From an uncultured Candidatus Actinomarina sp. (GTDB taxonomy: Bacteria > Actinomycetota > Acidimicrobiia > Actinomarinales > Actinomarinaceae): a stretch of DNA of 64,000 bases. This document shows, one piece after another, positions 1-64,000 of this stretch. The notes beneath the pieces are model-generated. The model had not been told where the DNA came from. It searched no databases and saw only the letters and a list, made by a program, of their open reading frames with translations. Numbering within the stretch: position 1 is the first letter of the stretch; the number at the start of each line of letters is the position of its first letter. Where the stretch lies: assembly GCA_902555055.1 (NCBI GenBank), contig CACDQN010000001.1, positions 167,535 through 231,534 of the forward strand, read 5' to 3'. A program made the position numbers and the translations under genes.

Positions 1-207
1 ATCTGGAAATCAAATATAAGAAGTGGAGTACGACATTCAGAAACTATTAGTGAAAATTATAAACTATTACAGCTATTTAAAGACTTGACCACATTAAGAA
101 CAGATGTAGAAGTTCCAAAGAAGACCGGAGATTATCAAACCAAAGACATAAACATCAAAGGCTTAGAAAAGTTTTCAAATAATTTTCAACTAAATATAAA
201 TCTTTAA
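1..207 (+). CDS. 3' end of a partial CDS that enters from upstream; product unknown (by synteny possibly a dacB-like gene)
   Basis: Frame 1 is open from position 1 to a TAA at 205-207 (…GLEKFSNNFQLNINL*). No start is present in the window. Confidence 0.3.
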   Translation: MWKSNIRSGVRHSETISENYKLLQLFKDLTTLRTDVEVPKKTGDYQTKDINIKGLEKFSNNFQLNINL

Positions 208-285
208 TTTTAAATTCTAAAAATTTATGAAAAAGAAATTATTTAAAATCTTTATATTTTATGAAACTTTCACTACTCTCATGTT

Positions 286-567
286 GTGAAAAAGTTTGCA
301 TTTTTATTGGGTGTATTTTTATTAATGTCACCTGCCGTGCCCCTTTTAGCAGATGATCATAATGGAGAAGATAACTCTATCCCTGAAAATTTACCAGTGC
401 CAGCAATTATTATTGAAGAGCCGCCTGAACAAATCGAAGATGTTGCATGGACATACAAATTTTTAATTCCAACAACTGTTGCAATTGCTACTTTAGTGAT
501 ATTGGGTAATGTTATTCAATACTTTCGCCAAGTGACCCGAAAAAGATATAAGGTTATAGAAAAATAA
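286..567 (+). CDS. hypothetical small single-pass membrane or secreted protein
   Basis: N-terminal signal peptide (MKKFAFLLGVFLLMSPAVPLLA), an acidic Pro-rich segment, a C-terminal TM helix and a basic tail. Confidence 0.4.
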   Translation: MKKFAFLLGVFLLMSPAVPLLADDHNGEDNSIPENLPVPAIIIEEPPEQIEDVAWTYKFLIPTTVAIATLVILGNVIQYFRQVTRKRYKVIEK

Positions 568-582
568 TTTACTTCCCACCCA

Positions 583-1851
583 ATGGTTGATATTCAAAGT
601 AGTGTATCTGATGTTACCAGCACAAGTGATCGGTACGTTATTGCTATTAGCGGAGGAGTTGATAGTGCTGTTCTTACGCATATATTCTATGAATTAAAAC
701 TCAACTTTAGAACGGTATTCATAAATCATAATCAAAAAGGATCTGAAGAACTTAGACAATCAGCTCAGGCTTTATCCGATATTTTAAAATTAAATCATAA
801 ATGTATAGAAACAGACATAGAAATAGACTCTTCAGAAACATTAATGAGAGAGGCTAGGTATGAAGCTTTAAATAATGATATTAATGAAAAAGAAATCCTC
901 GTTACAGCACATCATAGAGATGACAAAATTGAAACATTTTTTATAAATTTATTACGAGGGACTAGATTAAAAGGATTAACTTCAATAGCATTGAAAAGTA
1001 ACAACATTATTAGGCCCATGATTAATATTTCGAAATCACAAATAATGAAATATGCGAAAGAAAATGATATATATTTTCGAAATGATGTTTCAAATTTTGA
1101 CAATAGTATTTTAAGAAATTGGATAAGAAATGAACTAATTCCTGAAGTTGAAAATAGATTTCCAGGAAATTTAAACAACAAAATAACAGACCTAATTTTA
1201 GAAATAGAAGAAAAAACTAAGGAAGATACGGAGATAAAAAAATATATAAAGTATGCCCCAGGGTATTTTGAGATACCTTCCTGTTTGCTAAAGCACAAAA
1301 GTTCTAAAACTAATTATTTACTATCGATTATTTCTCAACTTGTTGGACAATCTGGACTTCAAACATCTGATATTAAAAATATGTTCAAAGCCCTATCCTC
1401 TGGTAAGCAAGTCAGCTATTTTGAAAACTGGATTGTTAGTCAACAGTTGGGTCTTTTAATTTTTGTAAATAAAGAAGAGTGGAAATTTAAACAGAATACA
1501 AATTCATTTGGATATTTCAAATTCGTGACTACCGAGTATAGTGAGAGACGTAATAACTGGTCACTTGCTTTACAAAATATTTCTAATGATCAAATAAGTT
1601 TTGAGTCAGTCTCACCTGGAGATTTCATAATTTTAGATAATAAAAAACAAAAAGTTTCAGAAGTGTTGAGGTCTTCTGGCATTCAAGATGCTCTAAGAGA
1701 GGTTTGGCCATTAGTAAAGAAAGATGATGAAGTCATTTGGATTCCAGGGTTAAGAAAGAGTGACAATGTAAAAGTAAAAGAGTTTGAATCTACTAAAAAT
1801 ATAAATATAATTACAGCTTCAATAGAAAAGAGTACAGTTGGAAATTTCTAA
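583..1851 (+). CDS. tilS: tRNA(Ile)-lysidine synthetase
   Basis: PP-loop motif IAISGGVDS near the N-terminus. Length about 420 aa. It lies upstream of hpt and ftsH as in other Actinobacteria. Confidence 0.85.
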   Translation: MVDIQSSVSDVTSTSDRYVIAISGGVDSAVLTHIFYELKLNFRTVFINHNQKGSEELRQSAQALSDILKLNHKCIETDIEIDSSETLMREARYEALNNDINEKEILVTAHHRDDKIETFFINLLRGTRLKGLTSIALKSNNIIRPMINISKSQIMKYAKENDIYFRNDVSNFDNSILRNWIRNELIPEVENRFPGNLNNKITDLILEIEEKTKEDTEIKKYIKYAPGYFEIPSCLLKHKSSKTNYLLSIISQLVGQSGLQTSDIKNMFKALSSGKQVSYFENWIVSQQLGLLIFVNKEEWKFKQNTNSFGYFKFVTTEYSERRNNWSLALQNISNDQISFESVSPGDFIILDNKKQKVSEVLRSSGIQDALREVWPLVKKDDEVIWIPGLRKSDNVKVKEFESTKNINIITASIEKSTVGNF

Positions 1852-2350
1852 AGTTTTAATTTCTCAAGAGGAGATAGAAAATAAAGTATCTGAATTAGCA
1901 AATGAAATTAACTCTAAATATAAAGGAGAAGAGCTTGTTGTAATTGGCATATTGAAAGGTGCTTTTATTGTCGTAAGTGACCTAGCAAAGCAACTTGATC
2001 TTGACGTAACTTTTGATTTTATGAGTATCAAATCTTATTATGGCTCAGAGTCAACGGGACAAGTCAAAATTGTAAAAGACTTAGAGTATGACATTACAGA
2101 CAAGAATGTACTGATTGTTGAAGATATCTACGACACCGGTCTTACTCTTTCAAATTTAAAAAAACTACTCGAATCAAGAAACCCAAAAAGTATTGAAGTT
2201 TTTTCCATGTTCGTAAAAAAAGAAGTTGCACAAGATCCAATTGAAATTAATTACAGCGGATTCGAAATTGGACCTGAGTTTGTTGTGGGGTATGGACTTG
2301 ATTACAACGGCAAATACAGAGAGCTCCCTTATTTAGCAGTTTTGGCATAA
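1838..2350 (+). CDS. hpt: hypoxanthine-guanine phosphoribosyltransferase
   Basis: PRPP-binding motif VLIVEDIYDTGLTL; 170 aa. TTG start overlaps the tilS end by 14 nt. Confidence 0.88.
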   Translation: MEISKVLISQEEIENKVSELANEINSKYKGEELVVIGILKGAFIVVSDLAKQLDLDVTFDFMSIKSYYGSESTGQVKIVKDLEYDITDKNVLIVEDIYDTGLTLSNLKKLLESRNPKSIEVFSMFVKKEVAQDPIEINYSGFEIGPEFVVGYGLDYNGKYRELPYLAVLA

Positions 2351-2393
2351 ATCTCTATATTGCTTTTAAACCCAACAGTATTAAATTAAGAAG

Positions 2394-4256
2394 ATGGAAA
2401 AGAAACAAGAAAATAAAAAAAGTAACAATAAGTCTATCTTCCTCTATGTTGGCTTAGGCCTATTAATATTTTTTGGCGTTCAGCAATATAACGCATCTGT
2501 AAATGCACCTGAAAGTAAATCATTTACAGTTTTTAAAAATGATATACAGTCAGGCTCCGTTGCAGAAGCAACAATAAAAGAACAATCTAATCTCGTTGAA
2601 TTTAAATTGTTTAACGATGATAAGGTTTACCAAACTGAATATCCAGAAGGTTTTGAGGGAGAGGTATTTCAAATTCTTGTAGATCAAGATATAGTTCTTA
2701 ATACAGATACTGAACCAGCAGGATTTCAAGATTATTTGTTTGCTTTTCTTCCTTGGTTGTTTCTTGCAGCGTTTATGTTTTATATGTTTTCTCAAGTAAG
2801 GTCAAATGGAAATCAAATTATGCAGTTTGGTAAATCAAAAGCCAAAGAGCTAGATGAAGAATCTCCAAAGGTAACATTTACTGACGTCGCAGGTGTTGAA
2901 GAAGCAAAAGAGGAACTTGAGGAAATTAAAGAGTTTTTAAAATCACCTGAAAAATTTAATAAACTTGGAGCAAAAATACCAAAGGGAGTACTTTTAGTTG
3001 GTCCACCCGGAACTGGCAAAACACTTCTTGCAAAAGCAGTAGCAGGAGAAGCAGAGGTACCTTTTTATAGTATTTCTGGTTCTGACTTCGTTGAAATGTT
3101 TGTTGGAGTAGGAGCCAGTAGGGTTCGTGATTTATTTAAAAAAGCTAAAGAGAATTCCCCTGCAATAATTTTTATTGACGAGATCGATGCAGTTGGAAGA
3201 ATGAGAGGAGCTGGGCTGGGTGGTGGACATGATGAAAGAGAACAAACTTTAAATCAACTGCTTGTAGAAATGGATGGTTTTGAAGCAAACCAAGGTGTTA
3301 TATTAATGGCTGCAACAAATAGACCAGACGTACTAGATCCTGCATTATTACGACCAGGACGATTTGATAGACAAGTAATTGTTGGTAGACCTGATTTATC
3401 TGGAAGAACTCAAATTTTAAAAGTTCATGCAAAGGATAAACCCTTAGCTAAGAATGTAAGTTTTGAAACTTTAGCTAAGCAGACACCTGGGTTTACAGGT
3501 GCAGATTTAGCTAACCTGTTAAACGAAGCTGCACTTTTGGCAGCTAGAAAAGATAAAAAAACTATTGGAAATGTCGATATTGAAAACTCTATTGACAGAG
3601 TTATGGCAGGTCCAGAAAAGAAGAGTCAAGTTATGACTGAAGAAGAAAAGAAGATAATTGCTTATCATGAAACTGGACACGCTCTTGTTGGCTGGGCACT
3701 TCCTAATGCAGATCCTATTCATAAAGTTACCATAATTCCTAGAGGTAGAGCCTTGGGTTATACTCAAGCACTGCCGGATAGAGAAAAATACCTATCCTCA
3801 AAAGCAGAATTAAAAGACAGATTAGCAATGTTAATGGGAGGGAGGGTTGCAGAAGAGTTAATATTTGCAGATCCTACAACTGGTGCATCAAATGATATTG
3901 AAAAAGCAACTGATATTGCTAGAAGAATGGTAATGGAGTTTGGTATGAGTGATAAATTAGGTCCAATGTTGTATGGTAAAGGCTCAAATGAAGTTTTTCT
4001 AGGTAGAGACTACGGAAGACAGCAAGATTATTCTGATGAAGTCGCTTCTTCAATAGATGAAGAAGTACGTAATCTTTTAAATGATGCTCATGTTATTGCA
4101 GGTAAAATATTAAAAAAATTTAAAAAACAAATGGACGCAATGGTAAAACAGCTCATGGAAAAAGAAACACTGAATAAGGACGAGGTCGCAGATGTTTTCA
4201 AAAGCATTAAAAAAGTAAAAATTTCAGGAACAGGTAAAAGCTTAAAATTAGCCTAA
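2394..4256 (+). CDS. ftsH: ATP-dependent zinc metalloprotease FtsH
   Basis: N-terminal TM segments, Walker [12 protein letters not shown] box, and the HETGHA zinc-binding motif. Confidence 0.95.
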
Positions 4257-4816
4257 TGGATTATAGTAATCAAATTAAAGTTGACATTGAGAATGCGCTT
4301 GCAGAGTTTATTAAACATAAAACTAATAAGAGTGAAGACGAAGTTGTAAATTTATCTAAAAAATTTCTAAGTCAACTCGATGAAAAACTATCTAACAAAA
4401 CATCTACTAAAGAAATATTTAAACATTTACAAGAAGTAGAACATGATCAACCTATTTATTTAAATGGAATTAATTTTGTCAGCTTATGTGAACACCATTT
4501 ACTTCCTTTTTTTGGCACTGTAGACATAGCTCTGTATCCTCAGAAAAAAATTGCTGGGATATCTCGATTTGATGATTTAGTTCGTTATCTTTCTGACAAC
4601 TTAACACTTCAGGAAACGCTAACTAAAAACATCGCAACCGAAATAGATGAGATTCTGAATCCTAGAGGAGTGTTCGTAAGAACTAATGCTAACCATTCGT
4701 GCTCTGGTTTATTAAATATCGGAGATTCATTTACGGATGTGGTTACTACATTTGCAACGGGTATTTACGAAATAGACCATACCTTGAGAAATGAAGCTCT
4801 CTTAAACTTTAAATAG
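4256..4816 (+). CDS. folE: GTP cyclohydrolase I
   Basis: CEHHLLPF motif; 186 aa. Start overlaps the ftsH stop (TAATGG). Confidence 0.9.
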   Translation: MDYSNQIKVDIENALAEFIKHKTNKSEDEVVNLSKKFLSQLDEKLSNKTSTKEIFKHLQEVEHDQPIYLNGINFVSLCEHHLLPFFGTVDIALYPQKKIAGISRFDDLVRYLSDNLTLQETLTKNIATEIDEILNPRGVFVRTNANHSCSGLLNIGDSFTDVVTTFATGIYEIDHTLRNEALLNFK

Positions 4817-4826
4817 ATAATTAATT

Positions 4827-5567
4827 TTGGAATTAGATAAAACTTTTCTTCATAATTCCAAAAATATTTTAGGAATTGTAAATATTACTCCAGATTCATT
4901 TTCAGGAGATGGCCTCTTTAAAAAAGAAAATAACTTAAGTAAATTATTAGATTTTGCTGAAAGAAATAATATTAACAATTTAGATATTGGCTGTGCCTCT
5001 TCAAAGCCAGGATATGAAAATATTTCTACACAAGAAGAATTAAAAAGGCTTAATTATTTTTTAAGTAATGTGAATGGCAACTTTTCATTATCAATTGATA
5101 CATCTAATCCTATCGTTGCTGAACTAGCACTCAAAAATAATTTTAAAATTTTAAATGATATCAACGGATTCCACGACGAAGAGTTAATTACAAAAGCAAT
5201 TGAATATCAATGTAATGTAATAATTGTACATAGACATCCTGAGTCAAAACACCTGCATGAGAAGATGAATTTTAGAAACAATGTTAAAGAAGTCTTAGAA
5301 CATTTAGAACAAAAGGTAACCCAATTAATCGATAAGGGTATTAATAAACAAAGTATTTTTATTGATCCAGGATTGGGTTTTGGAAAATTCGAACAAGATT
5401 CAGTTGATTTATTAATGAATATTGAGGATTTAGTTGATGAGATACCTGTAGTTGTTGGATATTCAAGAAAAAAATTTATTCAAAAAACAGAAATGAATAA
5501 TAAAGAAATATTTGAACACTGTATTAATTCAGGTGTTGCGTTCGTAAGATTGCATCTTACAAATTAG
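4827..5567 (+). CDS. folP: dihydropteroate synthase
   Basis: N-terminal ILGIVNITPDSFSGDG pterin-binding motif. TTG start. Confidence 0.85.
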   Translation: MELDKTFLHNSKNILGIVNITPDSFSGDGLFKKENNLSKLLDFAERNNINNLDIGCASSKPGYENISTQEELKRLNYFLSNVNGNFSLSIDTSNPIVAELALKNNFKILNDINGFHDEELITKAIEYQCNVIIVHRHPESKHLHEKMNFRNNVKEVLEHLEQKVTQLIDKGINKQSIFIDPGLGFGKFEQDSVDLLMNIEDLVDEIPVVVGYSRKKFIQKTEMNNKEIFEHCINSGVAFVRLHLTN

Positions 5568-5606
5568 TAATTAGTGTAAGATACTAATAGCTTATGGAAA
5601 GGAACT

Positions 5607-6077
5607 ATGGCAGGTTTAAAACCAAATGACTTTCATTGGATTATAGAGGGAAAACTAGCTGTTTCTGAATGTATAGGTGGTGGTGGCCTAACTCCTCGTA
5701 AAATTAGACGAGAAGAAGAAATTCAGTGGATTAAAAGTCAAGGAATCAATGCTATATTTTCACTTCTAGATACTGACTTTAATTTAAAAAACTATCAAGA
5801 AGTTGGGTTTAGAACATACCACTATCCCTTAAGTGAAGATGTACCTACAGAATCTCTGAATATAATTTTTGAAGCTATTAAAGAAGCTCTTTCAGACAAA
5901 GAAAGAAAACTACTAATACATAGAGAGTATTTAGATGAAGAAGTACCTGGAATTCTTGCAGGATATTTAATATATTCAAAACTTTTAGATGATCCAATAC
6001 TTTCTAGAACTATTCTAGAAAAAATACTAGAGAAACCTTTATCACCAAAAGCAATAGCATTAATTCCAGCTGTTTAA
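5607..6077 (+). CDS. dual-specificity/PTP-fold protein lacking the catalytic CX5R loop (putative pseudo-phosphatase), inserted in the fol operon
   Basis: Good SD (AAGGAA) before the ATG. The architecture resembles small archaeal/bacterial PTPs (HWIIEGKLAVSE … YHYPLSEDVP … LLIH-REYLDEEVPG-ILAGYLIY). Arg and acidic residues sit where HCxxGxxR(S/T) is expected. Confidence 0.5.
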   Translation: MAGLKPNDFHWIIEGKLAVSECIGGGGLTPRKIRREEEIQWIKSQGINAIFSLLDTDFNLKNYQEVGFRTYHYPLSEDVPTESLNIIFEAIKEALSDKERKLLIHREYLDEEVPGILAGYLIYSKLLDDPILSRTILEKILEKPLSPKAIALIPAV

Positions 6078-6080
6078 CTT

Positions 6081-6452
6081 ATGTCTTTTGACATAAATAT
6101 CACCGGTATTGAAGCATTTGGCAAACACGGTATCTATCAAAGTGAAAAAAATAATGAACAAAAATTTTTAATAGACATTTTTATTACACTTGAAAAACTC
6201 AGTGATGACAATATTGACAATACCATTAATTATGAGAATCTAGTCGATGATTCAATTGCATTAGTTCAAAATGAATCTTTTGATTTAATAGAAACTTTAT
6301 CTCAGAAAATTGGACAATATATTATTGAAAAATATTCAAATTTAGAATCTTTCAGTTTGAAATATGTAGAAATTACTATTCATAAACCTGAAACCCCTCT
6401 AAGTAATAGAACAGAAAATATTTCTGTAACTTATCATGAACAACTTAAGTAG
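6081..6452 (+). CDS. folB: 7,8-dihydroneopterin aldolase
   Basis: About 120 aa with a GIEAFGKHGIYQSEK-type motif. Sits in the fol operon. Confidence 0.85.
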   Translation: MSFDINITGIEAFGKHGIYQSEKNNEQKFLIDIFITLEKLSDDNIDNTINYENLVDDSIALVQNESFDLIETLSQKIGQYIIEKYSNLESFSLKYVEITIHKPETPLSNRTENISVTYHEQLK

Positions 6453-6909
6453 TATCTATCTTTCTCTTGGCTCCAACATAGGAAATAGAGAAAATAATTT
6501 GAAATTAGCCTTAAAAGAATTATCAGAAATTTTAAGAATTAAAAAAATATCTTCAATTTATGAAACCGAACCTCTTTTATATCAAAAGCAAGATAATTTT
6601 CTTAATATAGTCGTTGAGGTTTCTTATTTCGACGAGGCTGAAAGCCTTCTGAAAAATATAAAAGCTATAGAGAAAAAAATGGGAAGGGAAGCAACCCTTA
6701 GATTTGGTCCAAGAATTATAGATATTGATATTATATTTTTTAATGAACAAGAAATAAATGACGAAAGCCTTACTATTCCTCATAAAGAATGGAAAAACAG
6801 ACTGTTTGTTATTGCTCCGCTTTACGAAGTTTTAGATAGGAAAATTGAGGAAAGTAAATTTAATATTTCTAATCAAAAAGTTATCAGGATAGGTAGTATA
6901 AAAATATAA
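6436..6909 (+). CDS. folK: 2-amino-4-hydroxy-6-hydroxymethyldihydropteridine pyrophosphokinase (HPPK)
   Basis: IYLSLGSNIGNRENNL and GPRIIDIDIIFF motifs. Confidence 0.9.
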   Translation: MNNLSSIYLSLGSNIGNRENNLKLALKELSEILRIKKISSIYETEPLLYQKQDNFLNIVVEVSYFDEAESLLKNIKAIEKKMGREATLRFGPRIIDIDIIFFNEQEINDESLTIPHKEWKNRLFVIAPLYEVLDRKIEESKFNISNQKVIRIGSIKI

Positions 6910-6936
6910 TTACGGGCACCAAAACTAGGGCACGAT

Positions 6937-7758
6937 ATGACAAAAATTATTCATGAAATAAATAAAGATATATATTCAGAAGATACATGTTTCATCCCCA
7001 CAATGGGTTCTTTGCACAATGGACACATTTCTCTAATTGAGCATGCAAAATATACTTCTCACTCAAAAACTATTGTTTCAATATTTGTCAACAGAAAGCA
7101 ATTTAACGACAGTCAAGATTTTCACAACTATCCAATTGACATTGAAAAAGATATAAAATTACTTGAAAAGTCTGATGTTGATTATGTATTTATACCAGAC
7201 GAAAGTTATATATACCCCAATACGAGCATCAGAGAAATAAATGCTGGCCCGATTGGAATTCAATATGAAGGAAAATTTAGAGAAGGACATTTTGATGGTG
7301 TTCTTACAGTTGTAAATAGATTATTTGAATTGGTTAACCCCTCAGCAGCAGTATTTGGAAAGAAAGATGCTCAACAACTTTTTTTAATCAAAGAAATGAT
7401 TAAAAAATTTAAAATGAATATACAAATATATGAAGGAAAGTTAATACGAGAGAAAAGCGGACTAGCCATGAGTAGTCGAAATTTACTTTTAACTGACGAA
7501 GCAAAAGAGAATGCCTCAAATATATATAAAGTACTTTTAAACACAAAAAACTTTTATCAGGACTGTAATTCAATTTCACAATCCATTAGCTATGGAAAAT
7601 CTTTATTTGGAAAGTTAGGGATTAAATTTGATTATTTGGATGCTGTAGATGTTAATTCATTTATAGCTCCAGATAAAAATTCAGAGAAATTATTGTTAAT
7701 TACTGCAGGTTATATTGAAAATATAAGATTAATTGATAATTTAGAAATTTTAAAATGA
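6937..7758 (+). CDS. panC: pantoate--beta-alanine ligase
   Basis: IPTMGSLHNGHISLI (HIGH-like) motif; 273 aa. Confidence 0.9.
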   Translation: MTKIIHEINKDIYSEDTCFIPTMGSLHNGHISLIEHAKYTSHSKTIVSIFVNRKQFNDSQDFHNYPIDIEKDIKLLEKSDVDYVFIPDESYIYPNTSIREINAGPIGIQYEGKFREGHFDGVLTVVNRLFELVNPSAAVFGKKDAQQLFLIKEMIKKFKMNIQIYEGKLIREKSGLAMSSRNLLLTDEAKENASNIYKVLLNTKNFYQDCNSISQSISYGKSLFGKLGIKFDYLDAVDVNSFIAPDKNSEKLLLITAGYIENIRLIDNLEILK

Positions 7759-8522
7759 GTAACATAATTGCGATTGACATAGGCAATACAGAAACAACTG
7801 TAGGTATAGGTGCTAATGGGGCTTGGGACTCTTATAGGTTTACAACAAGAGATACAAATACTTCAGATGAGCTTCTTTCTCTATTTAATTCAACTTTTCA
7901 GATGACTGAAGAGATGAAAAAAAATTTAAGAGGATCAATTATTTGTTCTGTTGTTCCTCAAATTACAACAAATGTAAGTCAAGCAATTAAAAAATACGCA
8001 AATGTTGACTCGTTAATTGTTGGCCCGGGGGTAAAAACAGGACTCAAAGTCAATATTGATAATCCAAAAGAACTAGGACCAGACAGAATTGCTAATTCTG
8101 TTGCGGGTTTTATAAAAACTTCTGATAACGTTATTGTTATTGATCTTGGGACTGCAACAACATTTGACATAGTAAATAAAAATAAAGAATATCTTGGTGG
8201 CTCTATTGCTCCTGGAATTAAAATTAGTTTAGAAGCACTAACTTCCAAAACCGCTTCTTTAAAGTCAGTAGAACTTGACCTTCCAAAAAATGTAATTGGT
8301 AAGAATACATATGAAGCTATACAAAGTGGATTAATACTGGGCCATGCTTCAATGATTGATTCAATGATTGAAAAGATTCTCTTAGAAATTGGTGTAAATC
8401 CAAAAATTATAATAACAGGTGGCTTAAGCAGTATTGTCCATCCAGCTTTAAATATTAATTGTGAATTTATTGAAAATTTAACATTAATTGGTCTTGAAGA
8501 AATATTTAATTTAAATAATTAG
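7755..8522 (+). CDS. coaX: type III pantothenate kinase
   Basis: IIAIDIGNTETTVGI ASKHA-fold N-terminus. ATGA overlap with panC. Confidence 0.9.
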   Translation: MSNIIAIDIGNTETTVGIGANGAWDSYRFTTRDTNTSDELLSLFNSTFQMTEEMKKNLRGSIICSVVPQITTNVSQAIKKYANVDSLIVGPGVKTGLKVNIDNPKELGPDRIANSVAGFIKTSDNVIVIDLGTATTFDIVNKNKEYLGGSIAPGIKISLEALTSKTASLKSVELDLPKNVIGKNTYEAIQSGLILGHASMIDSMIEKILLEIGVNPKIIITGGLSSIVHPALNINCEFIENLTLIGLEEIFNLNN

Positions 8523-8531
8523 GCTGTTAGT

Positions 8532-10019
8532 GTGAGTGAATTATCAAAATCTGAAAATGAAATCTACTCTCTAAGAAAAGAGAAAGAAGAGAATATTAAA
8601 TCTAGTAATCTCGAATCATTTACAACTAGTTTTAAAAATTCGACCAACATAAATTTGCTTCATCAAAATCACAGCAATATTGAGGATGGTGCTAAAACGG
8701 ATATAAGCGTATCTGTTAGAGGCAGAATATTAGGTATTAGATCTTTTGGTAAATTAACTTTTCTTGACCTATCTGATGAAACTGGAAAAATTCAACTCGT
8801 ATCTACTAAAGGACTATTGAGTGAGGAGCTACAAGAATATTTATCAAATATTGATGTTGGAGATATTGCTGGTGCATCAGGAAATGTTATGAAAACTAAA
8901 AAGGGAGAACTCTCAATTGAATTAAAAAATTTTGTTCTTTTGACAAAATCCTTTAGAAACTTTCCAGAGAAATGGCATGGATTAAAAGATAAAGAAACTA
9001 GATTCAGACAAAGATATTTAGATTTTGTAGTTAATGATAGTGCTAGAAATTCTATTAAAACTAGGTTTAAAGTTTTACAATTAATTAGAATTTTTATGAC
9101 ATCTGAAAACTTTTTAGAGGTTGAGACTCCCACATTACAACCTAAGGCAGGAGGTGCAATTGCACGACCTTTCTTGACCCACCACAATGCTATGGGTATT
9201 GATATGTATTTAAGAATTGCTCCAGAGTTATATTTAAAACGACTCGTTATTGGAGGTTTTGAAAAAGTATTTGAATTAGGAAAAGTATTTAGAAATGAGG
9301 GTATTGATCTAACACATTCTCCAGAATTTACGATGATGGAGAGTTACGAAGCTTACACAGATGTCAATGGGGTAATGAATATGGTTGAAAATATGTGTAA
9401 GTATATAATTGAAAATTTAGATAGTGGATACGAAGTAAAATATGCTGGGAAAACAGCTGATTTTAATTTTCCTTGGGAAAGAAAAAGCATGTTTGAGCTA
9501 GTCAGTAAAAAGTTTAGTGTTGAAATATCTCATGATTCTAATCTCGATGATATAAAGACAAAATTTGAAGAGACACACAACATAACTACTGAATCTAAAA
9601 CTATTGGTGAGTTTGTATTTGAATTATTTGAAAATCATATCGAACATGAAATACTAAACCCTCTTTTTGTTACAGACTATCCTAAAGAGGTTTCTCCTTT
9701 TGCTAGGGAAAATAAAGAAAAGCAAGGTATAACTGAGAGGTTTGAGTTATTTGCTTTTGGAAGTGAGTTAGCTAATGGGTTCTCTGAACTTATTGACCCA
9801 AGGGACCAAGAAGAGAGGCTAAAAACCCAAGCTCTTAAAAAGGCAGAAGGGGATGAAGAAGCTCATGTGCAAGATGAAGACTATATAGAAGCTCTAGAAT
9901 ACGGACTTCCACCAACTGGAGGATTGGGATTTGGTGTTGACCGTTTTGTTATGATGCTTACTAATAATGAATCAATTAGGGAAGTTATAGCTTTTCCACA
10001 CATTAAACCTGAGAATTAA
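8532..10019 (+). CDS. lysS: lysine--tRNA ligase (class II)
   Basis: OB-fold anticodon-binding region followed by class II motifs (FRNEGID, GGLGFGVDR); 495 aa. GTG start. Confidence 0.93.
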   Translation: MSELSKSENEIYSLRKEKEENIKSSNLESFTTSFKNSTNINLLHQNHSNIEDGAKTDISVSVRGRILGIRSFGKLTFLDLSDETGKIQLVSTKGLLSEELQEYLSNIDVGDIAGASGNVMKTKKGELSIELKNFVLLTKSFRNFPEKWHGLKDKETRFRQRYLDFVVNDSARNSIKTRFKVLQLIRIFMTSENFLEVETPTLQPKAGGAIARPFLTHHNAMGIDMYLRIAPELYLKRLVIGGFEKVFELGKVFRNEGIDLTHSPEFTMMESYEAYTDVNGVMNMVENMCKYIIENLDSGYEVKYAGKTADFNFPWERKSMFELVSKKFSVEISHDSNLDDIKTKFEETHNITTESKTIGEFVFELFENHIEHEILNPLFVTDYPKEVSPFARENKEKQGITERFELFAFGSELANGFSELIDPRDQEERLKTQALKKAEGDEEAHVQDEDYIEALEYGLPPTGGLGFGVDRFVMMLTNNESIREVIAFPHIKPEN

Positions 10020-10999
10020 GAAGTTCTGTTAATTAGGTAATTGTTTATATTTTCTAAAGTAGGAAACAGGTCATGATTTTTAAGATTGTAAATCGATTCA
10101 ACACTTTTATTGTGGTAACTATAAATTAAATCTTTTGATTTTTCAATAATGTTATCATTTAAAAATTCATTTAATAAAGATTCAATGTTGCTTTTACTTT
10201 CGTGAACAGAATTAATTATTTCTTGATATTTACCCTTATCTGATTCTAGGGCAATAAGAACTGGCAAAGTATACGTTCCTTCGATGATGTCATTACCAGT
10301 AGGCTTTCCAAGGGTTTCTGAGTCAGAAACGAGGTCTAATATGTCATCGGAGATTTGAAATATAATTCCGCAGCTCCATCCCCAATTACTTATCGCATCT
10401 ACAATTTCATGATCAGCATTACTAGCAAGTGCTCCAAGTCTTGCACTTGTTCTGATGAGACTAGCAGTTTTCCCCTCAATTACTTTTAGGTAATCTTCTA
10501 TTGAGTGGTCCATATCAAAAGCTAAATTTAATTCTTTAGTTTGACCTTCGACAAGTTCAGCATAAGTTGACGCAAGTAGTTTTACCGACTCTAAACCTAA
10601 TTCCTCAGCAGCGAGTTCAGAAGATCTTGCTAAAAGATAGTCTCCAGCAAGTATTGATAGAGTTGAATTCCATTTTGAATTAGTGCTTTCAACACCCCTT
10701 CTAGTAGTAGCATTATCCATTACATCATCGTGATACAAGCTTCCAATATGAATAAGTTCCACAGCTACTCCAGCATCAATTATTTTCTTTATATTTTTTT
10801 TCTCATCGCCAAATTTTCCAGAAAGAAGTGAAATAATTGGCCTAAATCTTTTTCCTCCAGCTGTAATTAAATATTGGGAAATAGAAGATAAATATTCATT
10901 TTCTGAACTTGAAACTTGTAAAAGCCTACTTTCTAGGCTATTTAAGTTATCCCACAGATCATCATATGGGATAATTTTTTTAATTTCATTACTTTCCAT
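10016..10999 (-). CDS. polyprenyl diphosphate synthase (trans-isoprenyl diphosphate synthase family)
   Basis: Two Asp-rich motifs, LYHDDVMD and FQISDDILD. Confidence 0.85.
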   Translation of the reverse strand: MESNEIKKIIPYDDLWDNLNSLESRLLQVSSSENEYLSSISQYLITAGGKRFRPIISLLSGKFGDEKKNIKKIIDAGVAVELIHIGSLYHDDVMDNATTRRGVESTNSKWNSTLSILAGDYLLARSSELAAEELGLESVKLLASTYAELVEGQTKELNLAFDMDHSIEDYLKVIEGKTASLIRTSARLGALASNADHEIVDAISNWGWSCGIIFQISDDILDLVSDSETLGKPTGNDIIEGTYTLPVLIALESDKGKYQEIINSVHESKSNIESLLNEFLNDNIIEKSKDLIYSYHNKSVESIYNLKNHDLFPTLENINNYLINRTS

Positions 11000-11078
11000 A
11001 TATAAAGAATACGGTAAATGTATAAATACTTGTAATTTTCATTTAAGTGTATAAACGGATAGTTATTAATATGAAAAC

Positions 11079-13559
11079 ATGTTTGAAAGATTTACAGATA
11101 GAGCTAGAAGAGTTGTTGTCTTAGCTCAAGAAGAAGCCAGAAGGTTAAACCATAATTACATTGGTACAGAGCACATTTTACTTGGTTTAATCCAAGAAGG
11201 TGAAGGACATGCTGCAAAAGCCTTAGAAGAATTAAATATCAATATCGAAAGTGTAAGATCTGAAGTAGTGGAAATAATTGGAGAAGGTCAACAGTCTCCT
11301 AGTGGTCATATTCCATTCACCCCAAGAGCAAAAAAAGTTTTAGAGCTTTCCCTAAGAGAAGCATTACAACTTGGTCATAACTACATTGGAACGGAACATA
11401 TTTTACTTGGTCTTATTAGAGAAGGTGAAGGAGTAGCTGCACAAGTACTCAAAAAATTAGGTGCAGAACTTTCTCAAGTAAGGCAGACAGTTATTAAATT
11501 AATTTCTTCATCCGGAGAAAGTAAAAAACAGCAATCTGCCTCCACTGGAGGTAGAGAAAGACCTGGATCTGGAACTGGCTCAGCTATTTTAGATCAATTC
11601 GGAAGAAATTTAACAAGGATGGCTAAAGAAGGGAAGCTAGACCCAGTTATTGGAAGAACTACAGAGATAGAAAGAGTAATGCAGATACTATCTAGAAGAA
11701 CAAAAAACAACCCAGTGTTAATTGGTGAGCCAGGAGTAGGAAAAACAGCAATAGTTGAAGGCCTAGCTCAAAAAGTTATTTCGGGAGATGTGCCAGTTAC
11801 ACTTGAAGGGAAACAGATTTATACCCTAGATCTCTCAGCTCTAGTTGCAGGATCAAGATATCGTGGAGACTTTGAAGAAAGATTAAAGAAGGTACTAAAA
11901 GAAATTAAAACTAGGGGAGATATCGTATTATTTATTGATGAGATACACACCTTAGTTGGTGCAGGTGCTGCTGAGGGAGCAATTGATGCAGCATCAATAT
12001 TAAAACCTATGTTAGCCAGAGGTGAATTGCAGACTATTGGTGCTACAACTCTTGAAGAATTTAGAAAACATTTTGAAAAAGATGCAGCTTTAGAAAGAAG
12101 ATTTCAATCCGTACAGGTTGACGAACCTAACCTTTCAGATGCAATAGAAATTTTGGATGGACTTAAAGACAGGTACGAAGTTCATCATGGTGTTAGATTT
12201 ACAGATCAAGCCATAGCTTCAGCTGTAAATATGGCAGATAGATATATATCAGATCGTTTTTTACCAGATAAAGCAATAGACCTTATTGATGAAGCTGGAA
12301 GCAGGATGAGAGTATATAAAAAACCTCTTGAACCTGAAAAACAAGAAGTTGCAGACAAGCTAAAAAACCTTAGGGAGCAAAAAATAGATGCTGTACAATC
12401 TCAACTTTATGAAAAAGCTGCACAGATTCGAGATCAAGAAAAGTTATTACTTGATGAAGTGTCTATGGTTTCTTCAAGTGAAGTGTCAGATATAGAAATG
12501 GTAATTGACGAGGAAGAAATTGCAGAAGTTTTAGCTCAATGGACTGGTATACCTGTTCATCGACTCACACAAGAAGAAACTGCAAGACTGCTTGAAATGG
12601 AAAAGGAACTCCACAAAAGAATCATTGGACAAGAAGAAGCAATTACTGCTGTCTCTAAAGCTATAAGAAGAACAAGATCTGGTCTAAAAGATCCAAAAAG
12701 GCCTTCGGGTTCTTTTATTTTCCTAGGCCCCTCAGGTGTCGGAAAAACTGAAACAGCCAAAGCTCTTGCAGAGTTCTTATTTGGCGATGAGGATTCTTTA
12801 ATCCAAATTGATATGTCTGAATATATGGAGAAGCATACAGTAAGTAGACTTATTGGCTCTCCTCCTGGATATGTAGGATATGATGAAGGAGGACAACTTA
12901 CTGAAGCAGTAAGAAGAAAACCATTTAGTATTGTTCTACTAGATGAAGTTGAAAAAGCGCATCCAGATGTTTTCAATACATTATTGCAAATTCTTGAAGA
13001 TGGAAGACTTACAGATGCTCAAGGTAGAACAGTAGATTTCAAAAATACAATAATCATTATGACTTCTAACCTTGGAACTAAAGACTTAGCAAAGAATATT
13101 GGATTTAGTAATTTATCTGATACAGACAATTATGAAAAAATGAAATCAAAAGTTGGAGAAGAGCTTAAAAGATATTTCAAACCAGAGTTTTTGAACAGAA
13201 TTGATGAAACAATCGTATTTCACGAGCTTACACTTGATGAGGTTAAAGAAATTGTTGATCTCATGCTTGATAGAGTTCATGAGCAACTTAAGAATTCAGA
13301 TCTTGAAATTGTACTTTCTGATGAAGCAAAAGAGTATCTTGCTACTGAGGGTTATGATAAAGAATTTGGAGCAAGACCATTAAGAAGATCAATTCAACGA
13401 CTTTTAGAAGACCCACTTTCTGAAGAATTGTTAATGGGTAAATATAAAGCTGGTTCTACAATTGTTGTATCTTTAAACAGTGAAGACAAATCACTTATGT
13501 TTGAACCTGTTGAAGCTCCAGAAGAACCTCCTGTTGATTTTGCAGATTCAGAATCTTAA
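11079..13559 (+). CDS. clpC: ATP-dependent Clp protease ATP-binding subunit ClpC
   Basis: Duplicated N-terminal Clp_N repeats, two AAA modules (GEPGVGKT and GPSGVGKT), and a UVR-like middle domain. Confidence 0.95.
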   Translation: MFERFTDRARRVVVLAQEEARRLNHNYIGTEHILLGLIQEGEGHAAKALEELNINIESVRSEVVEIIGEGQQSPSGHIPFTPRAKKVLELSLREALQLGHNYIGTEHILLGLIREGEGVAAQVLKKLGAELSQVRQTVIKLISSSGESKKQQSASTGGRERPGSGTGSAILDQFGRNLTRMAKEGKLDPVIGRTTEIERVMQILSRRTKNNPVLIGEPGVGKTAIVEGLAQKVISGDVPVTLEGKQIYTLDLSALVAGSRYRGDFEERLKKVLKEIKTRGDIVLFIDEIHTLVGAGAAEGAIDAASILKPMLARGELQTIGATTLEEFRKHFEKDAALERRFQSVQVDEPNLSDAIEILDGLKDRYEVHHGVRFTDQAIASAVNMADRYISDRFLPDKAIDLIDEAGSRMRVYKKPLEPEKQEVADKLKNLREQKIDAVQSQLYEKAAQIRDQEKLLLDEVSMVSSSEVSDIEMVIDEEEIAEVLAQWTGIPVHRLTQEETARLLEMEKELHKRIIGQEEAITAVSKAIRRTRSGLKDPKRPSGSFIFLGPSGVGKTETAKALAEFLFGDEDSLIQIDMSEYMEKHTVSRLIGSPPGYVGYDEGGQLTEAVRRKPFSIVLLDEVEKAHPDVFNTLLQILEDGRLTDAQGRTVDFKNTIIIMTSNLGTKDLAKNIGFSNLSDTDNYEKMKSKVGEELKRYFKPEFLNRIDETIVFHELTLDEVKEIVDLMLDRVHEQLKNSDLEIVLSDEAKEYLATEGYDKEFGARPLRRSIQRLLEDPLSEELLMGKYKAGSTIVVSLNSEDKSLMFEPVEAPEEPPVDFADSES

Positions 13560-13684
13560 TTATTTGTCAAATTCAACTCAAAAACTTGCCTAACAATCAA
13601 GCCTATTAATAAATATCTGTCTAGTATATATTTCGTATAGGTATTTTTTAAAGTACCTTCAACTAGTTGGACAAGGAGTAAAAA

Positions 13685-14806
13685 GTGACTCGAATGAAGT
13701 CAAAATGGCTAATACTTTTCATGGTATTTAGCTTATTTTTAGTTGCTTGTGGAGGCGGATCTGATGAAGCGGTTGAAGAAGTTGAGGCAGTAGAGGAACC
13801 AGCAGAAACGCTGGACTCACCTGCAACAACAGCTGCAGCAGCTGAACCAGAAGCTGACCCTATGGGCATTTGCTTAGTGTTAGATATTGGTGGCCTCGGC
13901 GACCTATCATTTAACGATCTAGCTTACGCTGGATATGAGAAAGCTGTCGCTGATTTTGGTATGAATGGAACATTCTTAGAACCAGATGGCGGTGGAGAAA
14001 ATAGGGGAGAACTTCTAGAACTTTGTGCAGAAGCAGGAAACGATTTGATTATTGGAAACGGTTTCTTATTTGATGCATCAATGAATGAAGTTGCACCTAA
14101 ATTTCCAGACACTAATTTTGCAATTACTGATGGTGTTGCAGAACCAGGAAATGTAAGAGGCATGTTATTTAATCATGCTGAAGGTTCATTTCTAGCAGGT
14201 GTAGCAGCTGCATTAAAAACACAGACAAACAATGTCGGATTTTTAGGCGGAGTTGATTTTCCATTAATTCATGAATTTGAACAGGGATTTATTGCTGGAG
14301 TACAAGCAGTTAATCCAGATATTGTAATTCAAATTGGTTACGCAACAGTCGCACCTGATTTCGGTGGTTTTAATGATCAAGTTAAAGGTAAAGAAATAGC
14401 ACTTGCACAATATGAAGCAGGAGCAGATATTATTTATCATGCTGCCGGTGGTACAGGAACAGGAATGTTCGAAGCCGCTAAGGAAGTATCAGAAAGTACT
14501 GGCTCAAAAGTTTGGGGTATTGGTGTAGACTTTGACCAATATTACCAAGTTGGTAATGCACTTCCTGAACTTCAGGAATATATACTTTCTTCTATGGTGA
14601 AAGCAGTTGATGTTTCAATTTACAATGCTGCAAAAGCCACAATGGAAGGAACATTTACAGGTGGAGCATCTGTTGATAATTTAGCAACAGGTGGAATCTA
14701 TCTATCTTATTCTGGAGGCTACATAGACGATATTAAAGATACTATTGAAAGCTATAAAGAAAAAATTATGAGTGGGGAAATTGTTCCTCCATCAGCTAGA
14801 CCTTAA
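13685..14806 (+). CDS. BMP-family (PnrA-like) ABC transporter substrate-binding lipoprotein, nucleoside-type
   Basis: Lipobox LVAC, an acidic Ala/Glu/Pro linker, and BMP-family core motifs (GFLGGVDFPLIHEFEQGFIAGV). AGGAG lies 6 nt before the GTG. Confidence 0.85.
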   Translation: MTRMKSKWLILFMVFSLFLVACGGGSDEAVEEVEAVEEPAETLDSPATTAAAAEPEADPMGICLVLDIGGLGDLSFNDLAYAGYEKAVADFGMNGTFLEPDGGGENRGELLELCAEAGNDLIIGNGFLFDASMNEVAPKFPDTNFAITDGVAEPGNVRGMLFNHAEGSFLAGVAAALKTQTNNVGFLGGVDFPLIHEFEQGFIAGVQAVNPDIVIQIGYATVAPDFGGFNDQVKGKEIALAQYEAGADIIYHAAGGTGTGMFEAAKEVSESTGSKVWGIGVDFDQYYQVGNALPELQEYILSSMVKAVDVSIYNAAKATMEGTFTGGASVDNLATGGIYLSYSGGYIDDIKDTIESYKEKIMSGEIVPPSARP

Positions 14807-14832
14807 TAAAGGCTAGATATTTTATATTCGTT

Positions 14833-14862
14833 CCAGGGGAAACCCTGGAGCGGATATTTTTT
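14833..14862 (+). terminator. stem-loop (CCAGGG-GAAA-CCCTGG) followed by a T-run; candidate partial terminator or attenuator between the SBP and ABC ATPase genes
   Basis: 6-bp GC-rich stem with a GAAA tetraloop, and TATTTTTT 8 nt downstream. Confidence 0.4.
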
Positions 14863-14870
14863 ATAACAAA

Positions 14871-16382
14871 ATGAATTTAGCAATAGAAATAGAAAATATA
14901 ACAAAAACCTATCCGGGGGTTTTAGCTAATTCTGATGTCTCGATTAGTGTAAATTCTGGAAGTATACATGCAATTGTCGGCGAAAATGGTGCTGGTAAAT
15001 CTACTTTGATGAAAATATTGTATGGAATGATTAAGCCAGATTCAGGGAGCATTCAAATTTTTGAATCTAATGCAAACATGAGTTCACCTAAAGATGCTAT
15101 AAATTTAGGAATTGGAATGGTGCATCAACACTTTATGCTTGCAAAGAATTTAACAGTTTTAGAGAATATTATTTTAGGTATAGACAAGCCTCTATTAAAA
15201 AATATTAAATTATCAAAATATAAGTCTGAGATAAAAAAAGTAATGGACTTGTACTCTTTAAATATAAATCTAAATCAGTATATTGACGAACTAAGTGTGG
15301 GAGAAAAACAACGAGTAGAAATAATAAAAGTTTTATATAGAGGTGCAAAAATACTCATCTTAGATGAACCAACCGCAGTTTTAGTTCCACAAGAGGTAAA
15401 AGAATTATTTAAAAATTTAAAAGAACTAAAGGACAAAGGCGTAACAATTCTATTTATATCCCACAAGTTAGACGAAGTTCTCGAAATTGCTGATGAGATA
15501 TCCGTTATGAGATCTGGACAAATGATTGATACTGTAATGAATAATAATGTCAGTAAAATACAGCTAGCAGAAATGATGATTGGAAAAAGCCTTCCAACAC
15601 CTCCACCAAGAATCACTTCCTCAGAGGATGAAGAAGTACTTAGCATTAATAACTTATCTTCAATTGATGAGGATGGTAGAACCGTTTTCAAAAATATAAC
15701 TTTTAAAGTTCATAAATCTGAAATTTTAGGTATAGCTGGAGTTGAAGGCAATGGGCAAAAAGAAGTTGTTGAGTCAATAATAGGAATCCATCCTCTTGAT
15801 ACAGGTGAAGTAGTTTTTAGAGGCGAGGATATAAAAAAACAATCTACGAGAGAGCGATTAGAATCTGGAATTAGTTTTATACCTGAAGATAGGCAACTAC
15901 AAGCAATGATAATGGATATGAATTTAACTAATAATGTAATTATTGGCAGACAAAATATTGAGAAATATAAAAGTAGCTTAGGAACAGTCAAAACGAGAAA
16001 TGCTGCCAAAGAATCAGAAAAAATAATATCATCTTTTGAGGTTAAAACACCAAGTACAAATACTCTTGCTACAGCTCTTTCTGGTGGTAATCAGCAAAAA
16101 TTTGTTGTCGGTAGAGAACTTGAAGACAACCCTAGTCTCTTGATTGCATCTCAGCCTACTAGGGGTATTGATATAGGCGCTCAATCTTTAATTTGGGAGA
16201 AGTTAAGAAATAGTCGAGACGAAGGCCTTTCCGTATTGTTAATATCTGCAGATTTAGAAGAATTAATTGGTTTATCAGATAGGATAATTGTTTTTTATCA
16301 AGGAAAGTTAGTTAAAGAGTTAGATGCTGACAAGGTTTCACCTGAAGACTTGGGCGGGTATATGACAGGTTTAAAAAAATGA
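14871..16382 (+). CDS. ABC transporter ATP-binding protein with duplicated ABC domains (nucleoside/sugar type)
   Basis: Two Walker A, signature and Walker B sets (GENGAGKST … LSVGEKQRVEI … ILILDEP; second domain LSGGNQQK). Confidence 0.9.
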   Translation: MNLAIEIENITKTYPGVLANSDVSISVNSGSIHAIVGENGAGKSTLMKILYGMIKPDSGSIQIFESNANMSSPKDAINLGIGMVHQHFMLAKNLTVLENIILGIDKPLLKNIKLSKYKSEIKKVMDLYSLNINLNQYIDELSVGEKQRVEIIKVLYRGAKILILDEPTAVLVPQEVKELFKNLKELKDKGVTILFISHKLDEVLEIADEISVMRSGQMIDTVMNNNVSKIQLAEMMIGKSLPTPPPRITSSEDEEVLSINNLSSIDEDGRTVFKNITFKVHKSEILGIAGVEGNGQKEVVESIIGIHPLDTGEVVFRGEDIKKQSTRERLESGISFIPEDRQLQAMIMDMNLTNNVIIGRQNIEKYKSSLGTVKTRNAAKESEKIISSFEVKTPSTNTLATALSGGNQQKFVVGRELEDNPSLLIASQPTRGIDIGAQSLIWEKLRNSRDEGLSVLLISADLEELIGLSDRIIVFYQGKLVKELDADKVSPEDLGGYMTGLKK

Positions 16383-17458
16383 AAATGCGATTTAGGGTTA
16401 TTAGCCTATCTGCTCCAATTATTGCTTTAACCATTTCCTTTGGCCTCAGTTCTTTGATTTTACTTGTTATTGGTAAAGACCCATATGAAACTTTTAGGAT
16501 AATGTTTGAATATGGAAGTACTGGTAAATCAATTGTTTCTATTATCAATAGATCTATTCCACTATACATTTCCGCAATCGCTGTTGCAGTTGGTTTTAAA
16601 ATGGGACTATTTAATATTGGAGTAGAGGGTCAGTATTTAATGGGTACTTTAGTTGCAGCATATATTGGTGCTCAATTTTCAATAGTTACTCCAATACATA
16701 TACTATTTATAATCATTGTTGCAGTTGTTGTATCTTCCATGTGGGCAGCTATTGCAGGATATCTTAAAGTTGAAAAAGGAATTCATGAAGTAATATCCAC
16801 AATAATGTTGAATTATATTGGCACAGGATTGATAGCCTACTCACTCACAACACTCTTTGATGAACCTAATTCGAATTATGATCTACCCAGGACAGCAGAA
16901 CTGCCTGAAACTGGAAAAATGCCATCATTAAATAAATTTTTTAATATTGAAGACTTACAAGACTTACATGGTTTTTTAGCTGTCGCCATATTAGTTGGCA
17001 TTCTTTATTATTGGTTAGTCTGGAAAACAACTCTAGGATTTGATTTAAGAATTACAGGCTCAAACCCGATTGCTGCGAAATTTAGTGGCATAAATCCAAA
17101 AAGACTTGTTGTAATTGCAATGATAGTATCTGGTGCGTTCGCAGGACTTGTAGGCCTTGCGCCCCTATTGGGCTATTTTCACAGGTATACTATTGATTTT
17201 CCGACTGGATTAGGATTTGCTGGAATCGGAGTAGCACTACTAGGAAGAAATCATCCATTTGGAATGGCCGTAGGGGCATTATTGTTTGCATTTTTACAAC
17301 GATCGGCACAAATATTAGATTTGAATGATGTTCCAAAAGAAATTGAAAAAATGATGCAAGCTTTTATTTTATTAATTGTGGTTGTTTTTTATGAAGTTAT
17401 TAGACGCTTTATAGTCAAGCAGCAGATTAAAGATGCTTCAAAAAGGACCGATGAGTAA
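16379..17458 (+). CDS. ABC transporter permease (BMP/nucleoside system, first permease)
   Basis: Polytopic membrane protein of BPD permease type. GTGA-type overlap with the ATPase gene. Confidence 0.85.
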   Translation: MKMRFRVISLSAPIIALTISFGLSSLILLVIGKDPYETFRIMFEYGSTGKSIVSIINRSIPLYISAIAVAVGFKMGLFNIGVEGQYLMGTLVAAYIGAQFSIVTPIHILFIIIVAVVVSSMWAAIAGYLKVEKGIHEVISTIMLNYIGTGLIAYSLTTLFDEPNSNYDLPRTAELPETGKMPSLNKFFNIEDLQDLHGFLAVAILVGILYYWLVWKTTLGFDLRITGSNPIAAKFSGINPKRLVVIAMIVSGAFAGLVGLAPLLGYFHRYTIDFPTGLGFAGIGVALLGRNHPFGMAVGALLFAFLQRSAQILDLNDVPKEIEKMMQAFILLIVVVFYEVIRRFIVKQQIKDASKRTDE

Positions 17459-18702
17459 TGAAAAAGATTTTTAAAACACTATCAAATAGATACATAGTTT
17501 TTATGCCAGTTCTATTAGTTCTTGTAGTTGCTCAAGTAGAAACTTACTCCCAACTTACCACAAGTGGCACATTTGGAGCGGCTGTTCGTTTAGCTATTCC
17601 TATTTTATTAGCTGGATTAGGTGGTCTGTATTCCGAAAAGACAGGTGTAGTCAATATTGGCCTTGAAGGAATGATGATAATGGGTACCTGGTTTGGTGCG
17701 TGGGGAGGTTATACATTTGGTGCTTGGCAGGGTGTATTTATTGGTATGTTGGGTGGCGCACTTTTTGGTCTAATACATGCAATTGCAACGGTATCTTTTC
17801 AAGTAGACCACATAGTTTCCGGTGTAGCAATCAACATTCTTGCTGCTGGTGTTGCACGATTTTTAAATGTAATAGCATTTAAAGATGTACAGTATGCTTC
17901 TTCTACAGCTTCTCCAAGGATTCAAGGAGATATTGAAATATTTACTATGCCTTTTCTAGCGGGGGGAAAGATTGGTGAAAGCGAAACCTTTAATTTACTT
18001 GGAACTATTGAAAATCTTGATATCTTTTTATTATCAGATATTTCCGCATTCTTTTTAGGATTTTTATCCAATATATCTTATCTGACACTTTTTGCACTAG
18101 CCCTCGTACCAGTATCTGTTCTAGTTTTATGGTTTACACCTTTAGGATTGCAAATGAGAAGTGTCGGTGAGTATCCTGCTGGTAGTGAGTCCTTAGGTGT
18201 CAATGTCTATTTGATGAAATATATTGGAGTTACTATATCTGGTGCTCTTGCCGGTTTGGCAGGATCTTATTTAGTAGTCGCGGGAACGGGTACTTATTTA
18301 GAAGGACAAACTGGTGGAAGAGGCTTTATCGGACTGGCATCTATGTTATTTGGCAATTACAAACCTTTTGGTGTATTGATGGGTTCAGGTTTATTTGGTT
18401 TTGCAGACGCTCTTCAGCTTAGGTCCCCTCAAGCTGTCCATGGTTTGTTAATAGTCATTTCAATCTTCTTATTAATTCTTACTTTTAAAACATTTTTTGA
18501 AAAAAAATATAAAGTAAGCATATTATCATTTTTATTTAGTGCTGCATTTCTGCTGTGGTTTATGAATTCTACAAGTATCCCAAATCAGTTTGTTTATTTT
18601 ACACCTCACATAACTACTTTGATTGTTTTATCTTTTGCAAATCAAAGAATTAAATTGCCAGAAAAAATAGGTGTACCTTATAAAAAAGGTGAAATTAACT
18701 AG
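17458..18702 (+). CDS. ABC transporter permease (second permease)
   Basis: Polytopic membrane protein. 1-nt overlap with the previous permease gene. Confidence 0.85.
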   Translation: MKKIFKTLSNRYIVFMPVLLVLVVAQVETYSQLTTSGTFGAAVRLAIPILLAGLGGLYSEKTGVVNIGLEGMMIMGTWFGAWGGYTFGAWQGVFIGMLGGALFGLIHAIATVSFQVDHIVSGVAINILAAGVARFLNVIAFKDVQYASSTASPRIQGDIEIFTMPFLAGGKIGESETFNLLGTIENLDIFLLSDISAFFLGFLSNISYLTLFALALVPVSVLVLWFTPLGLQMRSVGEYPAGSESLGVNVYLMKYIGVTISGALAGLAGSYLVVAGTGTYLEGQTGGRGFIGLASMLFGNYKPFGVLMGSGLFGFADALQLRSPQAVHGLLIVISIFLLILTFKTFFEKKYKVSILSFLFSAAFLLWFMNSTSIPNQFVYFTPHITTLIVLSFANQRIKLPEKIGVPYKKGEIN

Positions 18703-19517
18703 CCTCTTCCGTAAAAGGTTATTTCTTGAATCGCACATTCATCAAATGGCTGGCTTCCAGAAACTTCTTCGCCAGGATAGGCACTCAAAACATCAATTTT
18801 TAAGTAAGATGTTGTCGCATTAATATCTATCCATTGCGAAGTATTATCATTTTCTATTTCTTTATCTAAACTAAATTGACTATCACTAGTTGTAATTAAA
18901 ATATCTCTGACTTTATGATTTCTTGTAAACGATTTTGAATCTTCTACATTTTGAAAAACTAAAAATTCAATATACAATTCTTTTGCAAAATTAAATTCAA
19001 TCCATCCATCTTCACAAGCTAAACTATTATCTTGCCATGTAGACTTATCACCATCATATAGATTTTCGCACGACCATCCATCACCACTGTTATAAGAACT
19101 TGAGGCGGAGCAACTTATCGGATATTGTTTTTGTAATACACTTACAACAGTTGTTGAAGTTGTTGATGTAGTAGATTGTTGAATTATTTGTGTTTCCTCA
19201 ACCACTTCTTCAGCAATAGTTGAATTATAAAAATAGCTAGCTAAAGCAATTGCTGGGATTAATACAGTAAGGAAGACTACCGCTCTCATTCCAGGGACTT
19301 CTTTTCTTGAAGGCATTGGCGTTGCACCATAAGTAGACAAAGGTTTATTTAATAGTTGTTCCGGGGCTCTTTTAGTTCTTTCAATTTTCTCAGTTTGACT
19401 AGAATCTTTGCCCTCCATATCTTTCAGACTTAATCCAAGCCAATCTCCACAGCTTGAGCAAAACTCTAATTCTTTATCAACAACTGCTGAACAACTTTTA
19501 CACTCTATTTTTTCCAT
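18699..19517 (-). CDS. membrane-anchored protein: cytoplasmic zinc ribbon, one TM helix, Thr-rich linker and an extracellular beta-rich domain (possibly discoidin/galactose-binding-like)
   Basis: N-terminal CKSC…CSSCG 4-Cys ribbon, TM helix AVVFLTVLIPAIALASYFY, a STTSTTSTT linker, and a C-terminal Cys-containing domain ending …CAIQEITFYGRG. Confidence 0.5.
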   Translation of the reverse strand: MEKIECKSCSAVVDKELEFCSSCGDWLGLSLKDMEGKDSSQTEKIERTKRAPEQLLNKPLSTYGATPMPSRKEVPGMRAVVFLTVLIPAIALASYFYNSTIAEEVVEETQIIQQSTTSTTSTTVVSVLQKQYPISCSASSSYNSGDGWSCENLYDGDKSTWQDNSLACEDGWIEFNFAKELYIEFLVFQNVEDSKSFTRNHKVRDILITTSDSQFSLDKEIENDNTSQWIDINATTSYLKIDVLSAYPGEEVSGSQPFDECAIQEITFYGRG

Positions 19518-19597
19518 AAATTACAAATTAATATCTAATAAACAAATAATACAGTAACATTCAAATAAAAAAATCACTCATATATAAAAGAGATAAT

Positions 19598-20653
19598 ATG
19601 CAAAACAACAATAGTGAATTAACCCAATTATTACCAGGAGAACCTTTAAGAATTGGTGTTGATTTAATTGCAGATAAAAAGAGTGGAGCTTTGATCGTTA
19701 TAGGGTCATCAGCTAAGTTAGAAAAAATTTCTTCCGGTGGAGTTGATTTAATTAATTGTGAATATTCCCCAGAAATGCTTAGTGAATTAGCAAAGATGGA
19801 CGGAGCAATAATTGTTGATGAATTTGTAACAAAAATTTTAAAGGCCAATGTTCATTTAAATCCCTCAGACACATTGAATACTTCACAAACAGGTACAAGG
19901 CACAGGACTGCGGAAAGAACCGCCGAAGAGACGAGCTTAACAGTAATCACAGTTTCTGAAGAATCTTCACTAGTTAAAGTTTTTACTAATTCAGATACTA
20001 CTGAGCTTGAAGAGCCTTCGGTTATTTTAGGTCGAGTCAATGAGTCATTACAGTCAGTAGATAGAATGAGACGAAGATTTGATGATGCTGTTACTGAACT
20101 TGGTGAGCTTGAAATTGAAAACTCATTAAGTAATCAACAAGTACTAGAAGTAATTCAAAGGGGGGAGCTCCTGACTCGATTAGCAAAACAAGTAAGATCT
20201 GAAGCTTTACGTTTAGGTGGCGAGTCAGGTCTTGTTTTAATTCAGATTGATTCTTTAGAGTCTGGAGTGACAAATACTTTAAATCTTGTATTAAAAGATC
20301 ATTTACCAGCAAAAAAATATAGGAACATTGCAAAAGCAATTGATGAGATTTCACGTCAATCTTATGAAGAGTTAAATGATATTAATTATTTAGGTTCAGT
20401 TTTAGGCAAATTACCTCTTGATGATTTGTCTACATCCAAAGGCTATAGAGTTCTAGCAAGACTACCCAATCTACCAGAGAATCTCCATGATTCTATAATT
20501 CAAAAATTTAAAACATTGCCTAAGCTTTTGTCAGCCTCTCCCGAAAAGCTTTATGAAATTGAAGGCATTGGACAAGGTAGGGCACAACAACTTCGAAATT
20601 ATTTTGACACTTTGCTTAAAAACATTGGCTTTTCCTATTTAAATGGGCATTAA
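19598..20653 (+). CDS. disA: DNA integrity scanning protein DisA (diadenylate cyclase)
   Basis: DAC domain motifs (LIADKKSGALIVIG, DGAIIVD, RHRTAERTA), a linker, and a C-terminal HhH; 351 aa. Confidence 0.9.
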   Translation: MQNNNSELTQLLPGEPLRIGVDLIADKKSGALIVIGSSAKLEKISSGGVDLINCEYSPEMLSELAKMDGAIIVDEFVTKILKANVHLNPSDTLNTSQTGTRHRTAERTAEETSLTVITVSEESSLVKVFTNSDTTELEEPSVILGRVNESLQSVDRMRRRFDDAVTELGELEIENSLSNQQVLEVIQRGELLTRLAKQVRSEALRLGGESGLVLIQIDSLESGVTNTLNLVLKDHLPAKKYRNIAKAIDEISRQSYEELNDINYLGSVLGKLPLDDLSTSKGYRVLARLPNLPENLHDSIIQKFKTLPKLLSASPEKLYEIEGIGQGRAQQLRNYFDTLLKNIGFSYLNGH

Positions 20654-20685
20654 GTATTTTTATATCTGTATTAATGTTGTAATTT

Positions 20686-21243
20686 ATGGCAACTAAAACA
20701 AAGAAACTTCCAAAAGACAAATATAAACCTAATCAATTTGTAGTTCATCCACATCATGGAGCAGCAAAAGTGATAAGAAAAGTAAATAAAAATGTGGAGA
20801 TTTTTGTTGACGGAGAACCTAAATCAAAAAGAATCCAATATTTTGAAATAGAAGTCTTAACGGATGGATTATTAGTAATGGTTCCTGTTGAAAGTGTTGA
20901 TGAAGTAATAAGACCAGTTATTTCAAAAAATGCAGTTTCAAAAAAAGTGTATCCAATATTTAAAGAAAAACCCGAAGAAGCTGGGACTAATTGGAGTAGA
21001 TGGTACAAAGTACTTACAGAAAAAATGACATCTGGAGATGTAATTCAAGTTGCTGAAGTAGTTCGTGATCTTACTCATGCTCAAATTAACAAAGGCATAT
21101 CACCAGCATTAAAGCGAATGCTTGCAAAAGCACGAACAACCTTAGCAAGTGAAATTGCTTGTGCTCTTAATGTAGATGAAGAAACTGCGATTGAAAAAAT
21201 TAATCAACATCTACCAGAAGAAGACCCAGAAGACGGTTTATAA
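20686..21243 (+). CDS. carD: CarD-family transcriptional regulator
   Basis: N-terminal RNAP-interacting domain with VVHPHHGAAKV. Lies next to ispF and cysS as in other Actinobacteria. Confidence 0.85.
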   Translation: MATKTKKLPKDKYKPNQFVVHPHHGAAKVIRKVNKNVEIFVDGEPKSKRIQYFEIEVLTDGLLVMVPVESVDEVIRPVISKNAVSKKVYPIFKEKPEEAGTNWSRWYKVLTEKMTSGDVIQVAEVVRDLTHAQINKGISPALKRMLAKARTTLASEIACALNVDEETAIEKINQHLPEEDPEDGL

Positions 21244-21273
21244 TCAAAATTAAACATCTTAAATAAGGTAAAT

Positions 21274-21744
21274 ATGTTAGTCGGCATAGGTTTTGATATA
21301 CATGAGCATTCTGAAAATTCAGAACTATATCTTGCAGGACTTAAACTTGAAGGAGTAGGTTTTAAAGCTCATTCCGATGGGGATATTATACTTCATGCTC
21401 TTTGTGATGCTCTCCTAGGCTCAGTTGGAAAAAAAGATATAGGGTACTACTTTCCTTCAAATTTAAAAACACCAGAAAACATAAGCAGTTTAAAAATACT
21501 TGAAAAAGTCTTATCAGTAATTGAATACCCATCTTTAAAAATTAATAATATAGATATAATTTTTATATCTCAGGTTATAAATGTATCTAAAAGTAGAGAT
21601 AAAATTATTGAAAATCTTGCAAACTTATTAGATATAAATTCATCAAAAATAAATATAAAAGGAAAAACTACTGACAATTTAGGAATTATAGGAAATCAAT
21701 CAGCTTCTTCTTGCCAAGTTATAATCTCACTTACAAATGCTTAA
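21274..21744 (+). CDS. ispF: 2-C-methyl-D-erythritol 2,4-cyclodiphosphate synthase
   Basis: GIGFDIHE…HSDGDIILHALCDALLG motifs; 156 aa (monofunctional, no IspD domain). Confidence 0.9.
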   Translation: MLVGIGFDIHEHSENSELYLAGLKLEGVGFKAHSDGDIILHALCDALLGSVGKKDIGYYFPSNLKTPENISSLKILEKVLSVIEYPSLKINNIDIIFISQVINVSKSRDKIIENLANLLDINSSKINIKGKTTDNLGIIGNQSASSCQVIISLTNA

Positions 21745-23131
21745 ACTATACAATACTCTCACAAAATCTGAAGAGTTAGCCAATTTTCCTTCTAAAGAAG
21801 TTAAGGTTTATCTCTGTGGCCCAACTGTACAATCATCACCACATATTGGCCATGGTCGTTCAGCAGTTGTGTTTGATTTTTTAGTTAGGTATTTAAACTA
21901 CATAGGAAAAGAAGTTGTTTTTGCAAGAAATATTACTGATATTGATGACAAGATTATAGAAAAATCACTAGAACAAGGCATTACTTACAATGAACTCACA
22001 TCAAAAGTTTCACAAGAGTTTAATGAAGCATACTTAGCATTAAATTGTAAAATACCCAATCATGAACCAAAAGCAACAGAGTCTATTGAGGAGATTATAG
22101 ATCTAATTAAATTACTTGAAAATAAAGAAATTGCTTATCAAACAAGTTCAGGAGTTTATTTTGATATTAGTAAGTATGATAACTACTTAGAGCTATCAGG
22201 AAGATCACTCGAAGATTTAATAAGTGGAACAAGAGTAGATTTAGTTGAAGATAAAAAAAATAATGAGGATTTTGCATTATGGAAATTTGCAAAAGAAAAT
22301 GAACCGAGTTGGAAATCTCCTTGGGGATTAGGACGACCAGGCTGGCACATAGAGTGTTCTGCTATGATTCATGGTTTGTTTGGAAATCAGGGAATTGACA
22401 TTCATTGTGGTGGAAATGATTTAATTTTTCCACATCATGAAAACGAGCGAGCACAATCAGAAGCTGCATTTAATAAAAAATTTGTAAATTTTTGGCTTCA
22501 TAATGGAATGGTAAATCTTTCAGGAAAGAAAATGTCAAAATCTGAAGGGAATATCAAATTACTAAGTGATTACATCAATATGTTTGATGGTAATACTATT
22601 AGGTATTTTTTCTTGAGAGCAAATTATAGAAAACCACAAGAGTTTTCAGAGAATCTTTTGCAGGAGTCCGACAAAACGTTTAAAAATATTATCAATTTTA
22701 TAGGAGATGCTAATTCAGATCCAGTAGATGAACATTTAATCCAACTCTTTGAAGAGTCTATGAATGATGATTTAAATACACCAAAATTTGTTGGAGAAAT
22801 GTTTAACTACATGAAGTTAAGTGAAAATCAAAACGAAGAAAAAAAATTAAAAATTAAATCAACCATTAGATATATATTTGAAACTTTAGGATTTATTTTT
22901 ATAACTAATGATAAAAGTCAAAATGAAGAAATATTTAAAGAATTTTTCATTAAATACAATATTAAATTCAGCAATGTAGATTCAGCAATGTCAAGCTACA
23001 TAGAGTTAAGGCAAGAGTTAAGAGATAAAAAAGAATACGAATCAGCAGATAACATGAGAAAAGATATAGAAAGCATTGGAATAATTATTGAAGATGGGAT
23101 TGAAAGTGGATGGCGTTGGTCAACTAGTTGA
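21737..23131 (+). CDS. cysS: cysteine--tRNA ligase
   Basis: HIGHGRS and KMSKS class I motifs. Zn-binding Cys residues present. Confidence 0.95.
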   Translation: MLKLYNTLTKSEELANFPSKEVKVYLCGPTVQSSPHIGHGRSAVVFDFLVRYLNYIGKEVVFARNITDIDDKIIEKSLEQGITYNELTSKVSQEFNEAYLALNCKIPNHEPKATESIEEIIDLIKLLENKEIAYQTSSGVYFDISKYDNYLELSGRSLEDLISGTRVDLVEDKKNNEDFALWKFAKENEPSWKSPWGLGRPGWHIECSAMIHGLFGNQGIDIHCGGNDLIFPHHENERAQSEAAFNKKFVNFWLHNGMVNLSGKKMSKSEGNIKLLSDYINMFDGNTIRYFFLRANYRKPQEFSENLLQESDKTFKNIINFIGDANSDPVDEHLIQLFEESMNDDLNTPKFVGEMFNYMKLSENQNEEKKLKIKSTIRYIFETLGFIFITNDKSQNEEIFKEFFIKYNIKFSNVDSAMSSYIELRQELRDKKEYESADNMRKDIESIGIIIEDGIESGWRWSTS

Positions 23132-23825
23132 AGGTGTAAATGCTCTTGAAGCTGCTTTAAGCACTAATAGGGTTAAAAAAGTTTATCTTTTAGAATCGCC
23201 TAAAAATACCTCAAGTAAATATAAAAATTTATTGGAAACAATTAGAAAAAAAAATCTTGAAATCGAAGTAGTAAAAGATCAAAGTAGATGGAATTTCCAC
23301 AGTAGACACAACATAGTTGGAATCTGTAATGAAAAAAAAATTTATAATGAAACAAATTTTGAGCAGATATTAAAAAATAAGGTACTAATTCTTGATCACA
23401 TTCAAGACACGAACAACTTTGGAGCAATAGTTAGAAGTGCAGCAGCATTTGGATTTGAAACCGTTTTTATACCAAAAAAAAGATCAGTAAAAATTACTGA
23501 AAGGACTTTTACAATAGCTTCTGGAGGAATGGAGTATATAGATATTGTTTTATATAATTCTATTTTTTCTCTTTTAAAAAAAATTAAATCAAATAATTAT
23601 TGGACTATTGGTTTGGACATGAGTTCTAAAAATAAAATTAAAGAAATTAATTTAGTTGATCAAAAAATAGCTCTTGTTTTAGGATCAGAGCAAAATGGGA
23701 TTAGTTCAGAAATTCAAAAAAAACTTGATCTTGTTGCACAAATAGATATGTCAGAGAGTATTGAATCTTTGAATGCTTCAGTAGCTGCTGCAATTGCTAT
23801 GCATCAAATATTTATAAAAAAATAG
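23094..23825 (+). CDS. rlmB: 23S rRNA (guanosine-2'-O-)-methyltransferase RlmB (SpoU/TrmH family)
   Basis: SpoU substrate-binding N-terminus (EGVNALEAAL) and SpoU MTase motifs (NFGAIVRSAAAFG, LVLGSEQNGIS). I prefer the ATG at 23094; the six-frame track begins at a TTG at 23088. It overlaps the cysS end. Confidence 0.85.
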   Translation: MGLKVDGVGQLVEGVNALEAALSTNRVKKVYLLESPKNTSSKYKNLLETIRKKNLEIEVVKDQSRWNFHSRHNIVGICNEKKIYNETNFEQILKNKVLILDHIQDTNNFGAIVRSAAAFGFETVFIPKKRSVKITERTFTIASGGMEYIDIVLYNSIFSLLKKIKSNNYWTIGLDMSSKNKIKEINLVDQKIALVLGSEQNGISSEIQKKLDLVAQIDMSESIESLNASVAAAIAMHQIFIKK

Positions 23826-23863
23826 ATTTATTCATTTTTCTCTTTGCTATTATTTTAATGTTC

Positions 23864-23938
23864 GCCGGAGTAGCTCAGTGGCAGAGCAGCCGCCTTGTAA
23901 GCGGCAGGTCAGGGGTTCAAATCCCCTCTCCGGCTCCA
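23864..23938 (+). tRNA. tRNA-Thr (anticodon TGT), CCA encoded
   Basis: Cloverleaf readable: acceptor GCCGGAG/CTCCGGC, D-arm GCTC-AGTGGCA-GAGC, anticodon stem GCCGC/GCGGC with loop CTTGTAA, and T-arm AGGGGTTCAAATCCCCT. Confidence 0.9.
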
Positions 23939-23939
23939 A

Positions 23940-24788
23940 TTGAATAATTATCAAAACACATTTAGAAATATTTTTTATTTCATAATTGCATCACAAGTAT
24001 CTCTATTTCTCTTTGGATACTTAAGGCCATCAATAATTTATGATTATTTAGATAATTGGCCAATATCAATATTTCCATTAATCATCGTATTTATTAATAG
24101 GAAGTACTACAAAAATGAATTACTAAACAACTATTTGTTTGGATTTTTAATTATTATTTTTTCTACTTTTCCTATTGTTGTTATGTCAGGAATTAATATT
24201 TTAACAACTAACTCATTTGATGCTGAGTTCGAAAATATTGAACTAAGTGAAGATATTGATTATTTAATGAATATTGATATGGAAGGTTCTGTAAATTTAG
24301 GTTTCTTTGAAGGCAGTGGCTACAAAGTTGATATTTTAAACCAACCAGGAAAAACTGGCTTCCCAGAAGCATTACAAGCAAACCTTGGAAATCCTCAACC
24401 GATTAGATTAAGAGAGGTATTAACTGATAGATTGTTACAAGTTAGTGGATGGAAATTAGATTTAGGAAATAAAACAAATTGGGCACTTGATATTCTTTCA
24501 TTTGACTCTAATTATTATTTAGATAGTCCTAATTTAAGTAAAGCAAGATTGATAGGTACTGGGGAAATTTTTCTTGGTCCTAGTTTGAGCTCAGGAGATA
24601 TCGTCATAAATGGTATATTCAATGTAACTGTAGATAGAAAACTGCCAATCGTTGTTATAGGCAACGCAGATGTACCAGCAAACTGGATTAATGCTACAAT
24701 AGGATATTTAAATCAAACCAATGGAAGTTATAATTTAAAAGTAATTGTTGAAGACGGTTCAACAGTTATATTTGAAGAAGGAGAGTAA
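23940..24788 (+). CDS. hypothetical membrane protein (3-4 N-terminal TM helices plus a beta-rich C-terminal domain)
   Basis: The ORF in the track begins with a TTG immediately after the tRNA. The true start is uncertain. Confidence 0.45.
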   Translation: MNNYQNTFRNIFYFIIASQVSLFLFGYLRPSIIYDYLDNWPISIFPLIIVFINRKYYKNELLNNYLFGFLIIIFSTFPIVVMSGINILTTNSFDAEFENIELSEDIDYLMNIDMEGSVNLGFFEGSGYKVDILNQPGKTGFPEALQANLGNPQPIRLREVLTDRLLQVSGWKLDLGNKTNWALDILSFDSNYYLDSPNLSKARLIGTGEIFLGPSLSSGDIVINGIFNVTVDRKLPIVVIGNADVPANWINATIGYLNQTNGSYNLKVIVEDGSTVIFEEGE

Positions 24789-24792
24789 CTAG

Positions 24793-25710
24793 GTGTTAGA
24801 TCAACTAGGTAATGGACTTTTACTTGGAATAATTATTTCAGTGGCATCTGTTGCGCTTTCATTATTGTACGGTGTCACAAGAATAGTCAATTTTGCACAT
24901 GGAGAAATCATTGCTTTGGGTGCAATTGCTACATTATTTCTTTCAAGCCCGATAGATTATCGAGTACTGTTCCTAGACAAATTTTCGCCATTAGGGTTAG
25001 ATTTTTTCCTTTCGTGCATATTAGCTGTTATTATTTGTGGTTTATTTGGTGGGTTGCTGGAGTTAATTTTATTTAGACCTTTAAGAAAAGGTAATGTTGG
25101 CAATATAGCTGTTTTAGTTGTTACAATAGGCCTTTCAATTTTTATAAGACACTTGTATTTGCTATTTGCTACAGGAAAAGTTCAAAACTTCCCTTTAGAG
25201 CTTCAAAGAAGGCAAACCTACCTCTTTTTTGACATGACTCCAAGAAACTTAAAAGTACTAATAATAGGAATACTTGTAATGATTTTAATTGGTCTTTTGT
25301 TGACATATACAAAACTTGGTAAGGCGATGAGGGCAGTTCGAGACTCTGAGGAGTTGTCTAGTGTATCTGGAATTAATTCTGACAATATAATTTTAATTAC
25401 CTGGATTTCATCAAGTATGCTCGCTGGCCTAGCGGGAGTTTTTCAAGCAACAATAAATGATGTTAGGTGGAACATGGGCTTTTTAATACTTCTCTTGATC
25501 TTTGCTGGAACTGTTTTAGGTGGAATTGGTACATCTTTTGGGGCTATGGTGGGTGGTTTAATTATTGGCATTTTAGTACAGGTATCTGTTGGGCTTCCAT
25601 TTATGGAAGGGCATACAGAGGCAAAAAATGCAGTAGCCCTTGGAATAATGATTGTAATTTTATTATTTAGGCCGCAAGGAATATTTGGACAGAAAGAACG
25701 AATATCATGA
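24793..25710 (+). CDS. livH: branched-chain amino acid ABC transporter permease (LivH-type)
   Basis: Polytopic LivH-family permease. GTG start with an AGGAGAG SD. Confidence 0.85.
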   Translation: MLDQLGNGLLLGIIISVASVALSLLYGVTRIVNFAHGEIIALGAIATLFLSSPIDYRVLFLDKFSPLGLDFFLSCILAVIICGLFGGLLELILFRPLRKGNVGNIAVLVVTIGLSIFIRHLYLLFATGKVQNFPLELQRRQTYLFFDMTPRNLKVLIIGILVMILIGLLLTYTKLGKAMRAVRDSEELSSVSGINSDNIILITWISSSMLAGLAGVFQATINDVRWNMGFLILLLIFAGTVLGGIGTSFGAMVGGLIIGILVQVSVGLPFMEGHTEAKNAVALGIMIVILLFRPQGIFGQKERIS

Positions 25711-26771
25711 ATTCGCTACTAGTTTCTAGAAGGGTTATTTTTACTATTGCTATTACCTCATTTTCAATTTACTTAGTTTTCATTCTCAACCCTGAGGGTG
25801 CTTTAAGAATATTAATAAATCTACTAACTTTTGCTGGAATATATGGATTAAGCGCAATTGGTTTAAACGTTCATTTTGGATGGACAGGTCTTTTGAACTT
25901 TGGTCATGCCTCATTTATGGGTATGGGTGCATATGTGACATTACTTTTGATGCCACATGCAGCAGGGCGAGAAGGAGAGGTAACCACTTCAGGTTTACCA
26001 ATAATTATTGCTGTTTTTTTTGGCATTGCAGCCGCTGCTCTATTCGGATTACTCTTGGGATTACCAGCTATAAGGCTTAGAGGAGATTATCTAGCTATTG
26101 TAACTATTGCTGCTGCAGAAATTTTTAGATTACTAGTCAGAGATTTAGAGTCCATTACAGGTGGGGTATATGGAATAATTTCTTACACAGAAAATCTTCA
26201 AAAATTTAGGCCAGAATTCATAAATAGTTTATCTTTAAACTACGAGTTTGCACCATCTCAGGCTTGGGTAGGAATAATTGCTTGGGTTTCAATTATTTTA
26301 ACTTTATTTTTACTAAAGAGACTAAATAGCTCACCATGGGGTAGGGCATTGAGGGCTGTAAGAGAGGATGAAGATGCAGTCAGGGCAATGGGAAAAAATG
26401 CAGTCTGGTTAAAGCTTCAAAGTTTTATGTTAGGTGCTGGAATTGCTGGTTTGTCGGGGGTTCTTCTTGCATTTAACTATGGATCGCTAGAAACGACTGT
26501 CTTTGTACCATTACTTACTTTTTATGTATGGGCAATCATGATTCTTGGAGGAGTGGGAAGTCTCACTGGGCCAATTTATGGATCTATTATCTTTTGGGTT
26601 ATTATCTCAGAAACTGACAGGCTAGCCTATATTTTCTTTGAAAATGCAAATGGACAACAACTTGCAGGATTTAGATTTTTACTTGTAGGTTTGTTAATAA
26701 TGTTATTAATGATTTTTAGGCCTAGTGGACTTCTTGGTAAGAAAGAGGAGCTATTACTCGATGTCAAATAA
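25707..26771 (+). CDS. livM: branched-chain amino acid ABC transporter permease (LivM-type)
   Basis: ATGA overlap with livH. Polytopic permease. Confidence 0.85.
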   Translation: MNSLLVSRRVIFTIAITSFSIYLVFILNPEGALRILINLLTFAGIYGLSAIGLNVHFGWTGLLNFGHASFMGMGAYVTLLLMPHAAGREGEVTTSGLPIIIAVFFGIAAAALFGLLLGLPAIRLRGDYLAIVTIAAAEIFRLLVRDLESITGGVYGIISYTENLQKFRPEFINSLSLNYEFAPSQAWVGIIAWVSIILTLFLLKRLNSSPWGRALRAVREDEDAVRAMGKNAVWLKLQSFMLGAGIAGLSGVLLAFNYGSLETTVFVPLLTFYVWAIMILGGVGSLTGPIYGSIIFWVIISETDRLAYIFFENANGQQLAGFRFLLVGLLIMLLMIFRPSGLLGKKEELLLDVK

Positions 26772-27531
26772 TCTTTTAGAAGTAAAAAATTTAAAAAAAT
26801 CTTTTGGAGGCCTTCAAGCTGTCAATATTAAAGAACTTATATTTAAAAAAAATCAACTAACTTCAATTATTGGACCTAATGGTGCAGGAAAAACTACTTT
26901 TTTTGACTTAATCTCAGGTTTTCAGACAGCAGATAGTGGAGACATATTTTTAAAGGGTGATGATATTACAAATTCACAACCTTATAAGATAGCAAGAATG
27001 GGAATGATAAGAACATTCCAACTAACTAAGGTCTTTGACAGAATGACTGTTCTAGAAAACTTAATGTTCTCTGGATCATCAGTTACTAATGATTCATTTA
27101 CGAAATCAATTATTAAATCTAAAAAACAAAGAAATTATGAAATTGAACTAAAAGATAAATCTTATGAGATTATGGAAGATCTTAATATTTCCCACATGGC
27201 AGATTCATATGCTCGAGAACTTTCTGGAGGACAAAAAAAGTTACTAGAGTTAGCAAGATCAATTATCAATAATCCAGACACCCTTCTTTTAGATGAGCCT
27301 TTAGCTGGAGTTAATCCGAAATTAGCTGAAGACTTATTAGGTTTAATCCAAAAGCTTTCATCTAGGGGTATTTCAATTTTGATGGTTGAGCATAACATTG
27401 AAGCAGTTATGAAAATATCAGAGAGAATTGTTGTTCTTTCTGAAGGAGCTCTGATAGCTGATGGAAGTCCGAGTGAAATCAGAAATGACAAAAATGTTAT
27501 TGAAGCTTATTTAGGAAAAGATGATGAATAA
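26761..27531 (+). CDS. livG: branched-chain amino acid ABC transporter ATP-binding protein (LivG-type)
   Basis: Walker A GPNGAGKTT, signature LSGGQKKLLELAR, Walker B LLLDEP. I prefer the ATG at 26761 (MSNNLLEVKNL) over the track start at 26725. Confidence 0.88.
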   Translation: MSNNLLEVKNLKKSFGGLQAVNIKELIFKKNQLTSIIGPNGAGKTTFFDLISGFQTADSGDIFLKGDDITNSQPYKIARMGMIRTFQLTKVFDRMTVLENLMFSGSSVTNDSFTKSIIKSKKQRNYEIELKDKSYEIMEDLNISHMADSYARELSGGQKKLLELARSIINNPDTLLLDEPLAGVNPKLAEDLLGLIQKLSSRGISILMVEHNIEAVMKISERIVVLSEGALIADGSPSEIRNDKNVIEAYLGKDDE

Positions 27532-28240
27532 AACCGTACTCGAATGTAATGGAATTGCTGCTGGATATGTAAAGGATTTAAATATTCTTCAAGGAGTTGA
27601 TTTAGTCGTTAAAGAAAAAGAAATTGTATCAATTATTGGTCCCAACGGAGCAGGAAAATCTACTTTACTTAAAGCAATAATGGGTCTGATAAATGTATCA
27701 GGTGGCAGGTTCTACATCAATGGTATTGAGAAAACTAATCTTGCAACTCATAAAATTGTAAATGAAGGTATTGGTTACGTTCCTCAGGTTGCAAATGTAT
27801 TCCCGTCTTTAACAATTGAAGAAAATCTAGAAATTGGTTCTTGGAGTTTAAATAAACAGCAGAAAGAAAGTTTAAAACAAATCTATGATCAATTTTCATT
27901 ACTTAAAGATAGAAAAAAAGATAAAGCTGGAAATCTTTCAGGAGGACAAAGACAAATTTTAGCTTTAGCAAGAGCGTTAATTACAAAACCTACTCTATTG
28001 TTACTAGATGAGCCATCAGCTGGTCTTTCACCTGTAGCTATCAATGAAGTTTTTTCAATTATAAATGATATTAATGAATCCGGTGTTTCAATATTACTTG
28101 TTGAGCAGAACGCAAAAAGAGCTCTTAGCTTTAGTGACAGAGGGTATGTTCTTGATCAAGGCAGAAATGCATATCAAGGAAAAGGTGAAGATTTATTAAA
28201 TGACCCAAGAGTTATTGACTTGTATCTTGGTAAGTTATAA
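27521..28240 (+). CDS. livF: branched-chain amino acid ABC transporter ATP-binding protein (LivF-type)
   Basis: Walker A GPNGAGKST, signature LSGGQRQILALAR, Walker B LLLDEP. Confidence 0.88.
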   Translation: MMNKTVLECNGIAAGYVKDLNILQGVDLVVKEKEIVSIIGPNGAGKSTLLKAIMGLINVSGGRFYINGIEKTNLATHKIVNEGIGYVPQVANVFPSLTIEENLEIGSWSLNKQQKESLKQIYDQFSLLKDRKKDKAGNLSGGQRQILALARALITKPTLLLLDEPSAGLSPVAINEVFSIINDINESGVSILLVEQNAKRALSFSDRGYVLDQGRNAYQGKGEDLLNDPRVIDLYLGKL

Positions 28241-28271
28241 AAAAAAGGCCTGAATTAACAGGCCTTTTTTT
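28241..28271. terminator. bidirectional rho-independent terminator shared by livF (+) and the convergent SBP gene (-)
   Basis: AAAAAAA-GGCCTG-aattaa-CAGGCC-TTTTTTT: a perfect hairpin flanked by an A-run and a T-run. Confidence 0.75.
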
Positions 28272-28286
28272 AAATCTAATTAAAGA

Positions 28287-29573
28287 TTATGAACCGAAGT
28301 CCACTGATTTAAGGACAGGGTTAGTATCACCCTCAGTTGTCCAAATATCGTATGTAGCAGCAGTTGGGTCACCAGCTTGGTCTAATTCGACCTCACCAGA
28401 AGCACCAACATAGTCTACATCTACTCCGTCAGCTGCAAGTGCAATACAAGCAACTCCTATACATTTTTCACCACCAGATGATGCAGCAACTAAGCCAGAA
28501 GCAATTTCTGGACCAGTTACACCATTAGCAGCTGCTGATATTGCCATTAACATGACAGCATCATAAGCTTGTGGAGCGAAAATGAATGTTGGAGAACCAT
28601 CAGCTGATACTCCAGCATAGGCTGCTTCAAATGCATCTTTAGCTTCACCTGCTGCAGAACCAGGAGCTGTACCCTTGAATCCATCAAGAGCAGTACCTAG
28701 TCCACATAATGAAGCAAGACCGGCATCTTTAACACCATCAGTCATATACCAAGGAGTGTCAAGAAGGCCTTGTTCGAATGCAGGTTGAAGAACTCCACAA
28801 CCAGTTTCTGGAAATAAAATTCCAACTATAGCTTCAGCGCCACCCTTACCAACAGCAGTTACTTCAGATGTAAATTCTGTAGCATCAGTTGCATGGTAAA
28901 CGATAGTCTTTACTGTTCCACCAGCTGCTTCAAATGCAGCAGCAGTAGCTTCAGCAAGACCCCTACCATAAGAGTCAGCTCTTGAAATTATAGAAACTGT
29001 TTGTACACCGTCTTCAACTAATAATGATGCTAAAACATCACCTTGGAGAAGATCTGATGGAGCAGTTCTTGCATAAAATCCTTTTTTATCAATTTTTGTA
29101 AATTGAGGACTTGTATTTGATGGAGATACCATTACAACTTCTGCAGCAATTGCAGTGTCAAGTATTGCTAATGAGGTACCGCTACAAGCAGCTCCCATAA
29201 CACCTTGTGCACCTTGTGCAATCACATCATTCAGACTTGTAAGAGCAACAGCTCCATCACAACCACTATCACCCTCAATGAGGACTACAGGTTGTCCGTT
29301 TATACCGCCAGCGGCATTGATTTGCTCAACAGCAAGAGCTGCACCTAGTGCAATACCAGGTCCCAGAGATGCTAAATCACCAGATAATGGCATCAAAGAT
29401 GCCAAGACTAATGGATCAGCAGCAGGGGCAGCTGTAGTAGCAGGAGCTTCTGTAGTAGCAGGAGCTTCGGTTGTTTCAACCTCTACTTCTTCAACTACTT
29501 CGTCCGAACCACCACATGCCACAGCAACAAGTGCTAAAATCGCAATCAAAGCCAAAGCTTTGCGATTCTTCAT
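28287..29573 (-). CDS. branched-chain amino acid ABC transporter substrate-binding lipoprotein (LivJ/K-type, PBP type 1)
   Basis: Lipobox LVAVACGG, an Ala/Thr/Pro/Glu linker, and a type-1 PBP fold. I prefer the ATG at 29573, which has an AAAGGA SD; the GTG at 29594 in the track looks spurious. Confidence 0.85.
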   Translation of the reverse strand: MKNRKALALIAILALVAVACGGSDEVVEEVEVETTEAPATTEAPATTAAPAADPLVLASLMPLSGDLASLGPGIALGAALAVEQINAAGGINGQPVVLIEGDSGCDGAVALTSLNDVIAQGAQGVMGAACSGTSLAILDTAIAAEVVMVSPSNTSPQFTKIDKKGFYARTAPSDLLQGDVLASLLVEDGVQTVSIISRADSYGRGLAEATAAAFEAAGGTVKTIVYHATDATEFTSEVTAVGKGGAEAIVGILFPETGCGVLQPAFEQGLLDTPWYMTDGVKDAGLASLCGLGTALDGFKGTAPGSAAGEAKDAFEAAYAGVSADGSPTFIFAPQAYDAVMLMAISAAANGVTGPEIASGLVAASSGGEKCIGVACIALAADGVDVDYVGASGEVELDQAGDPTAATYDIWTTEGDTNPVLKSVDFGS

Positions 29574-29689
29574 ATATAATTTCCTTTCAGTCACTGAAAT
29601 TAAAAAAACCTACTAATTTGTAGGAATTATCAAACAATAGCGGATTTTTAGTACTATTCAATAGCAGAGTTAAATAATTTAAACAAATA

Positions 29690-30703
29690 ATGAATAATTT
29701 AATAACCAATTTACTTATTGAGCTAAGAAGTATTGAATATATAGAACTATTTATTTACCTTTTTACAATATTTTTTCTTATTTATGGATGGAGAAAAGGC
29801 TTTTTATTACAGCTCTTTTATTTGGTTACCCTTTTATTAGCAATTTCCTTGAGTTTTAGATACTCATATCAACTTGGTTCTTATATAAGCAGTTGGTTTA
29901 ATTCAAATATTCAACTTTCTGAAATTTTTGGCGGTGTTTTGATATTCATTTCAATTTTGACAATTGCTTCTTTTTTTCAAAATTTTATTGTTAACAACCA
30001 AAAACAGAGAGATATAGGTAATAAGCTACTCGGGTCCTTAGTGTCAATTTTAGTTAGTAACTTAATACTTACATTAATTTTTACAACAACATCTCTTATG
30101 ACTCTCCCTAAGTTTTTAGAAACAACTTTAGAGGAATCAAGTTTGATTTCACTTTACACAAACACAGAAGGAACACCTCAACAAGCTCTAGAGCTTGTAA
30201 CTGGAACAGATCTAATCAAAGTTGTAAGTCGTATAAAAGACCTTACCGGTAAGCCATCTGTAGTTGTTAGTGAACAAGGATGTATTGAAATTCCATCTTA
30301 TGCATTATCTAATTTGTCCAACAAAGAAGAATTTAGTCAGGAATTGTACAACTTAATTTTAGTTGAAAGAAATAATGAAAATCTTATATCTTTAGAGTTA
30401 AGTAATACTTTATCAGAAGTAGCTCAAGACTATGCTTATGAAATGTACACAGAGGGATTTTGGTGTCATAAAAATCCAAATAATGGTGACTTAGTAGGCG
30501 ACAGATTGTCAAAAAAGGGTTTCCCGTATATTAATATTGGTGAAAACTTAGCACTTTCATCCTCTGTGCGTTCAGGACACAATAGTCTAATGAATTCTGA
30601 GTCACATAGAAATACAATTTTAGATAATGAATTCAAGAGAATGGGCATCGGTGTTGTTTCAGGACCTCTAGGTTTAATCATTGTTCAGATATTTTCCTCA
30701 TGA
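29690..30703 (+). CDS. CvpA-like polytopic N-terminal domain fused to an extracytoplasmic CAP (SCP/PR-1-like, YkwD-type) domain
   Basis: 4-5 TM helices in the first ~140 aa. The C-terminus carries the CAP signature SESHRNTILDNEFKRMGIGVV. Confidence 0.6.
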   Translation: MNNLITNLLIELRSIEYIELFIYLFTIFFLIYGWRKGFLLQLFYLVTLLLAISLSFRYSYQLGSYISSWFNSNIQLSEIFGGVLIFISILTIASFFQNFIVNNQKQRDIGNKLLGSLVSILVSNLILTLIFTTTSLMTLPKFLETTLEESSLISLYTNTEGTPQQALELVTGTDLIKVVSRIKDLTGKPSVVVSEQGCIEIPSYALSNLSNKEEFSQELYNLILVERNNENLISLELSNTLSEVAQDYAYEMYTEGFWCHKNPNNGDLVGDRLSKKGFPYINIGENLALSSSVRSGHNSLMNSESHRNTILDNEFKRMGIGVVSGPLGLIIVQIFSS

Positions 30704-30996
30704 ATATAGAAATAGAGGATTTCATTGAAGTTTTAAATGAAGGTTTAAAAAAATATTTAAAACTAACTAATTATTCAGTAGATAAAAGTTTTTACGAACA
30801 ATTAGAAAAAAAATTACACAATGAGCTGTCTCGTCCATTTAACGAACAATTATTTACTCCTACACAGCTTTTAAATGATTATGTTCAGAAAAACTTAGAT
30901 TCAACATTAAGATTAACCCCTTTTGATTTAGGCGAAGAATTCAGAACTGCTCTATTGAGATGGGGAGTTTCAAAAGCTAAGTTTCTTGATGGGTGA
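30700..30996 (+). CDS. hypothetical protein (98 aa)
   Basis: ATGA-coupled to the previous gene, and the next gene is coupled to it. No recognisable motifs. Confidence 0.4.
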   Translation: MNIEIEDFIEVLNEGLKKYLKLTNYSVDKSFYEQLEKKLHNELSRPFNEQLFTPTQLLNDYVQKNLDSTLRLTPFDLGEEFRTALLRWGVSKAKFLDG

Positions 30997-32278
30997 AAAT
31001 AATATAAAAAAAGAAGTATGGCTTAATAGTTACCCTATTCTTCTGTGGTTAATTTCTGAACCTTTAGTTGGGTTAATTGACTCAAAAATTGCTAGCTATT
31101 TAAATATTGAGGTTTTGTCAGCTGTAGGAATAGGAGAAACAGTTTATTTTGTATTTATTTGGATATTTGTATTTCTTGCTTACGGAACAACACCATATGT
31201 TTCAGAACTACAAGCATCAAATCAAATATCAAAATTAAATTACTTCATTATGTTTGGAAGAAGAGCTTCAATTTTTATCGGCTTTATATCTTGTTTGTTA
31301 CTCGTACTTTTTTCAGATTTATTGATAAGTTTATTTGAACCAACGACCGTAGTAACCCAAAAGGCAAACTCCTATTTAATTCTAAGAAGTATCGGGTTAC
31401 CTTTTTATCTGCTAAATATGCATTCAACAGCTGTATTGAGAGGTATGAAGCATCCAAAAATAACTTTATATTCTTCAATTATTGTTGGAGTTTCTAATGT
31501 TATTTTAAGTTTTTTACTAGCAGTTATTTTTGACTTTGGAATACAAGGTATAGCTGTTGCAAGTTCTATTTCCTTTTTAATAAGTGCATTATATTCAACT
31601 AAAGTTTTACTAAATAAAAAACAACAGGATGACTCTCTTGATGTTCTATTCAACAAAAACGAAGTAAGTAATAAATTTTTCTATGTTGGTTTTTATATTT
31701 TTATTCGATCTATGTTCCTTACTATCTTTATGGCATATTTAAGAAACAGGGCTTCTCTTATGTCTATGGAAGAAATTGCTCTACAGCATGTATTACTCCA
31801 ACTATGGTCCTTTGGATATGTTTTTGTTGACGCACTAGCTATTGCAGCACAAACATTGGTTTCAGAATATAAAACAAAGTTTCATGATTATAGAAATTCA
31901 GATTTAAAAATTTATCTAAATAAGTTAACACTCCGAATATCTGCATCTCTTTTTGTTTTTTCTAGTATTTTTTTAGATACGTTAATAACTTTAATTACAG
32001 ACAAATCCTTGGGTCAACTTATAGATTTTGAATTAAGAATATTATTTGGATTAAGTTTATTGATTGGAAGCTTTGCTTTTTTATGGGATGGTGTACTACT
32101 TGGACTAGACAAATCGAGAGAGTTTTCATCCCTAACTGTGGTTTCTTCTATTGTTGGATTTGTATCTTGTAGTTATTTACTCAACTTTGAAAATTCATTA
32201 TCAAGTTTATGGATAGGTTTAAATCTCAGTTTAGTTTATAGAGGTATCGTAGGCTTTCTTTATCAGATACGTGACTAG
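30986..32278 (+). CDS. MATE-family efflux transporter
   Basis: About 12 TM helices. N-terminal MATE-like motif (PILLWLISEPLVGLIDSKIASYLNIEVLSAVGIG). Confidence 0.7.
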   Translation: MMGENNIKKEVWLNSYPILLWLISEPLVGLIDSKIASYLNIEVLSAVGIGETVYFVFIWIFVFLAYGTTPYVSELQASNQISKLNYFIMFGRRASIFIGFISCLLLVLFSDLLISLFEPTTVVTQKANSYLILRSIGLPFYLLNMHSTAVLRGMKHPKITLYSSIIVGVSNVILSFLLAVIFDFGIQGIAVASSISFLISALYSTKVLLNKKQQDDSLDVLFNKNEVSNKFFYVGFYIFIRSMFLTIFMAYLRNRASLMSMEEIALQHVLLQLWSFGYVFVDALAIAAQTLVSEYKTKFHDYRNSDLKIYLNKLTLRISASLFVFSSIFLDTLITLITDKSLGQLIDFELRILFGLSLLIGSFAFLWDGVLLGLDKSREFSSLTVVSSIVGFVSCSYLLNFENSLSSLWIGLNLSLVYRGIVGFLYQIRD

Positions 32279-32940
32279 TCTACTGCTTTTAGTATTGGCC
32301 TATCTAAGTAATAGCTCAGAATTTGAAGTTCTTGAGATAAGTCAACGGATCTAATCTGTACATCTTTTACATTTTTCAAAAGAACAGGTGCAAAGTTTAA
32401 AATAGATCTAACACCACAATCAATAAGTTGATCAGCAACACCTTGTGCATACTCACCTGGAGTCGCAATTATTCCAATAGCCACATTGTATTTTTTACAG
32501 TACTCCTCCATTTTACTCAGGGGAGTTACGACTAACCCAGCTACTTGACTATTGATTTTTTTTGGATCATCATCGAAAAGACCAACAACACCAAAACCTT
32601 TATCTTTAAATCCACCATAATGTGCCAAAGCTGATCCTAGGTTTCCAACACCTACAATTACAGCACTCCATCCTTCAACCAATCCAAGCTCTAATTGAAG
32701 TTGGTTTCTTAGTGTTTTGATATCATATCCGACACCACGCGTACCTAAAGTACCCAGATATGAAAGATCACGCCTTACTTGAGCATCGTTTACTTTAGCT
32801 AAATCTGCAAGATTTTTAGAAGAAATACCAATTGAGTCGCTGTCAATCTGATCAAGACACTGTAAATACAGGGGCAATCTCTTTACTGTTGCTGGAGGTA
32901 TTTTTCTATTTTCTTTCACTAATGCACAATCTAATGGCAA
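32275..32940 (-). CDS. rex: redox-sensing transcriptional repressor Rex
   Basis: N-terminal winged helix (TVKRLPLYLQCL) and a Rossmann fold (VIVGVGNLGSALAHY); 221 aa. Confidence 0.85.
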   Translation of the reverse strand: MPLDCALVKENRKIPPATVKRLPLYLQCLDQIDSDSIGISSKNLADLAKVNDAQVRRDLSYLGTLGTRGVGYDIKTLRNQLQLELGLVEGWSAVIVGVGNLGSALAHYGGFKDKGFGVVGLFDDDPKKINSQVAGLVVTPLSKMEEYCKKYNVAIGIIATPGEYAQGVADQLIDCGVRSILNFAPVLLKNVKDVQIRSVDLSQELQILSYYLDRPILKAVD

Positions 32941-33025
32941 ATTGAAATTATAAGTAATTTTATAGAAGATTTATTACAGATTTGCAGTTTCATATTACTA
33001 ATTAATCAATGTATGTTGGTAATTA

Positions 33026-34291
33026 ATGCAAGATATAAGTAAAGAATACGACGTTTTAATTGTTGGGGCTGGTCCAGCAGGATCAAATGCTGCTATTTCG
33101 TATAAAAAACTGAACCCCGGTTTACGTGTCGGATTAATTGATAAGGCAATATTTCCGAGAGACAAGTCTTGCGGAGATGCTATTGGCCCTGGAGTAATTA
33201 GCGCATTAAAAAGGTTTAATAATGAACATATTTTAGATGATGAACCCCAAGTTGTTTCTACAACTTTATACGGACCAGATAATATTGGAATTCAAAATTA
33301 TATTCCCGAAGTTAAAAATAAAGAAGATTCTATAGTCTATGTAATTCCACGAATAGATTTAGACAATCGTATTTTAAACTTAGCAAAAAATTCTGACGTA
33401 GATGTGATTGAAGGGTTAAACTTTGTAAGTTTTGAAGAAGATGTAAATAAAAACATAGTCGTAAAATTTAAAAATCAGGATGAAGAATTTTTATTTTCAA
33501 CACGATTGCTCATTGGTGCTGATGGTGCAAATTCCAGAGTTAGAAAACAATTAAATTTAAAACCTAATTCCGATTGGCATAAAGCTATTGCAATTAGAGC
33601 TTATGTAGATAGCCCAAACTACATTGAAATTTTTAAGGAAAGAACCCTTATGTTTGAGATTAATGTATCGGCTGAAAAAGGTTATGCATGGGCTTTTCCA
33701 AGTAAAGGGAGTTTGTTAAATATTGGAATTGGTGTACCCGTCAGTATTTTTAAAAAAGATAAACTAAATATCAATAAACTCTTAGAGGATTTCATAAATC
33801 AGTTAGAGAGCAGGGGCGTAATTGTTGAAAATATAAGAAAACAGAAATCATATATGTTGCCTTTCGCATCATCTAGGCCAAAATTAAATAAGGATATGAA
33901 CGTCGCTTTAATTGGCGATGCTAGCTCAATGATAAACCCAATGAGTGGAGAGGGGATATTCTATGGGATGGAAGCCGGCTATCTTCTTGCAAAAAATACG
34001 AATGAATTAATTGGGTCAGAGAAGTTGTCTTCCGGTATTTCAAAGTATGAAAAAGAATTTTCAAAGAGATTTAGGAAGCACTATTTAAGTTGTGCATTAG
34101 CTAGGTTAATTTTACAAAGTCCCTTTATGACAAAGAGATTATTGAAAGTTGCATCAAATGATCAAGATACAATAGATTTTGTAGTTGAGTTATTATTTGA
34201 TGAAGCTTACTTAACTCTTACTGAAGTATTTAAAATTACGTATAAATTCCTTATTCCTACAAGGTTATTAGCTTTTATTTCAAAAAATTAA
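33026..34291 (+). CDS. geranylgeranyl reductase family FAD-dependent oxidoreductase (possibly a menaquinone side-chain reductase, MenJ-like)
   Basis: FAD motif DVLIVGAGPAGSNAA near the N-terminus; 421 aa. It sits between rex and nuoA. Confidence 0.75.
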   Translation: MQDISKEYDVLIVGAGPAGSNAAISYKKLNPGLRVGLIDKAIFPRDKSCGDAIGPGVISALKRFNNEHILDDEPQVVSTTLYGPDNIGIQNYIPEVKNKEDSIVYVIPRIDLDNRILNLAKNSDVDVIEGLNFVSFEEDVNKNIVVKFKNQDEEFLFSTRLLIGADGANSRVRKQLNLKPNSDWHKAIAIRAYVDSPNYIEIFKERTLMFEINVSAEKGYAWAFPSKGSLLNIGIGVPVSIFKKDKLNINKLLEDFINQLESRGVIVENIRKQKSYMLPFASSRPKLNKDMNVALIGDASSMINPMSGEGIFYGMEAGYLLAKNTNELIGSEKLSSGISKYEKEFSKRFRKHYLSCALARLILQSPFMTKRLLKVASNDQDTIDFVVELLFDEAYLTLTEVFKITYKFLIPTRLLAFISKN

Positions 34292-34339
34292 AAGTCAAAA
34301 GAATTTAGCACAACTTTAATAGTAGAATAAGGGTACAGT

Positions 34340-34357
34340 TTGTGAAAAATTTCACAA
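34340..34357 (+). promoter_or_regulatory. Rex operator (ROP) TTGTGAA-N4-TTCACAA immediately upstream of nuoA
   Basis: Perfect inverted repeat TTGTGAAaaatTTCACAA. It lies 13 nt before the GGAGGG SD of nuoA. Confidence 0.75.
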
Positions 34358-34370
34358 GTATGGAGGGAAC

Positions 34371-34775
34371 ATGAATAGCTGGTTACCTATTTTGGTGATG
34401 CTTGTTGTAGCTATTGGTTTTGCGTTTGTATCTCTTGGTGTTACATATTTAATATCTCCCAAAAGAGCTACCCCTGAAAAACTAGCGCCATACGAATGTG
34501 GAATATTTCCTGAAGTAGAACCATCTCAGCGATTTCCTGTGAAATTTTATATGGTTGCAATGCTCTATATAGTGTTTGATATTGAAATTATTTTCCTTTT
34601 TGCATGGGCAACAAGGTTTAATGACCTCGGTTGGTATGGAATAGCTGCAATTTCAATATTTACATTTTTTGTACTAGAAACTTTATATTATGTTTGGAAA
34701 AAAGGCGTCCTTGATTGGAATATTCCCAGACGTGAGCGTTATTTTAAGCAAGATCTTCAACAAGAGGTGTCATAA
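34371..34775 (+). CDS. nuoA: NADH-quinone oxidoreductase subunit A
   Basis: 3 TM helices and a conserved YECG motif. Confidence 0.9.
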
Positions 34776-35236
34776 TGTACACTCCAGATAATATTTTTAC
34801 AACCACTATTGATAAAGCTGTAAGGTGGTCAAGAACACAATCAATGTGGCCTGTAACATTTGGATTAGCCTGCTGTGCTATTGAGATGATGGCAGCTGGT
34901 AGTGCTAAATATGATTTAGCTCGATATGGTATGGAAGTATTTAGAGCATCACCGAGACAAGCAGATTTAATGATTGTTGCCGGTAGGGTATCTCAAAAGA
35001 TGGCTCCAGTATTAAGACAAGTTTATGACCAAATGGCTGATCCAAAATGGGTTATAGCAATGGGGGCTTGTTCTTCTACAGGAGGAATGTTTAATAACTA
35101 TGCTTTAGTCCAAGGTGTTGATCATATAGTACCTGTTGATATTTATGTTCCAGGATGTCCGCCAGGACCCCAATCGTTAATGCATGGAATATTAACACTT
35201 CATGACAAGATAATGGACGGTGAAATAAATAGATGA
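34775..35236 (+). CDS. nuoB: NADH-quinone oxidoreductase subunit B
   Basis: CCAIEMM…GxCxxxGG Fe-S (N2) motifs. Confidence 0.92.
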
Positions 35237-35646
35237 ATCCTGAGGTAATTGAAACAAATTTAGATGATTACAAAAAATTAGTCGAGTCATCAAAGTCTGA
35301 TGGCTTTGAAATGATGGTAGATCTTACTGCAGTTGATTGGTTTAGAAAAAAAGAACCAAGATTTGAAATTATAGTTCAGCTTTTATCAACAATTCATAAT
35401 GTGAGAAAAACTATTAAAGTTTTTGTAAATGATGAAGATTTAACAATCCCATCTATTACAGATGTTTATCCGAGTGCAAACTTCTACGAAAGAGAAGTAT
35501 ATGATATGTTTGGTATTATTTTTTCAGACCATCCCGACTTAACAAGAATTTTAATGCCTGACGATTGGCAAGGATACCCTTTAAGAAAAAATTATGGATC
35601 AGGAAGAATTCCTGTTCAGTTCAAGAACGCACCTAAGGTTGATTAA
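35233..35646 (+). CDS. nuoC: NADH-quinone oxidoreductase subunit C (short form, 137 aa)
   Basis: ERE…YDMFGI…HPDL…DWQGYPLRK motifs. Confidence 0.85.
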
Positions 35647-37023
35647 TTGAAGAGCAAAGATACTAGAAAAACTGGATTTGATAAATTTAAAAATATTTTA
35701 GATTTTTGGGCTACTAACTCTGAAGAAGGTGGCTGGAACATTTCCTCAACAGACGAAGGTTCTCAAAAAATGCTTGAGGACGAGAGTGAGAAGCAAGTTA
35801 AAATTCAAATGGGGTCTGACGTAGTTGACGATTTTGTTATTGATGAAGATACCTCTGATGATGAGAGAATGATTGTGAATATGGGCCCTCAACATCCTTC
35901 AACTCACGGTGTTCTTAGACTTCAAGCAGAGCTTGAGGGGGAGGTGGTAAGGCGAGTAAAGCCTATAATTGGATATCTTCACACTGGAATGGAGAAAACG
36001 GGTGAAGAGTTAAATTATTTTCAGGGACCTACAAACACAACAAGAATGGACTATTTATCTCCTCTTTTTAATGAGCTAGTTTTTTCACTTACTACTGAAA
36101 AATTAATTGGGATAGAAGTTCCTGAAAGAGCAAAAACCATAAGAATTTTAATGACCGAGTTAAATCGAATTTCTTCACACTTGGTCGCTTTAGCAACTGG
36201 TGGTATGGATATTGGTGCGCTATCAATGATGATATTTGGCTTTCGGGAAAGAGAACTAATTTTAAACTTTTTTGAAAAAACAACTGGCTTAAGAATGAAC
36301 CACAATTACATAAGACCCGGAGGTGTGGCAGCAGATTTACCAGATGGATGGCAAAAAGACGTAAAAGAAATATTAAAAGTTATACCAGAAAAGCTTCAAG
36401 ATTATGATGACATGTTATTGGATAACCCAATATGGAAAGGTAGATTACAAAATGTAGGAATATTAACTACGGAAGAGTGTTTCGCTTATGGCATTACAGG
36501 GCCAAGTTTAAGAGCTTCTGGTTATGAATGGGATTTAAGGAAATCTCAACCATACTCTGGTATCGAAAATTATGATTTTGAAATTCCAGTTTTAAAAGAA
36601 GGAGACGTTTTTGCAAGGTGGAGAGTAAAAGTTTTAGAAATTTTTGAGAGTTTAAAAATTGTTGAACAAGCAATGGAAAAAATGCCAAAAGGACCATATA
36701 AGGTTCAAGACAAAAAAATTACACCGCCTCCAAGAAAAAGATTAGATGAATCTATGGAGGCACTAATTCATCATTTTAAAATTTACACAGAAGGTTTCAA
36801 AGTACCTGAGGGGGATGCTTATGTAGCTATAGAGTCTCCAAGGGGAGAGTTAGGCTGTTATATTGTATCAGATGGTTCTTCCAAGCCATATAGAATGCAC
36901 GTAAGAGGACCATCTTTTTGCAACTTACAGGCCTTACCTGTAATTATGACAGACAGCCCTATAGCAGATGCGGTTGCTGCAATTGCGTCTCTAGACCCAG
37001 TTATTGGAGATGTTGATAGATGA
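35647..37023 (+). CDS. nuoD: NADH-quinone oxidoreductase subunit D, with an acidic N-terminal extension of about 75 aa
   Basis: Conserved core begins at MGPQHPSTHGVLRL. TTG start directly after the nuoC stop. Confidence 0.9.
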   Translation: MKSKDTRKTGFDKFKNILDFWATNSEEGGWNISSTDEGSQKMLEDESEKQVKIQMGSDVVDDFVIDEDTSDDERMIVNMGPQHPSTHGVLRLQAELEGEVVRRVKPIIGYLHTGMEKTGEELNYFQGPTNTTRMDYLSPLFNELVFSLTTEKLIGIEVPERAKTIRILMTELNRISSHLVALATGGMDIGALSMMIFGFRERELILNFFEKTTGLRMNHNYIRPGGVAADLPDGWQKDVKEILKVIPEKLQDYDDMLLDNPIWKGRLQNVGILTTEECFAYGITGPSLRASGYEWDLRKSQPYSGIENYDFEIPVLKEGDVFARWRVKVLEIFESLKIVEQAMEKMPKGPYKVQDKKITPPPRKRLDESMEALIHHFKIYTEGFKVPEGDAYVAIESPRGELGCYIVSDGSSKPYRMHVRGPSFCNLQALPVIMTDSPIADAVAAIASLDPVIGDVDR

Positions 37024-37634
37024 GTTGGGATGACAAGCTAATCAAGCAGGCTAAAAAAATAGTTAAAATATATCCACAAAAGAGATCAGCTTTAGGCCCA
37101 CTGTTGCATTTAGCACAGAGTAAAGATGGATACATTTCTGATGATTCAGTATCTGTAATAAGTGAATTAGTTGGCATTACTGAAGTACAAGTCAAGTCAG
37201 TCTCAACTTTCTACTCAATGTATAAACAAGAGCCAACAGGAAAATATTTATTGAGTGTTTGTAAATCTATCTCATGTGAAATTAATAACTCAAATTCAAT
37301 TATTGATGTTGTTAAAGACTTTACTGGTCTTAGTAATAATGAAACAGATGAAGAAGGTTTATTTACTTTCGAAGCAGTTGAGTGTATTGGAGCTTGCGGC
37401 GGAGCCCCAGCAATACAAGTAAATTATGAGACAGTAGAAGGATTATCTACAGAAAATACTTTAAATTTGTGCGAGTGGTTAAAAAATGAAACACCAGATT
37501 TAGTTGTAGCAGATGAATTACAAAATAAATTTGGTGGTACAAAATCATTTGATTGGGCAATATCGGACAATTCAGGAACAACAGGGTCAGTTCCGGGTTT
37601 TCAAACTTTAAATACTACAAAGGATAAAAAGTGA
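37020..37634 (+). CDS. nuoE: NADH-quinone oxidoreductase subunit E
   Basis: 2Fe-2S thioredoxin-like fold with cysteines (CKSISC…CIGACGGAP). Confidence 0.9.
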   Translation: MSWDDKLIKQAKKIVKIYPQKRSALGPLLHLAQSKDGYISDDSVSVISELVGITEVQVKSVSTFYSMYKQEPTGKYLLSVCKSISCEINNSNSIIDVVKDFTGLSNNETDEEGLFTFEAVECIGACGGAPAIQVNYETVEGLSTENTLNLCEWLKNETPDLVVADELQNKFGGTKSFDWAISDNSGTTGSVPGFQTLNTTKDKK

Positions 37635-38920
37635 AAGAAACAATTCTTCTGACAAAACATATGAGAGAAAATCCAGAGGACAGTCACTTGATCGAATCCT
37701 ATGAAAAGAGTAATGGCTACACTACCGCTAAAAAAACTTTATTAGGAAGCTCTCCAGAGAAGGTCTTAGAAGAAATTAAAGCCTCAAATATTAGAGGAAG
37801 AGGTGGTGCAGGATTTCCTACTGGAGTTAAATGGGGATTTTTAGCAGAAAACGAAGAACGGTACCTAGTAATTAATGCAGATGAATCTGAACCAGGAACA
37901 TTTAAAGATAGAATCTTATTAGAAAGAGATCCTCATCAGTTAATTGAAGGAATTATCATCACGTGTTTTGCAGCAAATATCAAAAATGCTTTTATATACA
38001 TAAGGGGAGAGTACGCTAAGCCAGCGAGAAGAGTTCAAAGTGCTGTTGAGCAGGCTTACCAGAATGGCTATTTGGGAAAAAATATATTTGGTTCTGAGAT
38101 GGATTTAGATTTAGTTGTCCACTTAGGTGCTGGTGCTTATATATGTGGAGAGGAAACTGCTTTATTAAATTCCCTTGAAGGAAGAAGGGGCGAGCCAAGA
38201 TTAAAACCTCCCTACTTTCCAGCAGTTAAAGGTTTATATATGAAACCAACATTGGTAAATAATGTTGAAACAATTTCTTCTGTTCCTTGGATCATTGAAA
38301 ATACTGGTGAGGAATACAACAAATTAGGAGTAGAAGGCTCAACTGGTACAAGAATTTTTAGTTTATCCGGACATGTTAACGTACCAGGAAATTATGAAAT
38401 TGAAATGGGAAGCACATTTGGGGATTTTGTTGAGACTTTAGGTGGAGGTATTCGAAATAATAAAAAGGTAAAAGCATACATACCAGGTGGTGCTTCAGCA
38501 CCATGGTTTAGGGGAGATCAGCTTAATATAAAAATGACTATTGATGATGTAGCGAATAACAACTCAATGCTTGGTTCTGGTGCTGTTGTCATGATGGATC
38601 AAGATACAAATTTAGTAAATGCAGCAAAAAGTATTGTTAGTTTCTTTGCTCATGAATCTTGTGGACAGTGTACTCCTTGTAGAGAAGGAACTACCTGGTT
38701 AGAAATGATTTTAGACAGAGTTGCTTCTGGTCGAGGGCGAACTTCCGATCTTGAGTTATTGCTTGATATCTGTGACAATATTTCTCCAGGACTATCATGG
38801 CCTCCAAAAATGACAACTATTTGTCCCCTTGGCCCCTCTGCAGTTTCACCTATAACATCTTTGATGAAAGATTTCAGAGAAGAAGTTGAATCTATGATTC
38901 CAACGAAAGTTCTCTTATGA
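37631..38920 (+). CDS. nuoF: NADH-quinone oxidoreductase subunit F
   Basis: FMN/NADH-binding GRGGAGFPTG motif and the 4Fe-4S segment ESCGQCTPCREG. Confidence 0.93.
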   Translation: MKETILLTKHMRENPEDSHLIESYEKSNGYTTAKKTLLGSSPEKVLEEIKASNIRGRGGAGFPTGVKWGFLAENEERYLVINADESEPGTFKDRILLERDPHQLIEGIIITCFAANIKNAFIYIRGEYAKPARRVQSAVEQAYQNGYLGKNIFGSEMDLDLVVHLGAGAYICGEETALLNSLEGRRGEPRLKPPYFPAVKGLYMKPTLVNNVETISSVPWIIENTGEEYNKLGVEGSTGTRIFSLSGHVNVPGNYEIEMGSTFGDFVETLGGGIRNNKKVKAYIPGGASAPWFRGDQLNIKMTIDDVANNNSMLGSGAVVMMDQDTNLVNAAKSIVSFFAHESCGQCTPCREGTTWLEMILDRVASGRGRTSDLELLLDICDNISPGLSWPPKMTTICPLGPSAVSPITSLMKDFREEVESMIPTKVLL

Positions 38921-41232
38921 GTGATAATGTAAAAATAAATGTAAATGGTTTACAAATTGAATCTGAGCCAAACAAGCTTTTGATTGAAGCTTGTGAAGAT
39001 TCTGGAATTCACATACCAAGGTTTTGTTGGCACAAAAGACTCGATCCAGTAGGAATGTGTAGGATGTGTCTTGTTGAAGTAGAAACCCCTAGAGGAAAGA
39101 TGCTTGTTCCCTCTTGCACTACAGAAGTTTCTGATGAAATGGTAGTTGATACAGAATCTGAAATAGTTAAAAAGGCACAAGAAGGTGTTTTAGAATTTTT
39201 ACTAATAAACCACCCTTTAGATTGTCCTATTTGTGATAAAGCTGGAGAATGCCCACTTCAAGATCAGACTATGGCATATGGCCCTGGTGAGAGTAGATTT
39301 GTTGAGGAAAAACGACATTTTGAAAAACCAATACCTATTTCAGAAATAATCCTTTTAGATCGAGAAAGGTGTATCTTATGTGCACGCTGTACCCGGTTTT
39401 CTGATGAAATCTCAGGTGATCCATTAATTGAGTTCATTCAAAGAGGCAACAAAACGGAAGTAAACACATTTCCCAATGAACCATTTAAATCTTATTTTTC
39501 TGGTAATACAGTCCAAATTTGTCCAGTAGGAGCTTTAACTTCTACTTCATATAGATTCAAAGCTAGACCTTGGGATTTAAAATCAACCAGATCAACTTGT
39601 AATGGATGTTCAATGGGTTGTTCAATTGAATTAAACTCTTCGCAAAATAAAATGTTAAGAATCTTAGGTGTAGATAATGAGCATACAAACCAGGGGTGGT
39701 TATGTGATAGAGGTAGATATAATTTTGAATATTTGAATTCTGATCAAAGAATTAAGGCACCTCTCAAAAAAACAGAGGGTAATCGTGAAGAGACTACCTT
39801 ACAAGATGTATATAGTGACTTAAGCAAAATAATTGAAGATAGGAGTAATAAGATTACTTTTCTTCTTGGTAGTAATTTAACTAATGAAGAATTTACTTCC
39901 TTTAATGAGTTTTCTAATAAGTTAGGTAATAATGACAATTCAATATATCTAAATGAAGATATCTTATTTAAAGGATTTTTTGATGAAAATATTGAAAATG
40001 CAAAAATTGAAGATCTTAATAAGTCTGATGCGATAATAATTTGGGCTGAAGACTTGAAGGAAACTCTTCCAGTTTTATATCTAAGAGTAAGACAAGCAGT
40101 AAAAAATGGAGTTAAGTTAGTTGTTTTTGGACATACTAATTCAACACTTGCTGATATTTCAGATGTTTACTTCGGCGGTGAAACCGTATCAAATAATTTT
40201 GAGATAGTAAAAGATATATCAAAGCTTAAAGAGATTAAGGAACACATCAAAGACAAAAATGTAACAGCAATATTAGGAAAAGCCAGTCCTAACCAGTCTG
40301 ATCAAAGCTTAGAAAAATTATTCTCTTACCTAAAAGACAATAGCAATTTAAAATTGCTGAATGCATTTAATGGGGGCAATAGTTTTGGGGCCTTTCAGAC
40401 ACTGGGGAGTGTAAAAGGAAATAGAGAATTTTCTTCTGAAATTTCAAAAGAAACCACAGACTTACTTTTTGTTGTTGGTGCTGATCCAGTAGGAAAATCA
40501 ATATTTTCATCAAATATCAAAAATATTATTGATGAAATACCTACGGTTGTAGCCCTTGATTTGTTTATACATGAAACTTCTGAGCTTGCAGATTATATTG
40601 TTCCAACAAGTTCAACTCTTGGCGAAAAAGAAGGAACTTTTACAAATATAGAATTCAGAACTTCAAGAATTGATAAATTAATTCCTTCTCCAGGGCAGGC
40701 ATTAAGCGATTGGGAATTTATTTCGGGTTTGTCTAACTTTTGTAAATTTGAAGGAATGTCTGAAAGCTTGAAAGACCTAAATAATAAATCTTTTGATAGC
40801 TTTGCTTTAGATACTAAGCCAACGTTTGATAACTTAGATAAACCAAGGAATCTAGATGGAATAATTAATACCTCAGTACCAAATATCAATACAACTGATG
40901 AAAGTATTGAGTTTTCAGATTCTTTTTATGTTGGTAAAAAGCTTTATGGAGATAAGGTAACCGAAAGACACTCAAAAAGTATTTCTTTACTTGGCTCCTC
41001 ACAATTTATTGAAGGAAGCGAATCAACTTTTGAAAAGTATAAGTTAAATTCAGGAAAGTGTATTTTGGTTCAAGAAAATATAGAAATTACTGTCAGCTAC
41101 AAAATTAATCCAAGTTTGCCTGATAGCCTAATATTTTTTCCTAAGAATAGAAGAAATATGAACAAATTAGATTTTTCAAAAAATATTCAAATATTGCCTA
41201 GTCACTCTATGGAAGTACTAAATGTCAACTGA
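38917..41232 (+). CDS. nuoG: NADH-quinone oxidoreductase subunit G
   Basis: N-terminal 2Fe-2S and 4Fe-4S Cys clusters and a molybdopterin-like domain; 771 aa. Confidence 0.92.
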   Translation: MSDNVKINVNGLQIESEPNKLLIEACEDSGIHIPRFCWHKRLDPVGMCRMCLVEVETPRGKMLVPSCTTEVSDEMVVDTESEIVKKAQEGVLEFLLINHPLDCPICDKAGECPLQDQTMAYGPGESRFVEEKRHFEKPIPISEIILLDRERCILCARCTRFSDEISGDPLIEFIQRGNKTEVNTFPNEPFKSYFSGNTVQICPVGALTSTSYRFKARPWDLKSTRSTCNGCSMGCSIELNSSQNKMLRILGVDNEHTNQGWLCDRGRYNFEYLNSDQRIKAPLKKTEGNREETTLQDVYSDLSKIIEDRSNKITFLLGSNLTNEEFTSFNEFSNKLGNNDNSIYLNEDILFKGFFDENIENAKIEDLNKSDAIIIWAEDLKETLPVLYLRVRQAVKNGVKLVVFGHTNSTLADISDVYFGGETVSNNFEIVKDISKLKEIKEHIKDKNVTAILGKASPNQSDQSLEKLFSYLKDNSNLKLLNAFNGGNSFGAFQTLGSVKGNREFSSEISKETTDLLFVVGADPVGKSIFSSNIKNIIDEIPTVVALDLFIHETSELADYIVPTSSTLGEKEGTFTNIEFRTSRIDKLIPSPGQALSDWEFISGLSNFCKFEGMSESLKDLNNKSFDSFALDTKPTFDNLDKPRNLDGIINTSVPNINTTDESIEFSDSFYVGKKLYGDKVTERHSKSISLLGSSQFIEGSESTFEKYKLNSGKCILVQENIEITVSYKINPSLPDSLIFFPKNRRNMNKLDFSKNIQILPSHSMEVLNVN

Positions 41233-42319
41233 ATTTATTATTGCATTGATAAAAGCAAATATAGTTCTTGGAGTGCTTTTAACAAATACAATACTCTTGA
41301 TATGGTTTGAAAGAAAACTAGTAGCAGGGATGCAATCTCGTGTAGGACCAGATAGAGCTGGACCTTTTGGAATATTGCAAACTGTAGCGGATGCTATCAA
41401 ACTTATGCTTAAAGAACAGATATTACCGCTTAAAGCTGATAGGGCTATGTATCTTCTTGCACCAATTGTCGCTTTAGTACCATCCTTCTTAATTTTTATG
41501 ATTATTCCACTTGGCCCAAATTTAAATATTGAGTTTGGTGGAGAAAATTACATAGTGGAATTTGTAGGAGCAGATCTAAATGTTGGTGTTTTATATTTCC
41601 TAGCTCTATCTTCAATCGCAGTTTATAGTGTTGTGCTAGCGGGTTGGTCCTCAGGTTCAAAATATCCTTTATTAGGAGGTGTAAGAGCTTCTGCGCAAAT
41701 GATTTCTTATGAAGCAGCTATGGGTTTAGCCCTAGTTCCAGTTATTTTATATTCAGGATCACTGTCCTTAGTTGATATTGTTGATAGTCAGTCAGGGAAT
41801 TTATCTAGTTCTATACCAATATTAAATTCAATTGTTTCCTTCATTCCAAAGTGGAATGTATTTCCACAGTTTGTAGCTTTCGGAATATTTTTTATTGCTG
41901 CTGTAGCAGAAGTAAATAGAGCACCATTCGATTTAGTTGAAGCTGAACAAGAGCTAGTTGGAGGCTTTCACACTGAATATTCTGGATTTAGATTTGCGAT
42001 GTTTTTTTTAGCTGAATATATAAATATGTTTAACATGTGTGCAATAACAGCAACATTTTTTTTAGGTGGATGGCTAGGACCTACATTTGAAAATTTCTTA
42101 CCTCCATTTTTGTCTTCTATAATGCCAATAATTTGGCTAGGGGTAAAAACTTTCAGCCTCCTTTTTATTTTTGTATGGATAAGAGCCACACTTCCAAGGC
42201 TTAGATATGATCAGCTAATGGAACTAGGGTGGAAAAGATTAATTCCCGCGTCTTTAGTTTGGTTAATCTTATCTGCAGTTGTTCTTGGCTTGAGAGAATT
42301 TGGACTACCTTGGAGTTAA
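41222..42319 (+). CDS. nuoH: NADH-quinone oxidoreductase subunit H
   Basis: Polytopic. Conserved ERK…QSRVGP and LAEY motifs. Confidence 0.92.
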   Translation: MSTEFIIALIKANIVLGVLLTNTILLIWFERKLVAGMQSRVGPDRAGPFGILQTVADAIKLMLKEQILPLKADRAMYLLAPIVALVPSFLIFMIIPLGPNLNIEFGGENYIVEFVGADLNVGVLYFLALSSIAVYSVVLAGWSSGSKYPLLGGVRASAQMISYEAAMGLALVPVILYSGSLSLVDIVDSQSGNLSSSIPILNSIVSFIPKWNVFPQFVAFGIFFIAAVAEVNRAPFDLVEAEQELVGGFHTEYSGFRFAMFFLAEYINMFNMCAITATFFLGGWLGPTFENFLPPFLSSIMPIIWLGVKTFSLLFIFVWIRATLPRLRYDQLMELGWKRLIPASLVWLILSAVVLGLREFGLPWS

Positions 42320-42322
42320 ATT

Positions 42323-42937
42323 ATGAGTGAAAGTTTTGGTTTATTTAAAGGTTTAAAAGTTACTTTTAAAGAACTTTTTAGAAAATCTGTAACAGATAAG
42401 TACCCAAAAGAATTTAGAGAAAAGCCACAACGATTTCATGGTCGACATGTTTTAAATAAGTATGAAGATGGTATGGAGAAGTGTATTGGTTGCGAACTTT
42501 GTGCTGGTGTTTGTCCTGCTCAATGTATTTACGTTAGAGGTGAAGACAACCCAGAGGACAACCCAGTAAGTCCTGGAGAAAGATACGGTTTTATATATGA
42601 AATCAATATGCTTAGATGTATTTATTGTGCACTTTGTGTAGAAGCATGTCCAACAGAAGCAATAACAATGACATCATTATTTGAAATGAGTGTAGCTAAT
42701 AGGTCTGAAGCAATTTTTGATAAGTCTGTTTTAGTTGTAAACGATGATGGTACACCGAACACACATGAGGAGCAGACAAAACTTACAAATATTAAAGATT
42801 TACAGACATCTGATGGCTGGATGAGAGCAACTTCTCCAAATGGAAATCCAAATTTCGAAAATATTGTGAATTGGTCTGGGTCCCTAGGTGTTGGAAAAAA
42901 AGATCCAGAAAAAGGTCAAACTCTGGAGGAAGAGTAA
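42323..42937 (+). CDS. nuoI: NADH-quinone oxidoreductase subunit I
   Basis: Two 4Fe-4S ferredoxin motifs (CIGCELCAGVCP and CIYCALCVEACP). Confidence 0.93.
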   Translation: MSESFGLFKGLKVTFKELFRKSVTDKYPKEFREKPQRFHGRHVLNKYEDGMEKCIGCELCAGVCPAQCIYVRGEDNPEDNPVSPGERYGFIYEINMLRCIYCALCVEACPTEAITMTSLFEMSVANRSEAIFDKSVLVVNDDGTPNTHEEQTKLTNIKDLQTSDGWMRATSPNGNPNFENIVNWSGSLGVGKKDPEKGQTLEEE

Positions 42938-42938
42938 A

Positions 42939-43466
42939 TTGTTTGAACTCTTAATTTTTTTCCTTCCTGCATCTATCTTGATTATCGGAGCCCTCATAGT
43001 AGTCTTTGCAAAAAACCCTGTTCATAATGCCATGGGCTTAGTTATGACATTAGTTTCACTTGCAATAATTTATATAACTTTAAATGCAACTTTTGTAGCA
43101 ATGGTGCAGATGCTAGTTTACGCAGGCGCAGTTATGACATTATTTCTTTTTGTGATAATGATGATCGGTGTGGACAAAAAAGAACAAACTTCAGATTCAA
43201 TTAAAGGTCAAACTTTTTTAGTAAGTGGAGTTTTCTTAATTCTGATATCCCTGTTGGGTTACGTAGCTGTAAATTCAGAATTTAGTTGGAACCTGTGGTT
43301 TCCAGCGGTTGAATATGTTGTTGAGGGAACACCTCAGTTAATTGCAGGAACACTCTTTACTACTTGGATATTCCCCTTTGAGATCATATCTATCTTGCTG
43401 ATTGTAGCTACTGCTGCAGCAATAGCTTTAGCTTATGATTTAAAAATAAGGAATAAAGATGCTTGA
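42939..43466 (+). CDS. nuoJ: NADH-quinone oxidoreductase subunit J
   Basis: Polytopic. I prefer the TTG at 42939, which lies 8 nt after a GGAGGA SD. The six-frame track starts at a GTG at 42888 with no SD and a 50-nt overlap with nuoI. Confidence 0.85.
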
Positions 43467-43767
43467 AGTTACTACAGATTGGTACTTAACACTAGCTGCA
43501 ATTCTTTTCTCTATTGGATTTTTTGGTATGATGATTCGAAAAAATGCATTAATAATGTTTATGTGCATTGAATTAATGTTAAATGCTGTAAATCTAACTT
43601 TTATTGCTGCATCAAAACACTTTGGTCAGATAGATGGACAAATTGCAGTATTTTTTGTTTTAGTTGTAGCTGCTGCTGAAGTTGTGGTCGGCCTAGCAAT
43701 AATTGTTTCAATATTTAGAAAACAATCCTCAGCTTCCGTTGATGTACTAAATGTCTCAAGAGGATAG
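43459..43767 (+). CDS. nuoK: NADH-quinone oxidoreductase subunit K
   Basis: About 100 aa with 3 TM helices. AAGGA SD. Confidence 0.92.
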
Positions 43768-43769
43768 TT

Positions 43770-45698
43770 TTGGATTTCTTATTTGTGCTTCCAATATTTC
43801 TTCCACTTCTAACCGCTATTTTTTTATTTTTAAATAAAAAAATATTTAATGAGTTAGTTACTAACTTTTTCACATTAAATAGTGCGCTTTTATCATTTGC
43901 AATTTCGTTTTTTGCTTTTGTTACTTTTGCCCTTGATAAATTTAAACCTATAAGCATAACTCTTTATCAATGGACTAGAACACCAGATATTACAATAGGT
44001 TTTACTCTTGATGGCCTATCAGGTGTTATGTTGCTTTTGGTAACCGGTCTTTCATTTGTAATACAACTTTTTTCAACTTCATATATGGAAAAAGATGAAA
44101 AACATAGCAATTATTTTGTGTATTTTAACTTCTTTGTATTTTCCATGTTGCTTTTAGTTATGTCATCAAACTTCTTAGTTATGTTTTTTGGGTGGGAATT
44201 AGTTGGGTTAAGTTCTTACTTATTAATTTCATTTTGGTCTCAAAAACCAGCTGCTGCTAAAGCTGGGAATAAAGCATTTGTTATTAATAGAATTGGAGAC
44301 TTTGGATTTCTGATTGGATTAATGATTGTTTTAAATACATTCAATACTTTTGATTTCTACACAGTCATGCAGAACTCAACCAATGTAAGTGAGAATACTA
44401 TTACAACTATTTCATTATTTTTACTATTAGGAGCTTTTGGAAAGTCTGCTCAATTTCCTTTATTTAGCTGGTTACCTGATGCTATGGAAGGACCTACCCC
44501 AGCTAGTGCTTTAATTCATGCAGCGACGATGGTCACAGCTGGAGTTTTTATGCTTGTACGAATCTCTCCTATGCTCCAACATTCTGTAACTGCGAGCATT
44601 GTAATTATATCTTTCGGCTTACTCACTGCACTAATAGCAGCATTTTCAGCAATGAATCAATATGATATCAAGAAAGTATTAGCTTACTCAACCATCTCAC
44701 AACTTGGCTTTATGTTTATCGCAATAGGAGCAGGTGCATATGTTGCAGCAATTTTTCACCTAGTTACACATGCCTTTTTTAAAGCACTCTTATTCCTAGG
44801 GGCTGGTGCGGTAATTCATTCTATGCATCATGAACAAGATATGAGAAAAATGGGTGGATTAAGAAAAAGAATGCCTATTACTGCTGGAATGATGGGCATT
44901 GGTACTTTAGCTATTTCAGGAATCCCTCCCTTGGCAGGTTTTTGGTCAAAAGACGAAATACTTGCATCAGTATTTGCTAAGGCAGGTATGGCAAACGAAT
45001 TGGTATTTTCTATAATGTATTATCTATTTTGGTCATTAACACTTGGCGCAGCTTTACTTACAGCTTTTTATATGGGTAGGCACTGGTTATTAATTTTTGA
45101 GAAGGATAATGGAATAGATCATTCAGAAGTTCAAGAGGCACCAAAAGCTATGACAAGACCATTAATCCTTTTAGGAATATTCTCAATTTTTATTGGCTTT
45201 ATTAACACACCTTTTTTTCATGGTTTAGAAAAAGTTCTTCATGAAACGCTTGAAAATGTTGAAGTAACTCATCTTCCTGAGGGCATAGCACTAGTTGTAT
45301 TAGCTGTTCTCTCTATAGGAGCAGGATTTACAGGACTAATTATTGCTTTTCTTATATTTGGATTTGAATTACATAAAAGAATTAATTTAGAAAAATTTAA
45401 ACTAGAGTCTCCAATAAATCTTGTAAAAGATCTTTCAAGCAATGTCCTGTATTTAAATAAATTTGGAAATGTATTTTTTGTTTCAGGGATGAAAAACTTT
45501 TCAAGAAAAGTAGCTGTCATTGTTGATGGGTTGGTAATAGATGGATCTGTTAATTTTATTTCTAGTGCATTTGGAAAAACTTCAAGAGTTACCTCAGCAA
45601 CACAAACAGGATTAGTTAGAAATTATGTTGTATATTTCGGCTTATTTTTAATATTGTTAATATCACTTTTTATTTTTACTCCCTTGGTGGCACAATGA
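43770..45698 (+). CDS. nuoL: NADH-quinone oxidoreductase subunit L
   Basis: 642 aa antiporter-like subunit with a long C-terminal amphipathic arm. Confidence 0.92.
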   Translation: MDFLFVLPIFLPLLTAIFLFLNKKIFNELVTNFFTLNSALLSFAISFFAFVTFALDKFKPISITLYQWTRTPDITIGFTLDGLSGVMLLLVTGLSFVIQLFSTSYMEKDEKHSNYFVYFNFFVFSMLLLVMSSNFLVMFFGWELVGLSSYLLISFWSQKPAAAKAGNKAFVINRIGDFGFLIGLMIVLNTFNTFDFYTVMQNSTNVSENTITTISLFLLLGAFGKSAQFPLFSWLPDAMEGPTPASALIHAATMVTAGVFMLVRISPMLQHSVTASIVIISFGLLTALIAAFSAMNQYDIKKVLAYSTISQLGFMFIAIGAGAYVAAIFHLVTHAFFKALLFLGAGAVIHSMHHEQDMRKMGGLRKRMPITAGMMGIGTLAISGIPPLAGFWSKDEILASVFAKAGMANELVFSIMYYLFWSLTLGAALLTAFYMGRHWLLIFEKDNGIDHSEVQEAPKAMTRPLILLGIFSIFIGFINTPFFHGLEKVLHETLENVEVTHLPEGIALVVLAVLSIGAGFTGLIIAFLIFGFELHKRINLEKFKLESPINLVKDLSSNVLYLNKFGNVFFVSGMKNFSRKVAVIVDGLVIDGSVNFISSAFGKTSRVTSATQTGLVRNYVVYFGLFLILLISLFIFTPLVAQ

Positions 45699-47182
45699 CT
45701 GGAATTATTCTTGCTCTCTTATTGGTACCACTTTTTAGTGCTCTTCTAGTATTTTCCATTCCAAATACTCGAAAAGAGCTTTTTAGACCTATTGGAATTG
45801 TGTTCTCTCTAATTACGTTTACACAATCTATGTACATCCTGTTTAGTGATTATTCAAAATCAGATTTCCAAATTTTATTTAGGTTTGAGTGGATTCAGGT
45901 TTATGGTTTAGAAATAAACCTTGGCATATCTGGAATGTCAACTTTACTTTTACTATTGAGCTCTTTACTTGTATTACTTTCTTTACTCTCTATTGGTAAG
46001 GACCATAGTGAGAGCAAAGGGTTCATTGGATCTATTTTAACTTTACATTTTGCAATTAATGGAGTTTTTATTAGTGGAGATTTAATTTCATTATTTATTT
46101 TCTTTGAAGCACTTTTGATACCTATGTATTTCCTAATGGGGATTTGGGGTGGTGATAATAGAAGATATGCAACTATTAAATTTATTTTATATACAGTCTT
46201 TGGTTCAATATTTATCTTTATAGGTACTGTTTACACAGCTGTCATAAGCTATGGAGTTAATGCAAGATTAGCAGTTGATTTTGAGACACTTTCTACTCTT
46301 CAAATAAGCGCTTCGCAATCTAAGACTTTATTTCTATTATTTACTTTTGGCTTTCTCATTAAAGTTCCTATTTTTCCTCTACATACATGGCTACCGGATG
46401 CACACGTTGAAGCTCCAACTGCAGGAAGTATTTTATTAGCAGGTATTTTATTAAAAGTTGGGGCCTATGGAATTCTTAGAGTTTCAATACCTTTCTTTAC
46501 TGAAGGTTTCCTTGAGTATAAAAATTTAGTCGCAGTGTTGTCTGTAATTGGCATTATATATGGTGCTATAGTTGCTATAGCTCAAATAGATATCAAAAAA
46601 CTTATTGCATATTCCTCAATTAGTCATATGGGATATGTAATGCTTGGTATATCAGCTGGAGAATTTTTAAGTATAGAGGGAGCAATTATTCAGATGATAA
46701 ATCATGGAATAACCGCTGGTGCTTTATTTATGTTGGTTGGCTTTATATACGAAAGAAGACATACAAGAAATATAAGCTCTTTTGGAGGAGTTAAGATATC
46801 AATGCCTAGATATGCTGCAATCTTTCTCTTCACATCTTTTGCATCGATAGGTTTACCAGGATTGAATGGTTTCGTAGGAGAGTTTATGATTTTGATGGGA
46901 AGCTATAATTCCTATAAAGTTTTAACTTCGATAGCTGCTTTCGGCGTTGTCCTAGCTGCAATTTATATGCTGTGGACATATCAAAGAGTATTTACAGGAC
47001 CTCTATCAAATGAAGAGAATAAAAATTTACAAGACTTGAATTTAAGAGAAACGGTATCTATTTTCCCTTTGGTTTTACTAATGTTGTTTATAGGGATTTA
47101 TCCAAGTTATATTGAGAGCTTTGTTATTCAAGAAGCAGGAAATTTAAGTGAAACAATATCATTATTCAGGAGTACAAAATGA
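45695..47182 (+). CDS. nuoM: NADH-quinone oxidoreductase subunit M
   Basis: Antiporter-like subunit. ATGA overlap with nuoL. Confidence 0.92.
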   Translation: MTGIILALLLVPLFSALLVFSIPNTRKELFRPIGIVFSLITFTQSMYILFSDYSKSDFQILFRFEWIQVYGLEINLGISGMSTLLLLLSSLLVLLSLLSIGKDHSESKGFIGSILTLHFAINGVFISGDLISLFIFFEALLIPMYFLMGIWGGDNRRYATIKFILYTVFGSIFIFIGTVYTAVISYGVNARLAVDFETLSTLQISASQSKTLFLLFTFGFLIKVPIFPLHTWLPDAHVEAPTAGSILLAGILLKVGAYGILRVSIPFFTEGFLEYKNLVAVLSVIGIIYGAIVAIAQIDIKKLIAYSSISHMGYVMLGISAGEFLSIEGAIIQMINHGITAGALFMLVGFIYERRHTRNISSFGGVKISMPRYAAIFLFTSFASIGLPGLNGFVGEFMILMGSYNSYKVLTSIAAFGVVLAAIYMLWTYQRVFTGPLSNEENKNLQDLNLRETVSIFPLVLLMLFIGIYPSYIESFVIQEAGNLSETISLFRSTK

Positions 47183-48651
47183 CCGTAATTTCTGATATCT
47201 TAGGCTTTAACTTTGTTGTTATTGGTCCAACCTTAACTCTTCTTGCAACAGCTTTGATACTCCTTTTTGTAACAATTACTATTTCAACACCCACATTTGT
47301 AAAAAAATATGTTACTTTATTTGGTATTTTGTCTACTGTCTTTGCTGTATTTCTAAAATTTGGCTTATTTCTCTCAGATGGCGTCTCTTCTTATTTTTCT
47401 GAAAAAATTCTCTTAGATGAATTTGCTCTTGTAGGTAATGTATTAGTGGTTTTAGTTTTGCTGTTTACTTTTAATTCTTTTTGGAACACATCTTCTCAAA
47501 TAGATAACAAAACAACAGAAGCGTTAATTCTAATTTTAATGTCCGCCTCAGGATTTTTACTGATGGTGGATTCTGAAAATTTTATTATGTTATTTATAGG
47601 TCTAGAGATTGGCTCCATAAGCCTCTATGCTCTTGCTGGTTTAAATAGAGGAGATCAGCTTAGTAACGAGGCATCGTTGAAATATTTTCTTTTGGGGTCA
47701 CTAGCATCCTGTATATTAATTTATGGTATCGCATTGGTTTATGTCTCCTTATCTATAAGTGGTGTTTATGAAACTAGCATAGCAATAAGCTTTATTGGCC
47801 CTGAAAATGTTCCACTAACAAGTCTTATTGGGCTGATATTCATAATTGTTGGATTGTTGTTCAAGGTTGCAGCAGCTCCATTTCAAGCATGGGCTCCTGA
47901 TGTTTACCAAGGTTCTCCAACTGGTTATGTGGGGTACATGGCCTCAGTAGCAAAAGTTTCATCATTTATTGTTTTAGCTAGACTTTCAGCGGTGTCGTTA
48001 ACTTTTATAATTGATAAATTCAATTTATTTTTTACTGCTGTCATAATACTTTCCGTATTATTAGGTGCATTATTTGCAACTAATCAATCTGATCTCAAGA
48101 GATTGATAGCTTACAGTGGAGTTATACAATCTGGATTTATTCTTTCTGGTATATCGTTTGGAGTATATGGAATAAGTGCATCCATTTTCTATCTCACAAC
48201 ATACATCATTCAGCTTATTGGCATTTTCACAATTTTCTCAATAATTAGTGGTCAACTTAGTTCAAATTTTGCAATAAGTAATTTATCAGGACTATTCAAG
48301 GAAAATAAGTTTTTAACTATTACTTTTTCTATATTTATGCTTGGGATTGCAGGGCTACCATTGACGAGTGGTTTTGTATCGAAGTTTATTCTAATTACAA
48401 ACTTGTGGTCCTATGAAAAATATCTATTAGTTACAGTATTGATGCTTTCTACTGTTGCTGGATTTTATTTTTACTTAAAACCTATTTGGGTTGCTGCAGT
48501 GGAAAAAACAGATAATACTATTGAGAAAATTAAAATACAAAATTCTGATAAATTGTTAATTTCCACACTTGCCTTTCTAACTATTTATTTAGGACTATTA
48601 CCTAACACACTTGTAAATATTTCTCGTTGGATGGTAGAAAACTACCTTTAA
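47179..48651 (+). CDS. nuoN: NADH-quinone oxidoreductase subunit N
   Basis: Antiporter-like subunit. ATGA overlap with nuoM. Confidence 0.92.
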   Translation: MTVISDILGFNFVVIGPTLTLLATALILLFVTITISTPTFVKKYVTLFGILSTVFAVFLKFGLFLSDGVSSYFSEKILLDEFALVGNVLVVLVLLFTFNSFWNTSSQIDNKTTEALILILMSASGFLLMVDSENFIMLFIGLEIGSISLYALAGLNRGDQLSNEASLKYFLLGSLASCILIYGIALVYVSLSISGVYETSIAISFIGPENVPLTSLIGLIFIIVGLLFKVAAAPFQAWAPDVYQGSPTGYVGYMASVAKVSSFIVLARLSAVSLTFIIDKFNLFFTAVIILSVLLGALFATNQSDLKRLIAYSGVIQSGFILSGISFGVYGISASIFYLTTYIIQLIGIFTIFSIISGQLSSNFAISNLSGLFKENKFLTITFSIFMLGIAGLPLTSGFVSKFILITNLWSYEKYLLVTVLMLSTVAGFYFYLKPIWVAAVEKTDNTIEKIKIQNSDKLLISTLAFLTIYLGLLPNTLVNISRWMVENYL

Positions 48652-48785
48652 TGTTAATTAAATTTATTCCCCCACCAGTAATGCATCATCAAGGCGGCTG
48701 GGATGAAATGTTAATGTTTTTAATACCTGCTTTGCTTTTAACTTGGTTAAGAAATAAGCAGAAAAATGAAAATTCTGAAGATTAA
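48651..48785 (+). CDS. candidate 44-aa small membrane protein translationally coupled (TAATG) to the nuoN stop
   Basis: MLIKFIPPPVMHHQGGWDEMLMFLIPALLLTWLRNKQKNENSED: one predicted TM helix and a basic/acidic tail. Not in the ORF track because it is under 60 aa. Confidence 0.35.
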   Translation: MLIKFIPPPVMHHQGGWDEMLMFLIPALLLTWLRNKQKNENSED

Positions 48786-48790
48786 TTTAA

Positions 48791-49357
48791 TCAATAATTT
48801 TCTAAATACAAAGTTAGGTCATGTATAAGTAAATTTATATTTGTTCTATTTTTATTTGCCATATCAATTCTAAAATCATCAATACTAAAATTAAACTTTT
48901 TAAGAAATACATTTTTTTCGTTATTATTTAATCCAAGCTTATTTAATTCCTCTACTAAGTCTTCATACATATCGATCTCCGGAAAGTCATCGGTGTCAGA
49001 AAGAAGAACAAATGCAGCATAAATATTTTTTCCAAGTATAAAATTTTTATAAAGAAATTCTCTGTAATCAATAAACATAGTTTTTATATTTTCTTTTGGA
49101 TCATCCTGTAATTTTTCACGATATTGAGTTGTCATTTTTTTATAAACATGATTAATTACACCTGCTAAAAACATGTTAAATGAATCAAAGTGTTCATAAA
49201 TTGTTGTTTTTGAAATTTTCGTAAGATTGGTAATAGAGTTGAGTGACAATTCAGTCAAAAGTTCGTTGCTTAAAAGGTTTTCACCAGCTTCAAGTAATTC
49301 ATCATGGGCAGATTCATAACGTTTTTTAGCAGCAACTTTACGCTTATCCATAGGCAA
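48791..49357 (-). CDS. TetR/AcrR-family transcriptional regulator
   Basis: N-terminal HTH (LSLNSITNLTKISKTTIYEHFDS). Divergent from the ABC exporter genes. Confidence 0.75.
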   Translation of the reverse strand: MPMDKRKVAAKKRYESAHDELLEAGENLLSNELLTELSLNSITNLTKISKTTIYEHFDSFNMFLAGVINHVYKKMTTQYREKLQDDPKENIKTMFIDYREFLYKNFILGKNIYAAFVLLSDTDDFPEIDMYEDLVEELNKLGLNNNEKNVFLKKFNFSIDDFRIDMANKNRTNINLLIHDLTLYLENY

Positions 49358-49414
49358 TTATAAAGATTTAGTGTTTTTTCCCCTATTGTTAATTGTTAAA
49401 TTTCTGTAAACAAG

Positions 49415-49428
49415 CGGAAAAGTTTCCG
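49415..49428. promoter_or_regulatory. inverted repeat CGGAAA-ag-TTTCCG in the TetR/ABC divergent region; candidate TetR operator
   Basis: Perfect 6-bp half-sites with a 2-bp spacer. An adjacent direct repeat TTGTTAATTGTTAA is also present. Confidence 0.3.
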
Positions 49429-49492
49429 AGAGATTTTATAAATTTATGCGAATGTTTTTAGGGTTATATTTTTTAACTTCTAAAATCGAATT

Positions 49493-50206
49493 ATGATAGA
49501 AATAAAAAACCTCACAATGAAATACAAAAATGGAAAAGGTGTAGAAGACATCAATATAACTGTTGACAATGGTGAGGTTAAGGGTCTTTTGGGCCCTAAT
49601 GGTGCGGGGAAATCAACAACCATGAGAAGTCTTATGGGTTTTTTAAATTCTTCAGAAGGCTCTTTGTTTGTCGAAGGCATAGATACAATTGAAAATCCAG
49701 TTGAAGCAAAAGAAATCATTGGTTACCTTCCTGGAGACCCACAGCTTCCACAAAATCTAAATGCTAAATCACTCTTTAAACTTGGTGCTGATATGAGAGG
49801 TCAGTCAACTGATTACGCAATGGAACTGGCAGAAAAGTTTGAGTTAGAAGTAGGTCAATCCATTAAAGAGCTTTCTAAAGGTAATAGGCAAAAAGTAGCC
49901 ATAATTCTTTCAGTGTTACATAAGCCAAAAGCTTTAATTCTAGATGAACCAACTTCTGGCTTAGATCCATTTCACCAGAGATCATTTTTTGAAATAGTGA
50001 AAGAATTTTCAAATAATGGAGCATCTATACTTTTGTCATCCCATATTATTTCAGAGGTTGAAAAAGTTGCTGACTCTATGGCTGTCTTAAGAAATGGTGT
50101 AAAAGTTTATGATGAAACCTATGAAACATTTTTAAAAAAGGCAAAAGATGATGATGAAGATTTAGAAGATGCTTTTTTTAAATTTTATGATCGAGAAGAG
50201 GAGTAA
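49493..50206 (+). CDS. ABC transporter ATP-binding protein (ABC-2 exporter type)
   Basis: Walker A GPNGAGKST, signature LSKGNRQKVAI, Walker B LILDEPTSGLD. Confidence 0.85.
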   Translation: MIEIKNLTMKYKNGKGVEDINITVDNGEVKGLLGPNGAGKSTTMRSLMGFLNSSEGSLFVEGIDTIENPVEAKEIIGYLPGDPQLPQNLNAKSLFKLGADMRGQSTDYAMELAEKFELEVGQSIKELSKGNRQKVAIILSVLHKPKALILDEPTSGLDPFHQRSFFEIVKEFSNNGASILLSSHIISEVEKVADSMAVLRNGVKVYDETYETFLKKAKDDDEDLEDAFFKFYDREEE

Positions 50207-51030
50207 TGTTTAATTATATTAAATACATGATTACGGTACCTAGAAAATTTATTTTAAATTGGTCAATAGCTGGAGGAGCTTATTTATTAATACTTCCTTT
50301 AGCTTTTGCAAATTCAAGTGTAGAAAGTCTACTTATTGATACTCAAAGAGAAGCTTTTAGGGGAATGTCTGAAAACGACACAGCTATGAGCTTATTAGGA
50401 ATATCAGACTGGGATAACGTTTTTACACTTGAAGGTATGGTCACTACTTATTTCTTAGTACCATTTGTACCACTTTTGATAGGTACAGCCACAATTATTC
50501 TTTTAAATAAGTTGGGATCAAAAGCTGAGGAAGACGGAACTTTTGAATTTGTTGCTGCACTGCCAATGACAAGATTGACTGTATATATCTCACAGGCATT
50601 AGTTACAGTTCTCTTTGGTTTATTTGTAACCTTTGCATGGACTAATATCATGTTTATTCCTATAGCAACTATGGAACTAAGTCAGACGCTTGATTATGGA
50701 CCTCTAATGAAAGCAACATTACAAGCAGGATTAGCTGGTGTGAGTTTTGGTGCACTCGGCTTTGCACTCGGTGCTTTTACTGGAAAATCTTCAATGGCAT
50801 GGGCTTTCGGTGGAGGATTAATGGTTTTCGAGTATCTTGCAACTTCACTTTCTGGGACGAATGATTTCTTTCAATGGATTGATGATAATATTTCATCATT
50901 TGGAGCTTACGGAAATCCTTACCAAGATGGATTAATAGGTGCAGATTTAATGCTTGTGTTAATAAAGATTGCTATCTTTCTAACCATTGGGTTCATTGGA
51001 TTTAGAAATAGATCTTTAAATCTAAGATAA
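50206..51030 (+). CDS. ABC-2 family transporter permease
   Basis: Six TM segments. Coupled (ATG overlapping the stop) to the ATPase gene. Confidence 0.7.
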   Translation: MFNYIKYMITVPRKFILNWSIAGGAYLLILPLAFANSSVESLLIDTQREAFRGMSENDTAMSLLGISDWDNVFTLEGMVTTYFLVPFVPLLIGTATIILLNKLGSKAEEDGTFEFVAALPMTRLTVYISQALVTVLFGLFVTFAWTNIMFIPIATMELSQTLDYGPLMKATLQAGLAGVSFGALGFALGAFTGKSSMAWAFGGGLMVFEYLATSLSGTNDFFQWIDDNISSFGAYGNPYQDGLIGADLMLVLIKIAIFLTIGFIGFRNRSLNLR

Positions 51031-51069
51031 ATATTTCGTACAATTTCAATTATTACGTAATATTAACCT

Positions 51070-51501
51070 ATGCCAAATTTCTCAAGAACTATAACTGTTA
51101 AAGAAGACATAAATACTGTTTATGACTTCATGTCTGATTTTCGTAATTTGAGTAAATGGGCTGAGGGCGATGATGGTGAGTTAATAACAAAAGAGCCTCT
51201 AAGACTTGGCTCAGTATTTAGAGTTAAAACTCACTTTAACAATAAACCAAGAGTTTATGATTATGAAGTAGTTGAATGGGGACCTCCATTAAGAGTTTCC
51301 CTTGAAGCAAAAGCAAGCATTTTTACAATCGTAGATACTATATTTTTGTCAGCAAATTCTAAAGGAACTGAGTTAACGTACTCAGTAAATATAAAATTTA
51401 AATTTCCTTACGTAATACTCGCACCCTTTGTAAGTATTTTGTTTAATAAAGTTATGGATACCCAGATAAAGAGCTTAGGGGAAGTCCTTGGTGAGGCTTA
51501 A
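51070..51501 (+). CDS. SRPBCC-family protein (polyketide cyclase/dehydrase-like, START fold)
   Basis: N-terminal motif TITVKEDINTVYDFMSDFRNLSKWAEG, typical of the Polyketide_cyc2 family. Confidence 0.55.
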   Translation: MPNFSRTITVKEDINTVYDFMSDFRNLSKWAEGDDGELITKEPLRLGSVFRVKTHFNNKPRVYDYEVVEWGPPLRVSLEAKASIFTIVDTIFLSANSKGTELTYSVNIKFKFPYVILAPFVSILFNKVMDTQIKSLGEVLGEA

Positions 51502-52015
51502 GCTTTGCTTGTTATTGTTTGTTCTGTTGGTGAGTTGTCAAAACAGTGAGGATACTTATATGAGTCCTGAACTAAATGAATTTCCTACAATACAAGGAAA
51601 TACCTTGAATAAAGAAAAAAAACTTGTCCCAGATGATTTCGTAGATAAAAATTTAGTTGTTATTGTTGCATTTCAACAATGGCATCAGGCATTAGTTGAT
51701 GAATCTATATTGTTATTAGAACAAAACGGACTTGGAGAAACACATAATATTATTGAAGTTCCCACAATACGAAAATCTTCTAAGTTAAATGAAATTTATT
51801 TAGATGGAATAATGAGAGCGGGCATTAGAGATAATAGAATTAGAAATCGAACTATCACTGCATATTTAGATAAAGAACAATTTAGACGCGATCTCGATAT
51901 TCCAAATGAAGATACGATCTATTGGTTTTTAGTAGCAAAAGATTCAAAAAATATTATTGCAAGGGGATATGGCGTAATATCTGAAGACGAATTGGATTTA
52001 ATTAATTCTTTTTAA
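51488..52015 (+). CDS. hypothetical lipoprotein
   Basis: Signal peptide with lipobox LLVSC. Confidence 0.45.
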   Translation: MVRLKLCLLLFVLLVSCQNSEDTYMSPELNEFPTIQGNTLNKEKKLVPDDFVDKNLVVIVAFQQWHQALVDESILLLEQNGLGETHNIIEVPTIRKSSKLNEIYLDGIMRAGIRDNRIRNRTITAYLDKEQFRRDLDIPNEDTIYWFLVAKDSKNIIARGYGVISEDELDLINSF

Positions 52016-52392
52016 ATATAAATTGTTGCTAAATAAACGACTACAAGAGCAAGTATTAACATAACACCATTAAATGCACCTCTTATCGCTTCACTTACAT
52101 TTGTAGCCAAACTATGAAAAGCAATCACAATACCAGCTAATCCTAGAACTGCTACTTCGATGTACCAGTTAGAAGTAGTACTTTCATTTAAAAAGTAAAG
52201 AGCTATTCCTGATAATAAAGAAACCGCATAAGAGCTCCATGAAATCTTACTGAATAGATCTCTTAAAACACCTGTTGTATTTTTAGTTGGGTCAAATTTT
52301 GCTAACTTTGCAGCAAATATTGCCCACGTAACCATAGACCCTAGCCAAATTGACAAACCAACAACATGTACATACTTTAAAATAACTTCCAT
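52012..52392 (-). CDS. hypothetical integral membrane protein (4 TM helices)
   Basis: Hydrophobicity pattern only. Confidence 0.45.
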   Translation of the reverse strand: MEVILKYVHVVGLSIWLGSMVTWAIFAAKLAKFDPTKNTTGVLRDLFSKISWSSYAVSLLSGIALYFLNESTTSNWYIEVAVLGLAGIVIAFHSLATNVSEAIRGAFNGVMLILALVVVYLATIYI

Positions 52393-52433
52393 ATTGAAAT
52401 GCTAGCATTTTTAATTTCTTTTATGATATTGAT

Positions 52434-53429
52434 ATGGATGAATACAAGGCGTGGGTTCAAAAAAATATTGCTTCCTTTACAAATCTTGAATACACATTAA
52501 TGGAATACCCAGAATGTAATAAAGGTGAATTAATTATTGAAACTAAGGCAGCAACTTTAAATTTCGCAGACCTACTTTTGTCTAGTGGAATGTATCAATC
52601 AAACCCAGAGATACCATTTGTTCCTGGTTTTGAGGTTGCAGGTATAGTGAAAGAAGTTTCACCTGATAGTATATTTGAAGTTGGAGACAGGGTAATAGCT
52701 GCAACGACTGTTTTTAGGTCAGGTAGACATGGAAGTTTTGGAGATTATTGCATAGCTTCTGAAAATCTAACTTATAAGCTACCAAATGATATTTCATATG
52801 AAGTTGGGGCCGCAATACTTATGTCTTACTTAACTTCTGACTTTGCACTACACAGAAGAGCAGAATTAAAAAACAACGAACTTGTACTGATTAATGCTGC
52901 TGCTGGAGGAGTTGGAATTGCTGCTCTTCAATTAGCAAAAATTTCTGGAGCAAGAGTTATTGCCGCAGTTGGCTCCGAGCAAAAGAGAAAGGTTGTCGAA
53001 AAATATAATCCAGAACTCATAATTAACTATCAAGAAGAAAATCTTCGTGAAACCGTAGAAGCACATTTTGGTAAGAGACCAGTAAATATATTCTATGACC
53101 AAGTTGGAGGTCAGGCATATGATGAGGGAGTTAAGTTGCTTAGTTCAGAAGGAAGAGCATTAATTGTTGGGTTTGCAAGTGGTAACATACCATCCCAACT
53201 GCTTAGCTATCTATTAGTTAAAAATATTACGATTATGGGTGTTTTTATGATTAGCTTTGAGGACAATGATAAAGATTACTTAAAAAGTAGAATAGAACTT
53301 ATCTTTGAACACTATAGAAATAAAAAAATAGAACCAGTTTTTGAAATAATAGATTTTCAAAACATTATTGAGTATTTAGATCTTATCGGAAGCAGAAAAA
53401 CTGTTGGAAGAATAGTTGCTGTTAAGTAA
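52434..53429 (+). CDS. NADPH:quinone oxidoreductase / zinc-binding alcohol dehydrogenase family (MDR)
   Basis: Rossmann motif INAAAGGVGIAALQLAK and a GroES-like N-terminal domain. Confidence 0.8.
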   Translation: MDEYKAWVQKNIASFTNLEYTLMEYPECNKGELIIETKAATLNFADLLLSSGMYQSNPEIPFVPGFEVAGIVKEVSPDSIFEVGDRVIAATTVFRSGRHGSFGDYCIASENLTYKLPNDISYEVGAAILMSYLTSDFALHRRAELKNNELVLINAAAGGVGIAALQLAKISGARVIAAVGSEQKRKVVEKYNPELIINYQEENLRETVEAHFGKRPVNIFYDQVGGQAYDEGVKLLSSEGRALIVGFASGNIPSQLLSYLLVKNITIMGVFMISFEDNDKDYLKSRIELIFEHYRNKKIEPVFEIIDFQNIIEYLDLIGSRKTVGRIVAVK

Positions 53430-53461
53430 CAACAGAAAAATAAATTACTAATATATAAGAA

Positions 53462-54064
53462 ATGGCAAAACTATATTTTTATTACGCAGCAATGAATGCA
53501 GGAAAAAGTACGACACTTTTGCAATCAGCACATAATTACGAAGAGAGAGACATGAGGACTCTCTTATTTACTCCGAAATTAGATGATAGATTTGGAGAAG
53601 GGAAAATTGCATCACGGATTGGTCTAGATAGAGATTGTGAAATTTTTACATCAGATGATGACTTATATGTTTGGACAGCGCATGAACATCAAAGGGAGCA
53701 TGTTTCATGTGTTTTAGTTGATGAAGCACAGTTTTTAAGTCCCAAACAAGTTCTACAACTTTCATTGGTTGTAGATAAATTGAAGATTCCAGTCTTATGT
53801 TATGGCTTAAGGTCGGACTTCAGGGGAGAGCCCTTTCCAGGTAGTGTTTATCTTTTAACTTGGGCAGATGAGATGACTGAAATTAAAACTATTTGTAAAT
53901 CAGGAAAAAAAGCAATAATGAATGCAAGGCTGGATGAAAGTGGAAATAGAGTTATAGAAGGAGATCAAATCTCAATTGGTTTAAATTACGAAGCACAAGC
54001 CAGAGATGTCTTCGAACTAGATAAAGTATCACCTATTGGATATCAGATTCCAGAAGCTAATTAA
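53462..54064 (+). CDS. tdk: thymidine kinase
   Basis: P-loop LYFYYAAMNAGKST and a C-terminal Zn-ribbon (CxxC…) typical of type II TK. Confidence 0.9.
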   Translation: MAKLYFYYAAMNAGKSTTLLQSAHNYEERDMRTLLFTPKLDDRFGEGKIASRIGLDRDCEIFTSDDDLYVWTAHEHQREHVSCVLVDEAQFLSPKQVLQLSLVVDKLKIPVLCYGLRSDFRGEPFPGSVYLLTWADEMTEIKTICKSGKKAIMNARLDESGNRVIEGDQISIGLNYEAQARDVFELDKVSPIGYQIPEAN

Positions 54065-54067
54065 CTT

Positions 54068-54550
54068 CTAAGAGCCATTCTTTAATGGAGGTTCAGGCCT
54101 AGTGGCTAGCCAAGTGCATAAACCTATTCCAAATGCACCAAAAATTAAATCACCGACTAATGAGAAAACAAAATAAATAGTTAATGCAAAAGTTGGTATG
54201 ATCATAGAAATAGCTAATTTCTTAGCTCTTCTAGATAGTCCTCTATATGTATTCCAATTTAAGATAATCGGGCCAAAAATTCTATGATTTTCAAGCCAAA
54301 GAGTGAATCTTTCTGAACATTTTGAAAATGCCCAAGCCGCTATCAAAATGAAGACTGTTGTAGGTAGACCTGGAACAACAATCCCTACATAACCTAAAGA
54401 TAATGAAAGAATTCCAATCGTAAAAAATACAGGTTTATGAATTTTAATAAATATATTAGGAAAAAATTTGTACAAAATGATAAATACAAATATTCCTCCA
54501 CCTACATAACTAAAAAGTTCGTAAGGAATATTTGAAACTAAATTACTCAT
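54068..54550 (-). CDS. DUF454 (YbaN-like) inner membrane protein
   Basis: About 160 aa with 4 TM helices and a WAFSKCSERF-like motif. Confidence 0.6.
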   Translation of the reverse strand: MSNLVSNIPYELFSYVGGGIFVFIILYKFFPNIFIKIHKPVFFTIGILSLSLGYVGIVVPGLPTTVFILIAAWAFSKCSERFTLWLENHRIFGPIILNWNTYRGLSRRAKKLAISMIIPTFALTIYFVFSLVGDLIFGAFGIGLCTWLATRPEPPLKNGS

Positions 54551-54591
54551 GTTCTAATTATAAAAAAACTTTCGTATAAACATAAATTGGA

Positions 54592-55278
54592 TTATCCAAC
54601 ATAGACTCTTTCAGCAATAAATTGATCTAAACCGAAAAACTGATCTTTAGATATACTCACGGTAATTGAGTACTCGTTGGTGTCAGAAATATAAATTTTA
54701 TTTCCAGGTAAGATTTTATTTTTTTGAAGAAATGATATTACTGAAGAATCTTTTTTTAGTTCTTCTGAAATTTTAACAATATTGTATTTTTTATTGACTT
54801 TAACATCAAGCAATCTTTTCATTGGGCCTTCAAAATAACCGGAATATGGAATAGGATTTCCAAATATGCCAGTAGTAGGGTTTCCTAAAATTTTCAACAT
54901 TGCGTCTTCAGTTACTGGACTCAATACGTTTTCCCATTTCTTAGTTTCTTTGTATACCTGATCCCAAGGAAGGTCTAAAATTTCAGACAAAAATCTCTCG
55001 ATAATCCTACGCCTTCTAGATATCATCTTTGCTAAATAGGAGCCCTTTTCCGTAAGCATTAGATCATCACTTAATTCTATTAGGCCACTATTTTGCATTC
55101 TTCCAATAACCTGGGAAACGTTAGCTCTACTGACACCTAGCCAATCAGCAACACGTGTTTGCTTTACTTCTATTCCAACTTCGCTTAAATGATATATTGC
55201 TTCAGCATGGGAATAAAAAGAGTTTGGTAACTTCTCAATTTCATTTTGTGGAAATACATTAGGATTTTCGTTATTCAT
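54592..55278 (-). CDS. DtxR/IdeR-family metal-dependent transcriptional regulator with a C-terminal FeoA/SH3-like domain
   Basis: N-terminal HTH (VADWLGVSRANVSQVIGRMQNSGLIE), a dimerisation/metal-binding region, and a C-terminal SH3-like domain; 228 aa. Confidence 0.8.
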   Translation of the reverse strand: MNNENPNVFPQNEIEKLPNSFYSHAEAIYHLSEVGIEVKQTRVADWLGVSRANVSQVIGRMQNSGLIELSDDLMLTEKGSYLAKMISRRRRIIERFLSEILDLPWDQVYKETKKWENVLSPVTEDAMLKILGNPTTGIFGNPIPYSGYFEGPMKRLLDVKVNKKYNIVKISEELKKDSSVISFLQKNKILPGNKIYISDTNEYSITVSISKDQFFGLDQFIAERVYVG

Positions 55279-55557
55279 TAATACTTATGTTAACACCTGT
55301 TAACTCAAATCGGATAGTATTTTAGAAAGCAGGGCATCCTACAGCAAAAGTGAGTCCAAAAAATAGTAACCATATAATCGGTTCATATTTTCTTACTAGC
55401 TTAGGATCTTTTTGCATTGTCTATATTTTACTATTCTATGTATAATATAAGTAATATGATGTGTCCTTATGCTTATTTACTAGCTGGTTTTATGTGGTTT
55501 GTTCGAAATGGTGGTAAATTTGTGATGAAGTCTTTTAGCTTTAAAAAATTAAGCAAA

Positions 55558-56577
55558 TCAACTGCTTCTCACTAGTTCTTCTAAAAGTTTAATTGTTTCC
55601 TCTGAGTCGTTTAAGCAAGGTATGTAAGTCATATTTTTACCTCCGGCGTTAAAAAATGTTTCTCGACCACGAATATCAATCTCTTCTAAAGTCTCTAAGC
55701 AATCAGATATAAAGGATGGACACAGAATTGCTATATTGTCTTTTCCTTCTGTAGGAAGCTCGGCTAGTCTCTTATCAGTAAATGGAGTAAGCCACCCTGG
55801 TCCAAGTCTAGATTGGTAAGCAACCTCCCACTGACCTTCTTTTAAACCTAGTTTTTCAGCTGTCAAACTTGAAGCAATTCTTGTATGTGACCTGTAACAG
55901 TCTTTTGATCCATCATTTTTCACTTCACAACAACTATTTGTTGAGAAACAATGCTCTCCAGTTTCATCAGTTTTTTTAGCTTGCCTCCTTGGAATCCCAT
56001 GATAACTAAATACAATTTTGTCATAAGAATCAGATTCTAAGTAAGGTTTAATGGTATTACTCACTGCACTTATATAATTTTCATTGTTGTAAAAAGGTTT
56101 AACAAAAGTTAATTCAAAATCATTAGCAATACGATTTGCAACAGCTAATGTCTCCAACTCTGTAGTGACTGTTGTTGCCATCGCATTATGGGGATAAAGA
56201 GAAACCACATAAATTCTTTTGATATCTTTATTTTTAAAATTTGTTAAGGCTTTTTCTATACTTGGTTCCTCATATCTCATTGCATATTCAACATTCCAAC
56301 CAGTTTTACTAGATAATTTTTTAGCTATTTTATCTGTTGAAATAATTAAGGGAGAACCTTCAGCTGTCCATATTTTTTCATATGCTTCTAGTGTATTCTT
56401 GGGCCTGAAGGGGAGTATAAATAAGCGTAAAATTAATTGTTGTAAAAATTTTGGTAGGTCTACTACATTATCATCAGATAAAAAAACTTTTAAGTAATGC
56501 CTGACAGATTTTTTAGTAAGTTCCTTAGGTGATCCTAAATTAATTAAAAGAACACCTTCATTTTTATTTGGAGACAT
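55558..56577 (-). CDS. hemH: ferrochelatase (coproporphyrin type expected in Actinobacteria) with an internal 4-Cys insert
   Basis: N-terminal VLLINLGSP. Conserved active-site region …SFISDCLETLEEI and HGIPRR. Insert GEHCFSTNSCCEVKNDGSKDC. Confidence 0.9.
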   Translation of the reverse strand: MSPNKNEGVLLINLGSPKELTKKSVRHYLKVFLSDDNVVDLPKFLQQLILRLFILPFRPKNTLEAYEKIWTAEGSPLIISTDKIAKKLSSKTGWNVEYAMRYEEPSIEKALTNFKNKDIKRIYVVSLYPHNAMATTVTTELETLAVANRIANDFELTFVKPFYNNENYISAVSNTIKPYLESDSYDKIVFSYHGIPRRQAKKTDETGEHCFSTNSCCEVKNDGSKDCYRSHTRIASSLTAEKLGLKEGQWEVAYQSRLGPGWLTPFTDKRLAELPTEGKDNIAILCPSFISDCLETLEEIDIRGRETFFNAGGKNMTYIPCLNDSEETIKLLEELVRSS

Positions 56578-56670
56578 AGATAGAAGAATAAAAGATTAAT
56601 AATTTAACCTTAAATTATTAGGCAAAAAATTTTCAAAATTAATTACCATTAAGTTTTTTTGTTAAGTACT

Positions 56671-56714
56671 ATTAACAAAGTTAATTATAAACATTAACAA
56701 AGTTAATTATAAAC
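56671..56714. repeat. exact tandem duplication of a 22-bp unit (ATTAACAAAGTTAATTATAAAC) containing the palindrome TTAAC-aaa-GTTAA, in the hemH/fbpA divergent region
   Basis: Visible directly in the sequence. Ends 10 nt before the fbpA ATG. Confidence 0.65.
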
Positions 56715-56724
56715 AAAGGTTGAA

Positions 56725-57825
56725 ATGAATAAAAAAATTACGATTATTTTGATTGCTTTCATGATGGTTTTGACTGCTTGTTCCCCCACAGCGGGAGAGC
56801 AGGGACCAGCAGGTGAGCAAGGTCCAGCAGGAGAAGTATCACAAGAAGCTATTGAAGCTGCAGTTGAAGCAGCATTGGCAGAGACAGAAGCTGAAGTTGG
56901 CGGAACACTTGTCATTTATAGCGGTAGAAAAGAAAGTTTAGTAGCAGATATTATTGCAGAATTTGCTGCAACCTCAGGAGTAGAAGTTGAAGTAAGGTAT
57001 GCAAAGAGTGCTGCTTTAGCTGGAACACTTTCACTTGAGGGTGCTATAAGTCCAGCTGATGTTTTCTTCTCACAAGATCCGGTAAGCCTTGGTGTAGTAG
57101 CCAAAGAAGGTCTTTTCGATAGACTACCAGCTGATGTTCTAGATAACGTACCAGCTTGGGCAGTTGATAGTAATGGTTTCTGGGTAGGTACATCTGGTAG
57201 GTCTAGATCACTTGTTGTTGACACAAGAGATGTTACAGACGCAGAATTGCCTGGAGACATTTATGGTCTTGCAGATGAAAAATTTAGAAACAGACTAGGA
57301 CTTGCTCCTACTAACTCATCATTCATAGCAATGGTTGCATGCATGATTGAGTCAGATGGGGAAGAAAAAGTTCTTGACTGGTTAACTACAATAAACGGTC
57401 TTGGATATGGAGAATATCCAAAGAACTCACCTCAAGTAGCAGCAGCTGCAGCTGGTGAGTTAGATATTGGAATGATCAATCACTATTACACATTAAGAGT
57501 ATTGGCTGAAAATGGAGACGAGCCAATTAAGAATGTGTATTTAGATGGTGGATGTGGTGCAATGGTTATGCCTGCAGGTGCTGGAATTTTGTCCTCAAGC
57601 CAAAATAAACCAGCAGCGATGGCATTTATTGAATTCTTACATTCAAAAGCAGCTCAAGAGACATTTACAAATACAGTATACGAGTTCCCTCTTGTTGAAG
57701 GTATTGAGCCAAATGCTTTGTTACCAGACATTAATAGTTTGAACTCTCCTTCAAACTTAAACTGGTCAGCGCTAGCTTTATGGCAAGAAAAAGCTGTCGA
57801 ATTGATTGCTCAGGCAGGATACTAG
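56725..57825 (+). CDS. fbpA: Fe(III) ABC transporter substrate-binding lipoprotein (FbpA/AfuA family)
   Basis: Lipobox LTAC. Motifs SPADVFFSQD, TSGRSRSLVVDTR, INHYY, SSQNK and a C-terminal AQAGY recall FbpA. Confidence 0.85.
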   Translation: MNKKITIILIAFMMVLTACSPTAGEQGPAGEQGPAGEVSQEAIEAAVEAALAETEAEVGGTLVIYSGRKESLVADIIAEFAATSGVEVEVRYAKSAALAGTLSLEGAISPADVFFSQDPVSLGVVAKEGLFDRLPADVLDNVPAWAVDSNGFWVGTSGRSRSLVVDTRDVTDAELPGDIYGLADEKFRNRLGLAPTNSSFIAMVACMIESDGEEKVLDWLTTINGLGYGEYPKNSPQVAAAAAGELDIGMINHYYTLRVLAENGDEPIKNVYLDGGCGAMVMPAGAGILSSSQNKPAAMAFIEFLHSKAAQETFTNTVYEFPLVEGIEPNALLPDINSLNSPSNLNWSALALWQEKAVELIAQAGY

Positions 57826-57851
57826 TCCGTCCGTCAATATCAACATAAGCC

Positions 57852-57893
57852 AAAAAATTCTGGTCAGAGAAATCTGACCAGAATTTTTTCTTT
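57852..57893. terminator. strong rho-independent terminator/attenuator between fbpA and fbpB (11-bp perfect stem, GAAA loop, A- and T-runs on both sides)
   Basis: AAAAAA-TTCTGGTCAGA-GAAA-TCTGACCAGAA-TTTTTTCTTTT. Confidence 0.75.
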
Positions 57894-57926
57894 TATTAAT
57901 AAGCTTTCTAATTTATCCTTAGAGTT

Positions 57927-59483
57927 GTGAAAATACCAAAGATTCTTTTAACAACAAATGTTTTTATCTTAACAATATTTTTAATGCCAATATTTTATAT
58001 GTTTTGGCGATTTGCTAATTTTTCAAGAAATATATCTGCTTTTCTAAAATCATGGGATGTTTCTTCTCTTTTGTTTAATACTTTAACTTTATTTTTAGCT
58101 GTAGTTCTAACTAGTCTTCTTATAGGTTTACTTGTTTCTATTTTTACTGTTAGGTATGAACTCCCTGCTTCAAAAATACTATTTTCTCTAACTATTCTTC
58201 CCCTGGTTATTCCTTCATATATAGGTGCTTTAACCTATGTTTCAGCCTTTTCCCCTAGAGGATTATTTGTAGATATATTTTCTAATTTTGGTCTTAATGA
58301 AATTTCAGGTATTGATGGTTTTGTTGGAAGTTGGATTGTTCTAACACTATTTACCTATCCATATGTTCAGCTAGTTTGCAGTAGTGCACTCAGAAACCTA
58401 GATTCGACAGTTGAGGATGCTGCGAGATCTCTTGGCGTAAAAAAAGTTAAAATGTATACAAGCGTTGTTCTACCAAGATTAAAAAAACCAATTATTTATT
58501 CATCTCTTCTTGTTGGGCTATATGTCATATCTGACTTTGGCGCTGTTTCTTTAATGAAGTATGGAACAATGACAAAGGCAATATATTCTTATTATGTTAT
58601 AAACATCAATGGTGATCCAGTAATTTTCTATTCAACTATATTGATTTTTCTTGCTTTAATTATAAGTTTCGCACAGAGAGGAAGCGATATTTCTAGATCA
58701 GCAAAAGTTTCCGGCACACCAAGAGAAATGGAAAAAATAAAACTTTCAAAAAAACCAAAAATTTTGGTATTAGCTTTCTTTTTTGTTTTAATATTTTTTA
58801 GCTTATTCGTTCCAGTAAGTGTTTTAGGTTACTGGTTGTTTCGTGGGTTGGCTCAGGGCAATAATGTAAGTGGTGCTTTATCTGGAATACTAGGTTCATT
58901 AACTGCGGCTACAGTTACATCGATACTTGCAATGGTTATAGCGACACCTATTGTGGTAATGATTTCTCAGTATCGTTCTAAGTTCGGTGATTTATTTGAA
59001 AAAGTCACCCTTACTTTGTATGGCTTGCCACACATAGCAGTCGGAATCTCAATGTTGTTTATAACAATTAAAATTTTTCCCTCAATTTATCAAACATTTA
59101 TAACTCTTATAATCTCGTACTTAATAGTTTTTTTACCACAAGCTGTGGGTGGAGGACAAGCTTCTATGGAGCAAGTTAAGTTATCTTATATTGAGGCAAG
59201 CTCTGGTCTTGGGTTTTCTAAAATTGATACTTTTTTTAAAATAACTTTTCCCTTAATTTATCGAGGCCTTTTAGCAGGAGCTGCATTAGTATTTTTATCT
59301 ACTATGAAAGAATTACCTCAAACCTTACTGCTGAGACCAACTGGATTTAGTACTATGGCTGTTGATATATGGTCGAATGCGTCTGAAGCTTTATTTACTC
59401 AGGCAGCATTTTCTGCTTTTATATTATTAGCTATTAGTGCATTTCCTACATATATACTTAGTACAAGGAATTTAACAAACTAA
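57927..59483 (+). CDS. fbpB: Fe(III) ABC transporter permease (FbpB-type, duplicated permease domains)
   Basis: 518 aa with about 12 TM helices and two EAA-like loops. GTG start. Confidence 0.85.
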   Translation: MKIPKILLTTNVFILTIFLMPIFYMFWRFANFSRNISAFLKSWDVSSLLFNTLTLFLAVVLTSLLIGLLVSIFTVRYELPASKILFSLTILPLVIPSYIGALTYVSAFSPRGLFVDIFSNFGLNEISGIDGFVGSWIVLTLFTYPYVQLVCSSALRNLDSTVEDAARSLGVKKVKMYTSVVLPRLKKPIIYSSLLVGLYVISDFGAVSLMKYGTMTKAIYSYYVININGDPVIFYSTILIFLALIISFAQRGSDISRSAKVSGTPREMEKIKLSKKPKILVLAFFFVLIFFSLFVPVSVLGYWLFRGLAQGNNVSGALSGILGSLTAATVTSILAMVIATPIVVMISQYRSKFGDLFEKVTLTLYGLPHIAVGISMLFITIKIFPSIYQTFITLIISYLIVFLPQAVGGGQASMEQVKLSYIEASSGLGFSKIDTFFKITFPLIYRGLLAGAALVFLSTMKELPQTLLLRPTGFSTMAVDIWSNASEALFTQAAFSAFILLAISAFPTYILSTRNLTN

Positions 59484-60508
59484 TGGCATTTGAAAATTTA
59501 ATTATTAGAGCAAGATCTGTAACAAAATCATATGGACTCGAAAGTGTATTGTCTGATTTTAATTTAGATGTTTGGAATGGTTCTATAGTTGGAATTTTAG
59601 GTATGTCTGGTTCTGGTAAAACAACAGCTCTTAGATTAATTGCAGGTTTTGAAAAGCCTGATTCAGGGATAATTGAAATGAGAAGTGAGATTATTTCTAG
59701 TGAAGATACTTATTTACCCCCTGAACAAAGAAATGTTGGTATGGTTTTCCAAGATTATGCGCTATTTCCTCATTTAAATGTTGAGAAAAATATATCTTTT
59801 GGACTCAACGCATTTGAAATGAAGTCAGGAAGATTAGAAGAAGTTATATCAATGTGTAATTTAGAGGAATATAGAAAGAAGTTTCCACAAGAGCTTTCTG
59901 GAGGCCAGCAACAAAGAGTTGCGCTTGCCCGTGCTTTAGCTCCCAAACCCGAAGTAATTTTGCTTGATGAACCCTTTACAAGTCTTGATGCACATATGGC
60001 TAGGGACTTAAGAGAAGAAGTCGTTATGCTTTTAAAACAAACTGAAACTACTGCAATAATAGTTACACATGATCAAGAGGAAGCCTTATCTGTATGTGAT
60101 GTTGTAAGTGTGCTTGAAAATGGAAAAGTTATTCAAAGTGCTACTCCTCAGGAAATATATTTAAATCCGGTAAGTCAAACAGTTGCTAATTCAGTAGGAG
60201 ACCCAAACATTCTTAAAGGTTTTTCTACAAATGGAAGAGTAGAAACCTCTCTTGGCTCATTTGTATCTGCTTACAATGGAGCTCTAGATGTTTCTATTAG
60301 GCCAGAATGTATTGAGCTAACCCTCGACACTGAAGGAAGCTATGTAGTTACAGAGTGTACCTTTTATGGTCATGACCAAGTAATATCTTTTAGTAACAAC
60401 AAAGGCGAAATTTTTAGAGCAAGATCTCTTCCAAATACAATTTATGAATCTGGCGATAAAGTAACTGTCAATATATCTGAAGTTACTACTTTTCCGTCAA
60501 AGGTTTGA
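59483..60508 (+). CDS. fbpC: Fe(III)/polyamine-type ABC transporter ATP-binding protein (FbpC-type) with a C-terminal TOBE-like domain
   Basis: Walker A GMSGSGKTT, signature LSGGQQQRVALAR, Walker B ILLDEP. Confidence 0.9.
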   Translation: MAFENLIIRARSVTKSYGLESVLSDFNLDVWNGSIVGILGMSGSGKTTALRLIAGFEKPDSGIIEMRSEIISSEDTYLPPEQRNVGMVFQDYALFPHLNVEKNISFGLNAFEMKSGRLEEVISMCNLEEYRKKFPQELSGGQQQRVALARALAPKPEVILLDEPFTSLDAHMARDLREEVVMLLKQTETTAIIVTHDQEEALSVCDVVSVLENGKVIQSATPQEIYLNPVSQTVANSVGDPNILKGFSTNGRVETSLGSFVSAYNGALDVSIRPECIELTLDTEGSYVVTECTFYGHDQVISFSNNKGEIFRARSLPNTIYESGDKVTVNISEVTTFPSKV

Positions 60509-60694
60509 TTTAATATAAGCAACTCTACCAGCCAAAGATTGAAGCTCAATCTCTAGTTCTGAGAGCTTTCCTGATGCTCGTGAAAAATCTTCGCCTGCTA
60601 TATACTCTCGTGAATTAGCAAGAGACTTTATAAGTGTTTCTAAATCAAACATAATTGATTCTATTTCAGAGAAAATTAGTTGTTTATCCATCAT
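60497..60694 (-). CDS. hypothetical 65-aa helical/coiled-coil protein (doubtful)
   Basis: The ORF is convergent with fbpC and overlaps its end by 12 nt. No motifs. Confidence 0.2.
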   Translation of the reverse strand: MMDKQLIFSEIESIMFDLETLIKSLANSREYIAGEDFSRASGKLSELEIELQSLAGRVAYIKSNL

Positions 60695-60748
60695 TTAATA
60701 TTAAATTAAAAACTAAAGTTATATATAAGAATTCAATAAAGGGGAAAT

Positions 60749-61552
60749 GTGGATTTAAAAATTAAAAAACTTAAAAGGTTCAATATCATTATGGGAACAG
60801 TGCACCTTTTACAGGGTGGTTTGTTATTTTGGCTTGGAACAGTTGTAAATTCAGATTTTGTTGTACCAATTACCTTAACTCAACTTGTTGGAGTTGGCTC
60901 ACCCGAAGACCCTTCAAGCTTTGCTTTAATTCCTGAATTAGAAATTTGGACTGAAGTTACAAACTTTGGACCAGCCGTAGCTACTTTCTTACTTGCATCA
61001 GCTGTTGCACACTATTTGATATCTGGACCTTTTTATAACAAATATAAAGAAGACTTATCAAAAGGAATTAACAAAGTTAGATGGATTGAATATTCAATAA
61101 GTGCATCAGTTATGATTGTCTTAATTGCTTTGCTTGTTGGAATTTATGATATTTGGGCTTTGGCTGGAATATTCTTCATGAATGCTGCCATGTGTTGGTT
61201 TGGCTGGATGATGGAAGTTCATAATCAATATACTGAAAAAGTTGATTGGACAAGTTATATTATGGGTTGCCTCGTGGGTGTTGCTCCATGGATATTTATA
61301 TTTATAAACTTAATCGGAGATGGAGTGGCAACTGACTCTAACCCTCAAGGAGTTCCTCAATTTGTAGTATGGATATTTGTGAGTATATTTTTGTTTTTCA
61401 ATACATTTTCTATAAACATGATTCTCCAATACAAACAAGTTGGAAAATGGAAAGATTACTTATATGGTGAGAGAGCTTATATCTGGCTTAGCTTACTAGC
61501 TAAAACATGTCTTGCGTGGCAAGTATTTTTTGGTACTTATCAACCAAATTAA
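60749..61552 (+). CDS. heliorhodopsin (7-TM retinal protein with inverted topology)
   Basis: GTG start 4-5 nt after an AAAGGGG SD. Hallmark residues are present: His in TM1 (GTVHLLQ), His in TM2 (AVAHYLISG), the Glu counterion segment RWIEYSISASVMIVLIAL, and the TM7 Schiff-base Lys in GERAYIWLSLLAKTCLAWQVFFGT. Confidence 0.85.
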   Translation: MDLKIKKLKRFNIIMGTVHLLQGGLLFWLGTVVNSDFVVPITLTQLVGVGSPEDPSSFALIPELEIWTEVTNFGPAVATFLLASAVAHYLISGPFYNKYKEDLSKGINKVRWIEYSISASVMIVLIALLVGIYDIWALAGIFFMNAAMCWFGWMMEVHNQYTEKVDWTSYIMGCLVGVAPWIFIFINLIGDGVATDSNPQGVPQFVVWIFVSIFLFFNTFSINMILQYKQVGKWKDYLYGERAYIWLSLLAKTCLAWQVFFGTYQPN

Positions 61553-61628
61553 AAAACTTACTTAATTCTTCTACCAAAGAAAACAATTAATAGAAATATT
61601 AGAAGTAGCCCAATATAGGACAGTGCCA

Positions 61629-62423
61629 TTATTTTTTATTTCTTAATTTTCTTATGACAAAAAATATAAATCCGATTGGTATAAGGATGATTGAGATTGA
61701 TACAGTAATTCCAATAATATTTTCAGTCCAACCTATAGCTCTTTGTACATAATAATTCCAAGAAAAGAGTGACACACCAGATCCTTCTCTAATTTCTAAT
61801 GTGAGCGTAGAAAAGGATGTAGAATTTTCATAAAATTCTTTTTGTCCCTGGAGCATCTCGATGTCTTGATTTATATACCTTAATTGAGACTGAACTTGAA
61901 GTTTGTCAGAGGTAGAAGTTGCTTCATTTTTAATATCTTGTAATGCTTCTTTTTCACCATATAAAGATTTAAGTCTTGAATCAATATCAACAACATACCG
62001 AGTTACATCATTTGCATTTGAACTAATGCTCGTAAAACTAGATAGTTCTTCAACTTCAGAAAGAAAAGCTTCAAAATCCTCAGCAGGAATGTTTACGGTC
62101 AAGCTATAACTTTGAAGTCCTTGATAATTAGTAGAAAGATATGTATTTGAGATATTTCCTTCGTAACTTTTTACCATATTTTCTACACTTTTAATTGTGC
62201 TATTAAAATTTGACGAGCTTACATCAGTGCTGGCATATGCAGTTTTGATAATATAATCTCCCTGGGAAGTTGAAGAATTTGAAATTGATTCTGACCTACT
62301 TAAAGACATATCCTCAACCCCTCCACCTATAAATGGTTCTGGGTAGCCCTCTGATTGAATTCCATTATTACTGCAACTAATAAAAACAAAAATAAAAACA
62401 AACAACAATAGCTTTTTACTCAT
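61629..62423 (-). CDS. DUF4349-like lipoprotein (signal/lipobox, coiled-coil region, C-terminal TM anchor)
   Basis: Lipobox FISC, heptad-like central region, and a C-terminal TM helix plus a basic tail (FVIRKLRNKK). Confidence 0.5.
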   Translation of the reverse strand: MSKKLLLFVFIFVFISCSNNGIQSEGYPEPFIGGGVEDMSLSRSESISNSSTSQGDYIIKTAYASTDVSSSNFNSTIKSVENMVKSYEGNISNTYLSTNYQGLQSYSLTVNIPAEDFEAFLSEVEELSSFTSISSNANDVTRYVVDIDSRLKSLYGEKEALQDIKNEATSTSDKLQVQSQLRYINQDIEMLQGQKEFYENSTSFSTLTLEIREGSGVSLFSWNYYVQRAIGWTENIIGITVSISIILIPIGFIFFVIRKLRNKK

Positions 62424-62442
62424 GGTTGTAATTATATGTATA

Positions 62443-63531
62443 TCAAAAATTATGAATCTCTATAATAGGAATTTTTAATTCTTCTTCAGTTAGCCCACCG
62501 TGGTAGCCCTTTAGTTCAGCTTGTAAATGCTTTGGGTAGATTATATGATTTTGCTCAAGAAGGAAACAATAATCTGGATAAAGTGTTTCAATATAACTAT
62601 TACCAGGTTCTTTTAAGATATGTTTCAAATCAGATCTACTAATAAGTTCACCAGGTATGTTTGAAAAAACCTTTTCAACTTCACCTCTAGTTCCATTTAT
62701 ATAAACTGATCGTTGGTCTCCATATATCTGAATACTATTTTCATAAGATAAAGTATGCCTATTCTCAACTGGAATATTACATAATCCATGATCAGCTGAA
62801 ATTATTGTTGTAGTTTTCTTGTTACTTGCTTGAGAAATCTTTTCAACCGCTTCTTCAAATTTTTTTATTTCAAGTTCCCACTCAGCAGAATAGACTCCAA
62901 AAATATGTCCAGCAATATCAACATTTGGATAGTAAATAAAATTAAATCTATTCTCTAAAAAGGATGCTTCTGAAAGCATCTCTATTAAGTTCTCTATCGT
63001 TTTATAAGGAACCGTACTACTTTTTTCATATAGGAAGTTTGATAATGAACTTCCTACTAAGTTTTCTGGTTGAAAGTTAGCAACATGTGTATTGAATAAT
63101 TTAAATTTTTTCCAAATAGATTCTTGATTTTTAAAATGATCATTATTTAAAAGTAATTCGTTTTCACTGTTCCAGTTAAGTGCATTAATCAGACCAAAAT
63201 TACTTTTATCATACATGTAGTAACCAATAATTCCGTGGTCAATTGGGTGACTCATCATTGCAAAAGTAGTAAGTGCAACATTCGTTGAAGAAGGAAATGT
63301 AGTATTAATTATTTTTTTTATATTGTCTTTTAGGGAAGTTTCAAGTGACATTAAATTTTCATACCCAAGTCCATCAGCAAGAATAAAATTAATTGTTTCT
63401 GCCTCTTTAATCTTCTCAGTTAATAGATTCTCAACAGAATTTAATTTCCTTTCGTCATTTATGACGGTACTAAAAACCTCTTCTGAAAGCTGTAAAAGAC
63501 TTGCTTCGTTTAAAAAATTTTTGTTAATCAC
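62443..63531 (-). CDS. alkaline phosphatase superfamily protein (nucleotide pyrophosphatase/phosphodiesterase-like)
   Basis: Metal-ligand motifs ILADGLGYE (N-terminal) and ISADHGL. Confidence 0.55.
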   Translation of the reverse strand: MINKNFLNEASLLQLSEEVFSTVINDERKLNSVENLLTEKIKEAETINFILADGLGYENLMSLETSLKDNIKKIINTTFPSSTNVALTTFAMMSHPIDHGIIGYYMYDKSNFGLINALNWNSENELLLNNDHFKNQESIWKKFKLFNTHVANFQPENLVGSSLSNFLYEKSSTVPYKTIENLIEMLSEASFLENRFNFIYYPNVDIAGHIFGVYSAEWELEIKKFEEAVEKISQASNKKTTTIISADHGLCNIPVENRHTLSYENSIQIYGDQRSVYINGTRGEVEKVFSNIPGELISRSDLKHILKEPGNSYIETLYPDYCFLLEQNHIIYPKHLQAELKGYHGGLTEEELKIPIIEIHNF

Positions 63532-63611
63532 TTATAAAAATCTTACAAAAAAATTACACTGAAGTTTGAGAAAAAACTAAACTTTTTAGAGGCTGGACTA
63601 AAGTATAAAGT

Positions 63612-63977
63612 ATGATTTCTTATTTTCAAGATTATGTGACCATAGCAGCAGTGCTAGGATTTGGACTTTTTTTGGTCGTGCTCTTACTTGGTGTAGCATC
63701 TGTCCTTAGGCCTAATAAGCCTTATGCAGAAAAACTTCAAACTTATGAATGTGGAGTAGATCCAGTAGGTTCTGGGTGGAGCCAAACATATGTAAGATAT
63801 TATATATTTGGTTTACTATTTGTAATTTTTGATGTTGAAGCAGTATTTATATTTCCATGGGCTATCAACTTGGAAAAACTTGGCTATTTTGGATTAATTG
63901 AGATGTTTGTTTTTATATTCATCTTATTAATTGGTCTCATATATGCCATTAGAAAGGATGTACTCAAATGGGAATAG
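63612..63977 (+). CDS. second NuoA-family protein (NADH-quinone oxidoreductase subunit A paralogue)
   Basis: 121 aa with 3 TM helices and YECG…FDVE motifs. Only about 40% identical by eye to the nuoA at 34371. Confidence 0.85.
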   Translation: MISYFQDYVTIAAVLGFGLFLVVLLLGVASVLRPNKPYAEKLQTYECGVDPVGSGWSQTYVRYYIFGLLFVIFDVEAVFIFPWAINLEKLGYFGLIEMFVFIFILLIGLIYAIRKDVLKWE

Positions 63978-64000
63978 TTGATAAATTTGGTCTTCCAAAG

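Follow-up and report, generated by a model that had tools for sequence, protein, structure and literature searches.

The locus described here raises the question of what a small protein with the layout of a phosphatase, and without the residues on which a classical phosphatase of that kind depends, does inside a bacterial folate operon. In the 64-kb window (the whole stretch of 64,000 nucleotides that was analysed, with a G+C content of ~32%), the genes tilS-hpt-ftsH-folE-folP-X-folB-folK-panC-coaX-lysS are found on one strand and tightly packed (Table 1), X being the gene in question. The block from tilS to lysS corresponds to the actinobacterial supercluster as it is arranged in Mycobacterium (Rv3625c-Rv3598c), here with one gene added. 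Control of the fol genes by a riboswitch or another RNA element was considered and rejected: an Rfam scan of the 64 kb returned one tRNA only, and promoter and terminator scans of the window remained at or below shuffled expectation.

The window cluster encodes all enzymes of the pterin branch except for the conversion of dihydroneopterin triphosphate (DHNTP) to DHN. This dephosphorylation gap between FolE and FolB dates from the 1970s and is filled patchily by the Nudix proteins FolQ/NudB. The steps from DHNTP through DHNMP to DHN are without an assigned gene in most bacteria, and both the Nudix FolQ and the HDIG FolQ2 candidates were found by the same kind of fol-gene clustering (PMC1971073). 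Beyond that paper, nothing relevant came from literature searches for a DHNMP phosphatase or for a connection of folP or folB with a DSP or a pseudophosphatase.

Table 1. Features of the folate locus in the window, with residue numbers referring to the X protein.
Feature	Position	Strand	Basis
Supercluster, upstream part: tilS (583-1851), hpt (1838-2350), ftsH (2394-4256)	583..4256	+	ORFs; same order in related loci
folE, GTP cyclohydrolase I; start overlaps the ftsH stop	4256..4816	+	Pfam PF01227, E=3e-38
folP, dihydropteroate synthase; directly 5' of X	4827..5567	+	Pfam PF00809, E=1e-45
Purine-rich SD-like motif GGAAAGGA, 5' of the X ATG	5596..5603	+	Sequence read
Gene X, Cys-less DSP/PTP-fold protein, 156 aa	5607..6077	+	ORF, homologues, fold
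Family hallmark, residues 20-41, SECIGGGGLTPRKIRREEEIQW, consensus SERPGGxGxxHRxVRRxEEIxW	5664..5729	+	311-sequence column statistics, 25xa_A alignment
Residues 52-64, after strand β3	5760..5798	+	311-sequence statistics, 25xa_A alignment
General-acid (D) loop equivalent, residues 73-81, YPLSEDVPT	5823..5849	+	Column statistics
P-loop (HCxxGxxR) equivalent, residues 105-115, HREYLDEEVPG	5919..5951	+	HMMER alignments, column statistics
folB, dihydroneopterin aldolase; begins 3 nt past the X stop codon	6081..6452	+	Pfam PF02152, E=1e-23
folK, HPPK; overlaps the folB end	6436..6909	+	Pfam PF01288, E=3e-36
Supercluster, downstream part: panC (6937-7758), coaX (7755-8522), lysS (8532-10019)	6937..10019	+	ORFs; same order in related loci

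Gene X and its protein family

The first-pass annotation of this DNA had placed an extra gene between folP and folB, and this was confirmed by an ATG-started ORF in the ORF list of the window (the span in Table 1 includes the stop codon) together with Pfam identification of both neighbours. The same annotation credited the gene with a strong Shine-Dalgarno site, of which one part stands: a purine-rich, SD-like motif is present (GGAAAGGA), but "strong" is an overstatement because its AGGA core terminates only 3 nt before the ATG, and the site is therefore graded here as SD-like.

A word-indexed search returned 121 close homologues, nearly all with ≥70% identity and, where full-length, beginning with MAGLKP. 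Their sources were marine metagenomes and MAGs labelled Acidimicrobiaceae or Actinomycetota. An exhaustive HMMER search gave 293 relatives, down to ~26% identity, and a profile search of a 5.8-billion-protein set extended the family to 3180 proteins at E<=1e-3. The exact X protein is present in NCBI and is named hypothetical in every source, and all 120 of the relatives listed (out of 3180) are unnamed or "hypothetical" and without a Pfam domain. X itself had no Pfam match at E<=1 (NUDIX included) and no meaningful NCBIfam match, and no model covers the family core. No database model or paper describing the family was found in Pfam, NCBIfam, the protein sets or a literature search.

When GTDB was scanned with one genome for each species, X loci were confirmed in at least 558 species genomes, and with 3180 proteins in hand the view of X as a single oddity was not borne out. 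The best 80 of these loci are mostly from MAGs labelled Acidimicrobiales/Acidimicrobiaceae, with the rest labelled Actinomycetes, Actinomycetota or "uncultured bacterium". One X-bearing contig of 1.3 kb carries the label Dormibacteria and may be mis-binned.

When the window is compared with a marine relative (L001), X shows 72% identity, against 47% for FolE, 41% for FolP, 35% for FolB and 44% for FolK. Values for the further genes are 42% (PanC), 56% (CoaX) and 55% (LysS), FtsH at 81% being the only one above X. The difference between 72% and the 35–47% of the four folate enzymes indicates that X is under stronger constraint than the enzymes surrounding it. Given this conservation, the 121 close homologues and the 293 HMMER relatives, X is no chance ORF; it is a real gene under strong constraint, and its product belongs to a large protein family that is so far undescribed. 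A decaying phosphatase relic or a mis-called ORF without function, to which the loss of canonical catalytic residues and the absence of annotation from every source might point, can hardly be credited: the gene has been kept by a marine lineage of low G+C content (~32%) and by at least 558 species, lies above adjacent essential enzymes in conservation and gives a confident structure prediction. Conservation effectively refutes such a reading.

Fold of X and its former catalytic positions

The PTP/DSP-like layout that had been read from the sequence was supported by homology and by structure prediction. The top PDB match of X alone in a single-sequence phmmer search was 25xa_A, a "dual specificity protein phosphatase family protein" (E=7e-4), and a profile of 34 relatives matched the same entry at E=1.1e-12 over the whole domain, with weaker matches to VHR/DUSP3, DUSP10, DUSP19, KAP and Cdc14. 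An AlphaFold (AF2) model was obtained with a pLDDT of 91.4 and a pTM of 0.88 from a 110-sequence alignment, which replaced a shallow alignment of 15 close homologues (pLDDT 52.7). The predicted fold, which could have turned out to be something other than PTP-like, has the element order b1-b2-a1-b3-a2-b4-a3-b5-a4-a5-a6 around a central five-stranded sheet, which is canonical for PTP/DSP proteins. Foldseek of the model against the PDB gave 244 matches at E<=1e-3, and all 50 of those listed are Cys-phosphatases, with TM-scores of about 0.6–0.75; they include VHZ/DUSP23, baculovirus RNA 5'-phosphatase (BVP), KAP, PIR1/DUSP11, Tk-PTP, PRL, Siw14, PFA-DSP1 and Cdc14. By element order, Foldseek and profile match, X belongs to the PTP/DSP superfamily.

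It seems secure that the X family descends from VHZ/DUSP23-like dual-specificity phosphatases and has retained their fold. With these atypical DSPs, 25xa_A among them, X shares fold, element order and size (~150–160 aa), and the model matches VHZ (4erc) in Foldseek at E=6e-8 with a TM-score of 0.67–0.70. Many of the invariant residues of X are inherited scaffold motifs common to VHZ and 25xa_A, namely the N-terminal PxNFxW, LAxS..PGG after β2, VSL, the His preceding the nucleophile and G..AxYL in α4. X differs from both in having no Cys nucleophile, in conserved acidic residues in the P-loop, in a 6-residue Arg-rich HRxVRR insertion at the start of α1, and in E21, N59 and Y63, which are invariant in X only; its marine clade is also without the P-loop Arg and the general-acid Asp.

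The catalytic positions were followed in a family alignment of 311 non-redundant sequences, consisting of 76 from the marine clade and 235 others. HMMER pairs the P-loop equivalent of X with HCRAGYGRTGT of 25xa_A, such that the His is kept, the Cys is replaced by Arg106 and the P-loop Arg by Glu112. The Cys-equivalent position is hypervariable across the family (Q in 169 sequences, R in 66, E in 20, K in 16, M in 13, H in 8, G in 7, and others) and is Cys in none of the 311. The P-loop Arg at position 112 is kept in 211 of the 235 non-marine members (~90%), typically in a loop reading HQEELGDR, whereas the marine clade has E, Q or R there. The first-pass annotation had both Cys and Arg missing from the P-loop; the former holds for every sequence examined, and the latter for the marine clade only. 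Position 80 is Asp in 196 of the 235 non-marine members and P, Q or D in the marine clade, where residues 76–81 vary, although the equivalence of the general-acid Asp within this loop is uncertain by 1–3 residues.

Thus the Cys of HCx5R(S/T), the P-loop Arg and the general-acid Asp of a competent Cys-based PTP/DSP are all absent from the X of the window, which is among the most stripped-down versions in the family. Because the Cys is lost in every member examined, and in the marine clade also the Arg and Asp, X cannot act as a classical Cys phosphatase; as judged from the alignment, no member of the family can use classical Cys thiol-phosphate chemistry. The alternatives first put forward, a pseudo-phosphatase or an enzyme with different chemistry, were the right frame, since the loss of Cys is family-wide. 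What replaces the P-loop follows the family-wide pattern H-x-[ED]-x-hydrophobic-x-[DE]-x-x-x-G, which has the canonical P-loop length and conserved acidic residues at 107 and 111, and the window's version contains four acidic residues. The acidic side chains at 107 and 111 make it doubtful that X simply binds phosphate at this site.

We also considered whether X is a classical Cys phosphatase with its nucleophile relocated to Cys22, since all 76 marine-clade sequences have this Cys and it lies just after strand β2, beside the P-loop strand. Such an enzyme is very improbable: position 22 is Arg in 231 of the 235 other family members, so that Cys22 is no conserved nucleophile, and the P-loop that should stabilise the thiolate and bind phosphate carries the four acidic residues. 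Cys22 was rejected as a relocated nucleophile on the grounds of the Arg in the rest of the family.

PTP/DSP-fold pseudophosphatases are known mainly from eukaryotic signalling. In the present case at least 558 species genomes, Acidimicrobiia where the records are labelled, carry a Cys-less DSP version as a fixed member of a bacterial operon for vitamin biosynthesis. In the eukaryotic cases (STYX, MK-STYX and the myotubularin-related proteins, with PRLs on CNNM as a further example) the nucleophile is replaced and function lies in binding, not in catalysis (PMC2873733, PMC8728433). X resembles STYX, MK-STYX and the myotubularin-related pseudophosphatases in its PTP/DSP fold and replaced nucleophile, and it has a combination expected of the STYX type, in which the fold has lost its catalytic residues yet is held under purifying selection. 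The STYX-type proteins, however, belong to eukaryotic signalling and bind phosphoproteins or a partner domain, whereas X is bacterial, is encoded in a metabolic operon and has an acidic P-loop. A literature search found no bacterial pseudophosphatase counterpart in a folate operon. With X, a well-known fold gains a new bacterial variant that has no Cys; it would amount to a new category only on proof of catalysis without Cys.

Genomic context across relatives

The order folP-X-folB-folK on one strand was found by tblastn at all 80 of the best loci among the at least 558 GTDB species loci, and the orthologues are therefore not scattered at random loci, an outcome that would have told against a link with folate genes. 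The usual fuller order at these 80 loci is tilS-hpt-(ftsH)-folE-folP-X-folB-folK...panC. The four-gene order is also present in the marine relatives L001-L003, in L004-L006 and in L090 and L095, and L007, which is cut upstream of X, retains X-folB-folK. Gene calls in the relatives give 4-nt overlaps or abutting genes at the folP/X and X/folB junctions. In more divergent subfamilies the surroundings are modified, but X still adjoins folB or folK (L088 and L089): P0150 has hpt-X-folB-folK::panC, and in P0244 an unidentified ORF is followed by X, HPPK and panC. It seems secure that X, under strong selection, has its fixed place among the fol genes of the supercluster in the labelled Acidimicrobiia genomes sampled.

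Apparent FolP-X fusions (P0228, P0237, P0241, P0247, P0248, P0216 and P0199) were set aside, as their Pfam matches are fragmentary and some contain garbled, frameshift-like stretches. X-FolB fusions (P0148, and P0196, P0210 and P0240 with C-termini that are FolB-like by eye) were likewise discounted. Because the genes overlap or abut, a single indel suffices to create a fusion, and these cases are not evidence.

X is tightly flanked by folP, folB and folK and is probably expressed together with them, and we therefore tentatively favour for it an accessory role of the pseudophosphatase type in the pterin branch of folate synthesis. Adjacency alone is weak evidence of shared function, since the tilS-hpt-ftsH-fol-pan-coaX-lysS supercluster, conserved in actinobacteria, mixes functionally unrelated genes. 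Some relatives carry X apart from the fol genes (L091-L094). This P0123/P0475 lineage, labelled Acidimicrobiia and represented by contigs of up to 3.1 Mb, has the order tilS-hpt-ftsH-X-DUF2520-panC-coaX-lysS, with no fol genes within ±10 kb of X by Pfam listing and tblastn (E<=1e-2). Here X begins 7 nt past ftsH and overlaps the DUF2520 gene by 4 nt, and between members its identity is 80%, compared with 81% for LysS, 75% for PanC and 72% for TilS. X is therefore kept and conserved in this lineage, and has remained in place after both flanking fol pairs were lost from the locus or moved elsewhere.

These loci point to another reading, in which X is a folate-independent housekeeping pseudophosphatase or binding protein of the supercluster, for example a sensor of nucleotides or anionic metabolites, or an FtsH adaptor. 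We regard this as a serious rival, somewhat less probable than the accessory role in the pterin branch. The packed and conserved X of the P0123/P0475 lineage, where folE-folP and folB-folK are missing from the locus, is in keeping with it, as is the mixture of unrelated functions in the supercluster. The cores of the main family are moreover basic (median pI 8.7), some with Lys/Ala/Pro-rich tails resembling histone H1, which would be unexpected for a pterin enzyme. However, every other subfamily sampled adjoins folB or folK, even where folP and folE are missing from the locus; the fol genes of the fol-less loci may lie elsewhere in the genome; and nothing points to any particular alternative partner. 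Were the P0123/P0475 genomes without folate synthesis altogether, the function of X would be folate-independent.

Conserved residues and a possible role in the pterin branch

Residues invariant in the marine and the other clades alike are G3, P6, F9, W11, L17, A18, E21, G24, G25, R31, R34, R35, E37, E38, W41, S52, L53, N59, L60, Y63, P74, H105, G115, G119, L121 and E138. Within the hallmark segment SECIGGGGLTPRKIRREEEIQW these include E21, G24, G25, R31, R34, R35, E38 and W41, and relative to 25xa_A the segment contains the 6-residue HRxVRR-type insertion, which in the model occupies the β2-α1 loop and the start of helix α1. In the segment after β3, N59 and Y63 are specific to X (25xa_A carries R and L there), whereas the conserved S52, L53 and L60 are not: S and L also occupy 52/53 in 25xa_A, and VHZ reads VSL there. 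The X-specific features, namely E21, the R31/R34/R35 insertion, N59, Y63 and the acidic residue at 111, are present in all subfamilies except for the most divergent, the P0244 group.

By strand topology, the X-specific invariants sit at or just past the C-terminal ends of b2, b3 and b5 and at the start of helix a1. This placement, which comes from topology and the alignment with 25xa_A and VHZ rather than from measured distances, suggests that they surround the old active-site pocket, and this in turn suggests that the DSP pocket has been remodelled into a ligand-binding site. Conservation of H30, H58, H72, D80 and R112 is a feature of the main family rather than universal, and most of them are lost in the window's clade. 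A His-rich metal site made up of H30, H58, H72 and H105, although attractive in the main family, was rejected: the marine clade has lost H30 and H58, and the P0123 lineage H58 and H72.

Under the favoured explanation, the old active-site pocket of X would have become a conserved site for non-covalent ligand binding. It would be lined by E21 after β2, by R31, R34 and R35 on the inserted HRxVRR at the start of α1, by N59 and Y63 after β3, and by His105 and the acidic residues 107 and 111 of the former P-loop. The ligand may then be a phosphorylated metabolite of the pterin or guanine type, which X would bind or pass on; alternatively, X may help the enzymes encoded beside it. In either case it would be no conventional hydrolase. 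The constraint on the pocket face, the hypervariable former Cys position and the acidic former P-loop are more readily reconciled with a remodelled binding site than with a hydrolase that depends on a constant catalytic set, and for this reason a pseudophosphatase is favoured. The pterin branch may have in X a new accessory factor, possibly one that serves the unassigned dephosphorylation step between FolE and FolB; alternatively, X may be a conserved bacterial pseudoenzyme.

A bolder proposal, of which the first-pass annotation had speculatively raised the dephosphorylation of DHNTP, is that X is itself an active, non-Cys DHNTP pyrophosphatase and/or DHNMP phosphatase on a PTP/DSP scaffold, a third non-homologous "FolQ". 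The chemistry would be metal- or His-assisted, with the acidic residues 107 and 111, E21 and His105 holding a metal or water and R31, R34 and R35 binding the phosphates. Several structural neighbours make a substrate of this type conceivable: BVP, PIR1/DUSP11, Siw14 and PFA-DSP1 are among the top matches of X (1yn9, 4mbb, 4jmj, 6byf, 7moh). BVP and PIR1/DUSP11 are RNA 5'-tri/diphosphatases, and Siw14 and PFA-DSP1 are inositol pyrophosphate phosphatases, so that the DSP fold can evidently accommodate tri- and pyrophosphates; all of these, however, use the Cys of HCx5R, which X does not have. The strict folP-X-folB-folK synteny, the conserved Arg, Glu and His on the inferred pocket face and the enzyme-like conservation of X are also consistent with this proposal. 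So is the presence in the cluster of every pterin-branch enzyme but that for DHNTP to DHN, a gene missing in most bacteria, and the earlier FolQ candidates themselves came from fol clustering (PMC1971073).

We nevertheless consider such an enzyme unlikely. To our knowledge there is no precedent for hydrolysis without Cys on the PTP/DSP fold, and the Cys-equivalent position of X is hypervariable. There is no constant catalytic set beyond E21, H105 and an acidic 111, because H30, H58, H72, D80 and R112 are not universal and are mostly lost in the window's clade. A role on DHNTP is weakened further by the persistence of X in the P0123/P0475 lineage without fol genes within 10 kb. Actinobacteria such as Mycobacterium, whose folate operon is Rv3609c-Rv3606c, also run the pathway without X.

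FolQ/NudB (Nudix) and the candidate FolQ2 (HDIG) are, like X, small genes of phosphohydrolase superfamilies located in folate clusters at a position in the pathway that otherwise has no gene (PMC1971073). X differs from them in its unrelated fold, in having neither a Nudix box nor an HD motif, and in persisting in fol-less loci. The Nudix fold and the box Gx5Ex7REUxEExGU are both absent from X, which has a DSP fold and no Pfam NUDIX match at E<=1, and no ORF of ≥90 aa in the 64-kb window matched a relaxed form of the box (Gx5E, 5–9 residues, [RK]Ex2EE). If X were nonetheless a Cys-less DHNTP/DHNMP phosphohydrolase, the PTP/DSP fold would have gained a new catalytic mechanism, and a gap that has long stood in folate biosynthesis would be filled in a third, non-homologous way. 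The invariant residues of X provide ready mutagenesis targets in one small soluble protein.

Joined gene calls of X with FolP or FolB

The 156-aa Cys-less phosphatase-fold protein encoded between folP and folB (X) was found within the same metagenomic gene call as FolP in P0228, P0237, P0241, P0247, P0248, P0216 and P0199, and as FolB in P0148, P0196, P0210 and P0240. A genuine X-FolP or X-FolB fusion would, if real, be strong functional evidence. The domain matches are fragmentary and stretches of these sequences are garbled, which points to frameshifts, or to read-through from one overlapping gene into the next, and not to true fusions.

Gene neighborhoods of divergent X homologs

The locus of the P0150 subfamily (L088) possesses a gene in which HPPK is joined to PanC (pantoate-beta-alanine ligase), so that a single polypeptide links the cluster's folate portion to its pantothenate portion. 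At the locus of P0244, the most divergent subfamily (L089), the ORF upstream of X had no Pfam match, the HPPK carries an N-terminal extension of ~90 aa without assignment, and FolB was not recognizable anywhere in the locus.

An Acidimicrobiia lineage (L091–L094) has the gene order tilS-hpt-ftsH-X-DUF2520-panC-coaX-lysS, with no folE, folP, folB or folK detected within ±10 kb of X. The contigs of this lineage reach 3.1 Mb and X conservation among its members is still 80%. Three of these loci (L092–L094) carry, ~6 kb upstream of X and ahead of a sigma factor/anti-sigma pair, a small NUDIX gene and a gene for a HAD-family hydrolase.

Features located in the window and at related loci
Feature	Location	Strand	Remarks
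HPPK (FolK)-PanC fusion gene	L088:6015-7325		436 aa, single gene
ORF upstream of X	L089:4327-5004		225 aa; P0244 subfamily
HPPK downstream of X	L089:5564-6307		P0244 subfamily
X of fol-less lineage	L091:5001-5492; L092, L093, L094:10001-10492		163 aa
Small NUDIX gene and HAD-family hydrolase	L092, L093, L094: about 3650-4818		NUDIX 122-124 aa; fol-less lineage
ORF upstream of tilS	window 286-567	+	93 aa; hydrophobic N-terminus and C-terminal hydrophobic stretch
tRNA-Thr(TGT)	window 23864-23938		Rfam match

Tails and charge of X

Long Lys/Ala/Pro-rich C-terminal tails, occupying the C-terminal 60–250 residues, were observed in some main-family members (P0142, P0168, P0146, P0455, P0406, and P0135), and Pfam HC2 (histone H1-like) was matched by 3 of the 38 family members scanned. 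The core domain is basic in non-marine members (median pI 8.7), and X of the marine clade, to which the window's copy belongs, is acidic (median pI 5.4). Taken together, tails, HC2 matches and core pI suggest that X may bind polyanions or nucleic acids in some lineages.

Remainder of the window

Apart from the tRNA, no riboswitch or other structured RNA was detected by Rfam across window 1-64000, and promoter-like sites in window 2000-11200 are rarer than in shuffled sequence, a pattern that fits a long operon of tightly packed genes. The product of the ORF upstream of tilS, with its two hydrophobic segments, resembles a small membrane or secreted protein. In related marine loci the same position, between metK and tilS, is occupied by an unannotated gene of 101–124 aa.

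Follow-up and report, generated by a model that had tools for sequence, protein, structure and literature searches.

A heliorhodopsin gene beside a ferric iron transporter in Candidatus Actinomarina: a published gene order that is probably not a functional module

Introduction

Heliorhodopsins (HeRs) are abundant in sunlit waters, and Actinomarina accounts for up to ~4% of photic-zone prokaryotes; the Actinomarinales genome, of ~1.1 Mb, is streamlined and highly syntenic. Those bacterial and archaeal HeRs that have been tested pump no ions, and their photointermediates are long-lived; three HeRs modulate partners by binding. OcHeR up-regulates the ABC transporter OmrDE in the light (Cho et al. 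2024, Nat Commun) and, as reported in a paper that cites the original studies (Cho 2022; Shim 2022), HeR regulates glutamine synthetase and photolyase by direct binding. A sequence-only reading of the DNA analysed here had called the function of HeRs largely unresolved, a view that is by now partly outdated, glutamine synthetase, photolyase and an ABC exporter being known partners.

The HeR locus of Actinomarinales has itself been described, in an order without retinal synthesis genes and in which the photolyase gene adjoins the type-1 rhodopsin, not the HeR (Lopez-Perez et al. 2020 mSystems, PMC7771536). The arrangement of HeR with an iron transporter is described in the supplementary text (cluster C11) of the preprint by Bulzu et al. 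2021, who proposed a single transcription unit for the HeR region and stated that only same-strand genes are conserved around HeR, and the nuo clusters that flank HeR were noted by Kovalev et al. 2020 (SI). The sequence-only reading had taken the position of HeR next to iron uptake as a clue, but this placement, published at least three times, is not new. Since the locus is already in the literature, the layout of HeR and iron transporter is real but already known. What we add to the published locus are two small genes on the opposite strand, a candidate operator upstream of afuA and a hairpin, contigs without HeR, and degenerate metal sites in the neighbouring regulator.

Results

The window, by which we mean the whole stretch of 64,000 nucleotides that was analysed, has a GC content of 33%, which together with its gene content is consistent with Candidatus Actinomarina. 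The gene under study is:

60749..61552, plus strand: heliorhodopsin (HeR) gene, 267 aa, GTG start, Schiff-base lysine K252, counterion E114

Judged by its sequence, this open reading frame is a bona fide, full-length heliorhodopsin of Candidatus Actinomarina. Its GTG start is preceded, 5-8 nt upstream, by the ribosome-binding site AAAGGGG. The protein matched the Pfam family PF18761 (Heliorhodopsin) at 8.4e-88 and 294.2 bits (cutoff 26.7), over positions 1-241 of the 242 in the profile, and scored 309.4 bits against the NCBIfam HeR equivalog NF038020 (cutoff 100). PF18761 was the sole Pfam family matched at E<=0.01, and Bac_rhodopsin (PF01036), the family of type-1 rhodopsins, was not matched; thus, the protein carries no type-1 rhodopsin signal. 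The solved structures that it matched were heliorhodopsins only, TaHeR (6is6, 1e-66) and 48C12 (6su3, 3e-56). A scan of one genome per species yielded 54 HeR loci in single-cell (SAG) and metagenome-assembled (MAG) genomes of Candidatus Actinomarina/Actinomarinales, with 84-99% amino acid identity, the best relative being that of SAG AG-333-M17 (99%). The next-closest HeRs, from archaea, CPR bacteria, Firmicutes and other Actinomycetota, were 43-52% identical.

In an alignment with TaHeR, 48C12 and 80 homologs, H19 and H88 correspond to H23 and H80 of 48C12; R111, W112 and E114, within the block R111-W112-I113-E114-Y115-S116, to R104, W105 and E107; E241, within G240-E241-R242-A243-Y244-I245, to E230; and S248 to S237. 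K252, located in TM7, corresponds to the Schiff-base lysine K241. Residues of the polar cavity (E156, N218, Q227, Y237 and E241) are conserved in the alignment too, and the diagnostic residues were invariant across the 80 homologs, that is, 54 from Actinomarinales and 26 distant HeRs. Together, the TM2-3, TM4-5 and TM6-7 loops and the N-terminus contain 15 Lys/Arg residues, and the other face has none; by the positive-inside rule, the protein is predicted to have the inverted topology that defines the family, with a cytoplasmic N-terminus. The sequence-only reading had identified the 267-aa seven-helix protein as a heliorhodopsin from diagnostic residues (the histidines of TM1 and TM2, the RW(I/V)EYS block and the GERAYI block), and all of this was borne out: both family models were matched above their cutoffs, with no match to type-1 rhodopsins, the residues that it listed were all present and invariant in the 80 homologs, the lysine was found in TM7, and the distribution of charges (15 to 0) placed the N-terminus inside.

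The pN/pS ratio of HeR, 0.09, was the lowest of the neighbourhood (0.18-0.25 for AfuA, AfuB and AfuC). Within the order, conservation peaked in the helices of the retinal pocket (TM2, TM3, TM6 and TM7), and the cytoplasmic loops showed no exceptional regional conservation, which thus gives no pointer to a partner interface. We considered that HeR might be a decaying relic in an order without retinal synthesis, and rejected this reading because of the pN/pS of 0.09 and the invariance of K252. Upon annotation of every ORF of at least 100 aa, no Blh, CrtB, CrtI or CrtY domain was found in the window, in agreement with the earlier remark that it contains no retinal-synthesis gene (blh/crt). Genes of the types known as HeR partners (glutamine synthetase, photolyase, MerR, TerC) were likewise not found among the window's ORFs of at least 100 aa.

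The genes and elements upstream of HeR are:

34371..48651, plus strand: full 14-subunit nuo operon, including NuoE, NuoF and NuoG
54592..55278, minus strand: DtxR-family regulator with non-canonical metal sites
55558..56577, minus strand: ferrochelatase hemH, variably present among relatives
56649..56706, no strand assigned: operator-like array upstream of afuA, made of TTAAG-N7-GTTAA (56649-56665) and two copies of TTAAC-N3-GTTAA (56672-56684 and 56694-56706)
56725..57825, plus strand: afuA/fbpA, substrate-binding lipoprotein of the ferric-binding-protein family, lipobox LTAC
57852..57889, plus strand: terminator- or attenuator-like hairpin between afuA and afuB, 17-bp stem followed by a T-run
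57927..59483, plus strand: afuB, fused double-domain ABC importer permease, 518 aa, two BPD_transp_1 stretches
59483..60508, plus strand: afuC, ABC ATPase with a TOBE_2 domain

The best solved-structure matches of AfuA, ranging from 6e-62 to ~1e-19, were all ferric-binding proteins (FbpA, HitA, SfuA, FutA), among them 7w3w (6e-62), 3wae (5e-47) and 1d9y (5e-42). Its tyrosine pair Y254/Y255 corresponds to Y195/Y196 of Neisseria FbpA. AfuA has K69 and Q117 where FbpA has the ligands His9 and Glu57, a replacement also seen in the closest solved homologs (7w3w and Thermus FbpA, of the Tyr type). No curated NCBIfam equivalog cutoff was reached by afuABC: the ATPase scored 243 bits with model NF008513, whose cutoff is 496, and the models for the substrate-binding protein and the permease stayed below theirs. 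Fe3+ is therefore a putative substrate, well founded at the level of the family.

The regulator contains the DtxR-type domains PF01325 (HTH) and PF02742 (metal binding and dimerisation) and matches IdeR (1fx7) at 1.4e-27; its equivalog score was 110 bits, below the cutoff of 290. The canonical ligands M10, C102, E105 and H106 of one set, and H79, E83 and H98 of the other, are S, K, E and N, and R, E and Y, respectively, in the window's protein, so that five of seven are substituted (M10S, H79R, H98Y, C102K, H106N). Among 44 Actinomarinales homologs, H98Y was found in all and H106N in 43, positions 10 and 102 were always non-canonical, and H79 was retained in 42. The sequence-only reading had spoken of a DtxR/IdeR-type regulator; the domains and the IdeR match agree with this name, but most of the canonical iron ligands are missing, and from these substitutions it appears doubtful that the label 'iron-dependent' applies. 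The rest of what it had said of the setting, that HeR lies between fbpABC and a DUF4349 lipoprotein gene with a DtxR-family gene and ferrochelatase upstream, agrees with coordinates and domains.

A candidate operator accompanies this regulator. In 43 loci that have the DtxR-like gene, an exact TTAAC-N7-GTTAA lies 50-65 bp ahead of afuA; the five loci without this gene have none. The palindrome is followed by a third half-site downstream, and the copy in the window has one mismatch. The 19-bp iron box has another sequence and another spacing. In the loci that were compared, TTAAC-N7-GTTAA was never found in the spacer between the small gene described below and HeR. The two TTAAC-N3-GTTAA copies of the window both lie within a 22-bp tandem duplication that is private to it; as an operator motif TTAAC-N3-GTTAA, exact only in this duplication and in a few close relatives, was discarded and replaced by TTAAC-N7-GTTAA. 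Of 53 loci, 47 have kept the hairpin after afuA, and changes in its stem are compensatory.

On the other strand, around and downstream of HeR, are the following genes, up to the start of the second nuo operon:

60497..60694, minus strand: sORF65, 64/65-aa soluble helical-hairpin protein, convergent with afuC (12-bp overlap) and divergent from HeR (54 bp)
61558..61629, minus strand: mini23, 23-aa single-TM peptide MALSYIGLLLIFLLIVFFGRRIK, convergent with HeR (5-bp spacer), its ATG overlapping the DUF4349 stop
61629..62423, minus strand: DUF4349 lipoprotein, variably present among relatives
62443..63531, minus strand: PDE, phosphodiesterase/alkaline-phosphatase superfamily, head of a minus-strand array PDE-(DUF4349)-mini23
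63612..63977, plus strand: nuoA of the second (11-subunit) complex I operon, an operon described in the literature

The ORF at 60497-60694 had been noted as a convergent one of 65 codons, which is correct for afuC only, since this ORF and HeR point away from each other, head to head, with 54 bp between them. In each of the 53 loci whose sequence spans the afuC-HeR gap, the ORF was uninterrupted and its 64-aa core constant. In all loci it overlapped the afuC stop by 9-12 bp, and its start was mostly ~50-60 bp from that of HeR. Its pN/pS of 0.27 is similar to those of AfuB, AfuC and the regulator. Intactness in 53/53 loci together with purifying selection indicates that sORF65 is a genuine gene. 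An AlphaFold2 model (pLDDT 96) has helices at 4-33 and 37-63, forming a two-helix hairpin. A search of Pfam at E<=10 returned only sub-threshold coiled-coil noise, and Foldseek found nothing for the model in the PDB at E<=0.001. A profile search of 1.84 billion representatives gave 15 cluster representatives, comprising the protein's own small family and two repetitive coiled-coil proteins.

Between HeR and DUF4349 the earlier reading had missed mini23. With a strict filter, mini23 was found in 48 of 53 loci, convergent with HeR and 1-8 bp past its stop. No ORF resembling sORF65 or mini23 was found near 26 distant HeRs.

HeR is, thus, the lone plus-strand gene between the conserved minus-strand genes sORF65 and mini23. 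The conservation of these two and of PDE contradicts the claim of Bulzu et al. that only same-strand genes are conserved around HeR. When examined as a possible HeR-partner operon, afuABC and HeR were co-directional, but instead of a short gap we found 227-251 bp between afuC and HeR (53 loci; very large against the genome median spacer of 3 bp), occupied in 53/53 loci by the opposite-strand sORF65, and a hairpin after afuA. A transcript that starts at the afuA promoter would have to cross the hairpin and then continue, antisense, past the whole of sORF65 before HeR is reached. Between afuC and HeR we detected no terminator. Scanning 54-64 kb for sigma-70 promoters gave 46 sites against 43 expected from shuffled sequence, which is uninformative at 33% GC; independent transcription of HeR is therefore deduced from the geometry of the genes. 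The spacer between sORF65 and HeR showed little conservation beyond the ribosome-binding site.

Neighbourhoods were compared across related genomes, as the sequence-only reading had proposed. Adjacency of afuABC and HeR is universal in Actinomarinales, being found in the 54 genome loci and in 51 of 53 metagenome loci, the latter picked by the sORF family alone; of the two without a HeR call, one is truncated and the other (L123) apparently chimeric. Near distant HeRs, however, afuA or afuB was found in 0/26 loci. Within the order, the transporter varied in some loci (L022-25 and L052): the identity of AfuA and AfuB fell to 48-65% with HeR still at 92-96%, and the regulator, hemH, the operator and the original afuA and afuB were gone or strongly diverged.

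A HeR-less 'empty site' was found in two short contigs of a related lineage, L081 and L082, each from another sample: they have mini23, an 8-bp spacer, the sORF (a divergent homolog, P0073) and a convergent afuC, and no HeR. The order is PDE, a low-molecular-weight phosphatase gene on the other strand, mini23, sORF and afuC. Since sORF65 and mini23 adjoin each other in these contigs, the two form part of the same minus-strand array, into which HeR was inserted, or from which it was deleted, as a single gene. We consider that HeR probably came to lie beside afuABC by insertion of a single gene into a PDE-mini23-sORF65 array.

Discussion

The sequence-only reading had placed HeR next to an Fe(III) uptake module. 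Opposite-strand genes on both sides, an operator that HeR does not share, the contigs without HeR and a linkage confined to one order all speak against HeR belonging to this module, and HeR is probably not functionally tied to it. The explanation that we favour, and consider reasonably probable, is that HeR is an independently transcribed sensory or regulatory protein that uses scavenged retinal and modulates a partner, its adjacency to afuABC being inherited gene order and not partnership. According to this explanation, all-trans retinal scavenged from seawater would bind HeR at K252, with E114 as the counterion; we infer the scavenging because the order is without retinal synthesis genes. 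Light would isomerise the retinal and give rise to a long-lived signalling state, which may alter the Lys/Arg-rich cytoplasmic face and so modulate a partner protein, as experiments have shown for other HeRs with glutamine synthetase, photolyase and OmrDE. HeR would most likely be transcribed alone, and its placement beside afuABC would be a lineage-specific, vertically inherited gene order in a streamlined, highly syntenic genome. The retinal pocket is intact, the predicted topology is inverted, and no other gene of the vicinity is under purifying selection as strong as that on HeR. Against this explanation, an adjacency kept across the order in a 1.1-Mb genome could reflect selection, read-through into HeR may occur, as all four genes are co-directional and a terminator after afuC was not detected, and an interaction between a HeR and an ABC transporter has been shown experimentally.

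Alternatively, HeR might bind the AfuB/AfuC importer, and light might thereby raise or lower the import of Fe3+, which would fit the daytime photochemical availability of iron or would limit Fenton damage. The same-strand adjacency is invariant across the order, OcHeR-OmrDE offers a precedent of a HeR modulating an ABC transporter encoded upstream, and the cytoplasmic loops of HeR are rich in Lys and Arg. We nevertheless consider light-gated iron uptake unlikely. A gap of 240 bp holding a conserved, antisense-oriented gene is unlike the operonic pairs of HeR and partner, the operator is not shared with HeR, AfuA and AfuB have been replaced or have strongly diverged with no change in HeR, and afuC occurs without HeR in L081 and L082. 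Moreover, afu neighbours are absent from the other HeR lineages sampled, OmrDE is a heterodimeric exporter of another ABC architecture, and the Lys/Arg-rich loops are not unusually conserved. The specific form in which HeR, though separately transcribed, is kept beside afuABC, binds AfuB/AfuC and renders ferric uptake light-dependent is in our estimate quite unlikely; if true, a light-dependent AfuBC would be the first rhodopsin-gated import of a nutrient metal, in an abundant ocean photoheterotroph. It is just as hard to accept the proposal of Bulzu et al. of one long plus-strand unit, afuABC-HeR-nuo(11); on this reading, HeR would put complex I and energy metabolism under the control of light. 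HeR is always found between two nuo clusters, and NuoA2 is, like HeR, highly conserved (pN/pS 0.135), but ~2 kb of minus-strand genes (mini23, DUF4349 and PDE) separate HeR from nuoA2, the order as a whole has conserved both PDE and mini23, and sORF65 parts afuC from HeR.

Two further readings look for the function in HeR itself or in its smallest neighbours. HeR might be a transporter or an enzyme, either a light-gated proton pathway or a light-driven reductant of carbonate or nitrate in the Schiff-base cavity; viral HeRs transport protons, according to a paper citing that work, Kovalev et al. proposed anion binding and reduction, and the polar-cavity residues E156, N218, Q227, Y237 and E241 are conserved. 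These residues are, however, invariant in all HeRs and thus do not discriminate between HeR functions, a redox cofactor site is not evident, and the closest bacterial and archaeal HeRs (TaHeR and 48C12) showed no ion transport in the literature, which makes this reading very unlikely. That sORF65 or mini23, or both, are dedicated accessory or transducer proteins of HeR might be supposed from their flanking of HeR in nearly every locus and from their being specific to Actinomarinales. Yet they persist side by side in the HeR-less contigs and have no counterparts near the 26 distant HeRs, and we regard such a role as extremely improbable.

Had it been new, a functional link to iron would have tied light sensing to the acquisition of iron in the open ocean; the locus is instead a published example. 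The side results (the micro-genes, the covariation of candidate operator and regulator, the doubtful 'iron-dependent' label of the latter, the hairpin and the empty site) caution against reading the neighbourhood as an operon. The candidate afuA operator, the degenerate DtxR-family regulator, the two micro-genes and the lineage with the empty site are small, testable elements of the locus.

Compared with the Actinomarinales HeR locus as published, the window has the same order (nuo14, DtxR-like gene, hemH, Fe3+ ABC transporter, HeR, nuo11) and the same absence of retinal synthesis genes, and nothing essential differs. Its transporter resembles the FbpABC, HitABC, SfuABC and AfuABC importers in the homology of the substrate-binding protein, the Tyr-Tyr pair, the fused double-domain permease and the TOBE-type ATPase; it differs in the replacement of His9 and Glu57, and in that the substrate-binding protein is a lipoprotein, the form to be expected of it in a monoderm. 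HeR itself is homologous to TaHeR (6is6) and 48C12 (6su3) over its full length, with identical counterion, Schiff-base lysine, histidine pair and cavity residues and a cytoplasmic N-terminus deduced for it, but at ~50% identity or less and with longer extracellular TM1-TM2 and TM5-TM6 loops. The HeR-glutamine synthetase and HeR-photolyase pairs share with it the proposed mechanism, a light-activated HeR that modulates a bound partner, but neither partner gene is in the window. As in the OcHeR-OmrDE system, the HeR gene lies downstream of same-strand ABC transporter genes and the cytoplasmic loops are rich in Lys and Arg. OmrDE, however, is a multidrug exporter of the heterodimeric type, whose genes are set off from helR by short gaps and transcribed together with it, whereas the window encodes an SBP-dependent Fe3+ importer that is parted from HeR by an opposite-strand gene in a 240-bp gap.

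Small ORFs on either side of the heliorhodopsin gene

Heliorhodopsin in the window lies between two short ORFs:

60497-60694, minus strand: sORF65, 65 codons, intact in 53/53 loci
61558-61629, minus strand: mini23, unannotated 23-aa ORF with a single transmembrane segment, MALSYIGLLLIFLLIVFFGRRIK

We found that sORF65 is a genuine gene, as judged from its intactness across the loci compared, a pN/pS of 0.27 and a structure model that confidently predicts a two-helix hairpin. Its 3' end always overlaps the stop codon of afuC, by 9-12 bp. The family is tiny and Actinomarinales-specific, and searches of Pfam, of the PDB with Foldseek and of 1.84 billion representatives returned no known relatives. 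On the other side, mini23 is kept across Actinomarinales at a constant 23 aa, and its ATG shares bases with the stop codon of the DUF4349 gene (TAATG).

Loci that depart from the common arrangement

Mini23 is also carried by two short metagenomic contigs from separate samples (L081, positions 1-1239, and L082, positions 1-582; 33% GC), which encode a phosphodiesterase of the alkaline phosphatase superfamily, an LMW phosphatase, mini23, the sORF and a convergent afuC. No heliorhodopsin was found between mini23 and the sORF on these two contigs; compared with the window, their arrangement is an 'empty site'. A third metagenome contig (L123, positions 1-6622), in which about 6 kb at 20% GC runs in frame into the sORF's C-terminal part, with afuC next, is probably a chimeric assembly.

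Five Actinomarinales loci (L022-L025 and L052) lack the DtxR-like gene, hemH (ferrochelatase) and the candidate operator of afuA in their upstream half. AfuA and AfuB of these loci share just 48-65% identity with the window's proteins, whereas the figure is 92-96% for heliorhodopsin and about 90% for thymidine kinase. This suggests that the afu cluster was replaced, or evolved faster, in its 5' part.

A redox repressor next to the nuo operon

Directly 5' of the window's 14-subunit nuo operon, positions 32275-34291 encode two proteins: a Rex-type redox repressor with CoA_binding and Put_DNA-bind_N domains, and a geranylgeranyl-reductase-like FAD protein. We rejected the FAD protein as a carotenoid cyclase because its weak Lycopene_cycl match is confined to the FAD-binding motif.

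Putative regulatory elements of the afu cluster

The regulator and two non-coding elements are:

54592-55278, minus strand: DtxR-family 'iron-dependent repressor', most canonical IdeR/DtxR metal ligands missing
56649-56706, upstream of afuA: palindrome array of the TTAAC-N7-GTTAA type
57852-57889, between afuA and afuB: hairpin, 17-bp stem with T-run, 47/53 loci

The hairpin, kept with compensatory base changes, probably acts as a terminator or attenuator within the cluster, giving an excess of the substrate-binding protein (AfuA) over permease and ATPase.

Among loci L001-L054, the palindrome and a third half-site are conserved about 50-65 bp 5' of afuA; the palindrome occurs in 43 loci bearing the DtxR-like gene and in none of the five without it. 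In some loci (L003-L005, L020 and L054) the palindrome recurs 21 bp from the gene for the regulator, and a 22-bp tandem duplication private to the window creates two extra TTAAC-N3-GTTAA sites.

The metal specificity of the regulator is uncertain, since it departs from canonical IdeR/DtxR at most ligand positions: H98Y is found in every homolog of the order and H106N in 43 of 44, position 10 is S, T or K, position 102 is S or K, and the window's protein additionally carries H79R.
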